This document shows positions 1-64,000 of a stretch of DNA of 64,000 nt, in pieces. Within the stretch, counting starts at the first letter, position 1. Every line of letters begins with the position of its first letter. A program made the position numbers and the translations under genes. Origin of the DNA: Candidatus Saccharimonadota bacterium (GTDB lineage Bacteria; Patescibacteriota; Saccharimonadia; Saccharimonadales; SZUA-47); assembly GCA_016700315.1 (NCBI GenBank), contig CP065013.1:774727-838726 (forward strand), written 5' to 3'. A model generated the notes under the pieces. The model was not told the origin of the DNA, did not search any database, and was given only the letters and a program-made list of their open reading frames with translations.

Positions 1-489
1 GAATACATCGTAAAGTCACTAGTTGGTAATCCTGACGCAGTCAAGCTAGTGCGGACCATTGACGAAAAAGGTGTGCTCTTGGAACTCACTGTTGATCCTG
101 AGGATCTCGGCCGTGTTATCGGTAAAAGAGGGGCAACTGCTCAGAGCCTAAGGACATTGTTGCGGGCATTGGGTACAAAAAACGAGGCTCGCTACAACCT
201 GAAGATTGTTGACAACGGTGAGCCAAGACCAGAGCGAGCGTCTCGTGATGAAAGCAGATATTCTGCAAGCAACGACTCTTCTTCTAGCTACGGATCAGAC
301 GATTCAACCAGTAGTGACGATTCGGTGACAAGCGTCTCTGATGACTCATCGAATGATACCATTAATAAAGCGAGCGATGATGCTTGGGGTATGCCAGAAC
401 CAAGTTCTGATAAAGATGAAGCAGATCACGAATCGGTTATGTCCAAGACCCGCAAAGAGCTAGAAGATCTCGACGACCTCGATATCTGA
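1..489 (+). CDS. khpA: KH-domain RNA-binding protein (KhpA/YlqC-like), 5' partial, with long acidic Ser/Asp-rich C-terminal tail
   Basis: Frame 1 is open from window start; VGRVIGKRGATAQSLR KH-type motif; classic position upstream of trmD. Confidence 0.6.
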   Translation, partial: EYIVKSLVGNPDAVKLVRTIDEKGVLLELTVDPEDLGRVIGKRGATAQSLRTLLRALGTKNEARYNLKIVDNGEPRPERASRDESRYSASNDSSSSYGSDDSTSSDDSVTSVSDDSSNDTINKASDDAWGMPEPSSDKDEADHESVMSKTRKELEDLDDLDI

Positions 490-916
490 GCAACATGCCA
501 GCCGGCCTTCTTTGGGGCGCAGTCCCAAACTCTGCCGACTTCTCTGGCTATCGAACGCTTTTTTACTGTGTTGCTCACTCGCCGTATATTAAATACGTCT
601 TGTTGCGTTACTCGCTAAAAACCGTACGCTAGCTCAGAGCATGTTACTCAGATGCTAATGTGGTTTGAAGCCCATATCTACTTCATTAATCCTTAATCGT
701 CAATCGTTATTCAGCGCCGAAGACGTATAAAGCGCTTGTGCTAGTGTTCGTGGTCTGTTAGGATATTTATTACGTCCGTTAAAAACAAAAGCGGCAACAA
801 AAACAAAAACAATTCAAAGCTCATTGCGAGCCATCGGGTTCAATAAGTAAGCCAGATGGGGGCTTTATGTGATTAAATGACTGTCGAACTGGCGGTCATT
901 TAAGTTAGGGCGAGAA

Positions 917-1357
917 TTACCTTACAAGAGTCAAGTGTCTAGCCCGGGAGGTACGTCGTACTGCCTTGATCTCGGGAGTGCCATTCCAATGGTTACTAAT
1001 TTCTTTACCCGCATCTATTGCTTTAGAAAGAATGCTCCAGATCACCTCGTCGTATGGCAGCTCTAGTACAGGCTGGCAATACTGCTCGCTGTGGTACTTA
1101 GTCATAACCATCTCAGCTAGCAGTCTGCGGCTAATAGTAGCGGCGGTATCTTGTTCATTATCATTATTTACAGCAAATAAGTGAGGATATCTTTTTTTTA
1201 GAAATTGATTACTATTCGTTTTATAAACATCAATCGCTAGGTTGAGCTTTATTGTAAAAGCCCTCGGATTTGGTTCATCAGACATATTTAGGCCATCGTT
1301 AGCTAAAAGTGCTTCCTGGGGACTAAATTTTATCTTCTCTTTATCTCGCAACATCAC
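917..1357 (-). CDS. hypothetical protein (sits where rimM is usually found between khpA and trmD, but antisense)
   Basis: 146-aa ORF, no recognisable motif. Confidence 0.35.
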   Translation of the reverse strand: MMLRDKEKIKFSPQEALLANDGLNMSDEPNPRAFTIKLNLAIDVYKTNSNQFLKKRYPHLFAVNNDNEQDTAATISRRLLAEMVMTKYHSEQYCQPVLELPYDEVIWSILSKAIDAGKEISNHWNGTPEIKAVRRTSRARHLTLVR

Positions 1358-1368
1358 AATATGTTATA

Positions 1369-2016
1369 ATGAAACTAATGAAAATACAAGTAATAACATT
1401 ATTCCCGCAGATGTTTGAGGGTGTTTTGGGTCAAAGTATGATGTGGAAGGCTCAAGACAAAGCTAAAGTCGAATTTGAGCTGATAGATCTGAGGCAATTT
1501 GGGTTGGGTCCCCGTCGGCAAGTTGATGATACTCCGTACGGTGGCGGTGACGGCATGCTTCTGATGATCGAGCCGCTGGTTAGAGCTATAGAATTTGCTA
1601 AAGTTAACTCGCCATCGGCCAAAGTAATTTTGCCTACGCCTCGCGGCAAAACCTACAAGCAATCGGACGCCAAGAGGCTAGCAGCAGCATCAAATGATCT
1701 GATAATCGTTTGCCCACGCTACGAAGGCTATGATGAGCGGGTTACTAATTGGGTAGACGAGCAGTTTTGCGTCGGTAATTACGTTCTAACTGGCGGCGAA
1801 TTGCCGGCTATGGTAATTATCGATTCAGTTGTCAGACTCCTGCCAGGTGTGTTGGGCGGCGAAAAAAGTGTTGAGATAGAGTCCTTTCAGGAGGACGATA
1901 AAAAGATCGAGTTTCCCCAGTACACCAGACCCGAAAAGTTCAGGGGCCAAAATGTGCCCAAGGTGCTATTAAACGGGCATCACGCAGAAATTGAAAAGTG
2001 GCGAGCCGAAAACTAA
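1369..2016 (+). CDS. trmD: tRNA (guanine37-N1)-methyltransferase TrmD
   Basis: VITLFPQMFEG, YGGGDGMLLMIEP, VLTGGELPAMVIIDSVVRLLPGVLG SPOUT-knot motifs. Confidence 0.9.
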   Translation: MKLMKIQVITLFPQMFEGVLGQSMMWKAQDKAKVEFELIDLRQFGLGPRRQVDDTPYGGGDGMLLMIEPLVRAIEFAKVNSPSAKVILPTPRGKTYKQSDAKRLAAASNDLIIVCPRYEGYDERVTNWVDEQFCVGNYVLTGGELPAMVIIDSVVRLLPGVLGGEKSVEIESFQEDDKKIEFPQYTRPEKFRGQNVPKVLLNGHHAEIEKWRAEN

Positions 2017-2087
2017 CATTAAACTTGCATGATCTGCATGTAAAGCGTATAATCACGTTTAATAAGTAGTGTATCGGAGGAGATATA

Positions 2088-3113
2088 ATGGGACGTGCTA
2101 GAGCTATAGGTTTAACAGTAGGATTATTTGGTGCTGGAGTTGGTGGGTCGTTGCTAAAAGGGGGAGAGGTTAGCGCACACGTGCCTTTAGTTACTCCGAC
2201 CTGTGACTCTCTGGATATCGATCTATCAAGGTATGAGGATAATGGTACGGGCCAAAACAACATTATCAGAGTTGTTGTAGATGGTACTCTAGTTACGAAC
2301 TCATTATTCGGCAGCAGATATGTCAAATCTATAGAGCTGAATCCCGCACAGAAACATGACTATGAGGTCACAGTAGACGCCAACAGGTTGATTGGCGATC
2401 CTGTAAAATGGGATTTTTCAACTAGCGGTACCACTGAGAAGTGCGTGTCTCCAACCGACCCCACAGAAAGTACCGAAGCTTCAACGACTACATCCACCAC
2501 CGAAGCTCCAACTACGACTACATCTACCACTGAAGCTCCAACTACGACTACATCTACCACTGAAGCTCCAACTACGACTACGTCGACAACTGAAGCCCCA
2601 ACTACGACTACATCTACCACTGAAGCTCCAACTACGACTACGTCGACAACTGAAGCCCCAACTACGACTACTACATCTACCACTGAAGCTCCAACTACGA
2701 CTACATCCACCACTGAGGCTCCTACAACTACCACAACCACCGAAGCTCCAACTACGACTACATCTACCACTGAGGCTCCTACAACTACCACAACCACCGA
2801 AGCTCCAACAACGACTACATCCACCACTGAAGCTCCAACAACGACTACATCCACCACTGAGGCTCCTACAACCACCTCAACCACTGAAGCTCCAACAACG
2901 ACAACTACCGAAGCCCCAACAACGACTTCAGCCACAGAAGCTCCAACAACCACAACAACTTCTGATGTTGTGCACACTACAACCACTGTTAGCGACAGAG
3001 AGACTCCAGGCACCGGTTCAGAACCAGGCGGCGTAGTATTATGGGCCAGTATAATTACTGGTTCAGGGTTAGCGATCTACGGTGCATCGCGTATTAGGAA
3101 AAGGACTGTCTAG
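2088..3113 (+). CDS. Thr-rich mucin-like surface protein with C-terminal hydrophobic anchor plus basic tail
   Basis: About 13 tandem STTEAPTTTTS repeats; C-terminus TPGTGSEPGGVVLWASIITGSGLAIYGASRIRKRTV resembles a cell-wall sorting signal. Confidence 0.7.
   Translation: MGRARAIGLTVGLFGAGVGGSLLKGGEVSAHVPLVTPTCDSLDIDLSRYEDNGTGQNNIIRVVVDGTLVTNSLFGSRYVKSIELNPAQKHDYEVTVDANRLIGDPVKWDFSTSGTTEKCVSPTDPTESTEASTTTSTTEAPTTTTSTTEAPTTTTSTTEAPTTTTSTTEAPTTTTSTTEAPTTTTSTTEAPTTTTTSTTEAPTTTTSTTEAPTTTTTTEAPTTTTSTTEAPTTTTTTEAPTTTTSTTEAPTTTTSTTEAPTTTSTTEAPTTTTTEAPTTTSATEAPTTTTTSDVVHTTTTVSDRETPGTGSEPGGVVLWASIITGSGLAIYGASRIRKRTV
2470..2960. repeat. 33-nt tandem repeat array (about 13-14 copies) encoding TEAPTTTTSTT units
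   Basis: Near-identical repeats accgaagctccaactacgactacatctaccact directly visible. Confidence 0.85.
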
Positions 3114-3718
3114 CTCTTCTTCGGCCTAATCAGCAGCCATAGTACTTCTGCTAAAATCAGGAAGAATACACAGTAAAACCCTACTTCTATGGCAAGCTCT
3201 GCTTTGTAGCCTTCGTTGAAATGCGTATGGAAGTACCACCAAGCGCTAAGTATATATAAGGCAATCGTGCATAGGGTGGTGACAAGTATTGAAAACTTTT
3301 TTAGCAGCAGTGAAGAAACCACAATCGGCAGAGTAAACAATATTACGGCTCTACTCGACATACCGCGCTGAGTGTAAATACTGAAAGTTGCGAGAGCTAG
3401 ATCGGCAGTTATTAGAGCCCAGATAACTCTCCTATGATGGCCGTGATCTCTGTTTGGTTTTGAAGAGTAAAACCAGGCTAAAATGTAGACGCTGGTTACG
3501 ACAAAAAGCGCTAGCCAACGCTGTTTGGCAGCGAAAGGTGTGATTAGATTCCAGGCATCAGAGAGGACGATGTAGACTGCATAAATTAATGCTAGAACTA
3601 TGTGTAGTTTAGCCGCAGGTCTTGAAACAGATTCTAGCCAATGATCGAGTTTTTTTTCGATGACTTTTTGTTTTTTCATTAACCTAATAAGTAAAGCATA
3701 AAACAAGATCCTGCGCAA
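3110..3718 (-). CDS. polytopic membrane protein, unknown function
   Basis: 202-aa ORF with 5-6 hydrophobic helices. Confidence 0.55.
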   Translation of the reverse strand: MRRILFYALLIRLMKKQKVIEKKLDHWLESVSRPAAKLHIVLALIYAVYIVLSDAWNLITPFAAKQRWLALFVVTSVYILAWFYSSKPNRDHGHHRRVIWALITADLALATFSIYTQRGMSSRAVILFTLPIVVSSLLLKKFSILVTTLCTIALYILSAWWYFHTHFNEGYKAELAIEVGFYCVFFLILAEVLWLLIRPKKS

Positions 3719-3753
3719 AAAAGTTCACAGGATCTTGATTGTTATCGTAATTT

Positions 3754-3927
3754 TTAGGCTTCTACGATTTCGGCATCGGCGGAAGCTCGTGCAACAGCCT
3801 CACAGCCTCGCTTGGCACCTGCTTTGTCGGCGTATTCTTCGCCTGTAGCAACTACTTCGCCATTACCGGCTTTTAGACGCCAACGGTAACCGTTTTTACT
3901 TTCATAAATCTCAAATTTTGCTGCCAT
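3754..3927 (-). CDS. YegP/DUF1508 (UPF0339) small protein
   Basis: 57-aa ORF not in track: MAAKFEIYESKNGYRWRLKAGNGEVVATGEEYADKAGAKRGCEAVARASADAEIVEA; FEIY-x-GY-RWRL-A-NGE core typical of YegP. Confidence 0.55.
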   Translation of the reverse strand: MAAKFEIYESKNGYRWRLKAGNGEVVATGEEYADKAGAKRGCEAVARASADAEIVEA

Positions 3928-4051
3928 GTTTAAGTAACCTCCTTAATTTAGTATCTTCATTTTACTCTCTCCGTGGCCTATCGGTCTACGGAAAATGGCT
4001 ATTGTTGACATTAAGACTATAATAAAAGCATAAGACTAAAGGAGAAAAACA

Positions 4052-4576
4052 ATGAAAAAAATAAAACTTATGAGCGCTGCCTTCTGCCTAATAGCCGCAA
4101 GCTTGCTCATGCTAGGGAGTAATTATGCATCCCTCACCGTAAAGGATCAGCTTTCAGCCCAAAAAATATCATTTCCAGATAAGGCAACGTTAGAAAAAGA
4201 CAACTCCAAGCTGGTCTCTTTTGCCGACAAAGCTGTAGATACGGGTGATGAAGCGAAAGCTTATTCGGATTACATCAAAGGCCACTTGGCAAAAGTTGCC
4301 AATGGCAAAACCTATTCGGAGGTAAGCGGCGAGTTTCAAAAAGATCGAACCAACAAAACCCTAGAGGCCCAGAGAACTAATCTTTTCATGGGCGAGACGT
4401 TACGCGGTTTACTACTCAACGCGTGGGGTTGGGGCTTAGTTGGAAAAATTGCTCTATGGGCCTCGTATGCAGTGTTCATAGTTTCGGTTGGACTGTTAGT
4501 GTGGGCAGTAGCCGACAGTGGTACTCGTAAATCGCTGCCAGCCCATACGGTTGCAAAACGAAAAGCCAAAAAGTAG
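4052..4576 (+). CDS. secreted/lipoprotein-like hypothetical protein with C-terminal TM helix
   Basis: N-terminal MKKIKLMSAAFCLIAASLLMLGSNYAS signal-like segment; C-terminal hydrophobic stretch plus KRKAKK. Confidence 0.5.
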   Translation: MKKIKLMSAAFCLIAASLLMLGSNYASLTVKDQLSAQKISFPDKATLEKDNSKLVSFADKAVDTGDEAKAYSDYIKGHLAKVANGKTYSEVSGEFQKDRTNKTLEAQRTNLFMGETLRGLLLNAWGWGLVGKIALWASYAVFIVSVGLLVWAVADSGTRKSLPAHTVAKRKAKK

Positions 4577-4579
4577 TTA

Positions 4580-5188
4580 CTAGGGTCGAAAGCTGCTAGG
4601 CAAGTTGTCGAAGTCAGTCTCGGCGATAATCGCATCCGCTTCTTTGTTCGCTGCAGCTATTTTATGACGCTGCTTTAGGGAATTGAATGCTAAATAAACT
4701 GCCTGGGCGGTGACGCCAATGCCGTCCGCTAGAAAATCTCCTAGCTCCTTATTTTCAGCCTTAGCCTTGTGGCTTGCAAGTAAGTCAGATAGCTTATAGA
4801 GCTCTGGGTGAGATTTGAAACCCCTTGAGGATATGTTATAAAACATTGATGTGGGATCATTGACTGCCAGAATGGTGCGACCGAAACCCTGAAGCTGGGT
4901 GCTGGCTAGCCTTCTGCACTCTGGAAAATCGGCTATTGGAAGGACACTTTGATCTAATGCTAAGCTAGTAATGCCTGATCCAATAACAAACGCATCCCTG
5001 CACTTAGCAACACCAGAAGCAGTATCAAAAAGCGGAAATACCGTCTCAGCGAGCAAAGTACACGCAGCTTTAATTTCTGAGTCAAAAAGATTTTCGATGC
5101 TGCCTACTAATTTCGTAGGATCAGCCAACGCTCTCTCATAGACATTGGACAGAGGGTCTAAAACCAAAGCCTCTGGATAAACAGGCAT
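4580..5188 (-). CDS. hypothetical protein adjacent to the tRNA-Gln island
   Basis: 202-aa ORF, no recognisable motif. Confidence 0.4.
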   Translation of the reverse strand: MPVYPEALVLDPLSNVYERALADPTKLVGSIENLFDSEIKAACTLLAETVFPLFDTASGVAKCRDAFVIGSGITSLALDQSVLPIADFPECRRLASTQLQGFGRTILAVNDPTSMFYNISSRGFKSHPELYKLSDLLASHKAKAENKELGDFLADGIGVTAQAVYLAFNSLKQRHKIAAANKEADAIIAETDFDNLPSSFRP

Positions 5189-5646
5189 GAGAATATCTTA
5201 CAACATTTAGAATAATATTCAATACCCCGGTATTGTTTTAGTCGTAAGTTTTATGATTGGCCGCGTTTTTCGACGCTAGTCAGATTTTAGATTGGACCGA
5301 GTTTTAGGCTATGATATCCTAGTAACACTTGTTTATGCACTAAGCGTGAAAAAGCCCTGAAGATCTTTCTGATGGCAGATCGTAAGAGAACTTTTCAGGT
5401 TCCACATTCGGGTGAGAAGCACCAGCGGTGCTTCGGAAACTCGGAAACAGATTTTGAACTTGTTCAAAGTATGTTGAGAGCGGTGAAGCAATCCTGTGAA
5501 TTGCTGCAAGTGAGTCCACTCTTGAAGATTCATTTTCAAAGAGGTGGCGAAGGGGTCGCAGAATGTGACCGGGACTCGGCTGAAACTTGTTTCACCAAGA
5601 TCGTGACGACAATCCCATTCGAACACCTCGCACCTTTAAGGTATAA

Positions 5647-7263
5647 TCAATCATATATTGGGGATTGGCCAAGCGGTAAGGCAACGGGTTCTGGTCCCGT
5701 GATCGGGGGTTCGAATCCCTCATCCCCAGCCATTTTCGGACTTTTTAAGAATTGGTCGCCCAAATGGGCGGCTTTTTCTTTGGCTGCGCGGAGCGCAAGC
5801 CAGATGTTTTCTTGGGGGGAATTGGAGCTACGGCGCGGCAGAAGCCGCGCTTGTTTTTTAGATAAAAAGAGGTTCAATCCGTCAATTTCAGCAAAAGCGG
5901 CTTTTATGGCAATCGGCTCGGCGTTTGTGGCTATTTTCTTGAGAGAAACAGCCGTTTTGAGCCACTGGCGCATAGGTTCAACCCAACTATTAGCGGCAAG
6001 TGTAAGTTTGGCGATTTGTTCTTCAAGCGACTTCTTTTCACTCATTAGTTCGGCTTGCTTGGTTTTGTATGTCGGCTGGTCAATGTCTTGGTCTAGGTAA
6101 CTGTCCAGAAGTCGCTGTAACTTGCTTTGCAAGTTACGCACCTTTTCTTGTGCTTCGGCTATGAATACGCCAGTGGTTCGCTCGGCTGTTTTCTCGTCCT
6201 CGTTCAGCATTTGCTCAAGCGTAGTTGCCCACGCGCTCGGCAGGGCGTAGCCCTGCAAAATATCGGACAACTGCGCCACAAGCTGTGGTTCGGTTATGGC
6301 TAGTTCAATGCACTTCATTATTTTACTTTTGCGCGTGCAACGGTAATAGGTGTATTCGTGTATATTGCCGTTCTTTTGGTGCTTGACTTTCTTTTCGGCA
6401 GTAATTGCCATATTGCACACGCCGCAAATTAGCAAACCGCATAAGGCTTGTGGCGCGTTCGCGCCTTTTCGCTTGTGCCCGCGCTTTTCGGCTACTGCTT
6501 GCACCGCGTCAAACAGTTTCTTGGACATAATCGGCGTGTGCTTGCCCTCGTACATCTCACCAGCATATCTAAAATGTCCGTAGTAAAACGGATTTGTCAG
6601 CATATATTTGATTTGGTCTTTTTTGAGGGGCAAGCCGCCGCTGGTTTTTATGCCGTTGTCGGCAAAATAGTCGGCAATCTCCTGCAACCCTTTGTCGCCT
6701 TTGCTGTACAGCTCAAAAGCCGATACAACCAGCGGCGCACGCCGTTTATCTACAACAATAGTGCGGGTACGCACATCATTTATGTAGCCGAGCGGTGCAA
6801 GTCCAGGCATTTCACCGCGTCTGACTTTTTGGCGTAGCCCACGCTTGGTGTTCTCGGACAGATTGTCTACATAGTATTTGCTCTGACCAAATGCGATGGA
6901 CAGCATAAACTTGCCCTGTGATGTGTTCTCAAACCAAAATGTCGGAAACTTCAGATTGGTCAGGTGCGTTTGGTCTAGCAAATATACGATTTGTCCGCCG
7001 TCAATGGAATTACGGGCAAGTCTGTCGGGGTGCCACGCGATTATACCGCTGGCTTCGCCAGCCTCAATGCGCTTCAACATCGTGCCGAACTTCGGGCGGC
7101 CTGGTATTTTAGCGGTGCGCTTTTCAATAATGGTATCTACAATATGCAAGCTGTTATCTCTGGCATACTTCCGCAGTTCGGCAATCTGCGCTTCAATACT
7201 TAAAACCTGCTTGTCCTCTACGTCTGTACTCTTGCGAGCGTACAAAAAGTATTTTTCGTTCAT
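5647..7263 (-). CDS. large serine recombinase (phage-integrase/TnpX/CcrAB-type); C-terminus uncertain because the ORF reads through IR-A and the antisense of tRNA-Gln with no stop
   Basis: N-terminal YARKSTDVEDKQVLSIEAQ catalytic Ser motif; recombinase domain; zinc ribbon CGVCNMAITAEKK...YYRC; C-terminal coiled coil. Confidence 0.85.
   Translation of the reverse strand: MNEKYFLYARKSTDVEDKQVLSIEAQIAELRKYARDNSLHIVDTIIEKRTAKIPGRPKFGTMLKRIEAGEASGIIAWHPDRLARNSIDGGQIVYLLDQTHLTNLKFPTFWFENTSQGKFMLSIAFGQSKYYVDNLSENTKRGLRQKVRRGEMPGLAPLGYINDVRTRTIVVDKRRAPLVVSAFELYSKGDKGLQEIADYFADNGIKTSGGLPLKKDQIKYMLTNPFYYGHFRYAGEMYEGKHTPIMSKKLFDAVQAVAEKRGHKRKGANAPQALCGLLICGVCNMAITAEKKVKHQKNGNIHEYTYYRCTRKSKIMKCIELAITEPQLVAQLSDILQGYALPSAWATTLEQMLNEDEKTAERTTGVFIAEAQEKVRNLQSKLQRLLDSYLDQDIDQPTYKTKQAELMSEKKSLEEQIAKLTLAANSWVEPMRQWLKTAVSLKKIATNAEPIAIKAAFAEIDGLNLFLSKKQARLLPRRSSNSPQENIWLALRAAKEKAAHLGDQFLKSPKMAGDEGFEPPITGPEPVALPLGQSPIYD
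5659..5732 (+). tRNA. tRNA-Gln (anticodon CTG)
   Basis: TGGGGAT acceptor; GCCAAGCGGTAAGGCA D-arm; anticodon loop TTCTGGT; GGTTCGAATCC T-arm; 3' end ATCCCCAGCCA; near-identical in layout to E. coli tRNA-Gln. Confidence 0.9.
5728..5863. repeat. IR-A left copy (136 bp), begins with the last 5 nt (AGCCA) of tRNA-Gln
   Basis: 100% identical to the reverse complement of 7414-7548 by direct comparison. Confidence 0.9.
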
Positions 7264-7392
7264 AGTTTACCCCCTAAAACTTAAATGACCGTCCTGGTGC
7301 AACCAACCTAGAAGAACTAGATTGTCCAAGACGGCCATTTAAGCCCTCAAATAAAAATAGTTCTTCACTGGTTGGTTGCTCTTTCATTATAT

Positions 7393-7413
7393 CAAGAAAA
7401 CCGCCTGTGGCGG
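7393..7413 (-). terminator. hairpin CCGCCACAGGCGG followed by TTTTCTT on the minus strand, at the IR-A boundary upstream of the recombinase gene
   Basis: GC stem plus T-run visible on the reverse strand. Confidence 0.35.
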
Positions 7414-7548
7414 TCTAAAAAACAAGCGCGGCTTCTGCCGCGCCGTAGCTCCAATTCCCCCCAAGAAAACATCTGGCTTGCGCTCCGCGCAGCCAAAGAA
7501 AAAGCCGCCCATTTGGGCGACCAATTCTTAAAAAGTCCGAAAATGGCT
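7414..7548. repeat. IR-A right copy (inverted)
   Basis: Reverse complement matches 5728-5863 exactly. Confidence 0.9.
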
Positions 7549-7758
7549 CATTTTTACAACGAGGCTAGAACCTATTTCCAACAAGATGTGTAAATGTAAG
7601 CCCCACCGTTTGCCAGCCAAAGGCTGACCCGCCCCGCCAGCCCTGACTTTTGCATTTTTGATGTTCCCCCCGCCGAATTTCTTCTTTCAGTTGAGAAAAG
7701 TCAGGTCTGTCGGGTCGGCTGCGCTGGAGCGCAGAAACGGCTGGGCTTGGTCGGTGGC
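7545..7758. repeat. IR-B left copy (214 bp), abuts IR-A right copy through a shared TGGC/GCCA core
   Basis: Reverse complement identical to 9320-9534; the two copies produce the identical 67-70 aa ORFs 7565..7777(-) and 9310..9513(+) seen in the track. Confidence 0.9.
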
Positions 7759-7953
7759 ACAACGTACAAAAAACCAAAAAATGCTGGACTTTTCATTGTA
7801 CCTATGCTACAATATATTTTATGAAATTGAGCAACAATTTCTCATCAGTTAAATCACTCGTTGCTCTGCATCTCTTGCACTGGGCTTAGTCCCGAATTGT
7901 CTTAAATTACCATTTGAATCTATATTATTTCTTAAACTTTTAGGAGAAAGACC

Positions 7954-8643
7954 ATGTCCGCCATAGGAATACTTGGCGGTATGGGGCCTCAAGCAAGCAA
8001 TAAGCTGTATGAGCTACTCATTAAGGGTACGCAGAACTATACGCCTGCCGCCGTTGATGATGACTATCCAGAAATTGTCTTGCTGAACGTCCCCGTACCC
8101 AACTTCATATCAGACAAAAGCGAATTGCCAAATGCGAGGCAAATGCTTATCGAACGCACAAAGCTGCTTGAACAAGCAGGCTGTACCGTCAATGGTATCG
8201 CCTGTAATACAGCACACATCTTACTGCCCGAACTGCAAGCAGTAACAAAAGTGCCGTTCTTGGCCATACCCGCGTTAGTGGCAGATAACATTAAGGCCGC
8301 TGGCTACAAGCGAGTAGGCTTGTTGGCTACGCCCACAACCTTAAACTCTACGATATATGACGAGGCTTTAGCCGATGTCGCTGAAATAGTGCGGCCAGAC
8401 ACTACATTTGCAGAGCAAATTGAGCAATACATCTATAAAAAGCTCAATGACAGTTTGACGGAACGTGAAAGGCAGCAATTTAGGCGACAGGTTAAAACAT
8501 TTAAGGAAGCGTACAACCTAGAAACAATTATTCTAGGCTGTACAGAATTGCCGCTAGTATACGGTGCCATTGATAGTGCGGATGTCATCGACACGTTGCA
8601 AGTTCTAGCCGATGAGCTGCTGAAAGAGTATTTTACTCCTTAG
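7954..8643 (+). CDS. aspartate/glutamate racemase family protein (aspartate racemase-like)
   Basis: MSAIGILGGMGPQAS start, NTAHILLPEL and GCTELPLV motifs of the Asp/Glu/hydantoin racemase fold. Confidence 0.8.
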   Translation: MSAIGILGGMGPQASNKLYELLIKGTQNYTPAAVDDDYPEIVLLNVPVPNFISDKSELPNARQMLIERTKLLEQAGCTVNGIACNTAHILLPELQAVTKVPFLAIPALVADNIKAAGYKRVGLLATPTTLNSTIYDEALADVAEIVRPDTTFAEQIEQYIYKKLNDSLTERERQQFRRQVKTFKEAYNLETIILGCTELPLVYGAIDSADVIDTLQVLADELLKEYFTP

Positions 8644-9283
8644 CAAGTTTCTCTTGGCTCGAACCGTTGATGATGTAAACATCACCGTCACGAAAGGTTT
8701 TATGTGGTATGTTGTTGCCCACAACATACTCATATTCCTTTTCGACTGCTTCGGACTCGTGGTGGTTTGAGTGAAAGTGTACGATTGGGTAGAAATCTAT
8801 ATAGCCCAAACCGTCCCATATTTCGCCAGACTCGTAGCCTGCTGCGCTTGCGTCTTTGTCATCGACCAGCTCAACGCCTTTGAGCGATTTTGTGAGTACA
8901 CAGAACGCTGCACTATAACCAGCATAGACCAGTTTGTCGGTTTCTATGAGTTCCCGAAAAACTTTGTCAAAACCACTTTGCTTAAAGGCTTTTGCGAGTA
9001 TAAATACATTTCCACCACTGAACCAAACTAAGTCGTATTGCTCCATTTTTTCAACGATGCCGTCTTTGCCAAAATAGTGGCGTAAATCTAGTTCTTCTGG
9101 CTGATAGCCGAGGCTTTTCATATCTTCAAGTTCTCGTTTGAGGACGATGTCATTTCTGACATCTGGCTCTGTACTATCAAGAGCATTAACGCAAACGGCC
9201 ACTTTTGCCGCTGGCTTACCAACCAGCTCTTTTAGTTTTTCGGTGTGATCTCCGAGGCGATACGATGACATATAGAGTTTCAT
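8633..9283 (-). CDS. peptidase S51 family (peptidase E / alpha-aspartyl dipeptidase-like)
   Basis: LVWFSGGNVFILAKAFKQSGFDKVF...YAGYSAAFCV motifs; start chosen at MKLYMSSY just outside IR-B. Confidence 0.75.
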   Translation of the reverse strand: MKLYMSSYRLGDHTEKLKELVGKPAAKVAVCVNALDSTEPDVRNDIVLKRELEDMKSLGYQPEELDLRHYFGKDGIVEKMEQYDLVWFSGGNVFILAKAFKQSGFDKVFRELIETDKLVYAGYSAAFCVLTKSLKGVELVDDKDASAAGYESGEIWDGLGYIDFYPIVHFHSNHHESEAVEKEYEYVVGNNIPHKTFRDGDVYIINGSSQEKLAKE

Positions 9284-9319
9284 AAGATAAGCATAGCAAA
9301 TCGCTAGGCTTGCAGCTAC

Positions 9320-9534
9320 GCCACCGACCAAGCCCAGCCGTTTCTGCGCTCCAGCGCAGCCGACCCGACAGACCTGACTTTTCTCAACTGAAAGAAGAAA
9401 TTCGGCGGGGGGAACATCAAAAATGCAAAAGTCAGGGCTGGCGGGGCGGGTCAGCCTTTGGCTGGCAAACGGTGGGGCTTACATTTACACATCTTGTTGG
9501 AAATAGGTTCTAGCCTCGTTGTAAAAATGAGCCA
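9320..9534. repeat. IR-B right copy (inverted), ends ...GTAAAAATGAGCCA
   Basis: Exact reverse-complement match to 7545-7758. Confidence 0.9.
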
Positions 9535-10231
9535 AATGCGACAGCAGAATTTCAGACCTAAGTCCCTAATTCTGCTATTACATATGGAAGCATCATTTAA
9601 TATCGTCAGTGCATTCTTCAAAGGCTCTTCAAATCAAGCCAAACTGGCAGCTGGATTGGAGGCAACAAAACACTCAGATAGTGATAGCTTTTTGTATTTA
9701 TCATATGTCATTGCAAGTATTTCTCAATCTGTAGCAGCCTTAGAAGCAGAAGCATTTAATATTATTAACTATGGCATAGGACATACGAAGGGCTCTAACG
9801 GTTACAACTTAGAATCGATTGTTGCCCTACATACAGATGCGGCGAAAATCGATAGGATGCCTATTGTAGATAGATATTCTGTTATTTTGCAAATATTGGG
9901 TAAGGAACCGATGAATTACGATGAAGATATAGTCCGTGATATGCATAATCTCTACAATCTGAGAAATGAAACCACACATTATAAGTCATTTGCCACAAAC
10001 GAAATTATTCCTGAACCTAATAACGATGAAGATTCTGCGTCTAGAGTAAATTTCAAATTACTTGATGATCTAGGCCTTAAGAAATCACATTTTTACGGCA
10101 AAGAGTACGGAGGTGTTCCATTACTGCAATATCTAGGATACGAAACAGCAAAATACTCGAATATCATCGCCAAAAACTTTCTCGTGTATTTTTATAACAA
10201 ATTAGGCGAAGACAATCCATATCTAGATTAA
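9527..10231 (+). CDS. hypothetical protein with C-terminal Rx4H (HEPN-like) motif LRNETTHY; cassette gene
   Basis: Start ATGAGCCAA overlaps the AGCCA core ending IR-B; no other recognisable domain. Confidence 0.5.
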   Translation: MSQMRQQNFRPKSLILLLHMEASFNIVSAFFKGSSNQAKLAAGLEATKHSDSDSFLYLSYVIASISQSVAALEAEAFNIINYGIGHTKGSNGYNLESIVALHTDAAKIDRMPIVDRYSVILQILGKEPMNYDEDIVRDMHNLYNLRNETTHYKSFATNEIIPEPNNDEDSASRVNFKLLDDLGLKKSHFYGKEYGGVPLLQYLGYETAKYSNIIAKNFLVYFYNKLGEDNPYLD

Positions 10232-10237
10232 TGTTCC

Positions 10238-10256
10238 AGACCCATATGCTCAGCCA
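10238..10256 (+). repeat. cassette-boundary repeat AGACCCATATGCTCAGCCA, followed by a decayed duplicate of the 5' end of the preceding gene
   Basis: Same 19-nt element with 2 mismatches at 10802-10820; 10246-10311 encodes MLSQMRQLNIRPMSVIL, versus MSQMRQQNFRPKSLILL at 9527. Confidence 0.6.
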
Positions 10257-10321
10257 GATGCGACAGTTGAATATTAGACCCATGTCAGTTATCCTGTTTT
10301 GCATCAGTTAAGCTAACAATT

Positions 10322-10795
10322 ATGAATAAAATATTGAGATTCAAGGATATTCTTTCAAAGATAAGTGGCGTTAGTACATCAATTGCTGGTGTACAGTGGC
10401 AGACTAGCAAGAGTGAACTTGCATGTGCAAAATCAGTGATTAATTACCTAGAAGATAGACGCGTGCTTTACAATCCCACTGAACTCGAGATGCCACATCA
10501 TTGTCTTAACTCAGTTAACGAAATCATGCATTTTCTTACGTCCGAGATTGATGGGTTGAAGGATCAGAGTAACCTAAAGCTTAATCTCAAGATCATGCGC
10601 GCAGCGTGCCGACGTTTTCTTGATTCTAGCCCAGAACCAGTCAATAGATTCCCAAATAGCTACGACTCATGGGTTTTCTATAGTAATTTAGGAGAGTTGC
10701 GTGGTGTCTTTGGACTTTGTCTCCGTGAGATTGTTCTGAACTTTGAGTTAGCAGTTGAAAATGACCTTGCGATGATAATGCCTGCGGAAGATTAA
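10322..10795 (+). CDS. hypothetical protein, cassette gene
   Basis: 157-aa ORF flanked by the 19-nt AGACCC..GCTCAGCCA repeats. Confidence 0.5.
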   Translation: MNKILRFKDILSKISGVSTSIAGVQWQTSKSELACAKSVINYLEDRRVLYNPTELEMPHHCLNSVNEIMHFLTSEIDGLKDQSNLKLNLKIMRAACRRFLDSSPEPVNRFPNSYDSWVFYSNLGELRGVFGLCLREIVLNFELAVENDLAMIMPAED

Positions 10796-10801
10796 AATAT
10801 T

Positions 10802-10820
10802 AGACCCGTAAGCTCAGCCA
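10802..10820 (+). repeat. cassette-boundary repeat AGACCCGTAAGCTCAGCCA
   Basis: Direct repeat of 10238-10256, 7 nt after the stop codon in both cases. Confidence 0.6.
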
Positions 10821-10828
10821 AGGAAAAT

Positions 10829-10852
10829 CCACCCGTTCATGGGTGGTTTTTT
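10829..10852 (+). terminator. rho-independent terminator
   Basis: CCACCC-GTTCAT-GGGTGG hairpin followed by TTTTTT. Confidence 0.6.
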
Positions 10853-11041
10853 CTTGGCTTGGATCAAAGACACAACAGATTGTGTCTTTGGGGACTCGAA
10901 CAGACACAAACCTTGTTCATTGGCATTCCGCGAACGGTTCGCCGGCGTCGCGAGCCTGAAAAAACAGCAAAGCTACGGAACGCCATTCGCAGACCAATTG
11001 ACGCATTGACTTACCCCCGTTTAGCGTGTGATAATCACTCT

Positions 11042-11590
11042 ATGAAACAGGTTGTTTTTGTAACAGGAAATAAGTGGAAAATATCTGACGCTAAAGCCGC
11101 CCTCACTGCGTATGGTATTACGGTAAGGCCACGCAGCTTAGAGCTAGAAGAGATACAGTCTCACGATCCACACCGTATCGCCATGCACAAAGCGCAGCAA
11201 GCTCACGATGCAATTCAACAACCACTCGTGGTAAACGATGCCTCTTGGTCCTTTCCGGCACTCGGTGGGTTCCCCGGGGGATATATAAAGGACGTCGTAC
11301 AGTGGTTTACTACAGAAGATTTTCTATCACTGCTTAGATTCAAGAAAGACAAGAGTCTAACGATAACAGAAACCGTGACCTATATCGACGGCGATACTAC
11401 CCAGACTTTTTCGCACAAGCTTCAAGGTACTATTATTCTGAGCCCTCGCGGCTCCGGCACAAGCATCGAAACCATCGCTGAATTCTCTGGACATACTTTA
11501 GCTGAACTACATTCACAAAATCTTGAGATTAAGCCAGATGGACCAAGTGCATGGGAAGCGTTTGGTAACTGGTACTCAAAGCAACCATGA
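11042..11590 (+). CDS. non-canonical purine NTP pyrophosphatase (Ham1/RdgB/ITPase family)
   Basis: MKQVVFVTGNKWK N-terminal signature; TTGACT-N17-TGTGATAAT promoter-like element just upstream. Confidence 0.8.
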   Translation: MKQVVFVTGNKWKISDAKAALTAYGITVRPRSLELEEIQSHDPHRIAMHKAQQAHDAIQQPLVVNDASWSFPALGGFPGGYIKDVVQWFTTEDFLSLLRFKKDKSLTITETVTYIDGDTTQTFSHKLQGTIILSPRGSGTSIETIAEFSGHTLAELHSQNLEIKPDGPSAWEAFGNWYSKQP

Positions 11591-11817
11591 TGCGACTCGT
11601 TAAATCCAAGAAACCTGTAGATATGTACAACATGGTTGGCTATTGCCCTCCTAGAATTTTAAAGTTCAGATTACCAAACCGGCATTTTGGAAATGACCAA
11701 AAGCTTCAAAAATGTTAGTAAAGCCAAGCCATGACGAACTGACTTTCTTTGATGAAGTGCATCTGTATGACGATAATAAAGAGCTAAGTCTATGATAAGT
11801 AGATCAGATTATCTCTG

Positions 11818-12579
11818 TTAGCTGTGCATCGGATCCAGATCTATGAGGCTGTATAGCGAATTTTCTTTACCATAGAACCAAGCCCACAACTGATCTCCAT
11901 ACGAGTAGTGCCACCATTCAACCATGCAACTGGCAAGACCAGCCTGGAGCATTGCAGTAAGTAGAATAAGCCTGTTAGATTTTTGCGTGTCAGTCAGCTC
12001 TTCACAAAATAGGTAAGACTTTTCGGTGTCATCGTTTAGCTTGCTACCAAAATCAACCAGCTTTCCTGTCGTGGTATCTATCATGTCTACATCGACTGCA
12101 GCTCCACATACATGGGGCGGTAAAGTGGTTTCGGGATCACTCACAAATTCGCGTGCATGCTCTAATGCTTCTTCATCACTAACTTGCGGGTTATCCTTCT
12201 TGTAATCATCTGCACAGTCAATAAGTATTTTTCTTTGCACATCGATTGGTCGATGGCCTGCACGTAGTACTAGTTTGTATCTACTGTCAAGATGATTTGC
12301 TGCGACAAGCAGCCGCTTTGCAAGTTCGGAACGTAGATAGATGGCATCATATTCTGGATGAAGTGACATGTAATCTCTGTAGCGTTGACCCTCCCAGTCG
12401 TTATCGAGTGTCCAACAAGGTTCAACGAGTAATCTTTCTGCAGATTCAACCCTCACCAAAGAATCTTTTTGATCGCTCGACTGATATTTAGAGAAATCTA
12501 CACTTTCGTTACTGCGAGCTCTGGCTAGTTTTTCTTCTATTGTCATAAGTTCATCATTCACATATATATTGTCACACAA
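11818..12579 (-). CDS. D-Ala-D-Ala dipeptidase, peptidase M15 (VanX/DdpX-like); true start may be the internal MTIEEKL
   Basis: HRPIDVQRK ... HVCGAAVDVDMID zinc-binding motifs typical of VanX. Confidence 0.7.
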   Translation of the reverse strand: MCDNIYVNDELMTIEEKLARARSNESVDFSKYQSSDQKDSLVRVESAERLLVEPCWTLDNDWEGQRYRDYMSLHPEYDAIYLRSELAKRLLVAANHLDSRYKLVLRAGHRPIDVQRKILIDCADDYKKDNPQVSDEEALEHAREFVSDPETTLPPHVCGAAVDVDMIDTTTGKLVDFGSKLNDDTEKSYLFCEELTDTQKSNRLILLTAMLQAGLASCMVEWWHYSYGDQLWAWFYGKENSLYSLIDLDPMHS

Positions 12580-12652
12580 AAGTAGCAGTCTAAGTAGTTT
12601 AAGTTGTTTTAGAACATAAGCTGATGAAAAATTTGCAAGTTAAAATATTCTT

Positions 12653-13837
12653 CTAGCGGCGGGCACAAGTTTGGCAGTTATCCTCGGTGGTATCGCTAGC
12701 ACGCCAGATAGTGAGCGCTCTAAGTGGGCCCATCAGGTCGGAGTAGCCGATAAAGTCAGCGAAGCGCCTCAGAATAGCAGGTAAAATGCCGCCAATTGTC
12801 AGGCGACCCCATTGCAACACGGCGCTGCGGTCGCCGATAGGCACGATTTGGATAGGCTTGGCGGGGTTGTAAGCTTTTCTTTTTTTGTTGTTAAGTCGTC
12901 TGGTTATGTCCTTATAGACAAAATTGCCATTTTGAACCGCAGTTAAGGCTAGACCAGAGTATTTGGTCGCTGCGTTATCGCCGATTACATAAATACTCGG
13001 CCGAATCTGTAGATACTGGTTGACTTTGATTTTGTTGCGTTCGCCAACGGGGAAAACATCCGCCTTATCGGCAAAAAATGGATTGTTGATAGCCCCAGCC
13101 GTCCAGATAATGGCGTGAGTTGGGATTGGCCCTTCGTTGGTGCGCAGCTCATCTAATCTGCCAGCTGTAACTTTGGTATTGAGTCGGATTTTGACACCTA
13201 ACTTCTCAAGTCTACGTTTAGCAATTCTGCTGGCGCGCTCGCTCATAACAGGCAAAAGCCGCGGTGCGCCTTCGACTAGCCAGATATTGATGCGTTTGCG
13301 ACTGCGGCGATGTTTGCGGGCAATTTTACGCAGGTAGTTTCCGAGACCTGCTGCTAATTCAACACCAGTTGGGCCACCACCGACCACCACAAAGTTGCGC
13401 GACGCCTCGTCGTCTAACATAAGTGTGTCGTGCAAATGCTTGCGAAGTTTGACGACTTCTTGGCTGGTTTTCATGCCGTAGGCGTATTCGTGGAGGCCCT
13501 CGATATTGAAGAAAGTACTGACAACGCCGATCGCAAAAACGATCTCGTCATATTCGATAATCTGGCCAGACTCTAGGTTTAACTTCTTGGTGTCGACGTC
13601 GATACTCAGTGCTTTGTCGATAATTAGGTTGAGGTTGGGGCAGTCTAAAAGCATCCATTCTAGCGGCAGGCGTGAGACTCCCACTTTATGGCCGGTCGCA
13701 GAGCGGTAAAGTGCCGGGCAGTAACGGAATTCCTCGCCGTCGCTTATCAGGGTAATATAGACGTTTTTGGTCCTGCGTAGTTTCCTAGCTAAGCGGACGC
13801 CAGCAAAGCCGCCGCCGACAATTACAAGATGTTTCAT
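12653..13837 (-). CDS. ndh: type II NADH dehydrogenase (NDH-2) / FAD-dependent pyridine nucleotide-disulfide oxidoreductase
   Basis: MKHLVIVGGGFAGV and second Rossmann VVVGGGPTGVELA. Confidence 0.8.
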   Translation of the reverse strand: MKHLVIVGGGFAGVRLARKLRRTKNVYITLISDGEEFRYCPALYRSATGHKVGVSRLPLEWMLLDCPNLNLIIDKALSIDVDTKKLNLESGQIIEYDEIVFAIGVVSTFFNIEGLHEYAYGMKTSQEVVKLRKHLHDTLMLDDEASRNFVVVGGGPTGVELAAGLGNYLRKIARKHRRSRKRINIWLVEGAPRLLPVMSERASRIAKRRLEKLGVKIRLNTKVTAGRLDELRTNEGPIPTHAIIWTAGAINNPFFADKADVFPVGERNKIKVNQYLQIRPSIYVIGDNAATKYSGLALTAVQNGNFVYKDITRRLNNKKRKAYNPAKPIQIVPIGDRSAVLQWGRLTIGGILPAILRRFADFIGYSDLMGPLRALTIWRASDTTEDNCQTCARR

Positions 13838-13902
13838 TAGTTTAATTTTAGCATAAGCGCTCTTGCGTGCCTTGCTAATTTCGCTTAAGCTATTAGTAAA
13901 CG

Positions 13903-15555
13903 ATGGGCAATCTTAAAGACGAGATATTGGGGTTAATCAAGGGTGAGGCTGAAGACTCGCCTGAGTTCAAAGAATTTTATAGCCATGACGCTAGCATGTT
14001 TGAGCTTATCCCAGAGGTCGTAGTAGCGCCGCAGGATAGTGAAGATGTTAAGACTTTGGTAAAGTATGCCCAAGAAAAACACAAGAAGGGTCAACGAATC
14101 TCCCTGACAGCTCGAAGCGGCGGGACAGATATGAGCGGTGCAGCCATTTCAGAATCTGTTGTGCTAGATTTTAGCAAACATTTTACTAAAATTGGCGAAG
14201 TAACTAGCACTTCCGCGCAGGTACAACCGGGTGTTTTTTATCGAGATTTTGAACCACTGACACTCCAAAAAGACGCAATAATGCCTAGCTATCCGGCTAG
14301 TCGAGACCTTTGTACGGTTGGTGGAATGGTAGCTAACAACTCAGGTGGAGAAAAATCGCTTCGATATGGAAAAGTAGAAAAATTTGTAAATTCACTAAAG
14401 GTAGTTTTTGCCGACGGCAATGAGTACGAGGTAAAACCACTCACCAAACGTGAGCTGGAAGCCAAAATCGCTCAAGGGGACTACGAGGGCGGAATTTACC
14501 GTAAAGTTTTTGAACTTGTTGATAAGCATTATGATGAAATTCAAGCGGCTCGACCAAAAGTTAGCAAAGATTCAACTGGCTATCATTTGTGGGATATTTG
14601 GAACCGTGAAACTGGAATTTTTGACCTCTGCCAAGCCATTATCGGTAGTCAAGGTACGCTCGGATTGGTGACAGATATCAACTTCAAGCTTGTGCCGGCT
14701 TATAAGCATTCTGGTACTTTAGTTATGTTCCTACGTTCAATTGATGATCTTGGCAGCCTGATAAATGATGTTATGGCGCATAAACCTGCTACTTTTGAAG
14801 GCTTTGATAATTACACGTTGATGTTGAGCTTTAAACTCTTCCCGCTTTTTCACAAGCGGCTAGGTTGGTGGGGCATGATCAAGCTAGCAATCCAGCTAAT
14901 ACCTAACGCTTTCATGCTTTTCCGTGGAATACCGAAAATGGTTATGTTGATTGAGTTTGACGGCAACGATCCGAGCGAGGTTGCCGCAAAAGTCCATGCT
15001 TTACGGGAATCTTTGCATAATTACGACCACGAAAGCCTGTTCGAGGAAGATGAGACAGAGGCTAAGAGCAAGAAGTTCTGGATAATGCGGCGTGAGAGCT
15101 TCAAGTTGCTCCGCGACAAAGTCCACGACAAGCACACGGCGCCGTTTATGGACGATCTAATTGTACGCCCAGAGTTTTTGCCAGAGTTTTTGCCAAAGAT
15201 CCGTACGATTATCAAAAAGTATAACTTGCTAGCGACCATTGCAGGCCACATGGGAGATGGAAACTTTCATATTATTCCGCTGATGAACATAGAGCGTGAA
15301 GATGAAAAAGCCAAACTAGAGCCTGCCATGCGCGAGATAAACAAAGTGGTACTGGACTATCAAGGTTCTCTCAGTGGTGAGCATAATGACGGTATGATTC
15401 GTGGGCCGTGGTTACGCGAAATGTATGGACCAAAAATGTTCAAGCATTTTAAAACACTCAAGGAAATATTTGACCCAAACTACATATTTAACCCACACAA
15501 AAAGACAGACTCTGACTGGCAATATTCGATGAAGCACCTTCGTGAAAAGTTCTAG
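13903..15555 (+). CDS. FAD-linked oxidase (GlcD / D-lactate dehydrogenase family)
   Basis: PCMH-type FAD-binding N-terminus (RSGGTDMSGAAI) and FAD-oxidase C-terminal domain. Confidence 0.75.
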   Translation: MGNLKDEILGLIKGEAEDSPEFKEFYSHDASMFELIPEVVVAPQDSEDVKTLVKYAQEKHKKGQRISLTARSGGTDMSGAAISESVVLDFSKHFTKIGEVTSTSAQVQPGVFYRDFEPLTLQKDAIMPSYPASRDLCTVGGMVANNSGGEKSLRYGKVEKFVNSLKVVFADGNEYEVKPLTKRELEAKIAQGDYEGGIYRKVFELVDKHYDEIQAARPKVSKDSTGYHLWDIWNRETGIFDLCQAIIGSQGTLGLVTDINFKLVPAYKHSGTLVMFLRSIDDLGSLINDVMAHKPATFEGFDNYTLMLSFKLFPLFHKRLGWWGMIKLAIQLIPNAFMLFRGIPKMVMLIEFDGNDPSEVAAKVHALRESLHNYDHESLFEEDETEAKSKKFWIMRRESFKLLRDKVHDKHTAPFMDDLIVRPEFLPEFLPKIRTIIKKYNLLATIAGHMGDGNFHIIPLMNIEREDEKAKLEPAMREINKVVLDYQGSLSGEHNDGMIRGPWLREMYGPKMFKHFKTLKEIFDPNYIFNPHKKTDSDWQYSMKHLREKF

Positions 15556-15674
15556 CCTAGTTTAGGCGGTAGCAACTACCCTTAACTAAGCCCCTAGCCT
15601 TAACCCTAATATATGCAGTTCAGGCTTCCTCACCTCTTGGTCTAAAAGCCTGTATAAAGTGGCAAAAAAGATAA

Positions 15675-15704
15675 TTGACCTAACTTGGTATCCCATGGTA
15701 TAAT
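15675..15704 (+). promoter_or_regulatory. sigma70-like promoter TTGACC-N18-TATAAT
   Basis: Consensus hexamers about 30 nt upstream of the 15734 start. Confidence 0.4.
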
Positions 15705-15733
15705 AATTGCGAATTTAACGGAGTAACAGATTC

Positions 15734-16585
15734 ATGGCAATCACTAGTTTAGTGCGACCGGAACAGAAACCAAAACTTCCCTTTGATCCAGGCCAAACAG
15801 CCGAACTTTTCGGTGAAGTCTTAGGTATATTAGGCTTTGTTGTTGATGACGCGGTCAGGCAAGAGCTTGCTAAAGACACAGATGATCTGGCTACCAGACT
15901 AGCAACTGCCAAATTTGCTGGTCAAGCCGTGACAGGCGAAGCCGTATTAAACATCCCATATAGTCTTTTAACTACAGCTGAGCTAATCGAAGGGATAGAC
16001 AGTGCAGATAGCCGTAAGTTCAGAGGTGCTAACCAAGGCAAAAAGTTTTTGGAAGCTGTTGTTTTTCATGAGCTTTGGACCCCAGGCACAGACGCCGATA
16101 GTTACACTGATGAGCAACTAGGTGCTGCTAGCGGTAAGCTTACCACCGTCAGGTTCCTAGTCAATAATCCACATAAAAACAGCAAAAACAAAGGTTATTC
16201 AGCAGAACCGCTACTCCACTTCTTAGGCGATCCATTCGATGCGAAGTATGCTAAAGACAGCCAGCAGACTCAGTTAGACAAAACAGCAGCTACAAAAGCT
16301 GATTTTCAGCGAACATACTCACAACTAGAATTACGAGCTGCCGCCCACCGCGAAATAGCAGTCTTAGGCCTAATGCGGCGTATTTGTGGCCAGCCGATGC
16401 CAATAGAATGGGGCTTTATGTACGACGGCAACCTGCCGCGCAAAACTGTGGGCGGCAACTCGTTCGTCGCGAGCGTTCGCTCGGACGATGGTCAGGCTAA
16501 CTTCGGCAGGGGCAATGGCTACGCGGATGACGACGCTGGCGTTGGCCTTTCGGCGGGGCTAGTAAGCGATCGTATTGAGCTTTAA
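15734..16585 (+). CDS. hypothetical protein
   Basis: 283-aa ORF, Gly/Asp-rich C-terminus, no recognisable motif. Confidence 0.45.
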   Translation: MAITSLVRPEQKPKLPFDPGQTAELFGEVLGILGFVVDDAVRQELAKDTDDLATRLATAKFAGQAVTGEAVLNIPYSLLTTAELIEGIDSADSRKFRGANQGKKFLEAVVFHELWTPGTDADSYTDEQLGAASGKLTTVRFLVNNPHKNSKNKGYSAEPLLHFLGDPFDAKYAKDSQQTQLDKTAATKADFQRTYSQLELRAAAHREIAVLGLMRRICGQPMPIEWGFMYDGNLPRKTVGGNSFVASVRSDDGQANFGRGNGYADDDAGVGLSAGLVSDRIEL

Positions 16586-16668
16586 GCCTTGGCATTTCTT
16601 TTTTCTTGTTTTGAAGCTAAATAATTTGTATAGTAATGTGCCGACCCTTACTCACTAAACTCTAAAGC

Positions 16669-17853
16669 TTAAGCTCTGCATTCTGATTCTGTCATCTCTT
16701 GGGGTAAGAAGCTGTCTTTGGGTTTGAAACCTGCCTGCCACTGATAGTCCTTGCCATAGCCTAAGTCTTTCATTAGCTCAGTTGGGGCGTTGCGGATCCA
16801 GAGCGGTACGCTTGCGTTAGGAAAGCGTTTGGCAAGATCAATCGCACTTGCCATTAAATCGGTTGCTTCTCGTGACTTTGGTGCTTTGGCTAAAACAGCT
16901 GCACAGTGAAAAAGGTTGTATTGACACTCTGGCATGCCGATTCGCTCAGCGGCTAGGAATGTACTAACTGCCAAATTTAGTGCGGCGCTAGCTGCCAGAC
17001 CAATATCCTCACTAGCAAAAATCACCATACGACGTGCAATAAACTTAGGGTCTTCACCGGCTTGGAGCATGCGGGCAAGGTAGTAGCAAGCTGCTTTTTC
17101 ATCGCTGCCTCGCATGGATTTGATAAACGCGCTGACAATATCGTAGTGACTGTCGCCTTTCTTATCATAGGCAGGAGCTACTGTTTGGGCGGCTTGTTCG
17201 ATAGTATCTTTGGTTATCTTCTGACCTCTGGCTAGCTTTACGGCCAACTCCAAATTACCAAGTGCGCTACGCGCATCACCGTGACTAAGGGTGACAATAG
17301 TATCTATGGCCTGTTTGGTTAATTTACCGCCAAGTTTTAAGTTCTTGCTCGCTCGGGCAATGATTTTGGACATATCGCTGTTACCAATTGGCTTTAAAAC
17401 AACTACTCTCGCCCGAGACAGAAGCGGCCGGATAACTTCGAAACTAGGGTTTTCAGTTGTAGCGCCAATCAGGGTTATTAACCCAGATTCGACATGCGGC
17501 AAAAAAGCGTCTTGTTGAGCTTTGTTGAAGCGGTGAATTTCATCAACAAAGAGCACGGTGTCTGTTTTTAGACGCTGATTTTGGCGGGCATGCTCGACTA
17601 TTTTCCTTACATCAGCTAATCCAGACGTAACAGCGCTAATTTCGATAAAGTCGGCATCTGCGTTACTGGCCAACATGCGAGCTAGGGTTGTTTTACCACT
17701 TCCTGGCGGCCCCCAAAATATCAGACTGCTAACCGATTTTGAATTAAACATATGCCTTAGCAGTCCGTTAGAGGATAATAACTCGTCTTGACCAAAAACT
17801 TCTTCAGGCTTTTTTGGTCGTAAAGCTTCGGCTAGAGGCCGGTTTGTTTGCAT
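16669..17853 (-). CDS. rarA: replication-associated recombination protein A (RarA/MgsA AAA+ ATPase)
   Basis: [17 protein letters not shown] Walker [17 protein letters not shown] Walker B/sensor, MgsA C-terminal domain. Confidence 0.9.
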
Positions 17854-17860
17854 ATACTCA

Positions 17861-17890
17861 TAATAACCCCAGCTCGACGTTAGTCAACCC
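17861..17890 (-). promoter_or_regulatory. conserved 26-nt motif GGGTTGACTAACGTCGAGCTGGGGTT immediately upstream of rarA
   Basis: Near-identical copies at 18013-18040 and 61206-61233, each oriented toward a DNA-repair or replication gene. Confidence 0.45.
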
Positions 17891-18012
17891 AAGTGAATAT
17901 AAATTTGTATCTGTAAATCTTATCACTACGGCGTAGTTTATGTGTTAACGGCTACGTAAAATACATTAAAAATGCAATCTTTACTAGCTAAAATGTATAT
18001 GTATATTTATAG

Positions 18013-18040
18013 GTGTTGTTATGTCGAGCTGGGGTTAATA
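18013..18040 (+). promoter_or_regulatory. second copy of the conserved motif, oriented toward rmuC
   Basis: GTGTTGTTATGTCGAGCTGGGGTTAATA; forms a 12-bp inverted repeat with the rarA copy 145 bp away. Confidence 0.4.
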
Positions 18041-18202
18041 GTAAGTGTTACGCGCGTGGGCATTTTCAGCAGCTTGCCAAAAAATCTAATTTTTTTAAAA
18101 CTATTAACCAAAAATAAATATCAAGGTAAGTTGTGAAAAATCAAAGATTGTGCAGTTTGCCAGATAAATATTGCGCACCATTTCTTAGATTGAGGTACAA
18201 TA

Positions 18203-19264
18203 GTGCTTATGAATGAGGTGAGTTATGTTTTTTTGGCGATTGTTGGGCTGCTACTTACTTGGCTGATTGCTAGAACCTACCGCACAAAAGATAGTAGCTC
18301 TAGTCAGATGCTACAGCAGAACATACTGCATCTGACAGATAATGTGACAAAGCTGAAAGATCAGCTACAGTCTCAGCTAGATACAAAACTTGATAAAAAC
18401 CAACGTAGTATGAGTGAGCAGCTGGCGGCTAGTGCCAAATTGATCGGCAATGTAACCGAAAGGCTGACTCGGTTAGATGATACAAATAAGCGAGTGGTCG
18501 ATGTTGCGGACGAACTAAAAGTGCTGAAGAATGTGCTACAGAATCCGAAGCAGCGCGGCGTACTCGGCGAGTTTTACCTCGATCAGATTTTGCAGAACTT
18601 GCTGCCACCAAATAGCTACAGCCTGCAATATAAACTGACCGAAGGCATGGTCGTTGACGCTGTGATTCATCTAGATGGCAAGATGTTGCCGATTGATAGC
18701 AAGTTTTCGCTAGAAAACTATAATCGACTAATTGATGCCGAAGGGGAACAGCGCGAGGCTTTGGAAAAGACCTTCAAAGAAGATTTAAAACGCCGAATTG
18801 ATGAAACTAGCAAATACATTCAGACCAAAAAAGGTACGCTCGACCAAGCTTTAATGTTTATCCCTAGCGAGGCGATCTATTACGATCTTTTGGCAAACAA
18901 AGTTGGTGCGGCTGGGGTAAATGGTCGTGATTTGATGCAGTACGCAGCAGTAGAGAAAAGAGTCGTCATTGTCGGTCCGAGCACTCTTAGCGCCATGATC
19001 CAGGTGATTGTTCAGGGCCTAAGAAGTCTCGAAATCCAGAAAGACACAGAAGTAATTAGAAAAAACATAGAGCAACTTCAAAAACATCTACTAGCTTATG
19101 ATGCTCATTTCAAAAAGGTCGGTAATTCGCTAGGTGCAACAGTCGGGCACTATAACAATGCCTCAAAAGAATTAGGCAAGATCGACAAAACGATAGTCAA
19201 AATTGGTGGTGGTGAGAGTGTTTTGGAGAATGAGATTCTCGATAAGCCACTAGCTGATGAGTAA
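18203..19264 (+). CDS. rmuC: DNA recombination protein RmuC
   Basis: N-terminal TM helix, long coiled coil and C-terminal RmuC-like nuclease region. Confidence 0.75.
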   Translation: MLMNEVSYVFLAIVGLLLTWLIARTYRTKDSSSSQMLQQNILHLTDNVTKLKDQLQSQLDTKLDKNQRSMSEQLAASAKLIGNVTERLTRLDDTNKRVVDVADELKVLKNVLQNPKQRGVLGEFYLDQILQNLLPPNSYSLQYKLTEGMVVDAVIHLDGKMLPIDSKFSLENYNRLIDAEGEQREALEKTFKEDLKRRIDETSKYIQTKKGTLDQALMFIPSEAIYYDLLANKVGAAGVNGRDLMQYAAVEKRVVIVGPSTLSAMIQVIVQGLRSLEIQKDTEVIRKNIEQLQKHLLAYDAHFKKVGNSLGATVGHYNNASKELGKIDKTIVKIGGGESVLENEILDKPLADE

Positions 19265-19332
19265 ACTAGGTAGAGGTTCTATCTATAACCTAATCCATGG
19301 TATGATTTTAAGCATAAGAGGGAGATTATTTT

Positions 19333-19902
19333 ATGGACAATGTTGCGAATGAACCAGCAAAAACAGAGAACCAAAGCACGCAAATCGTCTACAAAGAAAA
19401 GAATAAACTAAGCAACATCTTTACAAGAAGTTTACTCAGTTTACTCTTAGTGTTGTGCGGAATAGCTATAGTCTGGCAAATGCTCCAGAGTCGGACAAAA
19501 AATAACGAGATAAAGACGGCTAAGGAACAATTGTCGCAGTTGGAGAAAGATAAAAACCTCGTTCAAAATCAAGTTTCTGATCTCAAAGATAAGGTAAAAA
19601 ACTTAACCGCTGCGCCTGCTCCAGATACAAAATCTGATGATGAATCAATAAAGGATGCTGCGAGGGCTTATGTTCGAGCTGTAACTGCCACTCAAAATGA
19701 TGCCAATTTTACTTATACAATTATGAAAAAGGAATCTGATTTCGCAAGAGTTAACGTCGGCGTGCCAGAAGGCGGCGGCTATGCTATGGTGCTGAAAAAG
19801 TCCAACAGCCTATGGGTACGTGTCTATGAAGGGCAGGGGAACCCTAGCCAAGCCGACATTAGCAAATTTTCTATTCCGGCTGGTCTGTTTCCAACCAATT
19901 AA
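19333..19902 (+). CDS. membrane-anchored coiled-coil hypothetical protein
   Basis: Single TM helix LLSLLLVLCGIAIVW followed by coiled-coil region. Confidence 0.5.
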   Translation: MDNVANEPAKTENQSTQIVYKEKNKLSNIFTRSLLSLLLVLCGIAIVWQMLQSRTKNNEIKTAKEQLSQLEKDKNLVQNQVSDLKDKVKNLTAAPAPDTKSDDESIKDAARAYVRAVTATQNDANFTYTIMKKESDFARVNVGVPEGGGYAMVLKKSNSLWVRVYEGQGNPSQADISKFSIPAGLFPTN

Positions 19903-21224
19903 TCTTTGTTGTTTAGTAGATCGATGGTAAGAGCTGCTGTCCAGCTAAAATTTTCGGCCCCGGCGGGCTTACCCGAGTGCGCCGAAAAGTATTCACTTGG
20001 GCCATGATTTTTGACAAGGCTTAGAGTGTGTTCAGATAGTTCTCGCGCCTCCTCAGTCATGTCGTAGCGTTTTAGCCCGTCAATGATAAGCCAGTTAGTA
20101 TTTACCCAGGTTGGACCTTGCCAATAGCCGAGTTCTCGAAAGGCGTGGCTGCTAAACGGTACTGACGGTACAGGGTATTTGCCCCAGTAATCCTTATTAT
20201 TTTTTAGCATTTTGACTAAAATCTTGGCGCGTTCTGGTTCAATACAGCCAGCATAAAGAGGCATGAAAGTGGCTATTGAAGGCTCTTTGATGAGTTTATG
20301 TGTGACGAAGTTTCGGCTGTAGAATTGGCCAGTATATGGATCCCAAAGCTTCTCGTTTATATGTTCGCGGCCTTTATGAACCCGCTCATGCAGCCACTGC
20401 GGAATCTCGTGTCCAATAGTCTTGGAGATCGTTTTTAGGTGGCTATGGGCTCTGATCAGTATGCAGTTGAAGGTTAGGTCCTGTACGGCGAAGTCAGATT
20501 TGTTTAGTATGCCTTCTATATCCCAATTCTTACGCCTAAGCCGTCGAATGACGTTGTAATACAGCAGAGCGTCCATGTTACTAATGCGTTGGCCAGGGGG
20601 AGAGTGTTTGGTGTCGCGGCGAAATAGATTTACTAATCGATCTAAGTGAAGTTTCTGAAAACCGCTAGCCCACCATGGAGTTTGATGCATGTGAAGTTCG
20701 TGCATCCAGGGTGGTGTGTTGTCTAGGCCGGATTCCCACGGGTGTATCAGGAGAACTAACCCCTCTTCGTGCGGGTCTCGTTCGCGGTACAACCATTCGT
20801 GGTATGCCAGAAGTGCCGGGAAAGTATCGAGGTACCATTGCCGCCGTGCTTCGGGTTCTAGCTTTTTACCAATCCTAACAATAGCCTCTGCAAGCATTGG
20901 CGGCTGGGTGATGCCGCTGGTTTTTTGGTCGTCGGGCGCATAAGGGCTACGCCAGCTTTTCCACATATCACGATCTTGTTTATGCTCGGCATGATCAGTA
21001 AAAATCATGTTTGGGATCATACCGTTGCCCCATTGTCCTCTCAACAAGCTCAAGATCTCTTTTTTGGCACGATCAAGGTCGTAGTTAGCGAGTCCTATTG
21101 CTGTAAAACAACTATCCCATAACCACTGATGCGGGTAAAAGTTTGGTGCGGGCATAGTGTACTCGCCGCTGTAGTTGTCGGAGAGTACTTTTTTACATTT
21201 TTCTAGCAGTTCTTTATTGTCCAC
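19899..21224 (-). CDS. six-hairpin (alpha/alpha)6 glycoside hydrolase (GH63/MGH1-like glucosidase)
   Basis: YPHQWLWDSCF and WESGLDNTPPW motifs typical of GH63/mannosylglycerate-hydrolase-like enzymes. Confidence 0.6.
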   Translation of the reverse strand: MDNKELLEKCKKVLSDNYSGEYTMPAPNFYPHQWLWDSCFTAIGLANYDLDRAKKEILSLLRGQWGNGMIPNMIFTDHAEHKQDRDMWKSWRSPYAPDDQKTSGITQPPMLAEAIVRIGKKLEPEARRQWYLDTFPALLAYHEWLYRERDPHEEGLVLLIHPWESGLDNTPPWMHELHMHQTPWWASGFQKLHLDRLVNLFRRDTKHSPPGQRISNMDALLYYNVIRRLRRKNWDIEGILNKSDFAVQDLTFNCILIRAHSHLKTISKTIGHEIPQWLHERVHKGREHINEKLWDPYTGQFYSRNFVTHKLIKEPSIATFMPLYAGCIEPERAKILVKMLKNNKDYWGKYPVPSVPFSSHAFRELGYWQGPTWVNTNWLIIDGLKRYDMTEEARELSEHTLSLVKNHGPSEYFSAHSGKPAGAENFSWTAALTIDLLNNKD

Positions 21225-21263
21225 CTAGGAATTATAACGCTTCTGGTAGAATCATAGTATTTT

Positions 21264-21761
21264 CTAGCGGAAGTTTGTAAACGAAACAGGGAAGCCGAAG
21301 TTAGCTTCTCGCAGAAGCTGCATCGCTAGCTGTAGTTCGTCTTTTTTGGGGCTCATAATGCGAACTTCTTCGCCTTGAATCTGGGCTTTTACTTTTGGCA
21401 GTTTTTCACGAAGAAGATTTGTGATCTTTTTGGCTTTGTCTGCAGTGAGGCCTTTGACAAAGCTTACTTCCCAGCTCATTTTTAAGTTGCTAGTCACTGG
21501 TTCCTTAGAACTAGTATCAAAAGTTTTTTGGCTCAAGCCGCGCGAGGCAGCTTTTTTGCGGACCATATCGATAATTGAGTCTAGTTGAAACTGATTGTCA
21601 CCAGTAATTTTTAAACCCTGCTTGTCGTCCAGCCAGTCAATGCTAGCTGAAGTTCCTTTAAAATCATAACGACTGGAGATCTCGCGCTGAACTTGGTCGA
21701 AGACGTTGTTCATCTCGGCTTTGTCGTAATCACTAACACAGTCAAAACTAAATTGCGCCAT
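21264..21761 (-). CDS. yajQ: YajQ family (UPF0234) nucleotide/cyclic-di-GMP-binding protein
   Basis: MAQFSFDCVSDYDKAEMNNVFDQVQREISSRYDFKG N-terminus. Confidence 0.8.
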   Translation of the reverse strand: MAQFSFDCVSDYDKAEMNNVFDQVQREISSRYDFKGTSASIDWLDDKQGLKITGDNQFQLDSIIDMVRKKAASRGLSQKTFDTSSKEPVTSNLKMSWEVSFVKGLTADKAKKITNLLREKLPKVKAQIQGEEVRIMSPKKDELQLAMQLLREANFGFPVSFTNFR

Positions 21762-21777
21762 AAGGATATTTTAGCAG

Positions 21778-22353
21778 CTAGTTTGCTATTTCGTCACACC
21801 AATACAATCTAACGCCTGGAAAATACGCGTATGCCTTCGGCGAAGAATCTGTTAGCTCCGGTGTGAGTGGTGGGCAGAAGTTCATGCCGAGCCAAAAACC
21901 GTCATATTCGGGATTAGCAAGGCGGTCAAAAAGTTCTGGATCCCTATCTTTACCAAATATCGGATTTTCCTTAACCTCCGCAGACATGGTTTGGCTGTCT
22001 AGAATCCGATATGGCCAAACGGCCAGTGGAGGCATATTATTTAAGATTATCTCTTGATCAGAGCTTGTAGGTGATTTGGGCACGACCTTTAGGAAGTTAC
22101 CGGCAAATCTTATTGGTGAGGGTGCATACCTTGTTGTAAAATCCGTCTCAAAAGCTATTTGCTTTAAGACGCATCTGTCTAATATCTTTGTAAAAAAATT
22201 AATGAAACAGTCTTTTTGAACTTCCGAAGTATGAGGCTCGCCTGCCGGAAAATTGTGAGCAAAATCTAGGATATGGGTATCAATAGCTGTTAATAGCTGC
22301 TCAGGATAAAATCCCGGGTTCCACCCACTCGTTCCGTATAGTTCCTTAAACAT
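21778..22353 (-). CDS. hypothetical protein
   Basis: 191-aa ORF, no recognisable motif. Confidence 0.45.
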   Translation of the reverse strand: MFKELYGTSGWNPGFYPEQLLTAIDTHILDFAHNFPAGEPHTSEVQKDCFINFFTKILDRCVLKQIAFETDFTTRYAPSPIRFAGNFLKVVPKSPTSSDQEIILNNMPPLAVWPYRILDSQTMSAEVKENPIFGKDRDPELFDRLANPEYDGFWLGMNFCPPLTPELTDSSPKAYAYFPGVRLYWCDEIAN

Positions 22354-22419
22354 GTTTTTTTAGGATACTACACCCTTTGTAAAAATCATAAGGGCCATGC
22401 TTATTTTGTACGCTATCTG

Positions 22420-23451
22420 TTGTACAATAAAACTATGAACGAGTTAGACCAAAAACTAGTGCAAGAGTTGAGAGTACGTGCTGAGGCAGGTGAGAACGTC
22501 CTTCGTTCTGATGAATTTAGAGCACTCTTCGATGTTATCAAGACTCTGCCAGCAGAACAAAAGGCCGCTTACGGCGAAGCAGTCAATGAGCTTCGAGCAG
22601 AACTGGAGCAACTTTCACGTAGCACCGAGCCCGCTAACCAGGTTCCAGACAAAGGCGCTCTGGATGTAACTGCGCCGATGTCGACTAATCACGGAGCGCC
22701 ACAACTACTGAATACTGAAAATGGTTCGCAGCACCCTATAACAACTGAGCTTGAACGCGCATCAGATATCTTTGAGCTAATGGGCTTCGAGATTGTGGAA
22801 AGCCGCCAGATTGACGACGACTATCACATGTTCGAGACGCTGAACTTTCCGGCGGACCACCCAGCTCGTGATGACTACGATACGTTTATGACAGAAGAGG
22901 GGTTAATCGCTCCAGCGCATACTAGCACAATGCAAAACCGAGTGATAAAAGAGCGTCTCAAAAATCTTGAAAACGGTGAGCCGATTGCTGTAATGGTCGC
23001 CGGTAGAGTCTTCCGAAACGAAGATCTTGATGCTCGGCATGAACATACATTTCATCAGATCGAGGGTGTTTATGTTGGAAAAAACGTGACTGTCGGCAAT
23101 CTTATTGCGACACTGAAGACTTTTCTGGAGAGTTATTACGAGCAAGAACTAAAGACCAGAATCACACCGTTTTACTTCCCGTTTACTGAACCAAGCTTTG
23201 AATTTTCGCTTAGCTGCCCGTTTTGTAAGGGTGAAGGGTGCCATATCTGTAGTCAAGAGGGCTGGATTGAGCTACTCGGCTGCGGTATGATCCACCCAAA
23301 TGTACTTAAAGAAGCGGGTGTTGACCCAGAAGTTTACACTGGCTTTGCCTGGGGAATGGGAGTTGAAAGGTTAGTGATGATGAAGTATGACATAGATGAC
23401 ATCAGGCATTTTAACAGTGGTAAGTTGGCATTTTTGAGGCAGTTTAGATAA
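22420..23451 (+). CDS. pheS: phenylalanine--tRNA ligase alpha subunit
   Basis: Class II aaRS motifs (FRNEDLDARHEHTFHQIEG, GFAWGMGVERL). Confidence 0.9.
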   Translation: MYNKTMNELDQKLVQELRVRAEAGENVLRSDEFRALFDVIKTLPAEQKAAYGEAVNELRAELEQLSRSTEPANQVPDKGALDVTAPMSTNHGAPQLLNTENGSQHPITTELERASDIFELMGFEIVESRQIDDDYHMFETLNFPADHPARDDYDTFMTEEGLIAPAHTSTMQNRVIKERLKNLENGEPIAVMVAGRVFRNEDLDARHEHTFHQIEGVYVGKNVTVGNLIATLKTFLESYYEQELKTRITPFYFPFTEPSFEFSLSCPFCKGEGCHICSQEGWIELLGCGMIHPNVLKEAGVDPEVYTGFAWGMGVERLVMMKYDIDDIRHFNSGKLAFLRQFR

Positions 23452-23472
23452 CCGATTAAGGATTAAAGATTA

Positions 23473-24213
23473 ATGATTGTGGAAGAGAGCTCCGTAGCTA
23501 ACCAACAAATTGATATTCCTTGTGTTGGCTATGATGTGAAAGCTGACTTCTACGAAGGCGACGCCGACATTGCAGTAATGATTTATATTGGCTTTACATC
23601 GAATAAGTCTAGGTACAAGGCGCTAGCCGGCTTGCTAAACGAGCAACTAGGCGCTTCGGTTTTGGTGCTTGATTACAGTGGCCATGGCGCAAGTCCGTTC
23701 GATATTGATGATGTTTGTCCGGCTCAAAACTTCCTTGAGTCGATCACGGCCTTTGACTTGCTAAAGGCAAAGTATCCGAAGCGTCAGATGTTTGTTATTG
23801 GTACAAGCTATGGCGGATTTATGGCGACCCAGCTCACCAAATACCGTGAGTTTGATAAGTTAGTGCTGCGAGTGCCGGCACTATACAAGCCGCATGACTT
23901 TTATACTAAGTGGGGCGAATATGATTCAATCGAAACAAGACACGATTACAGACTTAACGCCAAGGATCTTGGATCTCACCCACTGCTAAAAAGGGCAGCC
24001 GATTTTAAGGGCAAGACGCTGGTTGTGACACATGAACTAGACACGATCTGTCCGCCGAACTCAACGGCCCCTTTTATTAAGGCTTTCCGGGCTGATCATT
24101 GGGTGGAGACTGGCTTGGGGCATTCATTCCGCGAAAGTGGTGTCACTAAGGCTCAGGCCGAAAAATATTACAATAAAATAATTGATTGGTTAAAAAATGA
24201 AAAAAGCAATTAG
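23473..24213 (+). CDS. alpha/beta hydrolase (esterase/lipase-like)
   Basis: GTSYGG nucleophile elbow, HG oxyanion region. Confidence 0.65.
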   Translation: MIVEESSVANQQIDIPCVGYDVKADFYEGDADIAVMIYIGFTSNKSRYKALAGLLNEQLGASVLVLDYSGHGASPFDIDDVCPAQNFLESITAFDLLKAKYPKRQMFVIGTSYGGFMATQLTKYREFDKLVLRVPALYKPHDFYTKWGEYDSIETRHDYRLNAKDLGSHPLLKRAADFKGKTLVVTHELDTICPPNSTAPFIKAFRADHWVETGLGHSFRESGVTKAQAEKYYNKIIDWLKNEKSN

Positions 24214-24586
24214 TAGCGTTCATGCTCCAAGGTCGACCGATATTTATTCACAAGCTATTGAGTCAAATGGTTTTGTCTTTGTTTCGGGGCAAATTCATAT
24301 GACGACTGAGGGTGTAGTGGTTGAGGCTAGTGTCGAGGGAAAGCTGGAGCAAATTATGGACAACATCACGGCAATACTAAAAGAAGCCGGTCTAAAACTA
24401 GACAACATAGTAAAAATCACAGTTTATCTCACAAGCATCGATGATGCTAAAGAGTTCAATGCAGCTTACGGAAGGTATTTTGTCCAGCCGTTGCCAGCAC
24501 GTGAACTGATTTGTGTGCAGGCCCTACCTCGTGGTGCAACAATTGAGCTGAGCGTCATAGCGGCTAGGAGCACTAAGAGTGAATAA
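24197..24586 (+). CDS. ridA: RidA/YjgF family reactive-intermediate deaminase
   Basis: Size and conserved C-terminal region of the YjgF fold. Confidence 0.75.
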   Translation: MKKAISSVHAPRSTDIYSQAIESNGFVFVSGQIHMTTEGVVVEASVEGKLEQIMDNITAILKEAGLKLDNIVKITVYLTSIDDAKEFNAAYGRYFVQPLPARELICVQALPRGATIELSVIAARSTKSE

Positions 24587-25013
24587 GCTGAACGAAAATA
24601 AATATTGTACGCTTTCAACAGTTTGCGAAGACGGTCAACCTTGGGGTAGTCCTGTCTTTTTTGTGGCTGACGAGGCGGGGAATATATATTGGTGGTCCCC
24701 TGTAAAATCAGTTCATTCCATTAACATAAGAAGAACAGGCACGGTTTTTGTGACAGTGTTTGATTCCAGTGTTCAAGAGGGTAAAGGGCAAGCTCTATAT
24801 ATGCAGTGTGAAGCAACTGAGCTCGAAAATGACGAGGCTGAAGAAGCCAGATTACTTTATAACAAAAAAGCTAAGTTTTTTAAGTTGGAAGCAAAAGATA
24901 TTTTGGGCGAAGCTCCTACTAGAATCTACTGCGCAAAGCCGAAGAAAAAATGGCGGAACGTAGACGCCGAAGAAAACGGCTATTTCATCGATGCTCGTGA
25001 GGAAGTAGAATAG
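24579..25013 (+). CDS. pyridoxamine 5'-phosphate oxidase-like FMN-binding split-barrel protein
   Basis: Weak similarity to general-stress-protein-26/PNPOx fold. Confidence 0.4.
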   Translation: MNKLNENKYCTLSTVCEDGQPWGSPVFFVADEAGNIYWWSPVKSVHSINIRRTGTVFVTVFDSSVQEGKGQALYMQCEATELENDEAEEARLLYNKKAKFFKLEAKDILGEAPTRIYCAKPKKKWRNVDAEENGYFIDAREEVE

Positions 25014-25017
25014 TATT

Positions 25018-27519
25018 ATGAAGTTCAGTCTAAACTTAGCGCAGTATTACTCGAATGTTGACCTCAAATCTTTCGATCGGGACGAGCTTATCGGTCGAAT
25101 TGGCGACAGGATCGGAGCGATTGAGCAAGTTGAGGAGCTTGCGCCTAAGTATGCAGGTGTAATAGTCGTCAAGGTGGTCAATTGCGAAAAACATTCTGAT
25201 GCTGACAAGCTAAGTGTTTGCAGAATTGATGATGATGGTGCTGCGCAGAATGTTGAACGCGACCAGCAGGGCCTTATAACAGTAGTTTGTGGTGCGCCAA
25301 ATGTTCGAGCGGGCTTACTTGTTGTATGGATCCCGCCGGGCGCAACAGTACCTTCTACGTATGACAAAGAGCCATTCGTGCTCGAGGCTCGGGCTATTCG
25401 CGGGATTGTCAGTAACGGTATGCTAGGAAGTCCTAGAGAGCTTGGCGTTAGCGAGGAGCATGGTGGCATTCTAGAGATAGAGGCAAGTGATGTAGGTGAG
25501 GAACTAGCAAGGCCTGGTACTGCATTTGTGAAGCTTTATGGCCTGGATGACTTTGTAGTTACCTGCGAAAACAAGATGTTTACTCATCGGCCAGACTGCT
25601 TTGGCAATCTTGGTATCGCTCGTGAGGTTAGCGGAATTTTTGATCAACAATTTAAATCACCAGATTGGTACGTAGAGCCAATCAGCCATGCCGTCGGCCC
25701 CAATCCAGTTGCAATTGAAGCCGTAAATCAAGTGCCTGAACTTGTGCCGAGATTTATGTGCCAAGCAGTTACAGGGCTTAGCGTACAGACCTCGCCAGTA
25801 TGGCTTCAGAGTTATTTGAATCGAATGGGAGTAAAGAGCATTAACAATGTTGTTGATTACTCAAACTATTTCATGCTGCTGACCGCTCAACCAACACATG
25901 CCTTCGACTACGATAAGCTCGTTAAGTTGACGGGCCAGTCAAAAATAACTCTTGGTCCGAGACTTGCTAAAAAAGGCGAAAAACTAGCACTTTTGAACGG
26001 CAAAACTGTTGAACTATCCGATAAAGACATGGTTATTGATGCTTGCGGAGTGCCTGTTGCGCTAGCGGGAGTTATGGGCGGTCAGCAGAGCGAAGTTGAC
26101 AGCACAACCAAGACAATAGTTATTGAATGCGCAACTTTTGACATGTACGCTGTGCGGCGTACCAGCATGCGGCATGGTTTGTTCACCGATGCCGTTACTC
26201 GCTACACCAAGAATCAAAGTCCTTTGCAGAATCCTCAGGTTTTGGCTAAGTTTGTTGATGAGCTTGTTCATTCGGTTGGTGGGGTGGTTGCCAGCGATGC
26301 CCTCGATATTTTTGATCAAGCAAAGCTGGATTCGGTACGTAAGTCTATTATGATCAGTCCTGATTTCGTAAATAGTCGTTTGGGCACAGAACTTACAAAA
26401 GAAGATATCGCCCAGATCCTGGCTAATGTTGAGTTTGACTGTACGTATCAGGATGAAAAAGTTATTATAAAATCCCCATTTTGGCGTACTGATATAGAAC
26501 TACCCGAGGATATTGTCGAAGAAGTTGGCAGGCTCTATGGTTTCAGTCGTTTGCCGTCAGGCTTACCACATCGATTAGCAAAGCCTGTGGGCCAAGACGC
26601 TTATTTGAAGCTAAAGACTAAGATTCGCCATATTCTAGCGCGAGCTGGTGCAAATGAGGTGCTCAGTTATAGTTTTGTGCATGGCAATCTGCTAAAAAAG
26701 GCCGGGCAAAAACCAGAAGACTCCTTCGCCATTCGTAATGCGCTCAGCCCGGATCTTCAGTATTATCGTCAAACTCTAACTCCGTCACTGCTCGAAAAAG
26801 TCCACCCAAATATCAAAGCTGGCAATGACGAGTTTGCTATTTACGAACTCAATAAAACCCATAACAAAGTTCATGGCAATGACGAGCAGGGGTTGCCGGG
26901 AGAACTAAACATGCTGGCTCTAGTTTTTGCCAGTAAAAATGGCAAATCTGACTATGCCTATTTTGAGGCCAAAAAATATCTCGAGTTTTTGGCTGAACAA
27001 CTTGGTTTCACGCTAGAGTTCAAAAAGGCAGAACAGGTGGAGTTTCCTGTCACAAAGCCGTTTGGCTTGTCTAGATCCAGTTATGTAAGTATCAAAGAGA
27101 CGGGTGATTTTCTGGGAATGGTAGGCTGTTTTCGCGATGAAGTGACTACTAACTTCAAGCTTCCGGCTTCGGCGGGGTTTGAGATTGGACCAGAAGTTTT
27201 TCTCGAAGCCTCAAGAAAATACAAAGGCAAGATCTACAGGCGATTGGGTAAATACCCATCGACTGAACAAGATCTAACACTTAGACTACCAGCAACCGTA
27301 GTTTACTCAGAACTAGAATCAAAAATCGAGGAAGCACTTAAATCGACAGGCTATGCCTGGACATTGGAACCAGTAAGTATTTTTCAAAAAGAACAAGAAC
27401 CTACAAAGAACTTTACTTTCAGGCTTACGCTAAGCCACAAAGATAGAACATTGACCACTATTGAGGCCAACCAATTACTTGATGATTTGACCCTGGCCGC
27501 GCAAGCTGAAAGAGTTTAA
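25018..27519 (+). CDS. pheT: phenylalanine--tRNA ligase beta subunit
   Basis: tRNA-binding, B3/B4, B5 and FDX-ACB domains in order; adjacent to pheS. Confidence 0.9.
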   Translation: MKFSLNLAQYYSNVDLKSFDRDELIGRIGDRIGAIEQVEELAPKYAGVIVVKVVNCEKHSDADKLSVCRIDDDGAAQNVERDQQGLITVVCGAPNVRAGLLVVWIPPGATVPSTYDKEPFVLEARAIRGIVSNGMLGSPRELGVSEEHGGILEIEASDVGEELARPGTAFVKLYGLDDFVVTCENKMFTHRPDCFGNLGIAREVSGIFDQQFKSPDWYVEPISHAVGPNPVAIEAVNQVPELVPRFMCQAVTGLSVQTSPVWLQSYLNRMGVKSINNVVDYSNYFMLLTAQPTHAFDYDKLVKLTGQSKITLGPRLAKKGEKLALLNGKTVELSDKDMVIDACGVPVALAGVMGGQQSEVDSTTKTIVIECATFDMYAVRRTSMRHGLFTDAVTRYTKNQSPLQNPQVLAKFVDELVHSVGGVVASDALDIFDQAKLDSVRKSIMISPDFVNSRLGTELTKEDIAQILANVEFDCTYQDEKVIIKSPFWRTDIELPEDIVEEVGRLYGFSRLPSGLPHRLAKPVGQDAYLKLKTKIRHILARAGANEVLSYSFVHGNLLKKAGQKPEDSFAIRNALSPDLQYYRQTLTPSLLEKVHPNIKAGNDEFAIYELNKTHNKVHGNDEQGLPGELNMLALVFASKNGKSDYAYFEAKKYLEFLAEQLGFTLEFKKAEQVEFPVTKPFGLSRSSYVSIKETGDFLGMVGCFRDEVTTNFKLPASAGFEIGPEVFLEASRKYKGKIYRRLGKYPSTEQDLTLRLPATVVYSELESKIEEALKSTGYAWTLEPVSIFQKEQEPTKNFTFRLTLSHKDRTLTTIEANQLLDDLTLAAQAERV

Positions 27520-28178
27520 AAGTCGATCACTTGTTCTTCATTGAGTAGGTAGTCTTCCATATGGCGATGGGCATTAGGTTTGCCAGAAGTTACTAATCTT
27601 AGGACAAAGTTGCCGCCATTCATCGAGCGTCGATAGTCATGTACTTTCAATGAGCTAGAACGAAACTTAGACATGACGTCGTCTAGGCCAACAAGGCTAG
27701 TTGCGGTGATGGTGTAGGTGCGTTCGCGCTTGAGGTGGTCTATCCAGTGCTCGAAGCCCGGTAGAGCAATAAGTGCGAACATAGCAATTATTGTTGCCAC
27801 AGCAGCAAGCGAAAAGTCACCCATACCTGACGCGATACCAATCCCGGCACCAACCCAGATCGTTGAAGATGTAGTGAGGCCTTTGATTGAGAAGCCGTCT
27901 TTAGCGATAGCTCCAGCACCGATAAAACCTATGCCAGCAATAATATAGCCGATGATTCTTGCAGGATCGCTACTGCCATGCATTGACGAGAGGTCGAGCG
28001 CCGAGATAGTGAACAAGGCTGTGCCCAGAGCGATTAATAGCTGTGTTCGAAAGCCAGCTGATTTATCGCGGTACTCACGCTCTAAGCCGATGATGCCGCC
28101 TAGGCCTGCGGCAACTAATAACCTCAATACTGCATCTGTGAATTCCATAAAGAGAATTATAGCACCATAATTACTCAT
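27516..28178 (-). CDS. MgtC/SapB family membrane protein
   Basis: N-terminal MgtC transmembrane domain plus C-terminal ACT-like soluble domain. Confidence 0.75.
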   Translation of the reverse strand: MSNYGAIILFMEFTDAVLRLLVAAGLGGIIGLEREYRDKSAGFRTQLLIALGTALFTISALDLSSMHGSSDPARIIGYIIAGIGFIGAGAIAKDGFSIKGLTTSSTIWVGAGIGIASGMGDFSLAAVATIIAMFALIALPGFEHWIDHLKRERTYTITATSLVGLDDVMSKFRSSSLKVHDYRRSMNGGNFVLRLVTSGKPNAHRHMEDYLLNEEQVIDF

Positions 28179-28186
28179 GCTTAAGC

Positions 28187-28308
28187 AGGAATTACGCGTT
28201 TAGTGCACTTTCGGATGAAAATCGAGTGCCGCAAGCCGAGCCGTACTTAACGTACGGTGAGCGCGGAACGGAGATTTTCGCCAAAAAGGTGCAACGCGTG
28301 ATTCCTGT
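28187..28308 (+). repeat. 122-nt element with 13-bp terminal inverted repeat (copy 1); candidate structured ncRNA or MITE
   Basis: CAGGAATTACGCG...CGCGTGATTCCTG termini, internal CCGTAC-TTAAC-GTACGG hairpin; second copy at 47934-48056. Confidence 0.6.
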
Positions 28309-28991
28309 TAAGCTTGGAGCGTCTCAATCTCGGCTAAAGTCATGTGTAAGTTGCGTTCTTGGTAGGGAAGTAGTACTTTGGCTTCTTCGGTGTACCAATT
28401 GTGGGTCGAATAAAATACGACCTGGTTCTGCAAAAACACTAATCGATTCTCTGGTCCTGGCTGTTCGCCCTTCAGAGACTCTGAGTAAAGCCGATCACTG
28501 CGAACTTTTGACTCCTCGGGCGGCAGGCCGGCGGCCGACACGTCGGCATCACACATTAGCTGCCCAAGATAATCTTCGCCGGCTGACTGCCAGAAACCGT
28601 GTTGATTTACGCCGCAGACGGTCGCCATAATAATATTTTCTACTCGGGAGACTAATGGCTTTTTAAAGACGTCGGGTGTTTGCTTGATCATCCACTTGGC
28701 GATTTTTTTAGCACTTTGCTGCTCATTCACACCATTCCCAGTCATACCATGAACGAGGTCGTGCCCGGCAGCCGCAATTTGCAAGATAGCTAGCTCAGTA
28801 GGGCTAATTTTGCCCTTGGTCATGGCTAGTTCTCCAAGTGAACTAGCGGCCGCAACAACATCAAGTGTGTGTAGGTGGTTATGGTAGGGAAGCGGCAATC
28901 GGCCGAATTCGCCATAAACCCTACGAGTGTAAGCATAGGAATGAGCTATCAATAGCTCACTGGCTTTATCTAATTTATTTGACCTTTTCAT
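28308..28991 (-). CDS. HD-domain phosphohydrolase
   Basis: H..HxLHTLDV and HDLVH metal-binding motifs. Confidence 0.7.
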   Translation of the reverse strand: MKRSNKLDKASELLIAHSYAYTRRVYGEFGRLPLPYHNHLHTLDVVAAASSLGELAMTKGKISPTELAILQIAAAGHDLVHGMTGNGVNEQQSAKKIAKWMIKQTPDVFKKPLVSRVENIIMATVCGVNQHGFWQSAGEDYLGQLMCDADVSAAGLPPEESKVRSDRLYSESLKGEQPGPENRLVFLQNQVVFYSTHNWYTEEAKVLLPYQERNLHMTLAEIETLQA

Positions 28992-29020
28992 TGCCGCTGT
29001 AATTTTATCATGTTTAAATA

Positions 29021-30799
29021 GTGGTAATGAAAGATATTTTGAGGATCCTAAAATCCGGTCGGGAGCTGAAGTGGCACTACTTTGCCATTAGCCTACTGAC
29101 GACCGTTCTGTCGCTAGTCACAATCATGACGCCTCTTTTGAGTGGCTGGGCGATCGATGAGATAAGAAAGGGCACGGGTGCGAATGTGCGCTACGCCGCC
29201 TTGCTGGCGGTGGGGATCTTTGCTCTCGACTTAATGCAAACAGTGGTCAGTAACATCAATGGCTATATTGGTGATAGGGTGCTGGCTAAACTGACGGCCA
29301 TTTTAAGCCGAGACTATTACTCGCATCTGCTGACTTTGCCGCAAAGTTACTTCGATCGCGAGCTATCTGGGAAAATCATCAACCGCCTAAACCGCTCAAT
29401 CTCTCAAATAACTCAGTTTATTCATATGATGAGCAATAACTTTTTGCAGTTTATTTTTAGTACTGTTTTAAGCTTGGGAGTGGTCGCTTATTATTCCTGG
29501 CAGGTAGCACTAATGCTCTTTGCGCTTTACCCTATCTTTATCTGGATGACAGTCAGGACAAGCGCCCGCTGGCAAGTTTTTCAAAAGCAAAAAAACGAGC
29601 ACAATGACATTGCGAGCGGTCGCTTTGGCGAGTCGATCAACCAAGTCAAGGTGGTGAAAAGCTTCGTCCAAGAAGCGCGGGAGCTGAAGTTTTTTAACCG
29701 GCACTATCGATCGATGGTAGATATCTCTAAGCCGCAGTCGGCACTGTGGCATAAGCAAGACGTCATCAGGCGACTGATTTTAAACATAATTTTCTTTGCG
29801 GTTTATTTATTCATCTTTGTCAAAGGAGCGCAAGGTGTCTTCACACCAGGCCAAGCTGTGGCTTTGATTCTCTATGCCATGAATATCCGCATCCCTATTT
29901 TTTCGATTAGTTATCTGGTCGAAAACACTCAGCGAGCAGTTGCCGATAGCCGAGATTACTTTGAGATTATGGAGATAAAACCTGATATCAAAGATGAGCT
30001 GGCAGCCGAAGACTTAGTTGTGAAGTCGGCGCGGGTGGAGTTTCGGGATGTCGTTTTTGGTTATGGCGATCAGGACGTGCTGAAAAATATTTCACTACTG
30101 ATTGAACCGGGAACTAAGGTAGCGTTGGTAGGAGAGAGCGGCGAAGGCAAGACTACGCTAACCAACTTGCTGCTGCGGCTCTACGAAGCGCGAGATGGCG
30201 AGATCTTCATTGATTCTCAGAACATACGTAAGGTAACGCAGAGCTCACTAAGGGGCAACATCGGTGTAGTATTCCAGGATCCAGCGCTTTTTAGCGGCAC
30301 TATAGCCGAGAATATTTCTTATGCTAATCCAAAGGCGACCGATCGGCAGATATTGGCGGCCGCCAAAGCTGCCAATGCCGATGAGTTTGTATCAAAACTT
30401 AAAAAAGGCTACGACACAGAGATCGGCGAACGAGGACTGAAACTGTCAGGCGGCCAAAAACAGCGTATCGCTATTGCTAGAGCGCTGCTCAAAGACGCAC
30501 CAATCTTGATACTTGATGAAGCAACCAGTAGCCTAGACAGCAAAAGCGAGATTATGGTGCAAGAGGCTTTGGAGCGTCTGATGCAGGGGCGTACTACCAT
30601 TATTATTGCTCACCGCCTTAGCACCATCGCTCATGTTGATCAAATTGTGACTCTCAAGAACGGCCAGATTAATGAAGTAGGCAGCCCAGCCAAACTAGCC
30701 AAAAGCGGCGGTATTTATGCTAATCTTCTAAAACTTCAACATGGCAAAGATAAGGAATCAACCAAACTCAAACTCAGCCAGTACGACATCAACGCCTAA
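29021..30799 (+). CDS. ABC transporter permease/ATP-binding fusion (MsbA-like exporter)
   Basis: 6-TM domain followed by an NBD with GESGEGKTT Walker A, LSGGQKQR signature, ILILDEATS Walker B. Confidence 0.85.
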   Translation: MVMKDILRILKSGRELKWHYFAISLLTTVLSLVTIMTPLLSGWAIDEIRKGTGANVRYAALLAVGIFALDLMQTVVSNINGYIGDRVLAKLTAILSRDYYSHLLTLPQSYFDRELSGKIINRLNRSISQITQFIHMMSNNFLQFIFSTVLSLGVVAYYSWQVALMLFALYPIFIWMTVRTSARWQVFQKQKNEHNDIASGRFGESINQVKVVKSFVQEARELKFFNRHYRSMVDISKPQSALWHKQDVIRRLILNIIFFAVYLFIFVKGAQGVFTPGQAVALILYAMNIRIPIFSISYLVENTQRAVADSRDYFEIMEIKPDIKDELAAEDLVVKSARVEFRDVVFGYGDQDVLKNISLLIEPGTKVALVGESGEGKTTLTNLLLRLYEARDGEIFIDSQNIRKVTQSSLRGNIGVVFQDPALFSGTIAENISYANPKATDRQILAAAKAANADEFVSKLKKGYDTEIGERGLKLSGGQKQRIAIARALLKDAPILILDEATSSLDSKSEIMVQEALERLMQGRTTIIIAHRLSTIAHVDQIVTLKNGQINEVGSPAKLAKSGGIYANLLKLQHGKDKESTKLKLSQYDINA

Positions 30800-30846
30800 A
30801 TTTTGTAATAATCGCTAAAAATCTTCATGATATACTATCTTGTACT

Positions 30847-32025
30847 ATGGTTTTTAGAAATACGCTAGAAATTCCTGTTCCGCCGGATGTGATTATGCGG
30901 GCTAATGCACGCTACCAACAGGCTGTTGCTGCTGGCAGAGATGTTATAAACACCGGCATTGGTGTTGTGGTGGCTGACAGCGGTGACATATTCATGCCAA
31001 CGGACGTGCGTTCAGCCTATGCCGACATTGCCAGCGAACTTAGTGAGAACCCAATCGGTTATCAGACACCTCGTGGGCACGTCGGCTACTTAAGTAAACT
31101 GGTCGAACTGCATGAGTTGGGTGATAGTAGTAGAATTGCAAGTGTTCAGACTGCGGGCGGTACGGGCGCATTGTCACTAGCCGCAGCGGTTTTACCGACA
31201 TTATTTGATCTTCCGGCTAGCAGCCAGATTTTTAGCGATGGGGGTTGGCCAAACTACGAAGCCATTTTTAGTGATTATAATGTTCTACAAGCTAGGCATT
31301 TGGATAGCGAGGGGCGATACGATCATCAGAGTTTTCTTGGTGAGATTGACTCAGCTGATGCAGGTAGCATTGTCTTGATGCAGTCGTCTGGCTTTAATGA
31401 CGACGGCATGGACCGCTCGCCAGAACAGTGGGACGATATTGTCCAAATAATTGGAAGAAGGGGCTTACTGCCAATTATTGATTGCGCTTACTCTGGTCTG
31501 ACGAATCCCATGCTCGAGTCTGTGGCAGATCCTATCGGGAAATATCTTGATTCCGAATATCCTCACCTAGTTACTTATTCAAGTTCAAAAAATCTAGGCT
31601 TGTATCATAACCGTTTGGGAGCGTTAATGGTTTTTGGCGGTAATAGTAGCCAGGTTGCTGGGGTTCAGAATGTGCTAGAAAAAGCTGTACGTAGAAGCGT
31701 GTCCAGCCTAGCTTATTTACCAGCAGAGGCAGCTTATCGAGCTATGTATGACGGCAGTTTACTTACTTTAGAGCAAAATGAGATGGCCCAAACATTGGCT
31801 GCAAGAAGAAGGAGGTTTGCATCCGTTTTGGGAGGTGGCTTCAAACACGTAAGCGATGGAAACGGGCTGTTCGCTAAAATTTTACCTAGTGGTTTTAGCG
31901 AAGATCAACATAAAAAGGTCGAAGAACAAGGAGTCATAATCTTGCCAAGCTCCAGAGTGAACATTGGCGGCGTGCCGACTCCCAAAATACCCTCTGTAGC
32001 CGAAGCAATAAAAAACGTTTTGTAG
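30847..32025 (+). CDS. class I/II (aspartate/aromatic-type) aminotransferase, divergent
   Basis: SSSKNLGLYHNRLG matches the AspC SxSKNFGLYxERxG PLP-lysine motif. Confidence 0.6.
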   Translation: MVFRNTLEIPVPPDVIMRANARYQQAVAAGRDVINTGIGVVVADSGDIFMPTDVRSAYADIASELSENPIGYQTPRGHVGYLSKLVELHELGDSSRIASVQTAGGTGALSLAAAVLPTLFDLPASSQIFSDGGWPNYEAIFSDYNVLQARHLDSEGRYDHQSFLGEIDSADAGSIVLMQSSGFNDDGMDRSPEQWDDIVQIIGRRGLLPIIDCAYSGLTNPMLESVADPIGKYLDSEYPHLVTYSSSKNLGLYHNRLGALMVFGGNSSQVAGVQNVLEKAVRRSVSSLAYLPAEAAYRAMYDGSLLTLEQNEMAQTLAARRRRFASVLGGGFKHVSDGNGLFAKILPSGFSEDQHKKVEEQGVIILPSSRVNIGGVPTPKIPSVAEAIKNVL

Positions 32026-32151
32026 TTTCTGTGCTCCTTATCTTCCTTGTCTAACTAAAGTGATTAGTATTAATATTGTGCTGTGTCAGCTAGCGTTTGA
32101 CTTTTTTCTTAAAGTTTAAGTAGTTGACGAAGTCCATAGCTACTTATGTGA

Positions 32152-33372
32152 TTATTTATCATGCTTTTGGTATATAAATAGTTTACTACTATCTGATAGG
32201 TTATTCTTTCTAAGATCCGGCTTAAGGCAAACGGACAAGTTTTGTCCATCAACCGCAGTGACTGTAACGTCTTTTTGTACTTCTGGAGTCTGGGTGAAGA
32301 CAGAGGTTTTGCCTGCGGTGTAGTTACCTAGTACATTAATACACTGACCTTCATCCAGCTCTTTTACGAGCAAAGAACCACCTGAGGACTCGTCGTCATC
32401 TTTTATAGCAATCTTTCTGCTTAGACTAACGGCGTAAAGTCCTGGCGAAGACTCGTGAAAGGTTTGACCTTCTTTGGAAGTCGTATAGAGTGAGCTAGGC
32501 GCATCGGTTGTATCATATTCGACCATCAGGGGTATTTGCTCAACTCGCTTGCCAATCAGGACAGGGGCTGCTCCATCTGGTTCGGGGAAGCCTTGTGCTA
32601 CGTGATCTGGGCTGTTGTTCCAGTCAACAAGTGCCTCTATAGGGTTTGGTAAAGGTATGCCTAGTAGCTTGGCATCAGAGCTGTTATCAAATATCTGTGG
32701 GCCCCAACCAATCGTTACCGCTATTAGTGAGTACAAAGCTCTCTTCATCCGCCGCCTTCCGAGCGGTATACGGTTGCCAGTAAATGCAGCGCTAACTCCT
32801 ACAGGGTCAGTGTAGTATGTCTTGATTTTGCCTAACATGTTCAGTATAGAGTTTGCTGCTTTTTTAGCATGACTTGCGCCCTTCTCTTTGGGAGTGAGTT
32901 TTTCGCTAGTTTGTTCGGAAATTCTGTCAATAATATCTTTTGCGAGCTTCAGATATCTAGGGTCATTGACTAGAGGGTCTGAGAATTCAATTCCATTAAA
33001 GACTTGTAAGAAAGCATTGCCCGAAACCGGATCTTTAAAGAATTTCATTGCCTGAGGATTGTTAGAATCAATTTTAGTGTCTTCGGTCTCGTCGAATACA
33101 ATAAATGGCAAACCTTCAACTTTACCTTTTGTGTCCGTGAACGCTGCTATTCGTGCGTAATAAAACGTATCGTTCCCTTTTAAGCATTGCGGGGCGTAAG
33201 CTTTGCTTACTACTGCCCGGCGAGAGTCAATAACTGCATTATAACTATCAGTTTTTAGTATAGCCCCGCAGGTAGCAGACAGGGTATCGGCAAAGCCTGT
33301 GTCACTCGACAATGCTGCTCTAAGCTCTGGATAATCTGATTCTGCCGTTTCGATTTCTGGATTGTATGACAT
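32152..33372 (-). CDS. membrane-anchored protein of unknown family (paralog A of a tandem pair)
   Basis: GGAGAG SD before ATG at 33372; shares GWGPQ...DAKLLGIPLPNPIE...NNSPDH...ESSPGLYA...GNYxxGKT blocks with 33527..34333. Confidence 0.55.
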   Translation of the reverse strand: MSYNPEIETAESDYPELRAALSSDTGFADTLSATCGAILKTDSYNAVIDSRRAVVSKAYAPQCLKGNDTFYYARIAAFTDTKGKVEGLPFIVFDETEDTKIDSNNPQAMKFFKDPVSGNAFLQVFNGIEFSDPLVNDPRYLKLAKDIIDRISEQTSEKLTPKEKGASHAKKAANSILNMLGKIKTYYTDPVGVSAAFTGNRIPLGRRRMKRALYSLIAVTIGWGPQIFDNSSDAKLLGIPLPNPIEALVDWNNSPDHVAQGFPEPDGAAPVLIGKRVEQIPLMVEYDTTDAPSSLYTTSKEGQTFHESSPGLYAVSLSRKIAIKDDDESSGGSLLVKELDEGQCINVLGNYTAGKTSVFTQTPEVQKDVTVTAVDGQNLSVCLKPDLRKNNLSDSSKLFIYQKHDK

Positions 33373-33526
33373 AATCTCTCCTATGATATATAGTATACTA
33401 GAAAAATAACATAGGGTCAACACTATATTATAATAAAAGTATTTCTAAATCTTATTGTCACTTGATGTTCTGAACATAAGCACGCATACAAATCCGGTTA
33501 AACGCGTCATCAAAGCCTGAGTTATC

Positions 33527-34333
33527 CTAATTATTGTGCGGATCTTGGTATATGTACAGCCTACTATTTGGGCTTAGCGAATCTTCGCCGGCTATACAGA
33601 CACTCATGCGTCTCTCGTCACCCATTCTTGTTGGATATACGTAGATATGTTCTGCAACCGAGCTATCAGTAACAAATATTTTTGTTTTTCCAGGTCCATA
33701 ATTACCCTCTACAACAAAACAATCATTATCTGGTGCTTCATCTTTAGGATTATTCAAGTCTAGAGCGTACAGTCCAGGTGAAGATTCTTGTCTCTCGGGC
33801 TGCATGAACGGAAGTCTACGAAAAGCAGTGCTCGGCACACCTTTAGTGTCATAATCCCATATAACCGGAATATTGTTCCTTGGTTTCTGGGCCGAGAATG
33901 TTTCATTAATATCTGGAGACGGGAATTGTCGTGCAGTGTGATCAGGCCTGTTGTTCAAATCCACGATGATTTCTATAGGTTGGGGTAAGGGGATACCAAA
34001 CAACTTTGCATCTGTGTGCTCGTTTTGTACCTGAGGACCATAGCCAAGCACAGCTGTTCCTAGAAGTAATACAGTTCGTTTTTTATTTTTTTTGGCTCTA
34101 ACACCAGCGGATGTCTCGTTATTGTCGTTTGTCGGTTCATGTTCTCGCTCAGTGCCGAAAATTTTCTCTCGTATTCGCTTAAAAAAACCCGGTCTAGGCT
34201 GCACGCCTATATGTACATCTATTGTTTCAGGAATATTTGTTGTACGGCTGGCATAAGGGTAGTTAGGATTTAGGGTTTCTGCTGTGACAGTCCTGTAGGT
34301 AGGTCTTTTGATGAAAGTTTTACTGTTTGACAT
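33527..34333 (-). CDS. membrane-anchored protein of unknown family (paralog B)
   Basis: Shared conserved blocks with the upstream paralog; single TM helix RTVLLLGTAVLGYG. Confidence 0.55.
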   Translation of the reverse strand: MSNSKTFIKRPTYRTVTAETLNPNYPYASRTTNIPETIDVHIGVQPRPGFFKRIREKIFGTEREHEPTNDNNETSAGVRAKKNKKRTVLLLGTAVLGYGPQVQNEHTDAKLFGIPLPQPIEIIVDLNNRPDHTARQFPSPDINETFSAQKPRNNIPVIWDYDTKGVPSTAFRRLPFMQPERQESSPGLYALDLNNPKDEAPDNDCFVVEGNYGPGKTKIFVTDSSVAEHIYVYPTRMGDERRMSVCIAGEDSLSPNSRLYIYQDPHNN

Positions 34334-34545
34334 AATACACCTTTCTAAATTAGATTATAACAAATAGATACTAAAATGTCAACATGATTTTGTAGTATAT
34401 TGTAAAAAGTACTAGCGGAATAGCTTGAAAGCTAGGCGATGGGGTGCGATACTTGAGTAGTAATAAATGAGTTTAGAAGCTTAGGTTCAGAATTGAGAGA
34501 CTGACCCAGGCTTATTGACTCAAAGGAGGGATAACACAAAAATTT

Positions 34546-35055
34546 ATGGCAAATAAATCTCAACGGGCTGCGGCATTGATGTTAGCGGGTTTGTTCTTTT
34601 TGACTACGGTCGGAACAACAGCTTACGTTATTTGGCAAATTAACCGCGAAGACCCAGTCGCAACGGGCGATCAAATTCAGACACCAACTAATAACAACCA
34701 AACGGAGAAAAAAGTGCTAAAAGGTACACCGCTAGCGGATTTCACGCCAACCAAAGAGCCGATCAGTTCTATTCAAAAAATCGACACAGTTGTAGGCTCT
34801 GGAGCAGAAGCTGTGGCGTCGAGTACGGTGACAGTTAATTATACGCTAGCCAATATGGACGATGGTGTAGTTCGCGAAAGCTCGCTCGACAGCCAACCGC
34901 TAACTAGCCCCCTATCTGGTCTAATTAAAGGCTGGCTAGATGGCGTGCCCGGTATGAAAGTTGGCGGTAAACGACGTCTGCTGATACCATCGGCTCAAGC
35001 TTACAACGACGGCAAAGACCTCGTTTTTGACATCGAACTACTTGATGTAAAATAG
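34546..35055 (+). CDS. FKBP-type peptidyl-prolyl cis-trans isomerase, membrane/signal anchored
   Basis: VTVNYTLANMDDGVV...GWLDGVPGMKVGGKRRLLIPSAQAYND FKBP signature. Confidence 0.8.
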   Translation: MANKSQRAAALMLAGLFFLTTVGTTAYVIWQINREDPVATGDQIQTPTNNNQTEKKVLKGTPLADFTPTKEPISSIQKIDTVVGSGAEAVASSTVTVNYTLANMDDGVVRESSLDSQPLTSPLSGLIKGWLDGVPGMKVGGKRRLLIPSAQAYNDGKDLVFDIELLDVK

Positions 35056-35219
35056 CGAAAAATGGACTAAAAACCACAACATATAGCGTATTGAAAAATT
35101 TTCAGACCCTATATACAATTAGAACCATAAGCTCTTCTAATAAACAAAAATGAAGAGAAAAAGCATTAAAAACTAATAGAAAAACCCCTAAAAAGTGGGC
35201 AAAAAGGAAACCAGAAAAA

Positions 35220-35468
35220 ATGAGTAAAAAAGTAACCGTTTTCACGACTTCAACATGCGCTTATTGCGTTATGGTTAAAAAATACCTAGACAGCAAAGGC
35301 GTAGCCTACGATGTAGTAAACCTAGAAGAGCAGCCACAACGCCAAGCAGAAGTCATGGCTAAAAGTGGGGCTATGACAGTGCCAGTCACGCTGGTGCAGA
35401 ACGATGACTTGAGCGAACAAGTGATTGTTGGTTTCAATCTGTCAAAACTAGCGCCAGCTATTGCATAA
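35220..35468 (+). CDS. glutaredoxin-like (NrdH/Grx) small redox protein
   Basis: VTVFTTSTCAYCVMVKKYL with CxxC. Confidence 0.7.
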   Translation: MSKKVTVFTTSTCAYCVMVKKYLDSKGVAYDVVNLEEQPQRQAEVMAKSGAMTVPVTLVQNDDLSEQVIVGFNLSKLAPAIA

Positions 35469-35576
35469 GATCTATAAAATCTAAATCCTAAATCATAAAT
35501 TCTAAAAAATCTATATAAAATTTAAAGTGCTAATTATTTTTGAGTAAAAAACATCAAAAAGAGTTACAATAAGTTT

Positions 35577-35927
35577 GTGAATGAGGGTGTACAGACGAAG
35601 TATGATTTAGAAGAGAGGACTCTGGAATTCGCTAGGTCAATAAGAGGGTATTACCTAGGAAAACAAAGTGCCTACTTGATACAAGACGATCTAAAACAAG
35701 TTATTAGATCGTCTGGCTCAATAGGCGCTAACTATATTGAAGCTAATGATGGACTAAGCAAAAAAGACAGTATCTTAAGGATGAAGATAGCCAAAAAAGA
35801 GGCACGCGAAACCATTTATTGGCTAAAGCTCCTAGATGCCCCTGAAGATCTCATAGAGGAAGCAAGACAAATATCATTCATATTAGCTTCTATAATTAAT
35901 AAATTGAGTGAAAAAGAAAGGAGCTAA
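35577..35927 (+). CDS. four-helix-bundle protein (23S rRNA intervening-sequence protein family)
   Basis: IGANYIEANDGLSKKDSILRMKIAKKEARETIYWLKLL conserved block. Confidence 0.6.
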   Translation: MNEGVQTKYDLEERTLEFARSIRGYYLGKQSAYLIQDDLKQVIRSSGSIGANYIEANDGLSKKDSILRMKIAKKEARETIYWLKLLDAPEDLIEEARQISFILASIINKLSEKERS

Positions 35928-35984
35928 TTTTTGAGCTTTTTAAATTTTTTAGAATTTAGAGTTTAGAAATTAGAATTTTAATAC

Positions 35985-37154
35985 ATGAAAGATGTTTTAT
36001 TATATGGGGCTTCGTGGTGTCCGTTCTGTCGTGCAGTCAAGAATTGGCTGGACACCAAAGGCATCAAATACTCTTATAAAGATGTTGATGAGGCTGGCGT
36101 GCGCGATGAAATGAAAACGCATGTGCCCAACAACGAAACAATTCCAGTCATAGTTATCGACGGCAAAGGCTATGTTAACCCCGAAATTAGTTTCTTGGCT
36201 CAAGAGCTTAACATTGCTGCGGCCACAGACAAAAAAGTCTACGATGTAGCAGTAGTTGGCGCCGGACCGTCGGCTTTGAGTGCCGCAATCTATACAACCC
36301 GCGAAGACCTTGACACGGTGTTGATTGAAAAAGGCGTCATTGGTGGCTTGGCAGCCATCACCGATCAGGTGGATAACTATCCTGGATTCCCAGAAGGTGT
36401 AACTGGTTTGGATCTTGCTGATAATCTACAAAAACAGGCAGAGAGATTTGGTACGAAGTTTGAATTTGCCCAGGTTGAGGCGATTGAGACCCGACCAAGT
36501 GGCGAAAAACGCGTAGTTACCACTGACGGCGAGCTTTTTGCCAGAGCAGTATTAGTGGCAACAGGTAGCGACTACAAGAAGCTGGGTATACCTGGTGAGC
36601 AGGAGTTCTATGGACGTGGCGTTCACTACTGTGCGACCTGTGACGGTCCCGTGTTTCGTGATAAAAAGTTAGTGGTAGTTGGCGGTGGCAATTCTGCCGT
36701 TCAAGAAGCGATTTTCTTAACCAAGTTTGCTTCACATATTGACCTTCTAGTCCGAGGCGACCAGATGCGAGCTAGCGATGTTCTGCAGCACGAGTTAGAA
36801 AAACACAAGGATAAGATAACTATACACTTTAAAACTCAGCCGCTAGAGGTGGTTGGCAACAAGTTTGTTAGTGGTATAAAGACGAAGTCTGACGGTCAGG
36901 ACAAGTTGTTTGAGTGTGACGGTGTTTTTGTATTCATAGGCCTACTGCCTAACACCGACTTCTTAAAACATAGCCTCGAACTCGATGAAGTTGGGTTCGT
37001 GAAAACCGACGAGCGTTTGCAAACCAGCATGGAAGGCGTTTTCGCATCTGGCGACGTTCGAAGCGGTGCAACTATGCAAATCGCTAGTGCTGTCGGCGAG
37101 GGCGCTACCGCTGCTCTCAAAATTCGTGAATACCTCGAAGCAAAAAACCGATAA
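35985..37154 (+). CDS. trxB: glutaredoxin-domain / thioredoxin-disulfide reductase fusion
   Basis: N-terminal CPFC glutaredoxin module fused to a TrxR with VVGAGPSALSAAIY FAD site and CATCDG redox-active disulfide. Confidence 0.85.
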   Translation: MKDVLLYGASWCPFCRAVKNWLDTKGIKYSYKDVDEAGVRDEMKTHVPNNETIPVIVIDGKGYVNPEISFLAQELNIAAATDKKVYDVAVVGAGPSALSAAIYTTREDLDTVLIEKGVIGGLAAITDQVDNYPGFPEGVTGLDLADNLQKQAERFGTKFEFAQVEAIETRPSGEKRVVTTDGELFARAVLVATGSDYKKLGIPGEQEFYGRGVHYCATCDGPVFRDKKLVVVGGGNSAVQEAIFLTKFASHIDLLVRGDQMRASDVLQHELEKHKDKITIHFKTQPLEVVGNKFVSGIKTKSDGQDKLFECDGVFVFIGLLPNTDFLKHSLELDEVGFVKTDERLQTSMEGVFASGDVRSGATMQIASAVGEGATAALKIREYLEAKNR

Positions 37155-37173
37155 TTCCTGCCGCTAAAGTCGG

Positions 37174-37848
37174 TTAGTCTTGGTGTAAAGGGTAATGCTT
37201 ACGGTACCGATCGGGGTGATTGGTGGTAATGAAAGCCCGCTTGTAAAACTTCTGCGCCAGCCAGATCCACAGACTATGGTTGATTGTATAGGCGTTTATC
37301 TCTTTGCCGTACTTGCCGCATAGCCAATAGGTCGAGGGGTTTAGCCACCATTTGTTAAGTGTGACACCGCTAAAGCCGTAGTCACGTGCCAGTTCTATTG
37401 CCGCAACAGGGCCGTGCCAGTAAGGCTGAGAAATAAATGTTCTGCTGTGAGGGAAAGCCTTTTTTAACTCATACAATGTGCCAGGGTGCGGTGAGGTGAA
37501 GCTAAACTCCCTTGGCATGCCTTCGTTTTTGAGGGTGCTAATCAGCTCGTCAGTAGCTGTTGTGCATTTGATATCGAAAAGTAGCGGCGCCTCGGTTTTG
37601 TGCTTGAGGGCTTGATTTAGGGTGGCTAGGTATGGGTGCTCAGCTTTGAGCTGCTCAAAAGTTTCCTTGCGGGGAGCGCCACTTAATGTCTGTTTGAGGG
37701 CCCCGTGAAAAAGAATGAATACACCGTCAATGGTACGATGTAAGTCAACTTCTATGAACTTAGGTCTAAAACGGTTAGCTATCGTGATGCTATCTAACGA
37801 ATTTTCTGGTGCTAGACCGGCAGCTCCTCGATGAGAAATTAAAGCCAT
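37174..37848 (-). CDS. glycerophosphodiester phosphodiesterase family protein
   Basis: ISHRG...PENS...EVDLHRTIDG GDPD motifs. Confidence 0.7.
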   Translation of the reverse strand: MALISHRGAAGLAPENSLDSITIANRFRPKFIEVDLHRTIDGVFILFHGALKQTLSGAPRKETFEQLKAEHPYLATLNQALKHKTEAPLLFDIKCTTATDELISTLKNEGMPREFSFTSPHPGTLYELKKAFPHSRTFISQPYWHGPVAAIELARDYGFSGVTLNKWWLNPSTYWLCGKYGKEINAYTINHSLWIWLAQKFYKRAFITTNHPDRYRKHYPLHQD

Positions 37849-37920
37849 AAAGATAGTTTATAGTTTATAGTTGATAGTTTCTAGTTATAATAAAAGTAGA
37901 AATAAAATTTAGGAGGGTAA

Positions 37921-38448
37921 ATGGCGGATTTTAACCAAGTTTTAACACCGGGCGATGTTGATAATGGAGTCATCAATACAGTAATTGAAATACCAAAATG
38001 GTCAACGCTCAAGATAGAGTGGAACCGTAAGGTGGCAGCTTTTCAGCTTGACCGCGTGGAGCCTAGTATTTTTGCCAAGCCTGTTAATTACGGCTTTATT
38101 CCTCAGACTCTAGATGAAGACGGCGATGAGTTGGATACGCTCGTGCTTACCAATGATCCGATCCCGACCGGGGTATTCTTGGAGGCGACGGTAATAGGTG
38201 TGCTCAAGTTTGAAGACGACGGAGAGGTCGATGACAAAATCATCTGTGTGCCGGCTGATGATCGCAACACCGATAATGCCATTAGTTCAATTGATGATCT
38301 ACACGCGCGCTGGCGTCAGAAAATCGAGCATCATTTTACCCATTACAAAGATTTGAAGAAACCCGGAAGCACGAAAGTTATCGGTTGGGGTGACGCCGAA
38401 GAGGCCAAACGGATTATTAAAGAGTGCATCACCCGATATAGTAAATAG
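37921..38448 (+). CDS. ppa: inorganic pyrophosphatase (family I)
   Basis: Family I PPase size and DEDGDELD / KFEDDGEVDDKI acidic active-site clusters. Confidence 0.85.
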   Translation: MADFNQVLTPGDVDNGVINTVIEIPKWSTLKIEWNRKVAAFQLDRVEPSIFAKPVNYGFIPQTLDEDGDELDTLVLTNDPIPTGVFLEATVIGVLKFEDDGEVDDKIICVPADDRNTDNAISSIDDLHARWRQKIEHHFTHYKDLKKPGSTKVIGWGDAEEAKRIIKECITRYSK

Positions 38449-39036
38449 ATGAAAAAGATAATACCGACCGGAGTAAACCTAATACCAGATCGCGCCTCTA
38501 AAGTTTTTACTGGAAAAATTTTTGATGTTTATCAGTGGGATCAAACGCTCTATGATGGGTCTAGTGGTGTATTCGAAGCACTAAAGCGTCCAGACACAGT
38601 ATCGGTGTTCGCTGTAGTTAATGACAAAATCATCATATTAGAAGATGAGCAGCCACACCGTTCGATGGTCATAGCTTTGCCAGGAGGTCGTGTGGACTTT
38701 GACGATACCTCTACGCTTGAAGCGGCAAAGCGCGAAGTAAAAGAAGAGACAGGCTATGAGTTCGCTGATTGGAAGTTGGTATACGTAAATAAACCCTTAG
38801 AAAAAATAGAGTGGTTTATATACACATACATAGCAAGTGGGGTGAAAAAAATTAGCGAGCCACATATCGACGCTGGAGAAAAAATAAAAGTTAAATTTTT
38901 GTCTTTCGAAGAGGTTAAAAACCTGGCACTAAAAGGCGAAAAAAGATTTACCGAGCAAGATGTGCTGATTAAGGCTAGTGGTTTAAGGTCGTTTTTGGAG
39001 GCACCGGAGTTTGTCGGCGTAGAAGTTGACAGGTAA
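38449..39036 (+). CDS. NUDIX hydrolase
   Basis: GGRVDFDDTSTLEAAKREVKEETGYE Nudix box. Confidence 0.7.
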   Translation: MKKIIPTGVNLIPDRASKVFTGKIFDVYQWDQTLYDGSSGVFEALKRPDTVSVFAVVNDKIIILEDEQPHRSMVIALPGGRVDFDDTSTLEAAKREVKEETGYEFADWKLVYVNKPLEKIEWFIYTYIASGVKKISEPHIDAGEKIKVKFLSFEEVKNLALKGEKRFTEQDVLIKASGLRSFLEAPEFVGVEVDR

Positions 39037-39131
39037 AATCCCTTTGTTCAATACATATCTCATTGTCTATTCTTTTCTAAACTCGTACAATAAAGCCATA
39101 AGCATTAAAAACTTAAGGTGGAGATAACTAA

Positions 39132-40142
39132 ATGAAAACAAAAGTTGCAATTAATGGATTCGGACGAATTGGCCGTAACGCCTTTAGAATAGCCTTTGAC
39201 AGAAGTGACGTAGAAATTGTCGGGATTAACGATCTGACAGATACCAAGACGTTAGCGCACCTGCTTAAGTACGATACAAGCTACGGCAAGTATCATCACG
39301 AAGTCGCGCATGACGACACCCACATTATTGTCAAGGGAGTCAAGATCCCAATTAGCGCCGAAAAAGACCCTTCAGTGTTGCCGTGGAAGAAGCTGGGCGT
39401 TGACGTTGTGATTGAATCGACCGGGCGCTTTACCAAGGGTGAAGACGCCATGGCGCATATCAAAGCCGGTGCCCGCAAAGTCGTTATCAGCGCTCCTGCC
39501 AAAGGCGATGATGTCCAAACACTGGTAATCGGCGCCAATGAAGACGAAATGTCCAAGAGCGGTCCGATTGTCAGCAACGCTTCCTGCACAACAAACTCGG
39601 TTGCGGCAGTGATGGATATTATGGATCGTGAGTTTGGCGTCGAAAAAGCCATGCTAACAACGGTGCACAGTTACACTGCCAGTCAGGTGCTTCAAGATGC
39701 CCCGGCAAAAGATCTCCGCGAAGGCCGTGCAGCAGCAGAAAACATAGTCCCGACTACTACGGGGGCAGCAATTGCAGTTGCCTTGACGGTGCCTAACCTC
39801 AAGGGTAGGTTCGATGGACTAAGCATCCGAGTACCTACCCCAGTTGTTTCGATTAGTGACGTCACAATGGTGCTAAAGCGCGATACCACCAAAGAAGAAA
39901 TAAACGAAGTTTTTAAGAAGGCTGCCAAAGAGCCTTACTATCAGGGAATAGTAGGTGTTAGTGAAGAACCTTTGGTGAGCAAAGACTATGTTGGAAATAG
40001 CCATTCTGGTGTGGTTGACCTGTTACTCACTAATGTTGTTGCCGGAAACCTGGTCAAAGTAGTTGTCTGGTATGACAACGAATGGGGCTACTCTAATCGT
40101 TTAGTTGAGCTAGTAGCTGATATTGGCAAAGCACTAAAGTAA
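39132..40142 (+). CDS. gap: glyceraldehyde-3-phosphate dehydrogenase
   Basis: INGFGRIGR, SNASCTTNS catalytic Cys, WYDNEWGYS. Confidence 0.9.
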   Translation: MKTKVAINGFGRIGRNAFRIAFDRSDVEIVGINDLTDTKTLAHLLKYDTSYGKYHHEVAHDDTHIIVKGVKIPISAEKDPSVLPWKKLGVDVVIESTGRFTKGEDAMAHIKAGARKVVISAPAKGDDVQTLVIGANEDEMSKSGPIVSNASCTTNSVAAVMDIMDREFGVEKAMLTTVHSYTASQVLQDAPAKDLREGRAAAENIVPTTTGAAIAVALTVPNLKGRFDGLSIRVPTPVVSISDVTMVLKRDTTKEEINEVFKKAAKEPYYQGIVGVSEEPLVSKDYVGNSHSGVVDLLLTNVVAGNLVKVVVWYDNEWGYSNRLVELVADIGKALK

Positions 40143-40274
40143 AAATCTAAATGATAAATTCTAAATTCTAAAAAGACAGGAAATTTAGAAAATGCTAGTG
40201 AGAAACATCGTAATAGCGTCATCATTCATCATTCATCATTCGTCATTCAACGACTCTATATCGGAGCTACACTG

Positions 40275-40724
40275 ATGAAGATTTATCTTGGTAGCGATCA
40301 TAATGGTTTTCGGCTTAAGGCGACTTTAGTTGATCATCTTAAGCGCTCTGGTTATGAAGTGGTTGATGATGGCCCAGATAAACTTGATCCAAATGATGAC
40401 TTTCCAGTTTTTGCCGCAAAGGTAGTTACTGCTGTACTTGGCTCTGACGACAAAGATGCGCGAGGGATTTTGATTTGTGGCAGCGGGCAGGGAATGGTTA
40501 TGGCGGCTAACAGGCACCGTGGGATTAGGGCTGCCTTGATTTACGATCGTGAGTCGGCGCGTAGTTCTCGTAACGATGACGACGCGAATGTGATGGCGCT
40601 GCCAGCGCATCTACTCGCAGGCGACTTGCATGAGGCATCGGTAATTGTAGAAATCTTTATGCTTACGCCGTTTGCTGCAGCTGAGCGCTTCAAGCGCCGC
40701 ATCCAAGAACTCGATAACCTCTAA
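40275..40724 (+). CDS. rpiB: ribose-5-phosphate isomerase B
   Basis: MKIYLGSDHNGF...ILICGSGQGM LacAB/RpiB motifs. Confidence 0.85.
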   Translation: MKIYLGSDHNGFRLKATLVDHLKRSGYEVVDDGPDKLDPNDDFPVFAAKVVTAVLGSDDKDARGILICGSGQGMVMAANRHRGIRAALIYDRESARSSRNDDDANVMALPAHLLAGDLHEASVIVEIFMLTPFAAAERFKRRIQELDNL

Positions 40725-40873
40725 GCCTAAAACTCTTCAAGGCTCCAATCGTAATATTTGGGAGCAACTCAATTTGCATGAATGTACGACATAAAAACCA
40801 CGATCGTGGTTTTTATGTTGACACACCGCTGTAACCTTATAGGGGTTAAAGGTTTTTGGGGTATAATTTGGGT

Positions 40874-41509
40874 ATGAGTAGAATTTGTCCGACTGTGACG
40901 GCCAATGATTTACATGAATACCGCGAGCAGCTGGAGCGAGTTGAGAGCTTTGCTGAGCGGGTGCATATTGATCTTATGGACGGTAAGCTTGCGCCGACAA
41001 TGTCGCCAGCACTAAGCGAGATTTGGCTGTCTGAAAAACTAATTTGTGATATCCACTTGATGTACCAGAATCCGAGTGACTTCATCAAGGGGTTGGTAGC
41101 TCTTAAGCCGAACATGGTGATTGTACATGCTGAAATACATGAAGCAAATGATCTTCCCTTTATGGCGACTCAGTTACGTGAAGCTGGGATAAAGTTCGGT
41201 TTAGCCTTGCTGCCTCAGACTAGTGTCGAATCAATAAAATACTTACTGCCTCACTGTCAGGCAGCATTGGTATTTGCAGGCAAACTAGGTTATCACGGAG
41301 GCGAGGCCGACTTGTCACAGCTAAACAAAATTAAAGAGCTCAAAGACGAACATCGCTGGTTAGAAATTCACTGGGACGGCGGCGTTAATGGTAAAAACAC
41401 TAAGCAGATTGTCGAAGCCGGGGTAGATGTTCTGAACGTCGGTGGGTTTATCCAGAAATCAGAAAACCCAAAAGAGAGTTACAAAAAATTACAAACTATT
41501 CTGAACTAG
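40874..41509 (+). CDS. rpe: ribulose-phosphate 3-epimerase-like TIM-barrel protein
   Basis: HIDLMDGKLAP and WDGGVN...AGVDVLNVGGFI resemble Rpe metal/phosphate-binding motifs; sits in a pentose-phosphate cluster. Confidence 0.55.
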   Translation: MSRICPTVTANDLHEYREQLERVESFAERVHIDLMDGKLAPTMSPALSEIWLSEKLICDIHLMYQNPSDFIKGLVALKPNMVIVHAEIHEANDLPFMATQLREAGIKFGLALLPQTSVESIKYLLPHCQAALVFAGKLGYHGGEADLSQLNKIKELKDEHRWLEIHWDGGVNGKNTKQIVEAGVDVLNVGGFIQKSENPKESYKKLQTILN

Positions 41510-42465
41510 CTTTTTTGACTTTTAAAGTAGGCCAGTAGAACTGGTGCACCAAGCTTGTTAGCGAATTCTCGGTGTTGCTTGGCCGTCTTGATGTCGGCAA
41601 TTCTCCCTCTTACATAGGCGAGTCTTTCGGCGCGGCCTTTTGCGCGTAGGTCAGAGGTTCTTCTGATTGATTTGAGGGAAATTGGTGTGCCGCCAGCTTC
41701 GGTTCTCTCCGCTACGGCGATTATAGAGGACTCGATGGGAAGGATAAGCCAATCTATATACTTACCGCTATTTAAGTTTTTAAGCACAGTTTCCCATATA
41801 CCCAGTTTCTGACACAATAACTTCTTTAGCTTTATTGATTCCGGAGCGTAGCTAATCGCCGAGGCAAACGAGTTAACAAGTTTAGCTCCATCAATTCCAA
41901 GAGCCTTAAAGTTCTCCATCTTCTCTGCCACTGATTCCGGAGCGTAGCTAATCGCCGAGGCAAACGAGTTAACAAGTTTAGCTCCATCAATTCCAAGAGC
42001 CTTAAAGTTCTCCATCTTCTCTGCCACTGATTCCGGTGCGTAACTAATCGCAGAAGCAAACGAGTTAACAAGTTTAGGAATATTAATACTGTATTGATTA
42101 TAGGTTCTAAAGGTTGCAAGCACTGTAGCGAGAGGCATAAGGGTATGTTTTTGATTCTCGAAGTTTGTTCTGCCGTTTGGGGCCTCAATGCCTTCTGGCG
42201 TATAGGGCATGTCAGTCAAGTCAAAAAAGTTTCTGCGTGCCAAAAGTGCTTGAGAGTAGTCTACTGGTTTGTGTGTAAGGTGTTCGACGTCGCTTCCTAG
42301 TAGCTCATTGAGCTGAATAAGCACACCAACGTCTGGTTCAATGCCACAGTTTATTAGCCAGCCAGCATCTAGCTCAGCTGAGACACTCTGGGCGCGTTCA
42401 AAAGCTGCTGCCGATGTGGGTGGCATATCAAATCGCTTGAGTTCGGGGGATACAACTACTGACAT
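41506..42465 (-). CDS. hypothetical protein with three 32-aa internal repeats
   Basis: SVAEKMENFKALGIDGAKLVNSFASAISYAPE repeated about three times. Confidence 0.5.
   Translation of the reverse strand: MSVVVSPELKRFDMPPTSAAAFERAQSVSAELDAGWLINCGIEPDVGVLIQLNELLGSDVEHLTHKPVDYSQALLARRNFFDLTDMPYTPEGIEAPNGRTNFENQKHTLMPLATVLATFRTYNQYSINIPKLVNSFASAISYAPESVAEKMENFKALGIDGAKLVNSFASAISYAPESVAEKMENFKALGIDGAKLVNSFASAISYAPESIKLKKLLCQKLGIWETVLKNLNSGKYIDWLILPIESSIIAVAERTEAGGTPISLKSIRRTSDLRAKGRAERLAYVRGRIADIKTAKQHREFANKLGAPVLLAYFKSQKS
41839..42080. repeat. 96-nt tandem repeat (about 2.5 copies) inside the CDS
   Basis: ttccggagcgtagctaatcgccgaggcaaacgagttaacaag... recurs at 41839, 41935 and 42031. Confidence 0.8.
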
Positions 42466-42525
42466 TCATAATATCGCACAATTAAGTTCTATATAAGTCA
42501 ATACTTTGTTACAATCATAAGCAGA

Positions 42526-43404
42526 ATGAGTGAGCCAAAGAATTTTAATAAGACTAAACGTAGTCTTGAAGACCTTGAGTTGATTGCCGATGATATGCGA
42601 ATCGACATTATCAAGATGCTTGAGGTAGCTGGTAGCGGGCACTCAGCCGGGCCGCTCGGTTTGGCCGATATATTTACGGCGCTATATTTTGACGTAATGA
42701 AACATGACCCTAAGAACCCTGATTGGGAAGATCGAGATATTCTCATCTTGAGTAACGGTCATTGTGCGCCGGTATTATATGCTGCGATGGCAGCGAGCGG
42801 TTACTTTGAGAAAAGCGAGCTGAAAACCCTCAGAAAGTTCGGTTCTAGGCTGCAGGGTCACCCAGAGAGAACTAAACTTCCGGGGCTTGAAACAACAAGT
42901 GGACCCTTGGGTTGCGGGCTCAGTCAGGCGGCTGGTATGGCGCTTGCGCTTCGAATGGACAAAGACATGCACCGTTGGATTTATGTTGTGATGGGAGATG
43001 GTGAGCAGAATGAAGGTAACGTTTGGGAAGCGGCGATGTTGGCAGCAAAGTATCAGCTGAACAACATCATTGCCATTACAGACCGAAATTATATACAGAT
43101 TGACGGTAACACCGAAAACGTCATGCCTCTAGAGGACCTTAAGGCCAAGTGGGAGTCATTTGGCTGGCATGTGATCGACATAAATGGTAATGACATTGAA
43201 GCTGTAATAGATGCTTGCGCAATGGCTCGGGCGGTGGCCGACAAACCTATTATGATTTTGGCCCATACTATTCCTGGCAAGGGTGTTGATTTTATGGAGT
43301 ATGACTTCCATTGGCACGGTAAACCGCCTAATCATGAGGAGGCTAAAAAGGCACTGCATGAACTGAGGACTTTGAAGGGGAAGATTAGGAGCGAACATGA
43401 GTAG
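42526..43404 (+). CDS. tkt: transketolase, N-terminal (TPP-binding) subunit of a split enzyme
   Basis: GHSAGPLG, GDGEQNEG, split arrangement as in archaea and some bacteria. Confidence 0.85.
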   Translation: MSEPKNFNKTKRSLEDLELIADDMRIDIIKMLEVAGSGHSAGPLGLADIFTALYFDVMKHDPKNPDWEDRDILILSNGHCAPVLYAAMAASGYFEKSELKTLRKFGSRLQGHPERTKLPGLETTSGPLGCGLSQAAGMALALRMDKDMHRWIYVVMGDGEQNEGNVWEAAMLAAKYQLNNIIAITDRNYIQIDGNTENVMPLEDLKAKWESFGWHVIDINGNDIEAVIDACAMARAVADKPIMILAHTIPGKGVDFMEYDFHWHGKPPNHEEAKKALHELRTLKGKIRSEHE

Positions 43405-43542
43405 CCGCTCGCATTTGAACACGCAGGCAGCGTTTTCGCGCGAAGAGGCATTAGCCTCTTCGGCTGCACTTCGCCTAACTACCTGCTTAGTCAAATCCTC
43501 GCTCTTTAGTAGGCGATTAACTCTTCTGTCTGGAGATGGAAT

Positions 43543-44520
43543 ATGAGTAGTTTGTTTCTTAATTCTTTGTCAGATGATATGCCGAAAGAGCCGACCCGAA
43601 AAGGTTTTGGACGGGGCTTAAAAAAGGCAGGTGAACTTGATGAAAACGTCGTGGCGGCATGTGCCGATCTTACTGAGTCTACACAGATAAGCATTTTTGC
43701 TGAAGCGTTTCCCGAAAGATTTGTCGAGGTTGGCATTGGCGAGCAAAACCTGGCTACCGTGGGCGCGGGGTTGGCTAAGATGGGTAAAATACCTTTTGTC
43801 GCGAGCTATGCGGCTTTTAGCCCAGGGCGCAACTGGGAACAGATCAAGACGACTGCGGCTCTCAACGAGCTTCCGGTCAAGATTGTTGGAGCGCATGCAG
43901 GACTATACACAGGTGCTGACGGAGCTACTCACCAGATGCTTGAGGACATTGCTTTGATGCGTGTCATGCCAAATATGGTTGTAGTAGTGCCTGCTGACTC
44001 AATCGAGGCTGAGAAAGCTACTTTGGCGCTTGCGGCAGACAAAAAGCACCCAGGCTATATCCGACTTGCTCGTGAGGCAACACCAATTATGACAACTGAA
44101 CAAACACCGTTTGAAATTGGCAAAGCTCAGGTTTGGAGCGAAGGATCCGACGTGACGATTATCTCAACTGGTCCAATGACTTATATCGCACTTCAGGCGG
44201 CGGAAAAGCTGTTTAAAGACGGCATAGATGCCGAGGTTGTACATGTGGCGACAATAAAGCCACTTGATGCGGCCACCATTTTGACTAGTGTGCGCAAGAC
44301 TGGTTATGTAGTGACGGTAGAAGAAGCGCAAATTGCGGGCGGGCTCGGTGGCGCAGTGGCTGAGCTGCTAGGAGAGAACTTGCCAACGCCGATGAGGCGA
44401 ATCGGAGTACGCGATAAATATGGTGAATCGGGTAAGCCAGATGAGCTTTTTAAACTTCACGGACTGACAGACAAGCACATAGCTATTACGGTTCATGAAC
44501 TTCTCAACAATAATCGTTGA
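43543..44520 (+). CDS. tkt: transketolase, C-terminal (pyrimidine-binding) subunit
   Basis: GIGEQNLATVGAGLA Pyr-domain motif and C-terminal TKC domain. Confidence 0.85.
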   Translation: MSSLFLNSLSDDMPKEPTRKGFGRGLKKAGELDENVVAACADLTESTQISIFAEAFPERFVEVGIGEQNLATVGAGLAKMGKIPFVASYAAFSPGRNWEQIKTTAALNELPVKIVGAHAGLYTGADGATHQMLEDIALMRVMPNMVVVVPADSIEAEKATLALAADKKHPGYIRLAREATPIMTTEQTPFEIGKAQVWSEGSDVTIISTGPMTYIALQAAEKLFKDGIDAEVVHVATIKPLDAATILTSVRKTGYVVTVEEAQIAGGLGGAVAELLGENLPTPMRRIGVRDKYGESGKPDELFKLHGLTDKHIAITVHELLNNNR

Positions 44521-44579
44521 CTGCCCAAGCTTAAGCACTTACAATATAACTAACTAATGGTGGGAGATTCTATTAACTT

Positions 44580-45491
44580 ATGTCGCAAAGTCTGAGACAG
44601 ATTAGGGAAAACTGCGCAAAAGCACGAGAGCTGATGCAGCGAGCACATGCTCAGAAGTTTGCGGTCGGCGCCTTTAATATCGACAATCAAGAAACGCTAA
44701 TTGCTGTTTGTCGAGCTGCTCAGAAACACAACTCACCAGTATTGGTCGAAGTTAGTAAGGGTGAAGTGGATGCTATCGGTCTCGAAAACGTTCGGGACAT
44801 GGTTGATAATTACAAACAGCAGTTCGGCATTGAAATATATGTAAACCTCGATCACAGCCCAACTGTTGCCGACGCTATTGCTGGAATCGAGGCGGGCTTC
44901 GAATTTATCCATATCGATGTCAGCCAAGCGAACCACGATGCTAGCGAAGAACAGATTATCGAGGCCACTAAACAAGTCGTGACTTGTGCCAAACTAACTG
45001 GCGCGATCGTAGAAAGTGAACCACATTACTTTGGTGGTAGTAGCAATATTCACAGCGAAGCCTTTGACTACAATGAGGTCAAAAAGACATTCAGTACGCC
45101 CGAAGGAGCCAAGCATTTTGTCGAAGCGACAGGCATAGATACTTTTGCGGCCGCGATTGGTAATTTGCATGGTCTGTACCCTGTGCCAAAAGTATTGGAC
45201 ATCGAACTACTAAAACGTGTTAGAGAAGCGATTGGGTGCAATATCAGTTTGCACGGTGGCAGCGGCACGCCTGGGAATTATTTTGAAGAAGCAGTTAAGG
45301 TTGGAGTACAAAAAATCAATATCAATAGCGATATGCGCAAGGCTTACCGCGATACACTTGAAAAAGTTTTAGCCGACAATAAAACAGAGTATGCCGTCGT
45401 TAAACTTATGAAGGAAGTTGAGGATGCTGTCCAGGCTGTAGTAGAAAGTAAAATCGCTTTATTTAATAGTGCCGGCAAAGCGAGGCCTTAA
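44580..45491 (+). CDS. fba: class II fructose-bisphosphate aldolase
   Basis: FNIDNQETL, NLDHS, LHGGSG zinc/cation-binding motifs. Confidence 0.85.
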   Translation: MSQSLRQIRENCAKARELMQRAHAQKFAVGAFNIDNQETLIAVCRAAQKHNSPVLVEVSKGEVDAIGLENVRDMVDNYKQQFGIEIYVNLDHSPTVADAIAGIEAGFEFIHIDVSQANHDASEEQIIEATKQVVTCAKLTGAIVESEPHYFGGSSNIHSEAFDYNEVKKTFSTPEGAKHFVEATGIDTFAAAIGNLHGLYPVPKVLDIELLKRVREAIGCNISLHGGSGTPGNYFEEAVKVGVQKININSDMRKAYRDTLEKVLADNKTEYAVVKLMKEVEDAVQAVVESKIALFNSAGKARP

Positions 45492-45612
45492 TAATGTATT
45501 TAGCAGGAAGCAAGGAACAGGTGACAGAAAATTTTCAGGTATCAGGCGGCAGACTGAAGACAGAAGTTTTAGTCTGTAAAATGCTAAATGCTAAATTTCT
45601 GCAAGATGCTAA

Positions 45613-46666
45613 GTGTTGTTTGACAAATTTAAGTTCTGGAGGTGTCAAGTGAGTGATAGCGAAAAAAGACAGTTAGACGTTTTGTCGGTAGGAGACGTAG
45701 TTACTGATGCCTTTATCAAACTAATTGACGATAAGGCTTGGTCTTATAAAGACGAAAACGGAATGAAAGTGCTCGCTATGGAGTATGGCACTAAAACACC
45801 TTACGATCATGCTGAAGTTCTTGAGGGTGTCGGCAATGCCGCCAACGCCGCTGTTTCCTTTTCGCGGCTTGGGCTAGACTCAGGTTTGGTTAGTAATGTT
45901 GGTAGCGACTCTTGGGGTCGGGACATCATAAATGCGCTCCAGAAAAAGAAGGTAGACACCCGCTTTGTCCACGTCAATCACGGCAAGAAGAGTAACTATC
46001 ACTATGTACTCTGGTACAAAGAAGAACGGACAATTCTGATAAAACACGAGCAATACTGATTATGATTGGCCACGTTTTCGAAAAAGTGATCTGCCAAAGT
46101 GGGTTTACTTCAGCTCGGTTAGCGATAATGCGCTGCCTTATCATGACGAAATCGCTGAGTGGCTTGAGGAAAACCCTTCTGTCAAATTTGCCTTTCAGCC
46201 TGGAACTTTCCAGATAAAAGCTGGTGCAGAGCGGCTGAAGGCGCTCTATAGGCGTGCGGAGATACTGTTCCTTAACCGTGAGGAGGCAGTAACTGTCGGT
46301 GGCGGTGACTATGATAATATGCATGACTTATTCGATAAACTACATGCTCTTGGCCCAAAGAACGTTGTTATAACAGATGGGCCGGCTGGTAGTTACGCCA
46401 GTGACGGTACTAATAGGTTTAAGATGATCAACTACCCAGACCCGGCACCACCATTTGAACGTACCGGAGCTGGCGATGCCTATGCTTCGACATTTGTGGC
46501 GGCACTGATAAAAGGCGCTGACTTACAAGGTGCCATGCTCTGGGCGCCGATTAACTCTATGAACGTTGTCCAGCACACTGGCGCTCAAGCCGGGTTGCTA
46601 ACGACTAAGGAGATCGACTACTACCTACGAAATGCTCCAGCCAACTATCGTCCTGAAGTACTTTAG
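45613..46666 (+). pseudogene. PfkB-family carbohydrate kinase interrupted by a +1 frameshift near 46057
   Basis: N-terminal half (GNAANAAVSFSRLG) ends ...KHEQY*; frame 2 continues DYDWPRF... through the GAGDAY anion hole; deleting one T at 46057 restores EQYDYDW. Confidence 0.6.
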
Positions 46667-46679
46667 TTAGAAAATTCAT

Positions 46680-47915
46680 ATGAGCAGAATAATACGAGAA
46701 CTCTATGTCGAACCCGAACAAGCTAAGCAGCTTCTAGCGAGGCTTGAGCAGCTCAGCGGCAATAATGGGATAGACATTGTTTTGGCTACCGAGTTAGCCT
46801 CGACTCTCAAGCAAACATTTATCGAGCTAAAACTCGACCCTAAAGACACATCTTTGAAAGAGTTATATGCTGCTCTTCTAGCTAGGCTAAATCGAGACGA
46901 AACTAGTTTTGTTGATGAGCTAAGTTTAACTACCACAAGTGAGCAAGAATTCGTGGATAAATTATCTTTTAAACTCAATCAGGTTTTTAGTACCAAAATG
47001 CTGCTTGTACCGAAAAGAAGTGTCGTAAAATCAATCCTAAAAAAACTACCACCAAAAAATGCCCTAAAGCTTCTACACTATCGGTCGCTCGATTCGGCAC
47101 TAAGACGTTGCCCAGAGTCGGTGCTTATGGCAGCATGTGAATTAACGGAGTCGAAAAAATGGCTTATTTCTTTTAATGAAGCGATTGATAGGCTCAAGAG
47201 TAACGATTTTGAAAAACGTGCGATTGAATACTCTAGCGTTGATGATAAAAAATGGAGAATGTTACACGCTAAACTCATATCTCGTAGCGGACACTCTGTT
47301 TACCGAGTCAATGTTGCGGGAGGGATTATTATCGTGCCTTCGTCACACGAGCTAAAGCCTGGTGTTGCAAGCTTGACGCTTGCGGCTTGCATCAGTGCTA
47401 CACAAAAACTCAGAATTCATAGTAGTTTCACGGTTAGAGTTCTACTCGACGAGTCTGTGCCGACCAGCATAAGCGAACATCTTAATGACCTGGATCAAGG
47501 CTCGTTGGTTATCAGGAGTGTACATTTTGGATGGCAAGATCTGCATCATCATTTAGTAGAATCGTCTCGATCATTAGCTCTTTTTGAGCCGCACATCACA
47601 GAATCAGATATAGAAGGCGATAGCTTCGTACAACTTCTAAATAATGTAACCAAGGCTTATGGTTGGTGGCTTAGCCGGCTGGCGGTTGGGTACAACGAGG
47701 GTAGCATAACAGTTTCGTGTAATATCTACGATATGGCCCGCAATCTCGCCTTTTCGCGTGAGTTTGGACAGCATACATTAGTTGCTATGCGTCGAGAAAT
47801 AGATCATCTGCTTAGATCTCGCTACTTGAAAAATGACATACTCCAAAGCAGAATATATGACATGTTAAACGCCGCGAGCAATTTCGGCACTTCCGCAGAT
47901 TTCAACGATATATAA
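46680..47915 (+). CDS. hypothetical protein
   Basis: 411-aa ORF, no recognisable motif. Confidence 0.5.
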   Translation: MSRIIRELYVEPEQAKQLLARLEQLSGNNGIDIVLATELASTLKQTFIELKLDPKDTSLKELYAALLARLNRDETSFVDELSLTTTSEQEFVDKLSFKLNQVFSTKMLLVPKRSVVKSILKKLPPKNALKLLHYRSLDSALRRCPESVLMAACELTESKKWLISFNEAIDRLKSNDFEKRAIEYSSVDDKKWRMLHAKLISRSGHSVYRVNVAGGIIIVPSSHELKPGVASLTLAACISATQKLRIHSSFTVRVLLDESVPTSISEHLNDLDQGSLVIRSVHFGWQDLHHHLVESSRSLALFEPHITESDIEGDSFVQLLNNVTKAYGWWLSRLAVGYNEGSITVSCNIYDMARNLAFSREFGQHTLVAMRREIDHLLRSRYLKNDILQSRIYDMLNAASNFGTSADFNDI

Positions 47916-47933
47916 TCTGTCGCCAATCACTAT

Positions 47934-48056
47934 CAGGAATTACGTGTTTAGTGCATTTTCGGATGAAAATCGAGTACCGAAAGCCGAGCCGTACTTAACG
48001 TACGGTGAGCGCGGAACGGAGATTTGCGCCAAAAAGGTGCAAGCGCGTAATTCCTG
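47934..48056 (+). repeat. 123-nt element, copy 2 of the 28187-28308 element
   Basis: About 92% identical to copy 1 in the same orientation; terminal stem maintained with a G-U instead of a mismatch. Confidence 0.6.
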
Positions 48057-48057
48057 A

Positions 48058-48770
48058 CTATTTTATGAAGGAGTTTTCGATGCGTGTTTTATTGTGTTCA
48101 TATTGTTCGTTGATTATTTTTCGGGCGTAGTTTAGGTCGTTCGTAATATGGTAGAGCTTACGATCTCCTTTGCTGATTAAACCATTCTTGAGCATATGAC
48201 GCTTGATGTAGCGATCGAGCGGGTTCCAGAATTTCTTACCAACTAGGATTATTGGAACCGGCGCCATTTTGCCAGTTTGGATTATTGTTATAACCTCAAA
48301 AAACTCGTCGAATGTGCCAAAACCCCCAGGAAAAAAATGAAACCATGTGAATAGAAAGTCATCATAACTTTACGAGTGAAAAAGTAGTTAAAGGCGAGGC
48401 TGCTGGTAGTGTAAGGGTTGAGGTGTTGTTCTTTAGGCAATACTATGTTAAATCCAATCGAGACATGCTGCTCATCGAACGCGCCGCGGTTGCTCGCTTC
48501 CATGACGCCACCACCACCGCCAGAAACTATAGCAAAGCCGTCTTGTGCTAGCATGGCAGCTAAATCGTGGGCTTCGCGGTAAGCTTTGAATCTGTTGGAA
48601 ATTCTTGCTGACCCGAAAAAAGTTACTCGCTTTGGGTATTTTTTTAAGATCTTGAAGGCTTCTTCGAATTCTTCGTCACTTGTACGTAGCTTGCGTGATG
48701 ATTTCTGGATACTGGCAATCTGCTCGGCGCTCATTTTCCATACTTTATCTTCGTGTGTGTGTTTGTGCAT
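48058..48770 (-). pseudogene. LOG-family (cytokinin riboside 5'-monophosphate phosphoribohydrolase-like, TIGR00730) gene frameshifted at an A7/T7 homopolymer (48330-48336)
   Basis: Upstream ORF ends ...FNYFFTRKVMM; alternative frame after the T7 run gives FFPGGFGTFDEFFEVITIIQTGKMAPVPIILVGKKFW, the canonical LOG motif. Confidence 0.65.
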
Positions 48771-49390
48771 ATGCTTATCATTGTACAGCGTATAGCGGTT
48801 AGGGTGAAGCGGTAAATAGCAAGTAGCAAGTCCGCCGATGGCGGCTTGGAACGATGAACGAGGAACTATGAACGAGGGAAAGCTAGCGGTTAGCGTATAG
48901 GGGTTAGGGTTTAGTAGTAAGCGTAAAATTCTAAACTCTAAGCACTAAATTCTAAAATAGACCCTAGCTCTTGGCTCATGACTCTTGGCTCTATTTGAGC
49001 GGTACGCAGTACAGGGTACGGGGTACGGGGTAATATTTGCTGGTCCCTAGTCCCTGGACCCTGGTCCCTAGTAGGTACGCGGTACGGAGTAATTTTTACT
49101 AACTACTAACTACTAGTCCCTAGACCCTCGACCCTCGACCCTGGATGGTACGTGGTACGCGGTACGGGGTAATATCTACTAACTACTAACTACCAACTAC
49201 TAACTACTAGCTACTAACTACCAACTACCAACTACCAACTACCAACTACTAGTCCGTAGCCCTAATCACTTTAACCTCTAACCTCTAACCTAATCATGGC
49301 TCTTCTATCAACTATCAACCATAAACTATCAACTCGTCATTACTCAGTAAACAGTATTCAGTTATCATTCCATTGTCTATAATGTAGCTA
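48771..49390. repeat. 620-bp non-coding satellite of heptamer microsatellites arranged in about three higher-order units
   Basis: Runs of GGTACGG, CTAACTA/CCAACTA, GACCCTC, ACCTCTA heptamers visible directly. Confidence 0.75.
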
Positions 49391-51358
49391 ATGACTAAGT
49401 TTAAGATAACGAGCGACTATAAGCCCGAAGGAGATCAGCCGGAGGCCATAGAAAGCCTAGTAAAGGGGCTAGAAAATGGGGCCAAGGAACAAGTTTTGCT
49501 TGGAGTAACTGGTTCTGGTAAGACTTTTACCATGGCTAATGTTGTGGAGCGGGTTCAACGCCCAACGTTAGTAATTTGCCATAACAAAACTTTAGCAGCC
49601 CAGCTGTACGAAGAGTTTAAAAGTTTCTTCCCAGACAATGCAGTGCACTATTTTGTATCATACTTTGATTACTATCAGCCGGAAGCCTATATACCAAGAA
49701 GCGACACATATATAGAAAAAGACAGTGACATAAATGAAGAGATCGACCGCCTGCGCCACGCAGCGACGGACTCTCTGCTAACCCGCCGTGATGTTTTGAT
49801 AGTGGCCAGTGTGTCTTGTATCTACGGTATTGGCAGCCCCACAGACTACGCCGATCTGGCCGAACATGTCGTAAAAGGCCAGCGTAAGGTTCGTGATAAG
49901 TTTATTCGTCGCTTGACGGATATCCAGTATCAGAGAAACGACATTGACTTTCATCGAGGTACTTTCCGGGTACGCGGCGATTCTATTGATGTTTTCCCGG
50001 CGGCCGAAGAGCTAGCTTACCGGATAGAGTTTTTTGGCGACGAAGTAGAGAGGATCCTCAAAATTGATCCTTTGACTGGAGAAATACTGGCTAAGCCAGA
50101 GAGAATCGGTATTTTCCCAAGCAGTCACTATGTTACACCGCAGGAAAAGGTAAAATCAGCGCTTGCCAAGATTGAGGTTGAGCTAGCTGAGCGCACAGCA
50201 TACTTTAAGAAACATAATCAACTCCTTGAGGCACAGCGGCTTAACCAGCGTACACGTTTTGACGTCGAGATGCTCGAAGAAACAGGGTTTGTGAAAGGTA
50301 TCGAGAATTACAGTCGCTACCTGACAGACCGCGAACCAGGTGAACAGCCCGCAACGCTGCTAGATTACTTCCCAGATGATTTTTTGATGCTGATCGATGA
50401 GAGTCATATGACCTTACCGCAAATTAGAGGAATGTATAATGGCGACCGAGCTCGCAAAGAGGTTTTGGTAGATTACGGCTTCCGATTGCCTAGTGCATTG
50501 GACAACCGCCCCCTAACGTTTAGTGAGTTTGAGCGGCACGTTAATCAGGTTGTATATGTTAGTGCAACCCCGGCCGAGTACGAGCTGAGCCGCAGCCCTA
50601 AGCCCGTTGAGCAGGTGATTCGACCGACCGGGCTAATTGATCCGCCGATTGAGGTGAGGCCCGTCGAAGGCCAAGTTGATGATCTGATAGCAGAAATTCG
50701 CCAACGGGTTAACGCCAACCAACGAGTTTTGGTGACAACTTTAACCAAGCGTATGAGCGAAGACCTCACCGAGTATCTCCAGGAACTAGGAATGAAGGTT
50801 GCATATCTTCACAGCGATGTTGATACGATGGAGCGAAGCGATATATTGAGGGATCTAAGACTCGGTGTTTATGATGTTTTGGTGGGCATAAATCTACTAA
50901 GAGAAGGGCTAGACTTGCCGGAAGTGTCGCTGGTTGCAATTTTAGACGCCGACAAAGAAGGTTTCTTGCGTTCAGCTCCAGCGCTTATCCAGACAATTGG
51001 TCGCGCCGCAAGACATGAACAGGGCAAGGTAATTATGTATGGCGACGTAATAACCGGTAGCATGAAAACTGCGATTGATGAAACCAATCGACGACGCACA
51101 ATCCAGCAAAGCTACAACGAAAAACACGGGATCACGCCTACTAGTGTCAAGAAGCGTATTGCCGAGCGGCTCAGCCATGAAGATTCGGCCGACGACAAGA
51201 AGAAAAAGATTGACCTGCGCAAAATTCCAAAAGAAGAATATAAGCACCTGATCCGTGATCTAACATCGCAGATGAACTTGGCTAGTGCCAACCTCGAATT
51301 CGAAAAAGCAGCCGAGCTGCGTGACCTAATAAAAGAGATAAACGCAAAGCTTGAATAG
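49391..51358 (+). CDS. uvrB: excinuclease ABC subunit B
   Basis: [12 protein letters not shown] Walker A, helicase motifs, C-terminal UvrB/UvrC interaction helix. Confidence 0.95.
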
Positions 51359-51434
51359 AAATAGATTAAAAAAATTTTACATGAGTAATAGAATAGTGTT
51401 ATAATAACTTTTAATAAGTAATTAGGCGAACTAT

Positions 51435-52742
51435 TTGAAATCTATTGTTGATGAGTTCTGGGACGAATTAAAAAATAACAGCATTATATATTTATATATA
51501 TTTTTATTTTTTAATGGCATAATTTTTATAATTTACTATAAATTTAAGTCATTCAACTCCAGTAGTCTTTCTGACATATTTTATCTATACTCTGTCCTGA
51601 CTCTTGTAACACTACTGATAAAATACGTTGCATGTCTTTTCCACCCACAAGATAGATGGGCGATGATTAGGCCTCGAAAATGGCCGTCAATAGACATTAT
51701 AATACCTGGTTATAATGAAGGAAGTGCTGTGTATGAAACTGTACGAAGTATAAATAATTCAAACTATCCTAAAGATAGATTGAATATCGTCCTAATTAAC
51801 GATGGTTCAACAGATGATACGCTTGCACATATGAAGCGAGCTCAAGAAAAATACAAAAAGCGAAATGTTGCTGTCATTAACTTTAGAAAAAATAAAGGTA
51901 AAAAAGAAGCGATGGCGGCTGGTTTTCGAAAAACAAAAAGTGAGTACGTAGTTTTTGTTGATAGTGATAGTAAAATAAAAAAAGATTGTTTGAAAGAGTT
52001 GATTCGTCCTTTTTATAGTAAAAATTCAAAGATTCGTGCCGTATCTGGTCATGCACTAGTATGGAATAGTGATGTAAATCTACTAACAAAAATGCAAGAA
52101 ATTAGATATTTCAATGCTTTCAGATCCACTAAAGCTGCCGAGAGTCTTCTTGGTTTTGTTTCATGTTGTCCAGGATGTTGTTCTGCATACGAAAGAACCG
52201 CTATGAAAAAGATCCTAAAACCGTGGTTAGATCAATCATTCTTAGGAGCCAAATGTACATATGGCGATGACAGAAGTCTCACTAATTTCATTCTTAAAGA
52301 CGGACATCATACTGTATATAACCAAAAAGCTGTAGCATATACGATAGCCCCGCATACATATAAAAAATTTGCTAAACAGCAATTAAGATGGAAAAAATCT
52401 TGGGCACGTGAAAGTGTCGTAGTAATGTCGTTCGTATGGAAGAGAAATCCTATAGTATCTCTCATGATTGGTATAGATATCATTACACCTTTCCTTGCAC
52501 CAATAGTAATTATTCAGATCTTCCTTTTCCACTCTTTTGTTAACACTGCGTCATTTTATGCTTACCTAGTCGGAATTTTAATATTTGCGAGTTGTTTCGG
52601 CTTATTTTACAAAATACACAATTCACAAAGTAAAAACTGGCTTCGAGCTTCGCTAATTTCATCGCTGGTCAGCATTATTTTATTCTGGCAATTGCCATAC
52701 GCACTTATGACGCTAAAAGATACCAAGTGGGGTACGCGATAA
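51435..52742 (+). CDS. processive family-2 glycosyltransferase of the hyaluronan-synthase / NodC / chitin-synthase type
   Basis: N-terminal TM helices, DGSTDDT, DSDS, GDDRSLTN and QQLRWKKSW motifs; about 30% GC versus about 48% in flanks. Confidence 0.75.
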   Translation: MKSIVDEFWDELKNNSIIYLYIFLFFNGIIFIIYYKFKSFNSSSLSDIFYLYSVLTLVTLLIKYVACLFHPQDRWAMIRPRKWPSIDIIIPGYNEGSAVYETVRSINNSNYPKDRLNIVLINDGSTDDTLAHMKRAQEKYKKRNVAVINFRKNKGKKEAMAAGFRKTKSEYVVFVDSDSKIKKDCLKELIRPFYSKNSKIRAVSGHALVWNSDVNLLTKMQEIRYFNAFRSTKAAESLLGFVSCCPGCCSAYERTAMKKILKPWLDQSFLGAKCTYGDDRSLTNFILKDGHHTVYNQKAVAYTIAPHTYKKFAKQQLRWKKSWARESVVVMSFVWKRNPIVSLMIGIDIITPFLAPIVIIQIFLFHSFVNTASFYAYLVGILIFASCFGLFYKIHNSQSKNWLRASLISSLVSIILFWQLPYALMTLKDTKWGTR

Positions 52743-52822
52743 GAGAGATTTTTCTTTTTTTGAAGAATTTAACAATTCATGTATAATAGTTGTAATAGGT
52801 TTTTTTAAAGGAGTGATTTTTA

Positions 52823-52993
52823 ATGAGTGAAACTGGAAATACAGGAACAGCAGTTCTCGGAGCGTCAACAACAGTAGCAAGCACTGTGGCGTTAGCTAAG
52901 ACAGGAGCTCCGTTAGTGATGTCTATAGCCGTAGGCGCGACGCTAATAACTTTAACACTTACTGTTTTTCTTAGCAGAAGAAAAAGCAACTAA
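52823..52993 (+). CDS. 56-aa peptide with LAKTG-hydrophobic-SRRKSN C-terminus (sortase sorting-signal-like) and no N-terminal signal peptide
   Basis: AAAGGAG SD 8 nt upstream of ATG; MSETGNTGTAVLGASTTVASTVALAKTGAPLVMSIAVGATLITLTLTVFLSRRKSN. Confidence 0.4.
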   Translation: MSETGNTGTAVLGASTTVASTVALAKTGAPLVMSIAVGATLITLTLTVFLSRRKSN

Positions 52994-53010
52994 AAAAATA
53001 GCCAAACAGT

Positions 53011-54348
53011 ATGACTAAGAATGATCTTGGTTCAGTTTGTGTTATTGGTCTTGGATATGTTGGCTTACCTCTTGCCGTACAAGCGGCGCACAAAGGATTT
53101 ACCGTATTTGGTATCGATCTTAATAAAGACATTGTCGATAAAGTAAACAGCAGAATCTCACCTTTTGTAAATGATCCTGGATTTGAACATGAGTTACAAA
53201 GCCTTGAAAGTGGTAGCCTAAAAGCCCATACATCTTATGGCCCTATCGTATCTTCTGATGTAGTTATCATATGTGTTCCGACTCCTACTGATAATAACAT
53301 CCCAGATTATAGTTATGTAGAATCTACTGCGGAAGAAATAGCTAAAAGATTGAAAAAAGGTCATCTTATACTATTAGAGAGTACTATTAATCCTGGAGTA
53401 ACACGAGACAAAGTTTTACCAATCCTTGAGTCAGCGTCGGGCCTTACAGCAGGAATAGATTTCCACCTTGCGCATTGTCCAGAAAGAATTGACCCAGGCA
53501 ACAAAAGATTTAATGTTAAAAACCTAAATCGTGTCGTGGGTGGAATTAGCTTAGAGTGTAGCGAAAAAGCGGCCGCGTTTTATAGAAAAATTATAAACGC
53601 TAAAATCATTCAACTTGATACGACTGAAGAAGCCGAATTTGTAAAATCATGGGAAAATAGTCACCGCAATGTAATGATAGCGCTAGCAAATCAAGCTGCG
53701 GTTATTTGTGATTCATTAGGAATGAATATCGATAATGTACTACTTGGGCTCAATTCAAAAGTTGAACAATTCGGTCTCAAGCTAGCTAAGCCCGGTATTG
53801 GACCTGGTGGGCATTGTATCCCAGAAGATATTCACTATGTTATTAGCAGGGCAAGACAAAGCGGTTTAGACACTAGTCTCTTAGACGGTGCTGTACGTTT
53901 TAATGACGGTATGCCGAGTTACGCAGTGTATAAACTTGAAACTATGGTCAAATCTGATGGTAAAAATTTTAAGAGTATGAAAGTTGGAATACTAGGAATA
54001 GCCTACAAAGAAAACGTAGCTGACCCAAGAAGGAGCCCTGCAATTGATCTCGTGAATTCGCTCGTCCAAAAATGTCAAAAAGTTATTATACATGACCCGT
54101 ATGTTGATAGGTCGTACCTTGAATCAATAAAGAACGTGGGAGTGTCAAGCACACTAGATGAGTTATTAAACACATGTGATGCGTTTATTCTAGCAACAGC
54201 TCATACGGTATATATAGATTCTATTAATAAAGAAATTATTAAGAAGAGTAGCATTAAATATGTGCTTGATGGACGTAATGCGTTTGATACGGAAATGTTT
54301 AGAAACGTAGATGTTAGGTACTCCGGAATAGGTAAAAACTTAAAATAG
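53011..54348 (+). CDS. UDP-glucose/GDP-mannose dehydrogenase family (nucleotide-sugar 6-dehydrogenase)
   Basis: VIGLGYVGLP NAD fold, GGHCIPED catalytic Cys region. Confidence 0.8.
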   Translation: MTKNDLGSVCVIGLGYVGLPLAVQAAHKGFTVFGIDLNKDIVDKVNSRISPFVNDPGFEHELQSLESGSLKAHTSYGPIVSSDVVIICVPTPTDNNIPDYSYVESTAEEIAKRLKKGHLILLESTINPGVTRDKVLPILESASGLTAGIDFHLAHCPERIDPGNKRFNVKNLNRVVGGISLECSEKAAAFYRKIINAKIIQLDTTEEAEFVKSWENSHRNVMIALANQAAVICDSLGMNIDNVLLGLNSKVEQFGLKLAKPGIGPGGHCIPEDIHYVISRARQSGLDTSLLDGAVRFNDGMPSYAVYKLETMVKSDGKNFKSMKVGILGIAYKENVADPRRSPAIDLVNSLVQKCQKVIIHDPYVDRSYLESIKNVGVSSTLDELLNTCDAFILATAHTVYIDSINKEIIKKSSIKYVLDGRNAFDTEMFRNVDVRYSGIGKNLK

Positions 54349-54368
54349 GTACTCATTTCTTTAAAGAA

Positions 54369-54890
54369 ATGATGCGACCGATAACCTTCGAAGATCTTTC
54401 GGGCGATGTTTGTGGAACTAGCACTCATACTACCGATATTCTTCATCCGGCCATCAAAGTAGTCAAGGAAGGGCCTGCATCGGCTCCAGCAGGCGGCAAA
54501 GTCACCTACAACTTCAGCGTTACAAACACAGGTGATACAACTTTGTCGATTGAATCGGTTATAGACGATATTGCCGGAGTGGGTACTTACGTATCAGGCG
54601 ACACCAACTCAAATGCTAAGCTAGATGCCGGTGAGATCTGGCTGTACCAAGCGCAGTACATGGTACCATCTAGCCAAACCGCCAATGTTAATAACACAGT
54701 GGTTGTCTGCGTTAGGGACGGCTTGCAGCTACAGGTTTGCAGTAGCGACAAGCACAGCTTGACTATTCCAAAAGTTCTAGGACTTCAAACTACAGGGCAT
54801 GGCACGACAGCGCAGCTAGTCTGTGGACTGTCGATAATCTTTGCTGTTAGTTTGTTGCTAGCCACGCGCAAAATCAAAACAGATCGATAA
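54369..54890 (+). CDS. DUF11-like repeat-domain surface protein (possibly a fragment) with C-terminal LQTTG-hydrophobic-TRKIKTDR tail
   Basis: KVTYNFSVTNTGDTTL typical of conserved-repeat-domain proteins; no signal peptide. Confidence 0.45.
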   Translation: MMRPITFEDLSGDVCGTSTHTTDILHPAIKVVKEGPASAPAGGKVTYNFSVTNTGDTTLSIESVIDDIAGVGTYVSGDTNSNAKLDAGEIWLYQAQYMVPSSQTANVNNTVVVCVRDGLQLQVCSSDKHSLTIPKVLGLQTTGHGTTAQLVCGLSIIFAVSLLLATRKIKTDR

Positions 54891-54908
54891 ATCCTAAAAC
54901 GCAAAAAA

Positions 54909-54938
54909 GAAAAGCCCCAGCATTGGCCGGGGCTTTTC
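54909..54938 (+). terminator. rho-independent terminator (bidirectional hairpin)
   Basis: AAAAGCCCC...GGGGCTTTTCT. Confidence 0.55.
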
Positions 54939-54957
54939 TGGTATAATTATTTATAAG

Positions 54958-55251
54958 ATGTCGAAATTAACTCTGGATGAAGTTTTTCATTTGGCCAAAT
55001 TGGCTCGCCTCAAATTGTCTGAAGATGAAGCGCTACATTTTAAGGACGAGTTAAGCGCAATTTTGAGCTACGTCGAGATGCTGAATAACGTTGATGTTGG
55101 CGACCTTATGCCGACTTATCAGGTGACTGGCTTACAAAATGTGACCAGGCCAGACGTAGTCGATACTAATCAAACCTTAAAAGCCGACCTGTTCAAAAAC
55201 CTTCCGGCTACCCAAGATGACCAGATCAAGGTTAAAAGGATGATTGTATGA
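54958..55251 (+). CDS. gatC: Asp-tRNA(Asn)/Glu-tRNA(Gln) amidotransferase subunit C
   Basis: Size, VxHxAxLARL N-terminus, translationally coupled to gatA. Confidence 0.85.
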   Translation: MSKLTLDEVFHLAKLARLKLSEDEALHFKDELSAILSYVEMLNNVDVGDLMPTYQVTGLQNVTRPDVVDTNQTLKADLFKNLPATQDDQIKVKRMIV

Positions 55252-56714
55252 GCGGGCTGGCCAATACTGTTAGCGATGATGACGGAGCGCGTTCGGCTTG
55301 GCCGCTGATTGAAGACATAGCCAAAGAGGTTACCGATAGTAAATTTGGTGCTCTTAGAAACGTTAACGAGGCTTTAAAGAGACTAAAAGAAACTAGTGAC
55401 TTCAATCACAGCATCTGTTTACTAGAAGACTCAGCGGTTGCTAGAGCCAAGCAGATTGATAATAGACTATCGCGCGGCGAAGACGTGGGGGTTTTGGCCG
55501 GTGTGCCTTTTGTCGCCAAAGATAATTTTTTGGTACTGAGCGGGCAAACTACCGCTGCGAGCAACATCCTGGAAAATTTTGAAGCACCTTATCAGGCAAC
55601 GGCCATTAACAAACTAGAGGCAGCAGGTGCGATTTGTGTAGCCAAGGCCAATCTTGATGCCTTTGCTCATGGGTCTAGCACCGAAAATAGCGACTTTATG
55701 GTCACTAAAAACCCGCATGATAAGTCTAGAGTTCCTGGCGGGTCTTCGGGTGGTTCGGCAGCTGTTGTAGCACTCGGCTGTGTACCGTTCGCCCTTGGTA
55801 GTGATACTGGCGGTTCAATCCGTCAGCCAGCTAGCTTATGCGGCATTGTGGGCTACAAACCAACCTACGGGTTAATTAGTCGTAGCGGAGTAGTGGCTAT
55901 GGCCAGTAGCACCGACTGTATCGGCGCTTTTACTACTAACAGCCGAGACATGGGCGTTGTGATTGATGTGATGGCGGGTAAGGATCCGCTAGATTCTACT
56001 ACCATCGAACGCGAAGATTCATACCGATCTACAAACAAAGCTAGTCTAAAGGGTCTAAAAATCGGATTGGTTAGCGAGTACATGAAAGAAGGACTCGAGC
56101 CAATTGTTAAAGAAAAAGTCCTAGCCAGCATTGACAAGCTAAGGGCGGCCGGGGCCGAGATTATCGACATTTCGCTGCCTAGTCTGCCACTTGCTTTAGC
56201 AGTTTATTATATAGTTGTGCCTGCTGAGGTTAGCAGTAATCTGGCCCGTTATGATGGTCAGCGTTATGGGTACTCCAATGCCGATGCTAAGTCTCTTGAA
56301 GACAGTTATTCTCTAAGTCGAAGCCAAGGTTTCGGTGCAGAGGCTAAGCGGAGAATTATGATTGGTACCTATGTTCTTAGTAGCGGCTACTATGATGCAT
56401 ACTACAAAAAGGCTCAGACAGTACGAACCAAACTTATCAAAGAATTTAATGATGCATTTACAAAGATAGATTTGCTTGTCGGGCCGACTACACCTTCCCA
56501 GGCGTTCAAAATTGGCGAAAACACAGATAACCCGCTGCAGATGTATCTATCAGATATTATGACTGTTTCAGCTAATCTGGTGGGCGTGCCCGCTATAAGC
56601 TTACCTCTATCAGTAAGCGCTGGGCAGCTACCAGTCGGTCTACAGTTAATGGCGCCACAAAAACAAGATGCCAAACTATTGAAACTTAGTAAGCTTGTTG
56701 AAAAGGAGATATAA
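55248..56714 (+). CDS. gatA: Asp-tRNA(Asn)/Glu-tRNA(Gln) amidotransferase subunit A
   Basis: Amidase signature GGSSGGSAAVVA, catalytic Ser-cisSer-Lys. Confidence 0.9.
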   Translation: MSGLANTVSDDDGARSAWPLIEDIAKEVTDSKFGALRNVNEALKRLKETSDFNHSICLLEDSAVARAKQIDNRLSRGEDVGVLAGVPFVAKDNFLVLSGQTTAASNILENFEAPYQATAINKLEAAGAICVAKANLDAFAHGSSTENSDFMVTKNPHDKSRVPGGSSGGSAAVVALGCVPFALGSDTGGSIRQPASLCGIVGYKPTYGLISRSGVVAMASSTDCIGAFTTNSRDMGVVIDVMAGKDPLDSTTIEREDSYRSTNKASLKGLKIGLVSEYMKEGLEPIVKEKVLASIDKLRAAGAEIIDISLPSLPLALAVYYIVVPAEVSSNLARYDGQRYGYSNADAKSLEDSYSLSRSQGFGAEAKRRIMIGTYVLSSGYYDAYYKKAQTVRTKLIKEFNDAFTKIDLLVGPTTPSQAFKIGENTDNPLQMYLSDIMTVSANLVGVPAISLPLSVSAGQLPVGLQLMAPQKQDAKLLKLSKLVEKEI

Positions 56715-57143
56715 ATGAAAGACTTAACCAATATTACACCAGAGAAGCTCCTCGTGATTATGCTTGTTGGGATAGTTCTAATTCTGGGCTTTGTATTGCT
56801 GCTAAAGAAAAAACCACGGAAATTAAAGTCAGACATGTACCTAGAGCGATGGCGTGAGATTCAGTCTCTTTTGAAAGACAAAAAACAGTGGCCGATGGCA
56901 GTATTAAATGCTGATGCTCTACTTGATGAAGTGCTCAAAAAACGTAAGGTGCGCGGATCTAGCATGGGCGAAAGAATGGTTAAAGTTCAAAAAAAGTTTT
57001 CAGATCACGATGCTGTTTGGGCGGCTCATAAACTTCGAAACAAAATTGCTCATGGAGAGTTAAAGATGCCTAACCAAGAAGATGTTAAAAGTGCGTTACT
57101 TGCGATAAGACAAGCTTTAAAAGACATAGGAGCGCTTAAGTGA
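56715..57143 (+). CDS. small membrane-anchored hypothetical protein inserted between gatA and gatB
   Basis: Single TM helix then a basic, helical domain. Confidence 0.45.
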   Translation: MKDLTNITPEKLLVIMLVGIVLILGFVLLLKKKPRKLKSDMYLERWREIQSLLKDKKQWPMAVLNADALLDEVLKKRKVRGSSMGERMVKVQKKFSDHDAVWAAHKLRNKIAHGELKMPNQEDVKSALLAIRQALKDIGALK

Positions 57144-57275
57144 TTACAAGGCAATTTTCAATTTTCAGAATTGCATCCACTCCCATTAAAAGAAAAAGTA
57201 GTTTATTAGATATTGATTATTGGAAATTGATTAAAAATTGCAAATTGAAAATTGTAAATTGTGAAGCGGTAATAT

Positions 57276-58751
57276 ATGGTTGAGGAGAAATATAAAGTAA
57301 ATGGCTATTATCCAACTATAGGGATAGAGTGTCATGTGCAGCTCAAAACCGCAACAAAGCTGTTTGCTGCAGTTGGTAATGATGCACGTGAAGCTGCCCC
57401 GAATACACTCGTTAGCCATATATGTTTTGGTATGCCCGGAGCATTGCCAGTACTAAATGAAAAGGCAATCGAGATTGCATGTCGCGCCGCTTTTGCACTA
57501 GAGACAGTGCCACAACAATTTAGTAAATTTGATCGTAAGCACTATTTTTATCCGGACCTACCCAAGGGCTATCAGATTACTCAGTATGATGAACCAATAA
57601 TTCTGGGTGGGTCGGTTGAGATAAATGTCAATGGCAAAGTTAAACAGATTGCAATTACGCGAGCGCACCTAGAAGAAGATGCTGGTAAGTCTACACACCC
57701 AAATGGCGCCGATTATTCTTTAGTAGATTTGAACCGCGCCGGTACGCCACTACTAGAAATTGTCAGCGAGCCGCAAATTCACTCAGCGGCCGAAGCCAAA
57801 GCTTATGCGCGTGAGCTGTACCTGCGCATGAAGTTTGCCGATGTATCTGATGCTAATTTGTATTACGGCAACATGCGTTTCGATGTTAATGTAAGCGTAA
57901 GTCGTGACCCAAGTAAATTTGGTACTCGCAGCGAGACCAAAAACCTCAACTCTTTCCGCAGTGTCGAAAAGGCTGTCGAGTATGAAATTAAACGCCAGAT
58001 CGAGCTATTAGAGAAAGGTGAGCAAGTTGTTCAAGAGACCCGTGGCTGGCATGATGACAAACAAAAAACTTTTTCACAGCGTAGTAAGGAAGATGCCCAC
58101 GATTATCGCTATATGCCGGAGTCAGATGTTCCACCTGTGGTGCTGACAGATGCACAGATTGAGAAAGCCAAGGCTGAAACACCGATTTTACCGCATGAAT
58201 GGCGCAAAAAGTTTACTGAGCTGGGTTTTGACACGTCACTAGCCGAGGCGCTTTTGGACGCTGAAGTTGAGTTTGAAGACTCTAAGTATCTAGATCTTAT
58301 AGTCGAGTTCTCGGACGATAAAGTACTGACTAAGCGTTATGCAAATTGGGTGGTGAATCTTCTGGCACCCTTGAAACGAGAAAAAAATATTGGCTTGAAA
58401 ATGCCAGACCTAAAAACTCTGATCGTAGCAGTGGACGACTTACTCAAAACAAACAAACTAAGTTCGACAGCCGCAAAACAGTTGATTGAGAGTGTCTTGC
58501 AGTCAAAAAAACTGCCGAAGGACATAGCAGGCTTTGCCAAAGCAGAAGGGCTAATCCAGCTGTCAGATACTAGCGAGCTTGATAAAATAGTCAGCGAAGT
58601 ACTAACGGGCAATCAAAAGGCGGCAGACGATGTACGAAATGGCGAGACAAAAGCTATTGGATTCCTGATTGGTCAGTGCATGAAACTTTCTAAAGGGCAG
58701 GGAAACCCACAACTATTTCAAGAACTAATCAAAAAGCAACTTGGGGTATAA
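57276..58751 (+). CDS. gatB: Asp-tRNA(Asn)/Glu-tRNA(Gln) amidotransferase subunit B
   Basis: GIECHVQL N-terminus, GatB/YqeY C-terminal domain. Confidence 0.9.
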   Translation: MVEEKYKVNGYYPTIGIECHVQLKTATKLFAAVGNDAREAAPNTLVSHICFGMPGALPVLNEKAIEIACRAAFALETVPQQFSKFDRKHYFYPDLPKGYQITQYDEPIILGGSVEINVNGKVKQIAITRAHLEEDAGKSTHPNGADYSLVDLNRAGTPLLEIVSEPQIHSAAEAKAYARELYLRMKFADVSDANLYYGNMRFDVNVSVSRDPSKFGTRSETKNLNSFRSVEKAVEYEIKRQIELLEKGEQVVQETRGWHDDKQKTFSQRSKEDAHDYRYMPESDVPPVVLTDAQIEKAKAETPILPHEWRKKFTELGFDTSLAEALLDAEVEFEDSKYLDLIVEFSDDKVLTKRYANWVVNLLAPLKREKNIGLKMPDLKTLIVAVDDLLKTNKLSSTAAKQLIESVLQSKKLPKDIAGFAKAEGLIQLSDTSELDKIVSEVLTGNQKAADDVRNGETKAIGFLIGQCMKLSKGQGNPQLFQELIKKQLGV

Positions 58752-59301
58752 GATGCAAAAGTGGCAAAGAGTGGGCACGGACAAAACGGAAAAAGTTGGC
58801 TGGAGGTGGCTGGTTCATAAAAAATTCCGCCTACCAAATGGGTATGAAGGCGTATTTACTACTTTAGATAGTGTTGGCAAAAAATATGCATGCGTAATTG
58901 CTCTTACTAAACAGAACGAGGTTATAATAGTTCGTCAATTTAGGCCTGGCCCAGAAGCAATATTTGATGAAGTCATTGGTGGCGCCGTTGAGGATGGCGA
59001 AGTACCCCTCGAAGCAGCAAAGAGAGAATTAGCCGAAGAAGCAGGGTATCGCGTTGGAGCTATAGAGTGCATAGGGTCTGCTTTCAAAGACTCATATACC
59101 AATGGGTATTATTATTTTTATCTGGCACTCAACTGTGAGCCTCTTGCTAGAGGGAATAATCCAGATATTTCTGAAAATATTGAGGTGCGTAAAATTAGCA
59201 TTGATCAGTTGATAAAAAACGCAAAGATTGGTCTAATGTCCGATCCGCAAGCTGTACTTATGGCGTATGATAGGCTTATGGAAATAAAAAAGGGGGAATG
59301 A
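58741..59301 (+). CDS. NUDIX hydrolase
   Basis: GGAVEDGEVPLEAAKRELAEEAGY Nudix box. Confidence 0.65.
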   Translation: MGYKMQKWQRVGTDKTEKVGWRWLVHKKFRLPNGYEGVFTTLDSVGKKYACVIALTKQNEVIIVRQFRPGPEAIFDEVIGGAVEDGEVPLEAAKRELAEEAGYRVGAIECIGSAFKDSYTNGYYYFYLALNCEPLARGNNPDISENIEVRKISIDQLIKNAKIGLMSDPQAVLMAYDRLMEIKKGE

Positions 59302-60182
59302 TGAGAGTTAGAAAAGCAATTATCGCAGCTGCTGGTTTTGGAACTAGATTTTTGCCGCAAACAAAAGCCATGCCAAAAGAGATGTTGCCCCTAATCGATA
59401 AACCAGTTATTCAGTACGTTGTTGAGGAACTGGTCTCTGCCGGCATCCAAGATATTATTATCGTCACAGGCTACAGCAAGCGTAGTATTGAGGATCACTT
59501 TGACTACCCAAACCAAGACCTCGTAGCAAATTTAAAGGCTGGGGGTGAGGCAAAAGCGGAATTACTGGACGAGGTTAGGCAAATCGCCAACCTAGCCAAT
59601 TTTATTTACGTCAGACAAAAGGGGCCGTATGGTCTTGCCACCCCTATACTTTCGGCAGCGCATCTGATCGGAGACGAGCCATTTATTTTTACGCTCGCCG
59701 ATGACTTTTTTGTTGCAGAAACGGGCAGGACAAAACAACTTATTGAAGTCCACGAACAGTATCAGTCCAGTGTGTTCGCCTGCAAAAAAGTGATTAACGA
59801 CGTAGAGTACGACCGATATGGCATTGCAGCGGGTGAAAATATAGATGAAAACACCATAAAAATGTCGACAATAATCGAAAAACCAGGCAAACAAAACGCC
59901 CCATCAGATATGGCTAGTGTCAGTGGCTACTTATTCACTCCAGATGTAATAAAATATGTCGAGAAAGCTGCCGAGTCGCATACTGATGGGGAGCTAATGC
60001 TCCAGCCTATAGTGCAAAAAATGATAGATGACGGGCATGATTTTTATGCAAGAAAGATTGTCGGAGCTGAGTACTTTGACACAGGCACAAAACTAGAATA
60101 CTTAAAAACAGTTTTTAACTTTGCGCTCAAAAATGAAAAAATGGCCGAGCCGCTTAAAGATTACCTTAGAACAATGTTATAG
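59298..60182 (+). CDS. galU: UTP--glucose-1-phosphate uridylyltransferase
   Basis: AAGFGTRFLPQTKAMPKEMLPLIDKP N-terminal signature. Confidence 0.85.
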   Translation: MMRVRKAIIAAAGFGTRFLPQTKAMPKEMLPLIDKPVIQYVVEELVSAGIQDIIIVTGYSKRSIEDHFDYPNQDLVANLKAGGEAKAELLDEVRQIANLANFIYVRQKGPYGLATPILSAAHLIGDEPFIFTLADDFFVAETGRTKQLIEVHEQYQSSVFACKKVINDVEYDRYGIAAGENIDENTIKMSTIIEKPGKQNAPSDMASVSGYLFTPDVIKYVEKAAESHTDGELMLQPIVQKMIDDGHDFYARKIVGAEYFDTGTKLEYLKTVFNFALKNEKMAEPLKDYLRTML

Positions 60183-60225
60183 CTAACTGCGCACGAAATT
60201 AATAAAGAAAGAGTATAATTAGATT

Positions 60226-60474
60226 ATGAACACATGGTTTCAAGTACTAGTAATAATATTATCAGTAACATTAACGATCTTCTTATTTGTTGCAATCGCG
60301 GCATTGTTTATGGTCCTGAGGTTGTTAAAAAAAGCTAAAAACGCAAGCGAAAAGGTAAGCCTTGTAGCTGATAATGTATCACAGCTTACAGGTTCAGTAA
60401 GTAAACTTGCAAGCGGAGGAATGCTGCTTTCAATGGTTGATAGGATATTTAAAAAGGCACGTAATAAGCGCTAG
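60226..60474 (+). CDS. DUF948-like small membrane protein
   Basis: One TM helix plus coiled-coil tail; adjacent to a YtxH-like gene as is typical. Confidence 0.45.
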   Translation: MNTWFQVLVIILSVTLTIFLFVAIAALFMVLRLLKKAKNASEKVSLVADNVSQLTGSVSKLASGGMLLSMVDRIFKKARNKR

Positions 60475-60482
60475 GAGGAATT

Positions 60483-60887
60483 ATGTCAGAGAATAACAAA
60501 TCGAATGGTGCAAAGGTCGCTGTCGGTGCAGTTCTTGGGGTTGTAGGCGGATTTGTAGCCGGACTTTTGTTTGCTCCAAAAAGCGGCAAAGAAACTAGGG
60601 CAGATATTAAACAAGCTGCCGAAAAACTCATAGATAAAGTTCAGAAGGAAGCTGAAGATATTTTCGCTCAAGCAAAAAAAGTCGAGTCAACTTTGGAAGA
60701 AAAAGCTAAGGCCGAGCTTGTCAGGTTAAAACATAAAGCAGAAGAAGCGCGAGACAAAGTAAAGGCTGCTGCTTCTAAAGCTGCAGACAAAAAAGACGAC
60801 GCCGCACTTCAAGCTGCGCTAGATGATGCACACAGCGCTTTTTCTAATCTAAAAGCTTTCGTCAAGAATGTTGCCAAGAAAAAATAA
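60483..60887 (+). CDS. YtxH-domain protein
   Basis: GAVLGVVGGFVAGLLFAPKSGKETR N-terminal motif, Ala/Lys-rich helical tail. Confidence 0.6.
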   Translation: MSENNKSNGAKVAVGAVLGVVGGFVAGLLFAPKSGKETRADIKQAAEKLIDKVQKEAEDIFAQAKKVESTLEEKAKAELVRLKHKAEEARDKVKAAASKAADKKDDAALQAALDDAHSAFSNLKAFVKNVAKKK

Positions 60888-61134
60888 GCGCAGTCAGAGC
60901 GAACTAATCGAAATCGGCAGTGCTGTAGTAGCCATTTTTGAAACCGGAAAAATAAACCGAAAAGAGCTTTTCAAAACCAGCTTTTTTAAAGGTGTGGTAA
61001 CGGGTTTCGGTGGAGTTATTGGCGCTACTGTTGGCGTGGCATTATTTCTTTGGTTGATAAGTTTATTCAAAAATGTCTGGTTTTTGGACAGTCTAGTTGA
61101 AAAAATAGTCAACGCAGTCAATGCGGCTAATTAA
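60868..61134 (+). CDS. small membrane hypothetical protein
   Basis: 88-aa ORF with a C-terminal TM helix. Confidence 0.35.
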   Translation: MLPRKNKRSQSELIEIGSAVVAIFETGKINRKELFKTSFFKGVVTGFGGVIGATVGVALFLWLISLFKNVWFLDSLVEKIVNAVNAAN

Positions 61135-61205
61135 CCCCCCTAACTAGATATAACAACAGCTATAAATGTACATTTTAGCTAGTAGAGATTGTATTATATT
61201 TTCTT

Positions 61206-61233
61206 GGGTTGACCAATGTCGAGCCGGGGTTGG
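61206..61233 (+). promoter_or_regulatory. third copy of the conserved motif GGGTTGACCAATGTCGAGCCGGGGTT, upstream of dnaE
   Basis: 24 of 26 identical to the rarA copy; oriented toward dnaE, about 70 nt before its start. Confidence 0.45.
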
Positions 61234-61301
61234 GTAGGTTAGCTAGTTTGTTGTTATTATCACGGACAAATTACAGCGCCATTAACGCTATAATATAGCT
61301 A

Positions 61302-64000
61302 ATGAGCGAGGGTAAAAAACAGAAATCTATAGAAGTGAGTGCTAGTGACTATGTTCATTTGCATAACCACACTCACTATTCTCTTTTAGATGGTCTCCAG
61401 AAAATCGCACCAATGGTAGCGGCAGTTAAAGAATTTAATATGAAGGCTGTGGCCATTACAGACCATGGCACTTTAAGTGGTAGCATTGAGTTTTATAAGG
61501 AGGCCGAAGCTGTCGGTATTAAGCCGATTATCGGCATGGAGACTTACATAGCCGCCAGAAGTCACCGAGAAAAGGAAGCGGTAAAGGATAAGCCAAACTA
61601 CCATCTTACACTTTTAGCTATGAACAATCAGGGTTATCAAAATTTACTTCAGCTTTCTACAATAGCTAACCTCGAAGGTTTTTACTACAGGCCGAGAATC
61701 GATCACAATTTACTTAAAAAGTATAATGAAGGTTTAATCGTACTTTCTGGTTGTATCGGAGGAGAGCTAGGGGATTTCTTGCGCCAAGATCAGTACGATC
61801 AGGCCCTAGAACGAGCTAAACTGTATAAGCAAATTTTTGGTGATCGTTACTACATTGAAATCCAAGATCATGGACATCCAGATCATCCCTCTCATTGGAG
61901 TGAGCAGGCTAAAGTTAATACCCAGTTGCTTCAGTTGGCAGGTGAGTTAAGGATTAAGACGGTCGTTACTTGCGACGCTCATTATTTACGTCATGAAGAC
62001 CAAGAGGCGCATGAGATCCTATTGTGTGTTCAGACAGGCTCCTTTTTAAGCGACGAAAACAGGATGAGTCTAAAGAATTTTGAACTTCATCTTACTGACC
62101 CTCAAGAGATTGTCGACCGATGGGCAAAAACTAACCCAGAAGTGATACTAAATTCTAGAGAAATTGCAGACCGCTGCAACGTTCAAATTGAGCTTGGCAA
62201 GATTCTAATTCCAAAATTCCCAGTACCCAAAGGAGAAAACGAAAAATCATATCTTGATAAGTTGGTTTATCAGGGTTTAGCGTGGCGTTATGGCGGGGTT
62301 GATCGAGTGAAATCAAAGCTGCTATCAGTAGACCAATCGATCAAAAAACTATCAGAAGATGTTAGGAAACGAGCTAAATATGAACTTTCAGTTGTTCAAC
62401 AAATGGGATTTAATGGTTATTTTTTGATTATTGCCGACTTTATTAACTGGGGCAAGGACCAAGGGATTGTTTTTGGTCCTGGAAGGGGAAGTGCTGCAGG
62501 TTCGATAATTGCTTATGCCCTAAATATTACTACGCTTGACCCAATGAAATACGATCTGCTTTTCGAGCGTTTTCTCAACCCTGATCGAATATCAATGCCA
62601 GATATTGATATAGATATCCAGGATACAAGAAGAGACGAAGTCATAAAGTATTGTGTTGAAAAATATGGTTCTGATAGAGTAGCCAACATCGTAACTTTTG
62701 GTAAAATGGCCGCTCGCAACGCCGTACGCGACGTTGCCAGAGTTTTACAAGTACCTTACGCAGAGGCTGATCGGATAGCCAAGATGATACCACCACCTGT
62801 TCAGGGTCGCCATATCCCATTGATTAAATCATTAGAAGATAACGCAGACCTTAAAAACGAATACAATGCCAGCGAGATTAGCAAAAAAGTCTTTGATCTA
62901 GCAGTTCGGATCGAGGGGACTATCAGAAGTCACGGTGTCCATGCGGCCGGTGTGGTGATAGCACCTGATGAAATTGTAAAATTTACACCACTCGAGATGG
63001 CTCAAAAAGGCGTTGTTACTACCCAGTATTCCATGGGGCCTATTGAAGAGCTCGGACTTCTAAAAATGGATTTTTTGGGGCTTTCTAATCTCACCATTAT
63101 TAAGAATACTTTGCGCATAGTTAAACGTGTCCATGGCCAGGATATAGACATTAATAGTTTACCGCTTGATGACAGTGCCGCCTACGAGCTTTTGCAACGT
63201 GGTGATACAACTGGGGTTTTTCAGTTTGAATCGGCCGGAATGAAAAAATACTTACGCGAACTTAAGCCAACACAGTTCGACGATATTGTGGCCATGGGTG
63301 CCCTGTATCGTCCTGGGCCTCTAAGTGCGGGCCTAACTGATAGCTTTATCAAGCGTAAAAACGGCCTGCAAAAAGTGACATACGATCATCCTGCGATGAA
63401 ACCAGCACTTGAAAGCACCTTTGGCGTGCTTGTCTATCAGGAGCAATTTATGCAAATAAGCCGCGATGTATGTGGTTTTAGTGGGGGTGAGGCCGATACG
63501 CTCAGAAAGGCAATCGGTAAGAAAAAGCGTGATGTCATGGCCAAAATGGAAACACGGTTCATAGAAGGCGCTATCGAACATTCAGGTATCAGCCGCGCTA
63601 TGATCGAGGATTTTTGGAAAAAACTACTAGGCTTTGCCGACTACTGTTTTAATAAGTCACACTCGGCCTGCTATGGCATGATCTCGTACTGGACTGCATA
63701 TCTTAAAGCGCACTTTCCAGACGCATTTATGGCGGCCCTGATGACTAGTGATTCCGATGATACCGATCGCCTCAGTATTGAAATAAGCGAATGTTTGCAT
63801 CAGGGTATTAATGTTTTAACGCCAGACGTTAATGAATCTTTTGCTGAGTTTGCGGTTGTGCCTGGTCAAAAAGCAATTCGTTTTGGCATGGCAGCTATTA
63901 AGAACGTTGGTCATGGCGCAGCTGAAGAGATAGTTCGGGTACGAACTGAAGGTGGTAACTATCAGTCACTGGAGGATTTTTTTGCGCGCAACAACAGCCG
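61302..64000 (+). CDS. dnaE: DNA polymerase III alpha subunit, 3' partial (runs off the window)
   Basis: PHP domain HLHNHTHYSLLDG; ITDHGTLSG; frame is open from 61302 to window end, which is why it is absent from the complete-ORF track. Confidence 0.9.
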   Translation, partial: MSEGKKQKSIEVSASDYVHLHNHTHYSLLDGLQKIAPMVAAVKEFNMKAVAITDHGTLSGSIEFYKEAEAVGIKPIIGMETYIAARSHREKEAVKDKPNYHLTLLAMNNQGYQNLLQLSTIANLEGFYYRPRIDHNLLKKYNEGLIVLSGCIGGELGDFLRQDQYDQALERAKLYKQIFGDRYYIEIQDHGHPDHPSHWSEQAKVNTQLLQLAGELRIKTVVTCDAHYLRHEDQEAHEILLCVQTGSFLSDENRMSLKNFELHLTDPQEIVDRWAKTNPEVILNSREIADRCNVQIELGKILIPKFPVPKGENEKSYLDKLVYQGLAWRYGGVDRVKSKLLSVDQSIKKLSEDVRKRAKYELSVVQQMGFNGYFLIIADFINWGKDQGIVFGPGRGSAAGSIIAYALNITTLDPMKYDLLFERFLNPDRISMPDIDIDIQDTRRDEVIKYCVEKYGSDRVANIVTFGKMAARNAVRDVARVLQVPYAEADRIAKMIPPPVQGRHIPLIKSLEDNADLKNEYNASEISKKVFDLAVRIEGTIRSHGVHAAGVVIAPDEIVKFTPLEMAQKGVVTTQYSMGPIEELGLLKMDFLGLSNLTIIKNTLRIVKRVHGQDIDINSLPLDDSAAYELLQRGDTTGVFQFESAGMKKYLRELKPTQFDDIVAMGALYRPGPLSAGLTDSFIKRKNGLQKVTYDHPAMKPALESTFGVLVYQEQFMQISRDVCGFSGGEADTLRKAIGKKKRDVMAKMETRFIEGAIEHSGISRAMIEDFWKKLLGFADYCFNKSHSACYGMISYWTAYLKAHFPDAFMAALMTSDSDDTDRLSIEISECLHQGINVLTPDVNESFAEFAVVPGQKAIRFGMAAIKNVGHGAAEEIVRVRTEGGNYQSLEDFFARNNS

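What the first reader, a model, noticed from the sequence alone, without database searches (positions are those of the whole stretch)
48771..49390. 620-bp heptanucleotide satellite between the LOG pseudogene and uvrB
The entire intergenic region is built from short tandem arrays with a 7-nt period: GGTACGG/GGTACGC, CTAACTA/CCAACTA (about 13 consecutive units at 49185-49250), GACCCTC/GACCCTG and ACCTCTA. They are arranged in about three higher-order units (GGTACGS run, GTAATAT, CTAACTA run, TAGTCCCTAG, ACCCTSG run). Eukaryote-like satellites of this complexity are rare in bacteria. As VNTRs they are expected to be length-unstable, and one sits in the promoter region of uvrB. It could be a contingency or phase-variation locus, a protein-binding array, or the product of a lineage-specific repeat-generating mechanism.
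Basis: seen in the sequence. Interest (0 to 1): 0.55.

Follow-up and report, generated by a model that had tools for sequence, protein, structure and literature searches.

The report
Hypervariable dispersed heptamer satellite in Saccharibacteria
The 620-bp spacer between the LOG gene and uvrB in this ultra-small Saccharibacteria genome is a real satellite made of 7-base repeats; it changes length between strains in whole 7-base steps, recurs at other places in the genome and sits at an inversion breakpoint, but it belongs to a known class of bacterial heptamer repeats and shows no sign of controlling uvrB.

Summary
Lag-7 identity across 48771-49390 is 0.61, against 0.25±0.018 in shuffles, and the region holds more than 10 heptamer motif families grouped into three higher-order units. 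The genome is a closed 988-kb Candidatus Saccharibacteria MAG. Independent assemblies of the same species (LOG at least 99.2% identical in DNA) carry different alleles. The LOG-to-uvrB spacer measures 376, 495, 529, about 604 or 620 bp, against 68-150 bp in other Saccharibacteria. Indels between alleles are mostly multiples of 7 nt, so this is a true VNTR and not an assembly artefact. The variable part lies between two conserved, promoter-bearing edges, so there is no evidence for a classical phase switch of uvrB. The ~150-bp higher-order module also occurs in two other spacers of the same species (dnaE-CAP and LeuRS-NusB) in different gene contexts. One 44-kb contig shows a ~50-kb inversion whose crossover lies in inverted heptamer arrays. 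Best reading: a dispersed heptanucleotide satellite, analogous to Mrázek's long SSRs and cyanobacterial STRRs. It evolves by 7-nt-register slippage and ectopic recombination, and is largely neutral but recombinogenic. It is newly reported for Saccharibacteria. Interest is moderate.

The parts
48058..48770 (-). LOG-family (TIGR00730 / Lysine_decarbox) gene, split in this assembly by a 1-nt deletion in an A8 run at 48331
   Evidence: ORFs. Gap located against L083. Intact 237-aa version P0016 found in 24+ contigs. Pfam PF03641.
48771..48826 (.). Conserved LOG-proximal edge; carries a promoter-like TTCACC-17-TACAAT on the minus strand (48808..48780), 9 nt before the LOG ATG
   Evidence: Promoter scan. 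98% identical in L083, L097, L098, L099 and L100, and about 92% over 60 bp in L095, L096 and L101.
48832..48877 (.). Present/absent block: CCGCC-GAT-GGCGG palindrome (48832-48844) plus (GGAACGA TGAACGA)x2 with a 14-nt period (48848-48877)
   Evidence: TRF. Present in the window, L093, L094 and L102. Absent from L083, L095, L096, L098 and L101.
48884..48959 (.). Degenerate TAGCGGT/TAGGGTT units followed by the interrupted TAAATTC block; the TAAATTC block has the same 5 units in every allele
   Evidence: No two adjacent units are identical, and no copy-number change is seen.
48960..48992 (.). GACCCTR (1-4 copies among alleles) and the GCTCTTG/GCTCATG/ACTCTTG array, which is the first sub-array of the ~150-bp module
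49001..49072 (.). Higher-order unit 1: GGTACGS run, GTAATAT, then RGWCCCT x4. The last is a G3N4 x4 quadruplex motif on the minus strand at 49045-49068
49073..49145 (.). Higher-order unit 2: GGTACGS x2, GTAATTT, TACTAAC x2.7, TAGTCCC/GACCCTC x4 (minus-strand G4 motif at 49118-49141)
   Evidence: TRF 73-bp period at 49043-49188..
49146..49262 (.). Higher-order unit 3: GGTACGS x3, GTAATAT, CTACYAA x10.9 (49176-49251), TAGTCCGTAGCCC
   Evidence: The CTACYAA run varies in length between alleles (about 5 to 11 units read from the layouts).
49272..49291 (.). TAACCTC (=ACCTCTA) x2.9; 1-5 copies among alleles. k=31 (Logan) contigs from other samples end here or within about 20 bp, in the adjacent arrays
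49305..49334 (.). CTATCAA/CCATAAA x4.3; crossover site (about 49310-49326) of the ~50-kb inversion seen in contig L093
49226..49390 (.). Conserved uvrB-proximal edge (decayed heptamers CAGTAAA/CAGTATT...) with TATAAT at 49378-49383, 7 nt before the ATG
   Evidence: 5 differences in 165 bp against L083, compared with 6.5% divergence at uvrB 4-fold sites. The last 94-108 bp are 100% identical in L001, L002 and L103, and the last 179 bp are 97% identical in L095. Sequence read.
49391..51358 (+). uvrB (655 aa, QQS64762.1)

Best explanation
This is one locus of a dispersed, species-specific heptanucleotide satellite in a Candidatus Saccharibacteria genome.

Organisation. Short pure runs of 7-nt units (GGTACGS, CTACYAA, RGWCCCT, TAACCTC, GCTCTTG, CTATCAA and others) are strung together in a ~150-bp higher-order module. 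The module is reiterated 2-3 times here and occurs in at least two other spacers nearby.

How it changes. Shown: pure runs gain and lose whole 7-nt units, and blocks of several to about 20 units also come and go. Inferred: the small changes arise by slipped-strand mispairing during replication, and the larger ones by unequal or ectopic homologous recombination.

Origin. Inferred: these processes inflated an ancestral 70-150-bp divergent-promoter spacer to 376-620 bp.

Function. Inferred: the satellite is probably close to neutral for the flanking genes, because both core promoters lie in the conserved edges. Shown for one inversion: its repeats act as substrates for genome rearrangement. That is also a plausible route for spreading array fragments to new spacers.

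Open. Why the register is 7 nt is not explained here. The published suggestion is a 7-nt footprint of the replicative polymerase that favours slippage (Mrázek 2007, as cited in PMC4679880 and PMC4692102).
For: - Periodicity and anatomy.
- Organism: UvrB = QQS64762.1 on a 988,272-bp Candidatus Saccharibacteria record. All 80 nearest genome hits come from MAGs of the Saccharibacteria/Patescibacteria group, though a few records carry other or no taxon labels.
- Expansion: in relatives with the same divergent LOG-uvrB arrangement the spacer is 68-150 bp. Two of them (L065, L081) already have 3-5 TAGTAAK-like heptamers next to LOG.
- VNTR: alleles of 620, 529, 495, 376 and about 604 bp occur with 0-6 differences among the other strains' 714-nt LOG genes.
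- 7-nt register: 28 of 54 internal alignment gaps are multiples of 7. The closest pairs differ by 7, 7, 28 and 91 nt (L102/L095) or by a single 7-nt gap (L083/L098).
- Purity rule: only pure runs vary. The interrupted TAAATTC block is constant in all alleles.
- Dispersal: a 154-bp module matches the dnaE-CAP spacer (L120, L119; 76-84% over 128-181 bp, opposite orientation) and the LeuRS-NusB spacer (L093 1255-1335, 81%). These are convergent and co-directional gene contexts.
- Species specificity: no match in 1.55 Mb from 80 other Saccharibacteria species.
- Inversion: the left part of L093 is 99.2% identical to L116 (NusB-NUDIX-rnc, which normally continues into S16-KH-trmD at the window's left end). 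Its right part is the window from 49326 backwards. The join lies in about 25 bp of inverted CTATMAA-type heptamers, far shorter than the k=141 used for that assembly.
- No alternative product: no Rfam family, no unusual RNA folding (z +0.6 and -1.4) and no ORF over 58 codons.
Against: - No expression data or transcription start sites are available, so an effect of array length on uvrB or LOG is not excluded.
- The uvrB-proximal 165 bp, itself made of decayed heptamers, is somewhat more conserved than uvrB 4-fold sites (5 differences; P about 0.04). Part of the region is therefore under constraint.
- RGWCCCT runs give canonical G-quadruplex motifs on the minus strand, which could have a function.
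- Dispersal of a 150-bp module could also reflect a mobile element rather than recombination.
- The inversion rests on one contig, and the reciprocal junction was not recovered.
- Slippage was not observed directly.
- Neutrality is an inference from position and context.
Confidence: 0.6

Rival explanations
1. Expression rheostat or contingency locus. Repeat number tunes transcription of uvrB and/or LOG. It could do so by changing the distance or phasing between the divergent promoters or upstream sites, or by lying in an undetected 5' UTR. Known parallels are the 7-bp repeats upstream of hmw1A/hmw2A in Haemophilus influenzae and the TTTTGAT heptads upstream of Vibrio cholerae ctxAB.
For: The array lies between two divergent genes and varies in copy number between strains. 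A second promoter-like site (TTTAGA-17-TAGAAT, minus strand, 48956..48928) lies inside the invariant TAAATTC block. Functional heptamer arrays of this type are documented (PMC8262952, PMC12721329, bioRxiv 10.1101/2021.05.14.444153).
Against: The variable runs lie outside the predicted -35/-10 elements of both genes, which sit in the conserved edges. The flanking genes are housekeeping genes, not surface or restriction genes. The same module fills a convergent spacer (dnaE-CAP) and a co-directional spacer (LeuRS-NusB), where no promoter logic applies. Promoter-like hits in the region are at chance level: 2 found against 1.1±1.0 expected.
Confidence: 0.12
2. Structural or protein-binding array. 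The heptamers would be binding sites for a nucleoid-associated or regulatory protein, or would form non-B DNA (G-quadruplex or i-motif) that has a chromosomal role, as proposed for GGGNATC and GGGGAYT repeats in Xanthomonas and Nostoc.
For: Two G3N4 x4 motifs lie on the minus strand at 49045-49068 and 49118-49141. The same module order is kept at three loci. Related G-rich heptamers form quadruplexes in vitro (PMC4692102).
Against: Ten or more unrelated motifs share only their length, which does not fit one sequence-specific binder. The number of contiguous G-tracts is not kept at four or more in all alleles; L093 and L094 have 3+2. Other intergenic heptamer arrays in the window and in relatives use quite different, AT-rich units. 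There is no long inverted repeat or cruciform.
Confidence: 0.1
3. A non-autonomous mobile element (MITE- or BOX-like) whose body consists of heptamer sub-arrays. Copies would spread by transposition and then vary internally.
For: A ~150-bp module with conserved internal order is present at three or more spacers in both orientations. It is species-specific. BOX elements of Streptococcus pneumoniae are a precedent for dispersed modular repeats with variable internal copy number (own knowledge).
Against: No terminal inverted repeats or target-site duplications are evident. The arrays fill the spacers from gene end to gene end, and the modules are themselves tandem. No transposase is nearby in the gene lists. 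An inversion with one breakpoint inside an array gives a transposase-free route of spread.
Confidence: 0.1
4. Assembly artefact: a concatemer of low-complexity or adapter reads, or a mis-assembly in this closed MAG.
For: The window carries two 1-nt frameshifts relative to sister strains, at 46057 and 48331, so its base-level accuracy is imperfect.
Against: Homologous arrays with the same motif order are found in independent NCBI, ENA, JGI and Logan assemblies from many samples. The last 94-108 bp are identical in the three contigs compared.
Confidence: 0.01

Closest known systems
Long simple sequence repeats with heptanucleotide units (Mrázek et al. 2007, as summarised in PMC4679880 and PMC4692102)
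   Same: Both are tandem 7-nt units in intergenic DNA. Both vary extensively in length and sequence between close relatives. Both have a sporadic, lineage-specific distribution. Polymerase slippage is the presumed origin in both.
   Different: Here more than 10 motif families are concatenated into a ~150-bp higher-order module. That module is itself tandem and is dispersed to other spacers. The host is a ~1-Mb Patescibacteria genome, and I found no paper linking this group with SSRs.
Cyanobacterial STRR sequences (three tandem heptanucleotides of Calothrix PCC 7601, cited in PMC4692102; motif sequences from my own knowledge of Mazel et al. 1990)
   Same: Both are heptamer tandem arrays repeated at many intergenic sites of one genome. 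Both are strain-variable enough to be used for fingerprinting.
   Different: The motifs are different: no CCCCAGT, TTGGTCA or CAACAGT tandems are present. The phylum is different. Only three module loci have been documented so far, in about 80 kb of same-species sequence.
TAACTGA direct repeats of marine Beggiatoaceae, some Cyanobacteria and Bacteroidetes (PMC4679880)
   Same: Both are heptamer direct repeats in spacers. One unit here (TAACTAC) is similar to TAACTGA.
   Different: There is no TAACTGA tandem in the window. The Beggiatoaceae repeats are a single motif of 2-6 copies placed a few nucleotides upstream of start codons. Here there are many motifs, the variable runs begin about 100 nt or more from the uvrB ATG (LOG and uvrB may be leaderless), and copies also occur in convergent spacers.
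G-rich heptamers GGGNATC (Xanthomonas) and GGGGAYT (Nostoc) that form quadruplexes (PMC4692102)
   Same: Both are intergenic heptamers with G3 tracts, and both show length and sequence variation between close relatives. The RGWCCCT runs here fit a G3N4 quadruplex motif.
   Different: Only two of the sub-arrays here are G-tract units, and the G4 motif is not retained in every allele.
Phase-variable heptamer repeats upstream of hmw1A/hmw2A in Haemophilus influenzae (PMC8262952, PMC12721329) and TTTTGAT heptads of the Vibrio cholerae ctxAB promoter (10.1101/2021.05.14.444153)
   Same: All are 7-nt tandem repeats upstream of a gene with strain-variable copy number.
   Different: Those arrays are a single motif placed in a 5' UTR or at an activator site of a virulence gene, with demonstrated expression effects. 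Here the genes are housekeeping, the arrays lie outside the predicted core promoters, and the module also occurs where there is no promoter.
Eukaryotic satellites with higher-order repeats; BOX elements of Streptococcus pneumoniae (own knowledge)
   Same: The organisation is hierarchical (unit, sub-array, ~150-bp module, tandem modules). Copies are dispersed, internal copy number is variable, and the repeats are involved in rearrangements.
   Different: The scale is hundreds of bp rather than kb to Mb. No centromeric or RNA-structure role is indicated. This is an analogy only.

Membership tests
Heptanucleotide long SSR (LSSR sensu Mrázek 2007) | Head-to-tail repeats of a 5-11-nt unit, longer than expected by chance for the genome | tested here: met
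   Lag-7 identity 0.61 against 0.25±0.018. TRF arrays reach 10.9 copies.
Heptanucleotide long SSR (LSSR sensu Mrázek 2007) | Copy-number polymorphism between strains in whole units | tested here: met
   Five spacer lengths from 376 to 620 bp. 28 of 54 gaps are multiples of 7, and the closest pairs differ by 7, 7, 28, 91 and by 7.
Heptanucleotide long SSR (LSSR sensu Mrázek 2007) | Generated by replication slippage | not testable with these tools
   Inferred from unit-register indels and from the stability of interrupted runs. No mutation-accumulation data are available.
Cyanobacterial STRR | Same heptamer motif(s) repeated at many dispersed loci of the genome | tested here: inconclusive
   The module recurs at 3 loci in about 80 kb of same-species DNA. 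The whole 988-kb genome could not be scanned.
Cyanobacterial STRR | STRR1-3 motifs, in heterocystous cyanobacteria | tested here: not met
   No CCCCAGT, TTGGTCA or CAACAGT tandems. The organism is a Saccharibacteria.
TAACTGA repeat system (Beggiatoaceae and others) | TAACTGA unit, arrays within a few nt upstream of start codons | tested here: not met
   No TAACTGA tandem in the window. Variable arrays end about 100 nt or more from the uvrB ATG.
SSR-mediated phase-variable (contingency) locus | Repeat located in the ORF, between -35 and -10, or in the 5' UTR, so that unit changes switch expression | tested here: inconclusive
   Predicted -10/-35 elements lie in the conserved edges outside the variable runs. 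Transcription start sites are unknown.
SSR-mediated phase-variable (contingency) locus | Associated gene encodes a surface, virulence or restriction-modification function | tested here: not met
   The flanking genes are uvrB and a LOG-family gene. Other copies lie next to dnaE, CAP, LeuRS and NusB.
SSR-mediated phase-variable (contingency) locus | Reversible high-frequency switching within a clonal population | not testable with these tools
   Needs read-level or culture data.
MITE-like mobile element | Defined termini (TIRs) and target-site duplications; empty sites in relatives | tested here: inconclusive
   No TIR or TSD was recognised, and the arrays fill whole spacers. The spacer exists without the module in other species. 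No same-species empty site was found.
Structured non-coding RNA | Match to a known family, or folding better than shuffled sequence | tested here: not met
   No Rfam hit at E≤1. Folding z-scores are +0.61 and -1.43.

The most novel reading that the evidence does not exclude
Ultra-small Saccharibacteria genomes carry a self-propagating family of heptamer-based satellites with ~150-bp higher-order modules. In this reading the satellites spread through array-to-array and array-to-spacer recombination, and they are a main driver of inversions and synteny breaks in natural populations. The same 7-nt-register slippage process would be at work as in cyanobacteria, Xanthomonas and Beggiatoaceae. That would give a small, tractable genome in which to find the enzyme property that sets the 7-nt register.
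Probability: 0.2. Interest if true: 0.65.

Novelty: new variant of a known kind. Interest (0 to 1): 0.45.

Why it matters
- Taxonomic reach. Heptanucleotide repeats are the most over-represented long SSR class in many bacteria, yet neither the 7-nt register nor any function has been explained. Finding a clear population-level example in a ~1-Mb Patescibacteria genome extends the phenomenon to a very different, highly reduced lineage with a small protein repertoire.
- Rearrangement. The arrays mark a ~50-kb inversion breakpoint. This suggests that such satellites contribute to genome rearrangement in organisms that otherwise have few repeats.
- Practical use. The locus is a ready-made high-resolution strain marker (VNTR) for this Saccharibacteria species across the metagenome samples in which it was found. 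It also explains why short-read assemblies of the species break at this point.
- Annotation. It warns annotators that ORF callers extend LOG into the array, as in the 266-aa call in GCA_029781765.1.

Tried and rejected
- Two exact-pattern scans of metagenome contigs found nothing: the uvrB start region and the module junction GGGTAATATNTACTAACTAC. That collection evidently lacks the JGI samples that do carry the species (L097-L102).
It missed the same-species assembly.
- The split 160-aa LOG ORF of the window is not on record in the contig index.
- Pooled lag-7 identity of all other window spacers is not raised (0.284 against about 0.28). The genome-wide signal therefore comes from discrete short arrays, not from diffuse periodicity.
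- Rfam, RNA folding on both strands, and the inverted-repeat search gave nothing. The structured-RNA and cruciform ideas were dropped.
- I first expected a cyanobacterial origin or horizontal transfer, because the arrays look STRR-like. This was rejected: all flanking genes and the nearest relatives come from the Saccharibacteria/Patescibacteria group, and no STRR motifs are present.
- The reciprocal inversion junction (S16 joined to uvrB) was sought through other UvrB alleles. All of those Logan contigs stop 108-128 bp upstream of uvrB.
- (CTACCAA)3 occurs in 12 viral contigs. I judged this a generic SSR coincidence and did not pursue it.

Full report
**1. The observation**

The sequence between the LOG start (minus strand, ATG at 48770-48768) and the uvrB start (49391) was read directly. 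Identity at lag 7 is 0.612, with harmonics of 0.51, 0.43 and 0.37 at lags 14, 21 and 28. Every other lag gives 0.18-0.29. One thousand shuffles give 0.253±0.018 with a maximum of 0.31. No other stretch of the window reaches 0.6 per 100 bp.

TRF reports 14 period-7 or period-14 arrays in the region and a 73-bp higher-order period at 49043-49188. Written in rows of seven, the register is kept over long stretches, and adjacent motif families differ by only a few substitutions.

Three details need correcting. The CTACYAA run has 10.9 units, not about 13. The leftmost ~110 bp is only weakly periodic. The LOG 'pseudogene' rests on one missing base in an A8 run.

**2. Organism and setting**

UvrB equals QQS64762.1, which lies on a 988,272-bp Candidatus Saccharibacteria record. 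The 80 best genome hits (70-79% amino-acid identity) come from MAGs of the Saccharibacteria/Patescibacteria group, although a few records carry other or no taxon labels.

The gene order pfkB - 411-aa protein - LOG(-) - uvrB(+) is widespread among these relatives. Where LOG and uvrB are divergent neighbours, the spacer is only 68-150 bp. Two relatives (L065, L081) already carry 3-5 TAGTAAK-like heptamers next to LOG, resembling the TAAGTAG/CAAGTAG units found here. The 620-bp spacer is therefore an expansion of a small ancestral spacer.

**3. It is real and hypervariable**

Look-ups by exact protein sequence retrieved the same species from many independent assemblies.
- GCA_029781765.1 (L083) is 98.9% identical in the left flank and 97.7% across uvrB, but its spacer is 529 bp.
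- Contigs encoding an identical 237-aa LOG (0-6 differences among these strains in 714 nt) have spacers of 495 bp (L102), 376 bp (L095) and about 604 bp (L094). Further partial alleles were also recovered.

Sub-array copy numbers differ between alleles: GACCCTR 1-4, TAACCTC 1-5, and a CTACYAA run of about 5 to 11 units. The GGAACGA block with its small palindrome is present or absent. The GCTCTTG...GGTACGS part is duplicated in L083, L093, L094 and L098.

In pairwise alignments, 28 of 54 internal gaps are multiples of 7. The closest pairs differ by 7, 7, 28 and 91 nt (L102/L095) or by one 7-nt gap (L083/L098). Only runs of identical units vary. The interrupted TAAATTC block has the same five units in every allele. 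This is the behaviour expected from slippage and unequal exchange in a 7-nt register. The artefact hypothesis is excluded.

**4. Relation to the flanking genes**

The first ~45-56 bp next to LOG are conserved among alleles, as are the last ~90-165 bp next to uvrB, depending on the allele pair.
- The LOG edge carries TTCACC-17-TACAAT on the minus strand, ending 9 nt before the ATG.
- The uvrB edge carries TATAAT at 49378-49383, 7 nt before the ATG. Both mRNAs may therefore be nearly leaderless; this is an inference.
- The uvrB edge has 5 differences in 165 bp against L083, compared with 6.5% divergence at uvrB 4-fold sites (P about 0.04). This is mild evidence of constraint.

The variable runs lie between these two edges. 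Copy-number change alters the distance between the two core promoters, not their internal geometry.

No Rfam family matches. RNA folding is no better than for shuffled sequence (z +0.61 and -1.43). There is no significant inverted repeat and no open frame longer than 58 codons. Two G3N4 x4 quadruplex motifs lie on the minus strand at 49045-49068 and 49118-49141, but four contiguous tracts are not kept in every allele.

**5. The module is dispersed and recombinogenic**

The sub-arrays follow a fixed order: GCTCTTG run, TTGAACA, GGTACGS run, GTAATAT, CTACYAA run, TAGTCCNTAGCCCTAATCAC, TCTAACC run, TAATCATG. This ~150-bp module is tandem in L083 with a period of 146 bp.

A 154-bp copy matches two other spacers of the same species:
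- the convergent dnaE-CAP spacer just beyond the window's right end (L120 14451-14819 and L119 13433-13743), in reverse orientation, 76-84% identical over 128-181 bp;
- the co-directional LeuRS-NusB spacer just beyond the left end (L093 1153-1530).

There is no copy elsewhere in the window or in 1.55 Mb from 80 other species. Because the three gene contexts differ, a promoter-specific role is unlikely.

Contig L093 (44 kb, k=141, sample ERZ27309394) joins rnc to the array and LOG. Its left part is 99.2% identical to L116, where NusB-NUDIX-rnc continues into S16-KH-trmD, which is the window's left end. Its right part is the window read backwards from 49326. This amounts to an inversion of about 50 kb. 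The crossover falls in about 25 bp of CTATMAA-type heptamers that are present in inverted orientation in the rnc-S16 spacer. That spacer is itself about 200 bp of decayed heptamers. The shared stretch is far shorter than k, so a graph mis-join is unlikely. The reciprocal junction was not recovered.

Other contigs (L097, L098, L099) attach LOG or the array to yet other genes. An inversion with one breakpoint inside an array moves array fragments to a new spacer. This offers a transposase-free way for the family to spread; that step is inference.

**6. A lineage tendency**

Outside the region, the window has 10 further period-7 TRF arrays. Periods 6, 8, 9 and 10 have 2-4 each, shuffles give about 1, and the 80 relatives average about 2 per 64 kb. 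All ten arrays are intergenic and have unrelated, mostly AT-rich units.

One of them (40143-40274) is replaced by a different heptamer array in L083. Another (37853-37886) is identical in both strains.

Some relatives have their own multi-motif heptamer spacers. L005 2492-2825 is one, with lag-7 identity of 0.48; L006 and L051 are others. The common factor is unit length, not sequence. This argues for a property of replication or repair rather than a sequence-specific binding protein.

**7. Comparison with what is known**

Heptanucleotide units are the most abundant class of long SSRs in many bacterial genomes, and a 7-nt polymerase footprint that favours slippage has been proposed (Mrázek 2007, as summarised in PMC4679880 and PMC4692102). 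They are strongly over-represented in the intergenic DNA of Nostoc and Xanthomonas, with extensive length and sequence variation between close relatives (PMC4692102). Other examples are the three tandem heptamers of Calothrix (cited in PMC4692102), TAACTGA repeats in Beggiatoaceae (PMC4679880), heptamer-derived satellites in Chloroflexus (PMC6749651), and four- or five-unit heptamer elements in Geobacter (PMC2700814).

Functional heptamer arrays exist upstream of hmw1A/hmw2A and ctxAB (PMC8262952, PMC12721329, 10.1101/2021.05.14.444153).

The present case meets the definition of a heptanucleotide long SSR. It does not carry the STRR or TAACTGA motifs. It fails the gene-class criterion for contingency loci and is inconclusive on repeat position.

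What is unusual is the hierarchical organisation (unit, sub-array, ~150-bp module, tandem and dispersed modules), the link to an inversion, and the host. No paper in the library links Saccharibacteria with SSRs.

**8. Verdict**

The best explanation, at confidence about 0.6, is a dispersed, largely neutral but recombinogenic heptanucleotide satellite that evolves by 7-nt-register slippage and ectopic recombination. It is a new variant of a known kind, of moderate interest (0.45).

Noticed in passing
window 47934-48056 and 28186-28307: A 123-bp dispersed element, about 93% identical between its two copies, with terminal inverted repeats CAGGAATTACG...CGYRATTCCTG. One copy lies between the convergent 411-aa gene and LOG. 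Many short-read contigs end inside this element, and contig L097 changes gene neighbours there. No Rfam match for the 47934-48056 copy; the 28186 copy was not searched.
   Followed up: partly
window 51331-54890: Strain-variable island downstream of uvrB. A low-GC (about 28-37%) GT2 chitin/hyaluronan-synthase-like gene (51435-52742) and a UDP-glucose dehydrogenase (53011-54348) replace most of a 1691-aa SpaA/CLIPPER surface protein found in sister strains (L083, L103, L122). A 173-aa DUF7507 remnant is left at 54369-54890. Logan contigs with identical UvrB diverge from the window after about 51421.
   Followed up: partly
window 46057 and 48331: Two 1-nt frameshifts relative to sister strains: an inserted T in pfkB, and a deletion in an A8 run in LOG. 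Each splits a gene that is intact elsewhere. They are either sequencing errors in this closed MAG or recent pseudogenes.
   Followed up: partly
window 686-709, 23454-23478, 35477-35506, 35948-35978, 37853-37886, 40142-40172, 40219-40249, 45579-45596, 57152-57167, 57230-57261: Ten further short heptamer arrays (3-5 units), all intergenic, each with its own mostly AT-rich unit. The pair at 40142-40249 is replaced by a different heptamer array (CTACCTA-type) in strain L083.
   Followed up: yes
window 46680-47915 versus 49391-51330: Against strain L083, the 411-aa gene left of the satellite has 0 differences at 178 four-fold sites, while uvrB on the right has 18 of 279 (6.5%). A recombination boundary therefore lies at or near the satellite.
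   Followed up: partly
window 41836-42077: A 96-bp tandem repeat (2.5 copies, 97% identical) lies inside a minus-strand ORF of 319 aa. The homologous ORF in L083 is only 157 aa, so this protein-coding repeat also varies between strains.
   Followed up: no
window 2484-2957: Imperfect 30/57-nt coding repeats (about 14 copies) that encode a Thr/Ser/Pro/Glu-rich low-complexity stretch in the ORF at 2088-3113.
   Followed up: no
window 48768-48785 and 49378-49393: Both LOG and uvrB have a -10-like box only 7-9 nt upstream of the ATG and no Shine-Dalgarno sequence, suggesting leaderless mRNAs. Other genes in the window (for example at 37921) have a clear GGAGG.
   Followed up: no
L083 11379-12179: The gene call for LOG in GCA_029781765.1 (266 aa) starts 29 codons too early and translates heptamer repeats (LLLTTCYLLLTTCY...). 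This is an annotation artefact caused by the satellite.
   Followed up: yes
L104-L115 (IMG/VR contigs): (CTACCAA)3 occurs as a tandem array in 12 viral contigs, including giant-virus MAGs, with up to 5 consecutive matches at a contig end (L108). Probably unrelated SSRs.
   Followed up: no

Follow-up and report, generated by a model that had tools for sequence, protein, structure and literature searches.

Our analysis suggests that a cassette of about 3 kb at the junction between uvrB and gatC, coding for a GT2 synthase resembling hyaluronan synthases (HAS), a small LAKTG protein and a nucleotide-sugar dehydrogenase, was acquired horizontally and makes an acidic chitin-related surface or capsular polysaccharide rather than hyaluronan, a reading to which we give a probability of roughly 0.6. 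The window, by which we mean the whole 64-kb stretch of DNA analysed, has the following features at this junction (positions are those of the window):

51359 to 54957, no strand: variable region separating uvrB (ends 51358) from gatC (starts 54958), delimited by synteny, GC profile and GC3
51376 to 51405, plus strand: promoter-like site, TTTACA-18-TATAAT plus a TG extending the -10 (consensus match only, 11 of 12 positions)
51435 to 52742, plus strand: HAS-like, membrane-integrated GT2 synthase of 435 aa, predicted from Pfam, NCBIfam, PDB sequences, AF2/Foldseek, motifs and a tree
52760 to 52787, plus strand: weaker second promoter-like site, TTGAAG-16-TATAAT, upstream of the small ORF (consensus match only)
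52823 to 52993, plus strand: small ORF of 56 aa, MSETGNTGTAVLGASTTVASTVALAKTGAPLVMSIAVGATLITLTLTVFLSRRKSN, supported by metagenome gene calls, TIGR01167 and its recurrence after GT2
53011 to 54348, plus strand: 445-aa nucleotide-sugar 6-dehydrogenase from the acetamido-sugar branch, probably acting on UDP-GlcNAc (HMM, PDB, tree and motif)
54353 to 54372, no strand: perfect 20-bp palindrome, TCATTTCTTTAAAGAAATGA, marking the right-hand end of the low-GC stretch and overlapping the ATG (54369)
54369 to 54890, plus strand: ORF of 173 aa with one DUF7507 repeat (Pfam, 6e-12) and a C-terminal LQTTG-TM-RKIKTDR tail
54908 to 54942, no strand: bidirectional terminator-like hairpin before gatC (14-bp stem, 8 GC pairs, T run)

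That this segment is a horizontally acquired insert is well supported. The gene order uvrB-gatC-gatA-p142-gatB is conserved across 45 related Saccharibacteria loci, in 15 of which the uvrB-gatC gap is shorter than 100 nt, and none of the 45 carries a GT2 or dehydrogenase homologue. Over 51.25-54.4 kb the GC content is 0.28-0.42, compared to 0.42-0.53 in the flanks (300-nt windows), the low-GC part extending from about 51360 to 54368. A sequence-only reading of this DNA had reported the drop and proposed horizontal acquisition, and both hold, although its figure of about 48% for the flanks is slightly above the value of about 0.445 for the whole window. The GT2 and dehydrogenase genes both have a GC3 of 0.28, the two lowest values among the 66 ORFs of the window (the others span 0.30-0.56), while their GC2 is ordinary (0.35-0.36). 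Since the membrane-bound GT2 and the soluble dehydrogenase are affected alike, amino-acid composition does not explain the low GC, and the AT-richness is not simply that of an average membrane protein. The cassette itself carries no mobility genes; elsewhere, relatives of the module are surrounded by resolvase, integrase, relaxase and reverse-transcriptase genes.

The GT2 ORF starts with TTG, and an identical 435-aa product has been called on 12 metagenome contigs, the six listed contigs representing six different samples. The motifs named in the sequence-only reading are all in place (DGSTDDT at 123-129, DSDS at 176-179, GDDRSLTN at 277-284 and QQLRWKKSW at 315-323), and QQLRWKKSWARE at 315-326 and WGTR at 432-435 align to CvHAS, XlHAS1 and Bacillus HasA, so that the protein carries the class I HAS catalytic set (DxD, GDD(R)xLTN, QxxRW followed by KSxxRE, WGTR). 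The HAS-type versions of three of these, GDDRxLTN, RWxKSxxRE and the terminal WGTR, have GEDRHLT, RWARSTFRD and WLSR as their NodC counterparts. Pfam matches were to Glycos_transf_2 (8e-29), Glyco_tranf_2_3 (1.6e-26) and Chitin_synth_2 (7e-22), and the closest solved sequences in the PDB were CvHAS (141 bits, 4.5e-40) and XlHAS1 (7.5e-37). The AF2 model is confident (pLDDT 90.9, pTM 0.88) and places N-terminal helices at 2-14, 16-42 and 48-67, in agreement with the transmembrane helices previously claimed. When this model was searched with Foldseek, the top 13 matches were all XlHAS1 or CvHAS (E 6e-23 to 1e-17, TMq 0.67-0.77, the leading ones reaching TM 0.76-0.77), with cellulose and chitin synthases well behind (E 6e-13 and weaker, TMq 0.47-0.59). 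The modelled protein thus has the HAS-type membrane-integrated fold, with a translocation channel of its own predicted, and sequence and model together support a membrane-integrated synthase of the HAS/NodC/chitin-synthase superfamily whose nearest solved relatives are hyaluronan synthases.

The likeness does not extend to membership of either group named in the sequence-only reading. In a neighbor-joining (NJ) tree (300 bootstraps, few reference sequences, deep nodes weak) the family of the window GT2 is monophyletic at 82% bootstrap to the exclusion of HasA, XlHAS1 and CvHAS; HasA joins it at 7% and NodC at 1%, and the deep node that leaves HAS and NodC outside the grouped GT2 family has 55%. 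On these figures the GT2 groups outside the HasA, vertebrate and chlorovirus HAS clade. Identity to HAS sequences is 27-36%, and the best characterised-type plasmid match is HasA of B. anthracis (32-33%). NodC (TIGR04242) is the best NCBIfam model, at 183.7 bits against a cut-off of 550, and PgaC (TIGR03937) is second, at 123.1 bits against 422.3; assignments as a NodC chitooligosaccharide synthase, for which the window also has no NodB homologue, and as a PgaC/IcaA PNAG synthase were rejected. As judged from this tree, GT2 is part of a separate, very widespread and uncharacterised sister family to HAS, outside the proven HAS clade and NodC.

Between the GT2 and dehydrogenase genes lies the conserved 56-aa LAKTG ORF, which the earlier reading had missed. 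Gene calls on 6 metagenome contigs include it. Its product combines a Gly/Ala/Ser/Thr-rich N-terminus with LAKTG, a single TM helix and a tail of basic residues; it has no N-terminal signal peptide. The protein scores above the TIGR01167 LPXTG_anchor cut-off (17.6 bits against 15.9), indicating a sortase-substrate-type signal, whereas its homologues in L091 (13.3) and L010 (12.8) fall below, and it does not reach the NF058583 LAXTG small-protein model (17 bits against 65). Of 10 distinct close loci, 9 have a small TM ORF after GT2, with a sortase gene directly downstream of it in a single lineage (L189/L011); the CPR2-type small proteins do not keep the LAxTG motif. The linkage is conserved, and the 56-aa protein is probably an accessory subunit or a sortase-processed surface anchor.

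The dehydrogenase has all three UDPG_MGDP_dh domains (PF03721, 5e-44; PF00984, 6e-22; PF03720, 5e-21) and scores 377.8 bits against TIGR03026 (cut-off 189.8), which makes it a UDP-glucose/GDP-mannose dehydrogenase superfamily member, as had been proposed. The further claim that it is the HasB analogue does not survive: it lies inside the acetamido-sugar clade at 100% bootstrap (NJ tree, few references), its catalytic motif is GGHCIPED, with GGHC in place of the GGSC/GGYC of UDP-glucose dehydrogenases, it shares about 25% identity with HasB and Ugd, and its PDB scores are 243 bits for a UDP-ManNAc-type enzyme, at most 142 for UDP-glucose dehydrogenases and 71 for streptococcal HasB. For every GT2-linked dehydrogenase, too, WecC gives a higher score than Ugd or HasB. 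Within the acetamido-sugar branch, a clade of GT2-linked, Saccharibacteria and TviB-like dehydrogenases excludes WecC at 89% (same tree, few references), and JGI's name for saccharibacterial homologues with 50-59% identity is UDP-GlcNAc dehydrogenase. A UDP-ManNAc dehydrogenase (WecC/Cap5O) was considered and rejected, as those cut-offs are failed (228 bits against 459, 279 against 750) and neither the window nor some 100 related loci contain a WecB 2-epimerase homologue. The enzyme is therefore probably a UDP-GlcNAc 6-dehydrogenase, so that the likely acid sugar would be GlcNAcA and not GlcA, and UDP-glucuronate supply, hence hyaluronan, is not the best prediction. A different substrate is possible, since the protein is about 32% identical to TviB-like and WecC references alike, fails every NCBIfam equivalog cut-off (TviB 190.6 bits against 592, lower than the 279 of the archaeal WecC model) and shares with its clade an unusual PEDIHY following the catalytic Cys, a place at which others carry VDPYY. 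In other Saccharibacteria, members of this dehydrogenase clade occur by themselves among housekeeping genes, which indicates that the enzyme is not exclusive to the HAS-like synthase.

At the edges of the cassette, the first promoter-like site sits 30 nt upstream of the GT2 start. The palindrome described in the sequence-only reading is perfect and overlaps the start codon of the next gene as claimed; it is one of two palindromes of at least 20 bp in the 64 kb, compared to 0.08 expected per Markov-simulated window, the other being an ordinary terminator at 40794. As RNA, it is computed to fold into a hairpin in which the AUG is covered (-11 kcal/mol, z = -2.8). The DUF7507 ORF has native GC (0.479), no N-terminal signal peptide and an in-frame stop upstream (54333-54335); it may be co-transcribed with the cassette and may be the remnant of a larger surface protein.

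The synthase belongs to a large family, with at least 571 loci confirmed among GTDB species representatives. The linkage between synthase and nucleotide-sugar dehydrogenase proposed from the sequence is borne out by the recurrence of the order GT2-small ORF-dehydrogenase in L010 (58%/55% identity) and L092. Across 80 genome loci of the wider family, an acetamido-sugar-branch dehydrogenase is adjacent in 51, a polysaccharide deacetylase is present in 46 and a GH18 in 31, suggesting a GlcNAc-based, partly acidic polymer. Sister loci combine the synthase with deacetylase and GH18 and have no dehydrogenase, so the synthase may make a plain GlcNAc polymer. Taken together, the partner genes point to an acidic chitin-related polymer of a kind not described from nature.

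In the mechanism we propose, the dehydrogenase would oxidize a UDP-N-acetyl-hexosamine at C6, most likely converting UDP-GlcNAc to UDP-GlcNAcA, and the GT2 in the membrane would polymerise UDP-GlcNAc and/or its uronic derivative into a beta-linked acidic chitin-related polymer, extruding it through its own transmembrane channel as in class I hyaluronan synthases. The 56-aa protein would act as a single-pass membrane partner, with an extracellular Gly/Ala/Ser/Thr-rich tail ending in the LPXTG-type (LAKTG) sorting signal, and the cell would end up with an acidic polysaccharide at its surface or as a capsule. A bolder version, in which the Ser/Thr/Gly-rich LAxTG peptide is processed by sortase and either primes or covalently links to peptidoglycan a GlcNAcA-containing acidic chitin-like polymer from the HAS-like synthase as a new capsule system, we regard as quite unlikely.

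The sequence-only reading had proposed a candidate acidic exopolysaccharide or capsule locus of hasA-hasB type. Taken as a true hyaluronan locus, it would have UDP-glucose supplied by galU become UDP-glucuronate and GT2 make hyaluronan. The HAS-type motifs and fold, the 'hyaluronan synthase' labels that JGI gives to many family members, the B. anthracis HasA match and a GalU-like gene 5 kb from the cassette would all fit, but the dehydrogenase stands apart from UDP-glucose dehydrogenases in tree, motif and identity, and GT2 groups outside the HAS clade. The GalU-like ORF (59298-60182; TIGR01099 263 bits, below the cut-off of 326.8) does not belong to the locus either: galU comes after gatB in 14 relatives without the island, a NUDIX gene being present in some and absent in others, so this uvrB-gatCAB-galU core synteny makes its nearness to the cassette coincidental. 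A hyaluronan locus of the hasABC kind is thus distinctly improbable.

It is also unlikely that GT2 makes chitin, chitooligosaccharides in the manner of NodC or another poly-GlcNAc, with the dehydrogenase being island cargo for another pathway. This would account for NodC and PgaC being the best NCBIfam models, for the deacetylase and GH18 in place of a dehydrogenase in the closest sister loci and for the often solitary Saccharibacteria dehydrogenases. Against it stand the NodC score far under its cut-off and the 1% grouping with NodC, the absence of nodA and nodB from the window, the recurrence of the three-gene order in divergent genomes and the adjacency of a dehydrogenase in most of the 80 family loci. 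Foreign composition, the lack of mobility genes and the seemingly truncated DUF7507 neighbor would be expected if the cassette were inert cargo or decaying DNA without current function, but all three ORFs are intact, GT2 keeps every one of the 57 columns that are invariant in a family alignment of 35 sequences (by definition, as it is part of that alignment), the catalytic motifs among them, the identical protein recurs across samples, and a strong promoter-like site and a terminator-like hairpin (consensus match and prediction, respectively) flank the cassette, which renders this scarcely credible.

Saccharibacteria live attached to host cells, as do other members of the CPR and DPANN groups, and to our knowledge little is known of their surface polymers. 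On the bolder, sortase-anchored reading, the wider DH-GT2-deacetylase/GH18 family would mark an unrecognized biopolymer that could be called a natural 'chitouronic acid' and would be spread over many phyla of bacteria and DPANN archaea. As part of a large uncharacterised HAS-like family, the locus offers a tractable two- or three-gene system for finding what HAS-like synthases make and lets the choice of second substrate by HAS-type enzymes be tested directly. A synthase-dependent polymer tied to a Gram-positive-type wall is an idea raised by the recurrence of the LAxTG mini-protein, which has a sortase beside it in one lineage; were the sortase-anchored version true, ultra-small epibiotic CPR bacteria would have a wall-tethered acidic coat. 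The island structure shows such surface traits moving between Saccharibacteria.

Clusters of a UDP-GlcNAc 6-dehydrogenase with a chitin/HAS-like synthase, and in some cases a deacetylase (UNGD-CHSL), have been described, with product unknown and horizontal transfer inferred, from Fusarium/Trichoderma (chs8), chloroviruses and EsV-1 (PMC4059230, PMC5122149, PMC7053769); we found no bacterial or archaeal counterpart in the literature searched. They follow the same logic as the cassette, often with a polysaccharide deacetylase, but lack the mini-protein, and their synthases are not close (EsV-1-84 and two more viral proteins, M1HWF1 and M1HTG7, are 14-15% identical to the window GT2, and the top viral match, a 570-residue protein, 23%, all by structural alignment). 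NodC/NodB systems share a homologous GT2, and sister loci of the window synthase carry a NodB-family deacetylase, but NodC differs in model score, motifs and tree position and the window lacks its partner genes. PgaCD/IcaAD systems, in which a GT2 works alongside a deacetylase and a small membrane partner (PgaD or IcaD), are analogous to GT2 plus small TM ORF, with the deacetylase present in the sister loci; PgaC is however only 21-25% identical to the window GT2, and PgaD/IcaD are unrelated to the 56-aa protein with its LPXTG-type signal. The best match in sequence and fold is to class I HAS (streptococcal and Bacillus HasA, vertebrate HAS1-3 and Chlorella virus HAS), which share with the window GT2 the single GT2 domain, the DxD, GDDRxLTN and QxxRW-KS-RE motifs, the N-terminal TM helices and C-terminal TM bundle, and the C-terminal WGTR at which bacterial HasA also ends, but which differ in their low identity and separate grouping. 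The has loci lack the LAKTG mini-protein, and the cassette has no hasC in its unit; in both, the synthase is linked to a nucleotide-sugar 6-dehydrogenase, which is a UDP-glucose dehydrogenase in HasB and of the acetamido-sugar branch in the window.

The region between uvrB (49391-51358) and gatC (54958-55251) is filled by four ORFs in one orientation, and a consensus-type scan of this region saw no terminators between them. The features are:

51376-51405, 5' of the GT2 gene: strong promoter-like site, TTTACA-18-TATAAT with TG (consensus match only)
51435-52742, + strand: HAS-like glycosyltransferase (GT2), 435 aa, TTG start
52823-52993, + strand: small ORF of 56 aa (LAKTG protein), absent from the list of the sequence-only reading
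53011-54348, + strand: nucleotide-sugar dehydrogenase, 445 aa
54369-54890, + strand: DUF7507-repeat ORF, 173 aa
54908-54942, 3' of the fourth ORF: GC-rich, bidirectional terminator-like hairpin (consensus match only)

The GT2, the dehydrogenase, the low GC and the palindrome that had been noticed from the sequence were all found in the window. An identical GT2 product has been called on 12 metagenome contigs, and on all six of these that were listed it is accompanied by the 56-aa ORF and the dehydrogenase.

The GT2 matches the Pfam families Glycos_transf_2, Glyco_tranf_2_3 and Chitin_synth_2 and the catalytic motifs reported earlier are intact. Its top NCBIfam model is NodC (183.7 bits, far under the cut-off of 550), followed by PgaC (123 bits); against the sequences of solved structures it scores 141 bits with the Chlorella virus hyaluronan synthase (CvHAS) and 131 bits with Xenopus HAS1 (XlHAS1), the next match reaching 55 bits. 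An AF2 model built from 35 homologues was confident (pLDDT 90.9, pTM 0.88), and XlHAS1 and CvHAS between them filled its top 13 places in Foldseek (E 6e-23 to 2e-17, TMq 0.67-0.77), far ahead of the cellulose and chitin synthases. Judged by its motifs the enzyme also sides with HAS, having GDDRSLTN, QQLRWKKSWARE and a C-terminal WGTR at the sites where NodC has GEDRHLT, RWARSTFRD and WLSR. The CvHAS residues near the GlcA carboxylate, K177 and R341 (PMC12987647), are kept in the GT2 as K156 and R318, but NodC and PgaC-type enzymes keep both positions too, so they carry no information on its substrate and a UDP-GlcA specificity read from them was rejected. In a neighbour-joining (NJ) tree (284 columns, 300 bootstraps) all sequences of the GT2 family form one group (82%), with Bacillus HasA, XlHAS1, CvHAS and NodC outside; NodC joins the family in 1% of replicates, and the family plus HAS with NodC outside reached 55% only. 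By this phylogeny the GT2 is HAS-like but no member of the clade of proven HAS.

The dehydrogenase has all three UDPG_MGDP_dh domains and passes the TIGR03026 cut-off, which agrees with the UDP-sugar dehydrogenase expected here, but the likeness to the UDP-glucose dehydrogenase HasB did not hold. Its score is 243 bits with the solved relative 4r16 (UDP-ManNAc-type), 210 with Cap5O and 194 with 3g79, compared to 142 with the best UDP-glucose dehydrogenase and 71 with streptococcal HasB, and for the GT2-linked dehydrogenases of every phylum E. coli WecC outscores both Ugd and Bacillus HasB in all cases. An NJ tree (405 columns, 300 bootstraps) sets an acetamido-sugar clade apart from the UDP-glucose dehydrogenases (100%); within it the GT2-linked, Saccharibacteria and TviB-like dehydrogenases form one clade without WecC (89%), and the window enzyme lies inside a Saccharibacteria clade (100%) distinguished by a PEDIHY segment. 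Members of this clade also occur as solitary genes in other Saccharibacteria, beside rpsL/rpoC or elsewhere. At its catalytic motif the window enzyme reads GGHC, like TviB and WecC but unlike Ugd (GGYC) and HasB (GGSC); JGI names homologues of 50-59% identity 'UDP-N-acetyl-D-glucosamine dehydrogenase', and tblastn with E. coli WecB found no UDP-GlcNAc 2-epimerase in the window or any fetched locus. The closest plasmid-annotated matches are named just 'nucleotide sugar dehydrogenase', no equivalog cut-off is passed, and identity is ~32% to the TviB-like and to the WecC references alike. Clade, motif, homologue names and the lack of a linked 2-epimerase suggest a probable UDP-GlcNAc 6-dehydrogenase, a reading tempered by the missed cut-offs, the even identity to both reference types, the PEDIHY segment and the solitary clade members. 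The GalU-like gene (59298-60182), formerly taken as a HasC analogue, belongs to core synteny: in 14 relatives without the island it comes after gatB, a NUDIX gene being present or not.

Among GT2s at least 52% identical to that of the window (the close subclade, 97% bootstrap), a single-pass membrane protein of 55-98 aa lies directly 3' of the GT2 in nine of ten distinct loci (the window and comparison loci L007, L008, L010, L011/L189, L091, L092, L093 and L188; it is missing in L094). These proteins have an N-terminus rich in Gly/Ala/Ser/Thr, one TM helix and a basic tail, and in five of them (window, L007, L091, L092 and L011/L189) LAKTG, LANTG or LSTTG stands immediately N-terminal of the helix; no motif of this type was found in the CPR2-type small proteins. 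The window protein exceeds the TIGR01167 LPXTG-anchor cut-off (17.6 vs 15.9 bits) and is a weak match to the NCBI 'LAXTG motif-containing small protein' model (17 vs 65 bits). In the single independent lineage L189/L011 a sortase gene (PF04203), whose translation shows a TIYTC motif and a VVVGHS segment, lies 8 nt 3' of the small ORF; this operon (L189:3759-4500 = L011:2846-3409) consists of a GT2 52-53% identical to that of the window, a 55-aa LSTTG mini-protein and the sortase. With the same sortase as probe, no such gene turned up in the 64 kb of the window, a negative that says little because sortases diverge and the window covers a small fraction of the genome. Accessory genes in the close subclade are otherwise a dehydrogenase (window, L010, L092), a deacetylase with or without GH18 (L008, L093, L094, L188) or none (L091). 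L092, a Saccharibacteria-type locus (2780-9299) with Replic_Relax, DUF2958 and DUF87 genes at its flanks, encodes two synthases as well as two dehydrogenases, and its second GT2 (8028-9299) joins Bacillus HasA, XlHAS1 and CvHAS outside the window's family (NJ, weak support).

A search for GT2 homologues yielded 1345 proteins, the majority of them from Patescibacteria and DPANN archaea and many named 'hyaluronan synthase' by JGI, and at least 571 loci (37-45% identity) were confirmed in GTDB species genomes of Patescibacteria, Woesearchaeota, Solirubrobacterales, Acidobacteriota, methanotrophs, Holophaga, Frankia and others. In 77 of 80 genome loci one or more of three partner types lies within 3.5 kb: a dehydrogenase (DH) near the GT2 in 51, a Polysacc_deac_1 protein of 450-515 aa (PDA) in 46 and GH18 in 31. 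Patescibacteria typically have DH-GT2-PDA and Solirubrobacterales DH-GT2-GH18-GH18, and such operons recur across many phyla (L012-L090, e.g. L012:8610-12765 and L039:8538-13253); no description of them in bacteria was found in the literature. GlcNAc polymers are the targets of deacetylases and GH18 enzymes, and this partnership therefore argues for a GlcNAc-based backbone in the family's polymer. A search for phage or viral carriage of the module gave a single IMG/VR contig (IMGVR_UViG_3300019888_000005, 66.8 kb), with a GT2 homologue of 37% identity at L104:6001-7236. A plasmid of the cultivated bacterium Paenibacillus cellulositrophicus (L099:1499-9129) carries a PDA-DH-GT2(625 aa)-PDA-GH18 cluster, in which the GT2 is 35% identical to that of the window and the dehydrogenase ORF (2992-4236) is absent in the PLSDB gene table; as an experimental model for the GT2 family, this strain may be suitable.

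The low-GC island proposed earlier is confirmed, with GC of 0.28-0.42 over 51.25-54.4 kb against ~0.445 for the whole window. GC3 is 0.28 both in the membrane-bound GT2 and in the soluble dehydrogenase, the lowest among 66 window ORFs, and GC2 is normal in both, so the anomaly sits at synonymous sites and is no membrane-protein effect. A second low-GC kilobase, 35001-36000 (GC 0.341), holds short ORFs at 35220-35468 and 35577-35927. Among 80 metagenome loci around UvrB relatives (63-79% identity), 45 have both uvrB and gatC in the kept order up411-uvrB-gatC-gatA-p142-gatB. The uvrB-gatC gap is below 100 nt in 15 of these, the remainder carry unrelated inserts of 0.3-5.6 kb, and none of the 45 has a GT2 or dehydrogenase homologue, so that the 3.6-kb insert of the window is lineage-specific cargo at a recombination-prone junction. 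This junction is a hot spot for inserts of differing gene content in Saccharibacteria (L108-L187), several of which share a minus-strand ORF of ~320-370 aa. Close relatives of the GT2-small ORF module occupy quite different locations, near resolvase, integrase, Replic_Relax, DUF87 and reverse-transcriptase genes. At the window insert a search for flanking direct repeats, tRNA or integrase found only short chance-like repeats (the sole tRNA in the window is at 5659), and no mobility gene marks it.

The 20-bp palindrome reported at the island's right edge, over the start of the next gene, is real and of a kind rarely produced by chance: the window has two perfect palindromes of at least 20 bp, against 0.08 expected per Markov-simulated window. 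As RNA it would fold into a hairpin (-11 kcal/mol, z = -2.8) that covers the AUG of the DUF7507 ORF, and it sits just where the base composition changes from low to native GC. A role as repeated operator was rejected because the window holds a single copy; the only other perfect palindrome of at least 20 bp is:

40794-40813: core of ATAAAAACCACGATCGTGGTTTTTAT, an intrinsic-terminator-like hairpin between two ORFs

The DUF7507 ORF itself has native GC (0.479), no N-terminal signal peptide and a sorting-signal-like C-terminal LQTTG-TM-RKIKTDR tail, and an in-frame stop lies 5' of it at 54333-54335; its appearance is that of a C-terminal fragment left from a larger surface protein that the insertion may have cut short. 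Elsewhere in the window, ORF 2088-3113 (GC2 very high, 0.69; tail ending ...GGVVLWASIITGSGLAIYGASRIRKRTV) has the look of a further surface protein, one whose C-terminus holds a membrane or sorting segment. A LOG/SLOG-family (Lysine_decarbox) gene at 48058-48770 (- strand) is apparently split into ORFs of 160 and 69 aa, its Pfam match ending at position 61 of 131, and may be a frameshift or pseudogene.

Taken together, a synthase with a predicted HAS fold and intact catalytic motifs is recurrently linked to a small LPXTG-type membrane protein and a dehydrogenase of the acetamido-sugar type, in a segment of foreign composition inserted at a conserved junction. The locus is a HAS-like synthase system whose product is probably an acidic chitin-related polymer, and a mini-protein with a sortase signal is an unexpected component of it. 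The dehydrogenase would convert UDP-GlcNAc to UDP-GlcNAcA, the synthase would polymerise GlcNAc and/or GlcNAcA and export the chain via its own channel, and the mini-protein may act as accessory subunit or sortase-processed anchor. For TM7x an absence of UDP-GlcNAc synthesis has been reported, the sugar nucleotide presumably being host-derived (bioRxiv 10.1101/2022.03.25.485537), so substrate supply in such organisms may depend on the host. No papers on this GT2 family or system in Patescibacteria, CPR or Saccharibacteria were found in the literature.

Among characterised systems, class I HAS with HasB come closest; the locus resembles them in fold and motifs but differs in clade, in the type of dehydrogenase, in its additional mini-protein and in lacking hasC. 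Of the hasA-hasB-type capsule locus originally proposed, the HAS-like synthase, its linkage to an acid-sugar dehydrogenase and the island remain, whereas HasB, hasC and the HAS clade do not. Of the gene arrangements in the literature, the UNGD-CHSL(-deacetylase) cluster known from fungi, chloroviruses and EsV-1 is the nearest, and no product has yet been assigned to it (PMC4059230, PMC5122149, PMC7053769). In structural alignment EsV-1-84 and two viral proteins without names in the tables are 14-15% identical to the GT2, and the top viral match, an unnamed 570-residue protein, is 23% identical, so the likeness to the UNGD-CHSL cluster is one of logic, not orthology.
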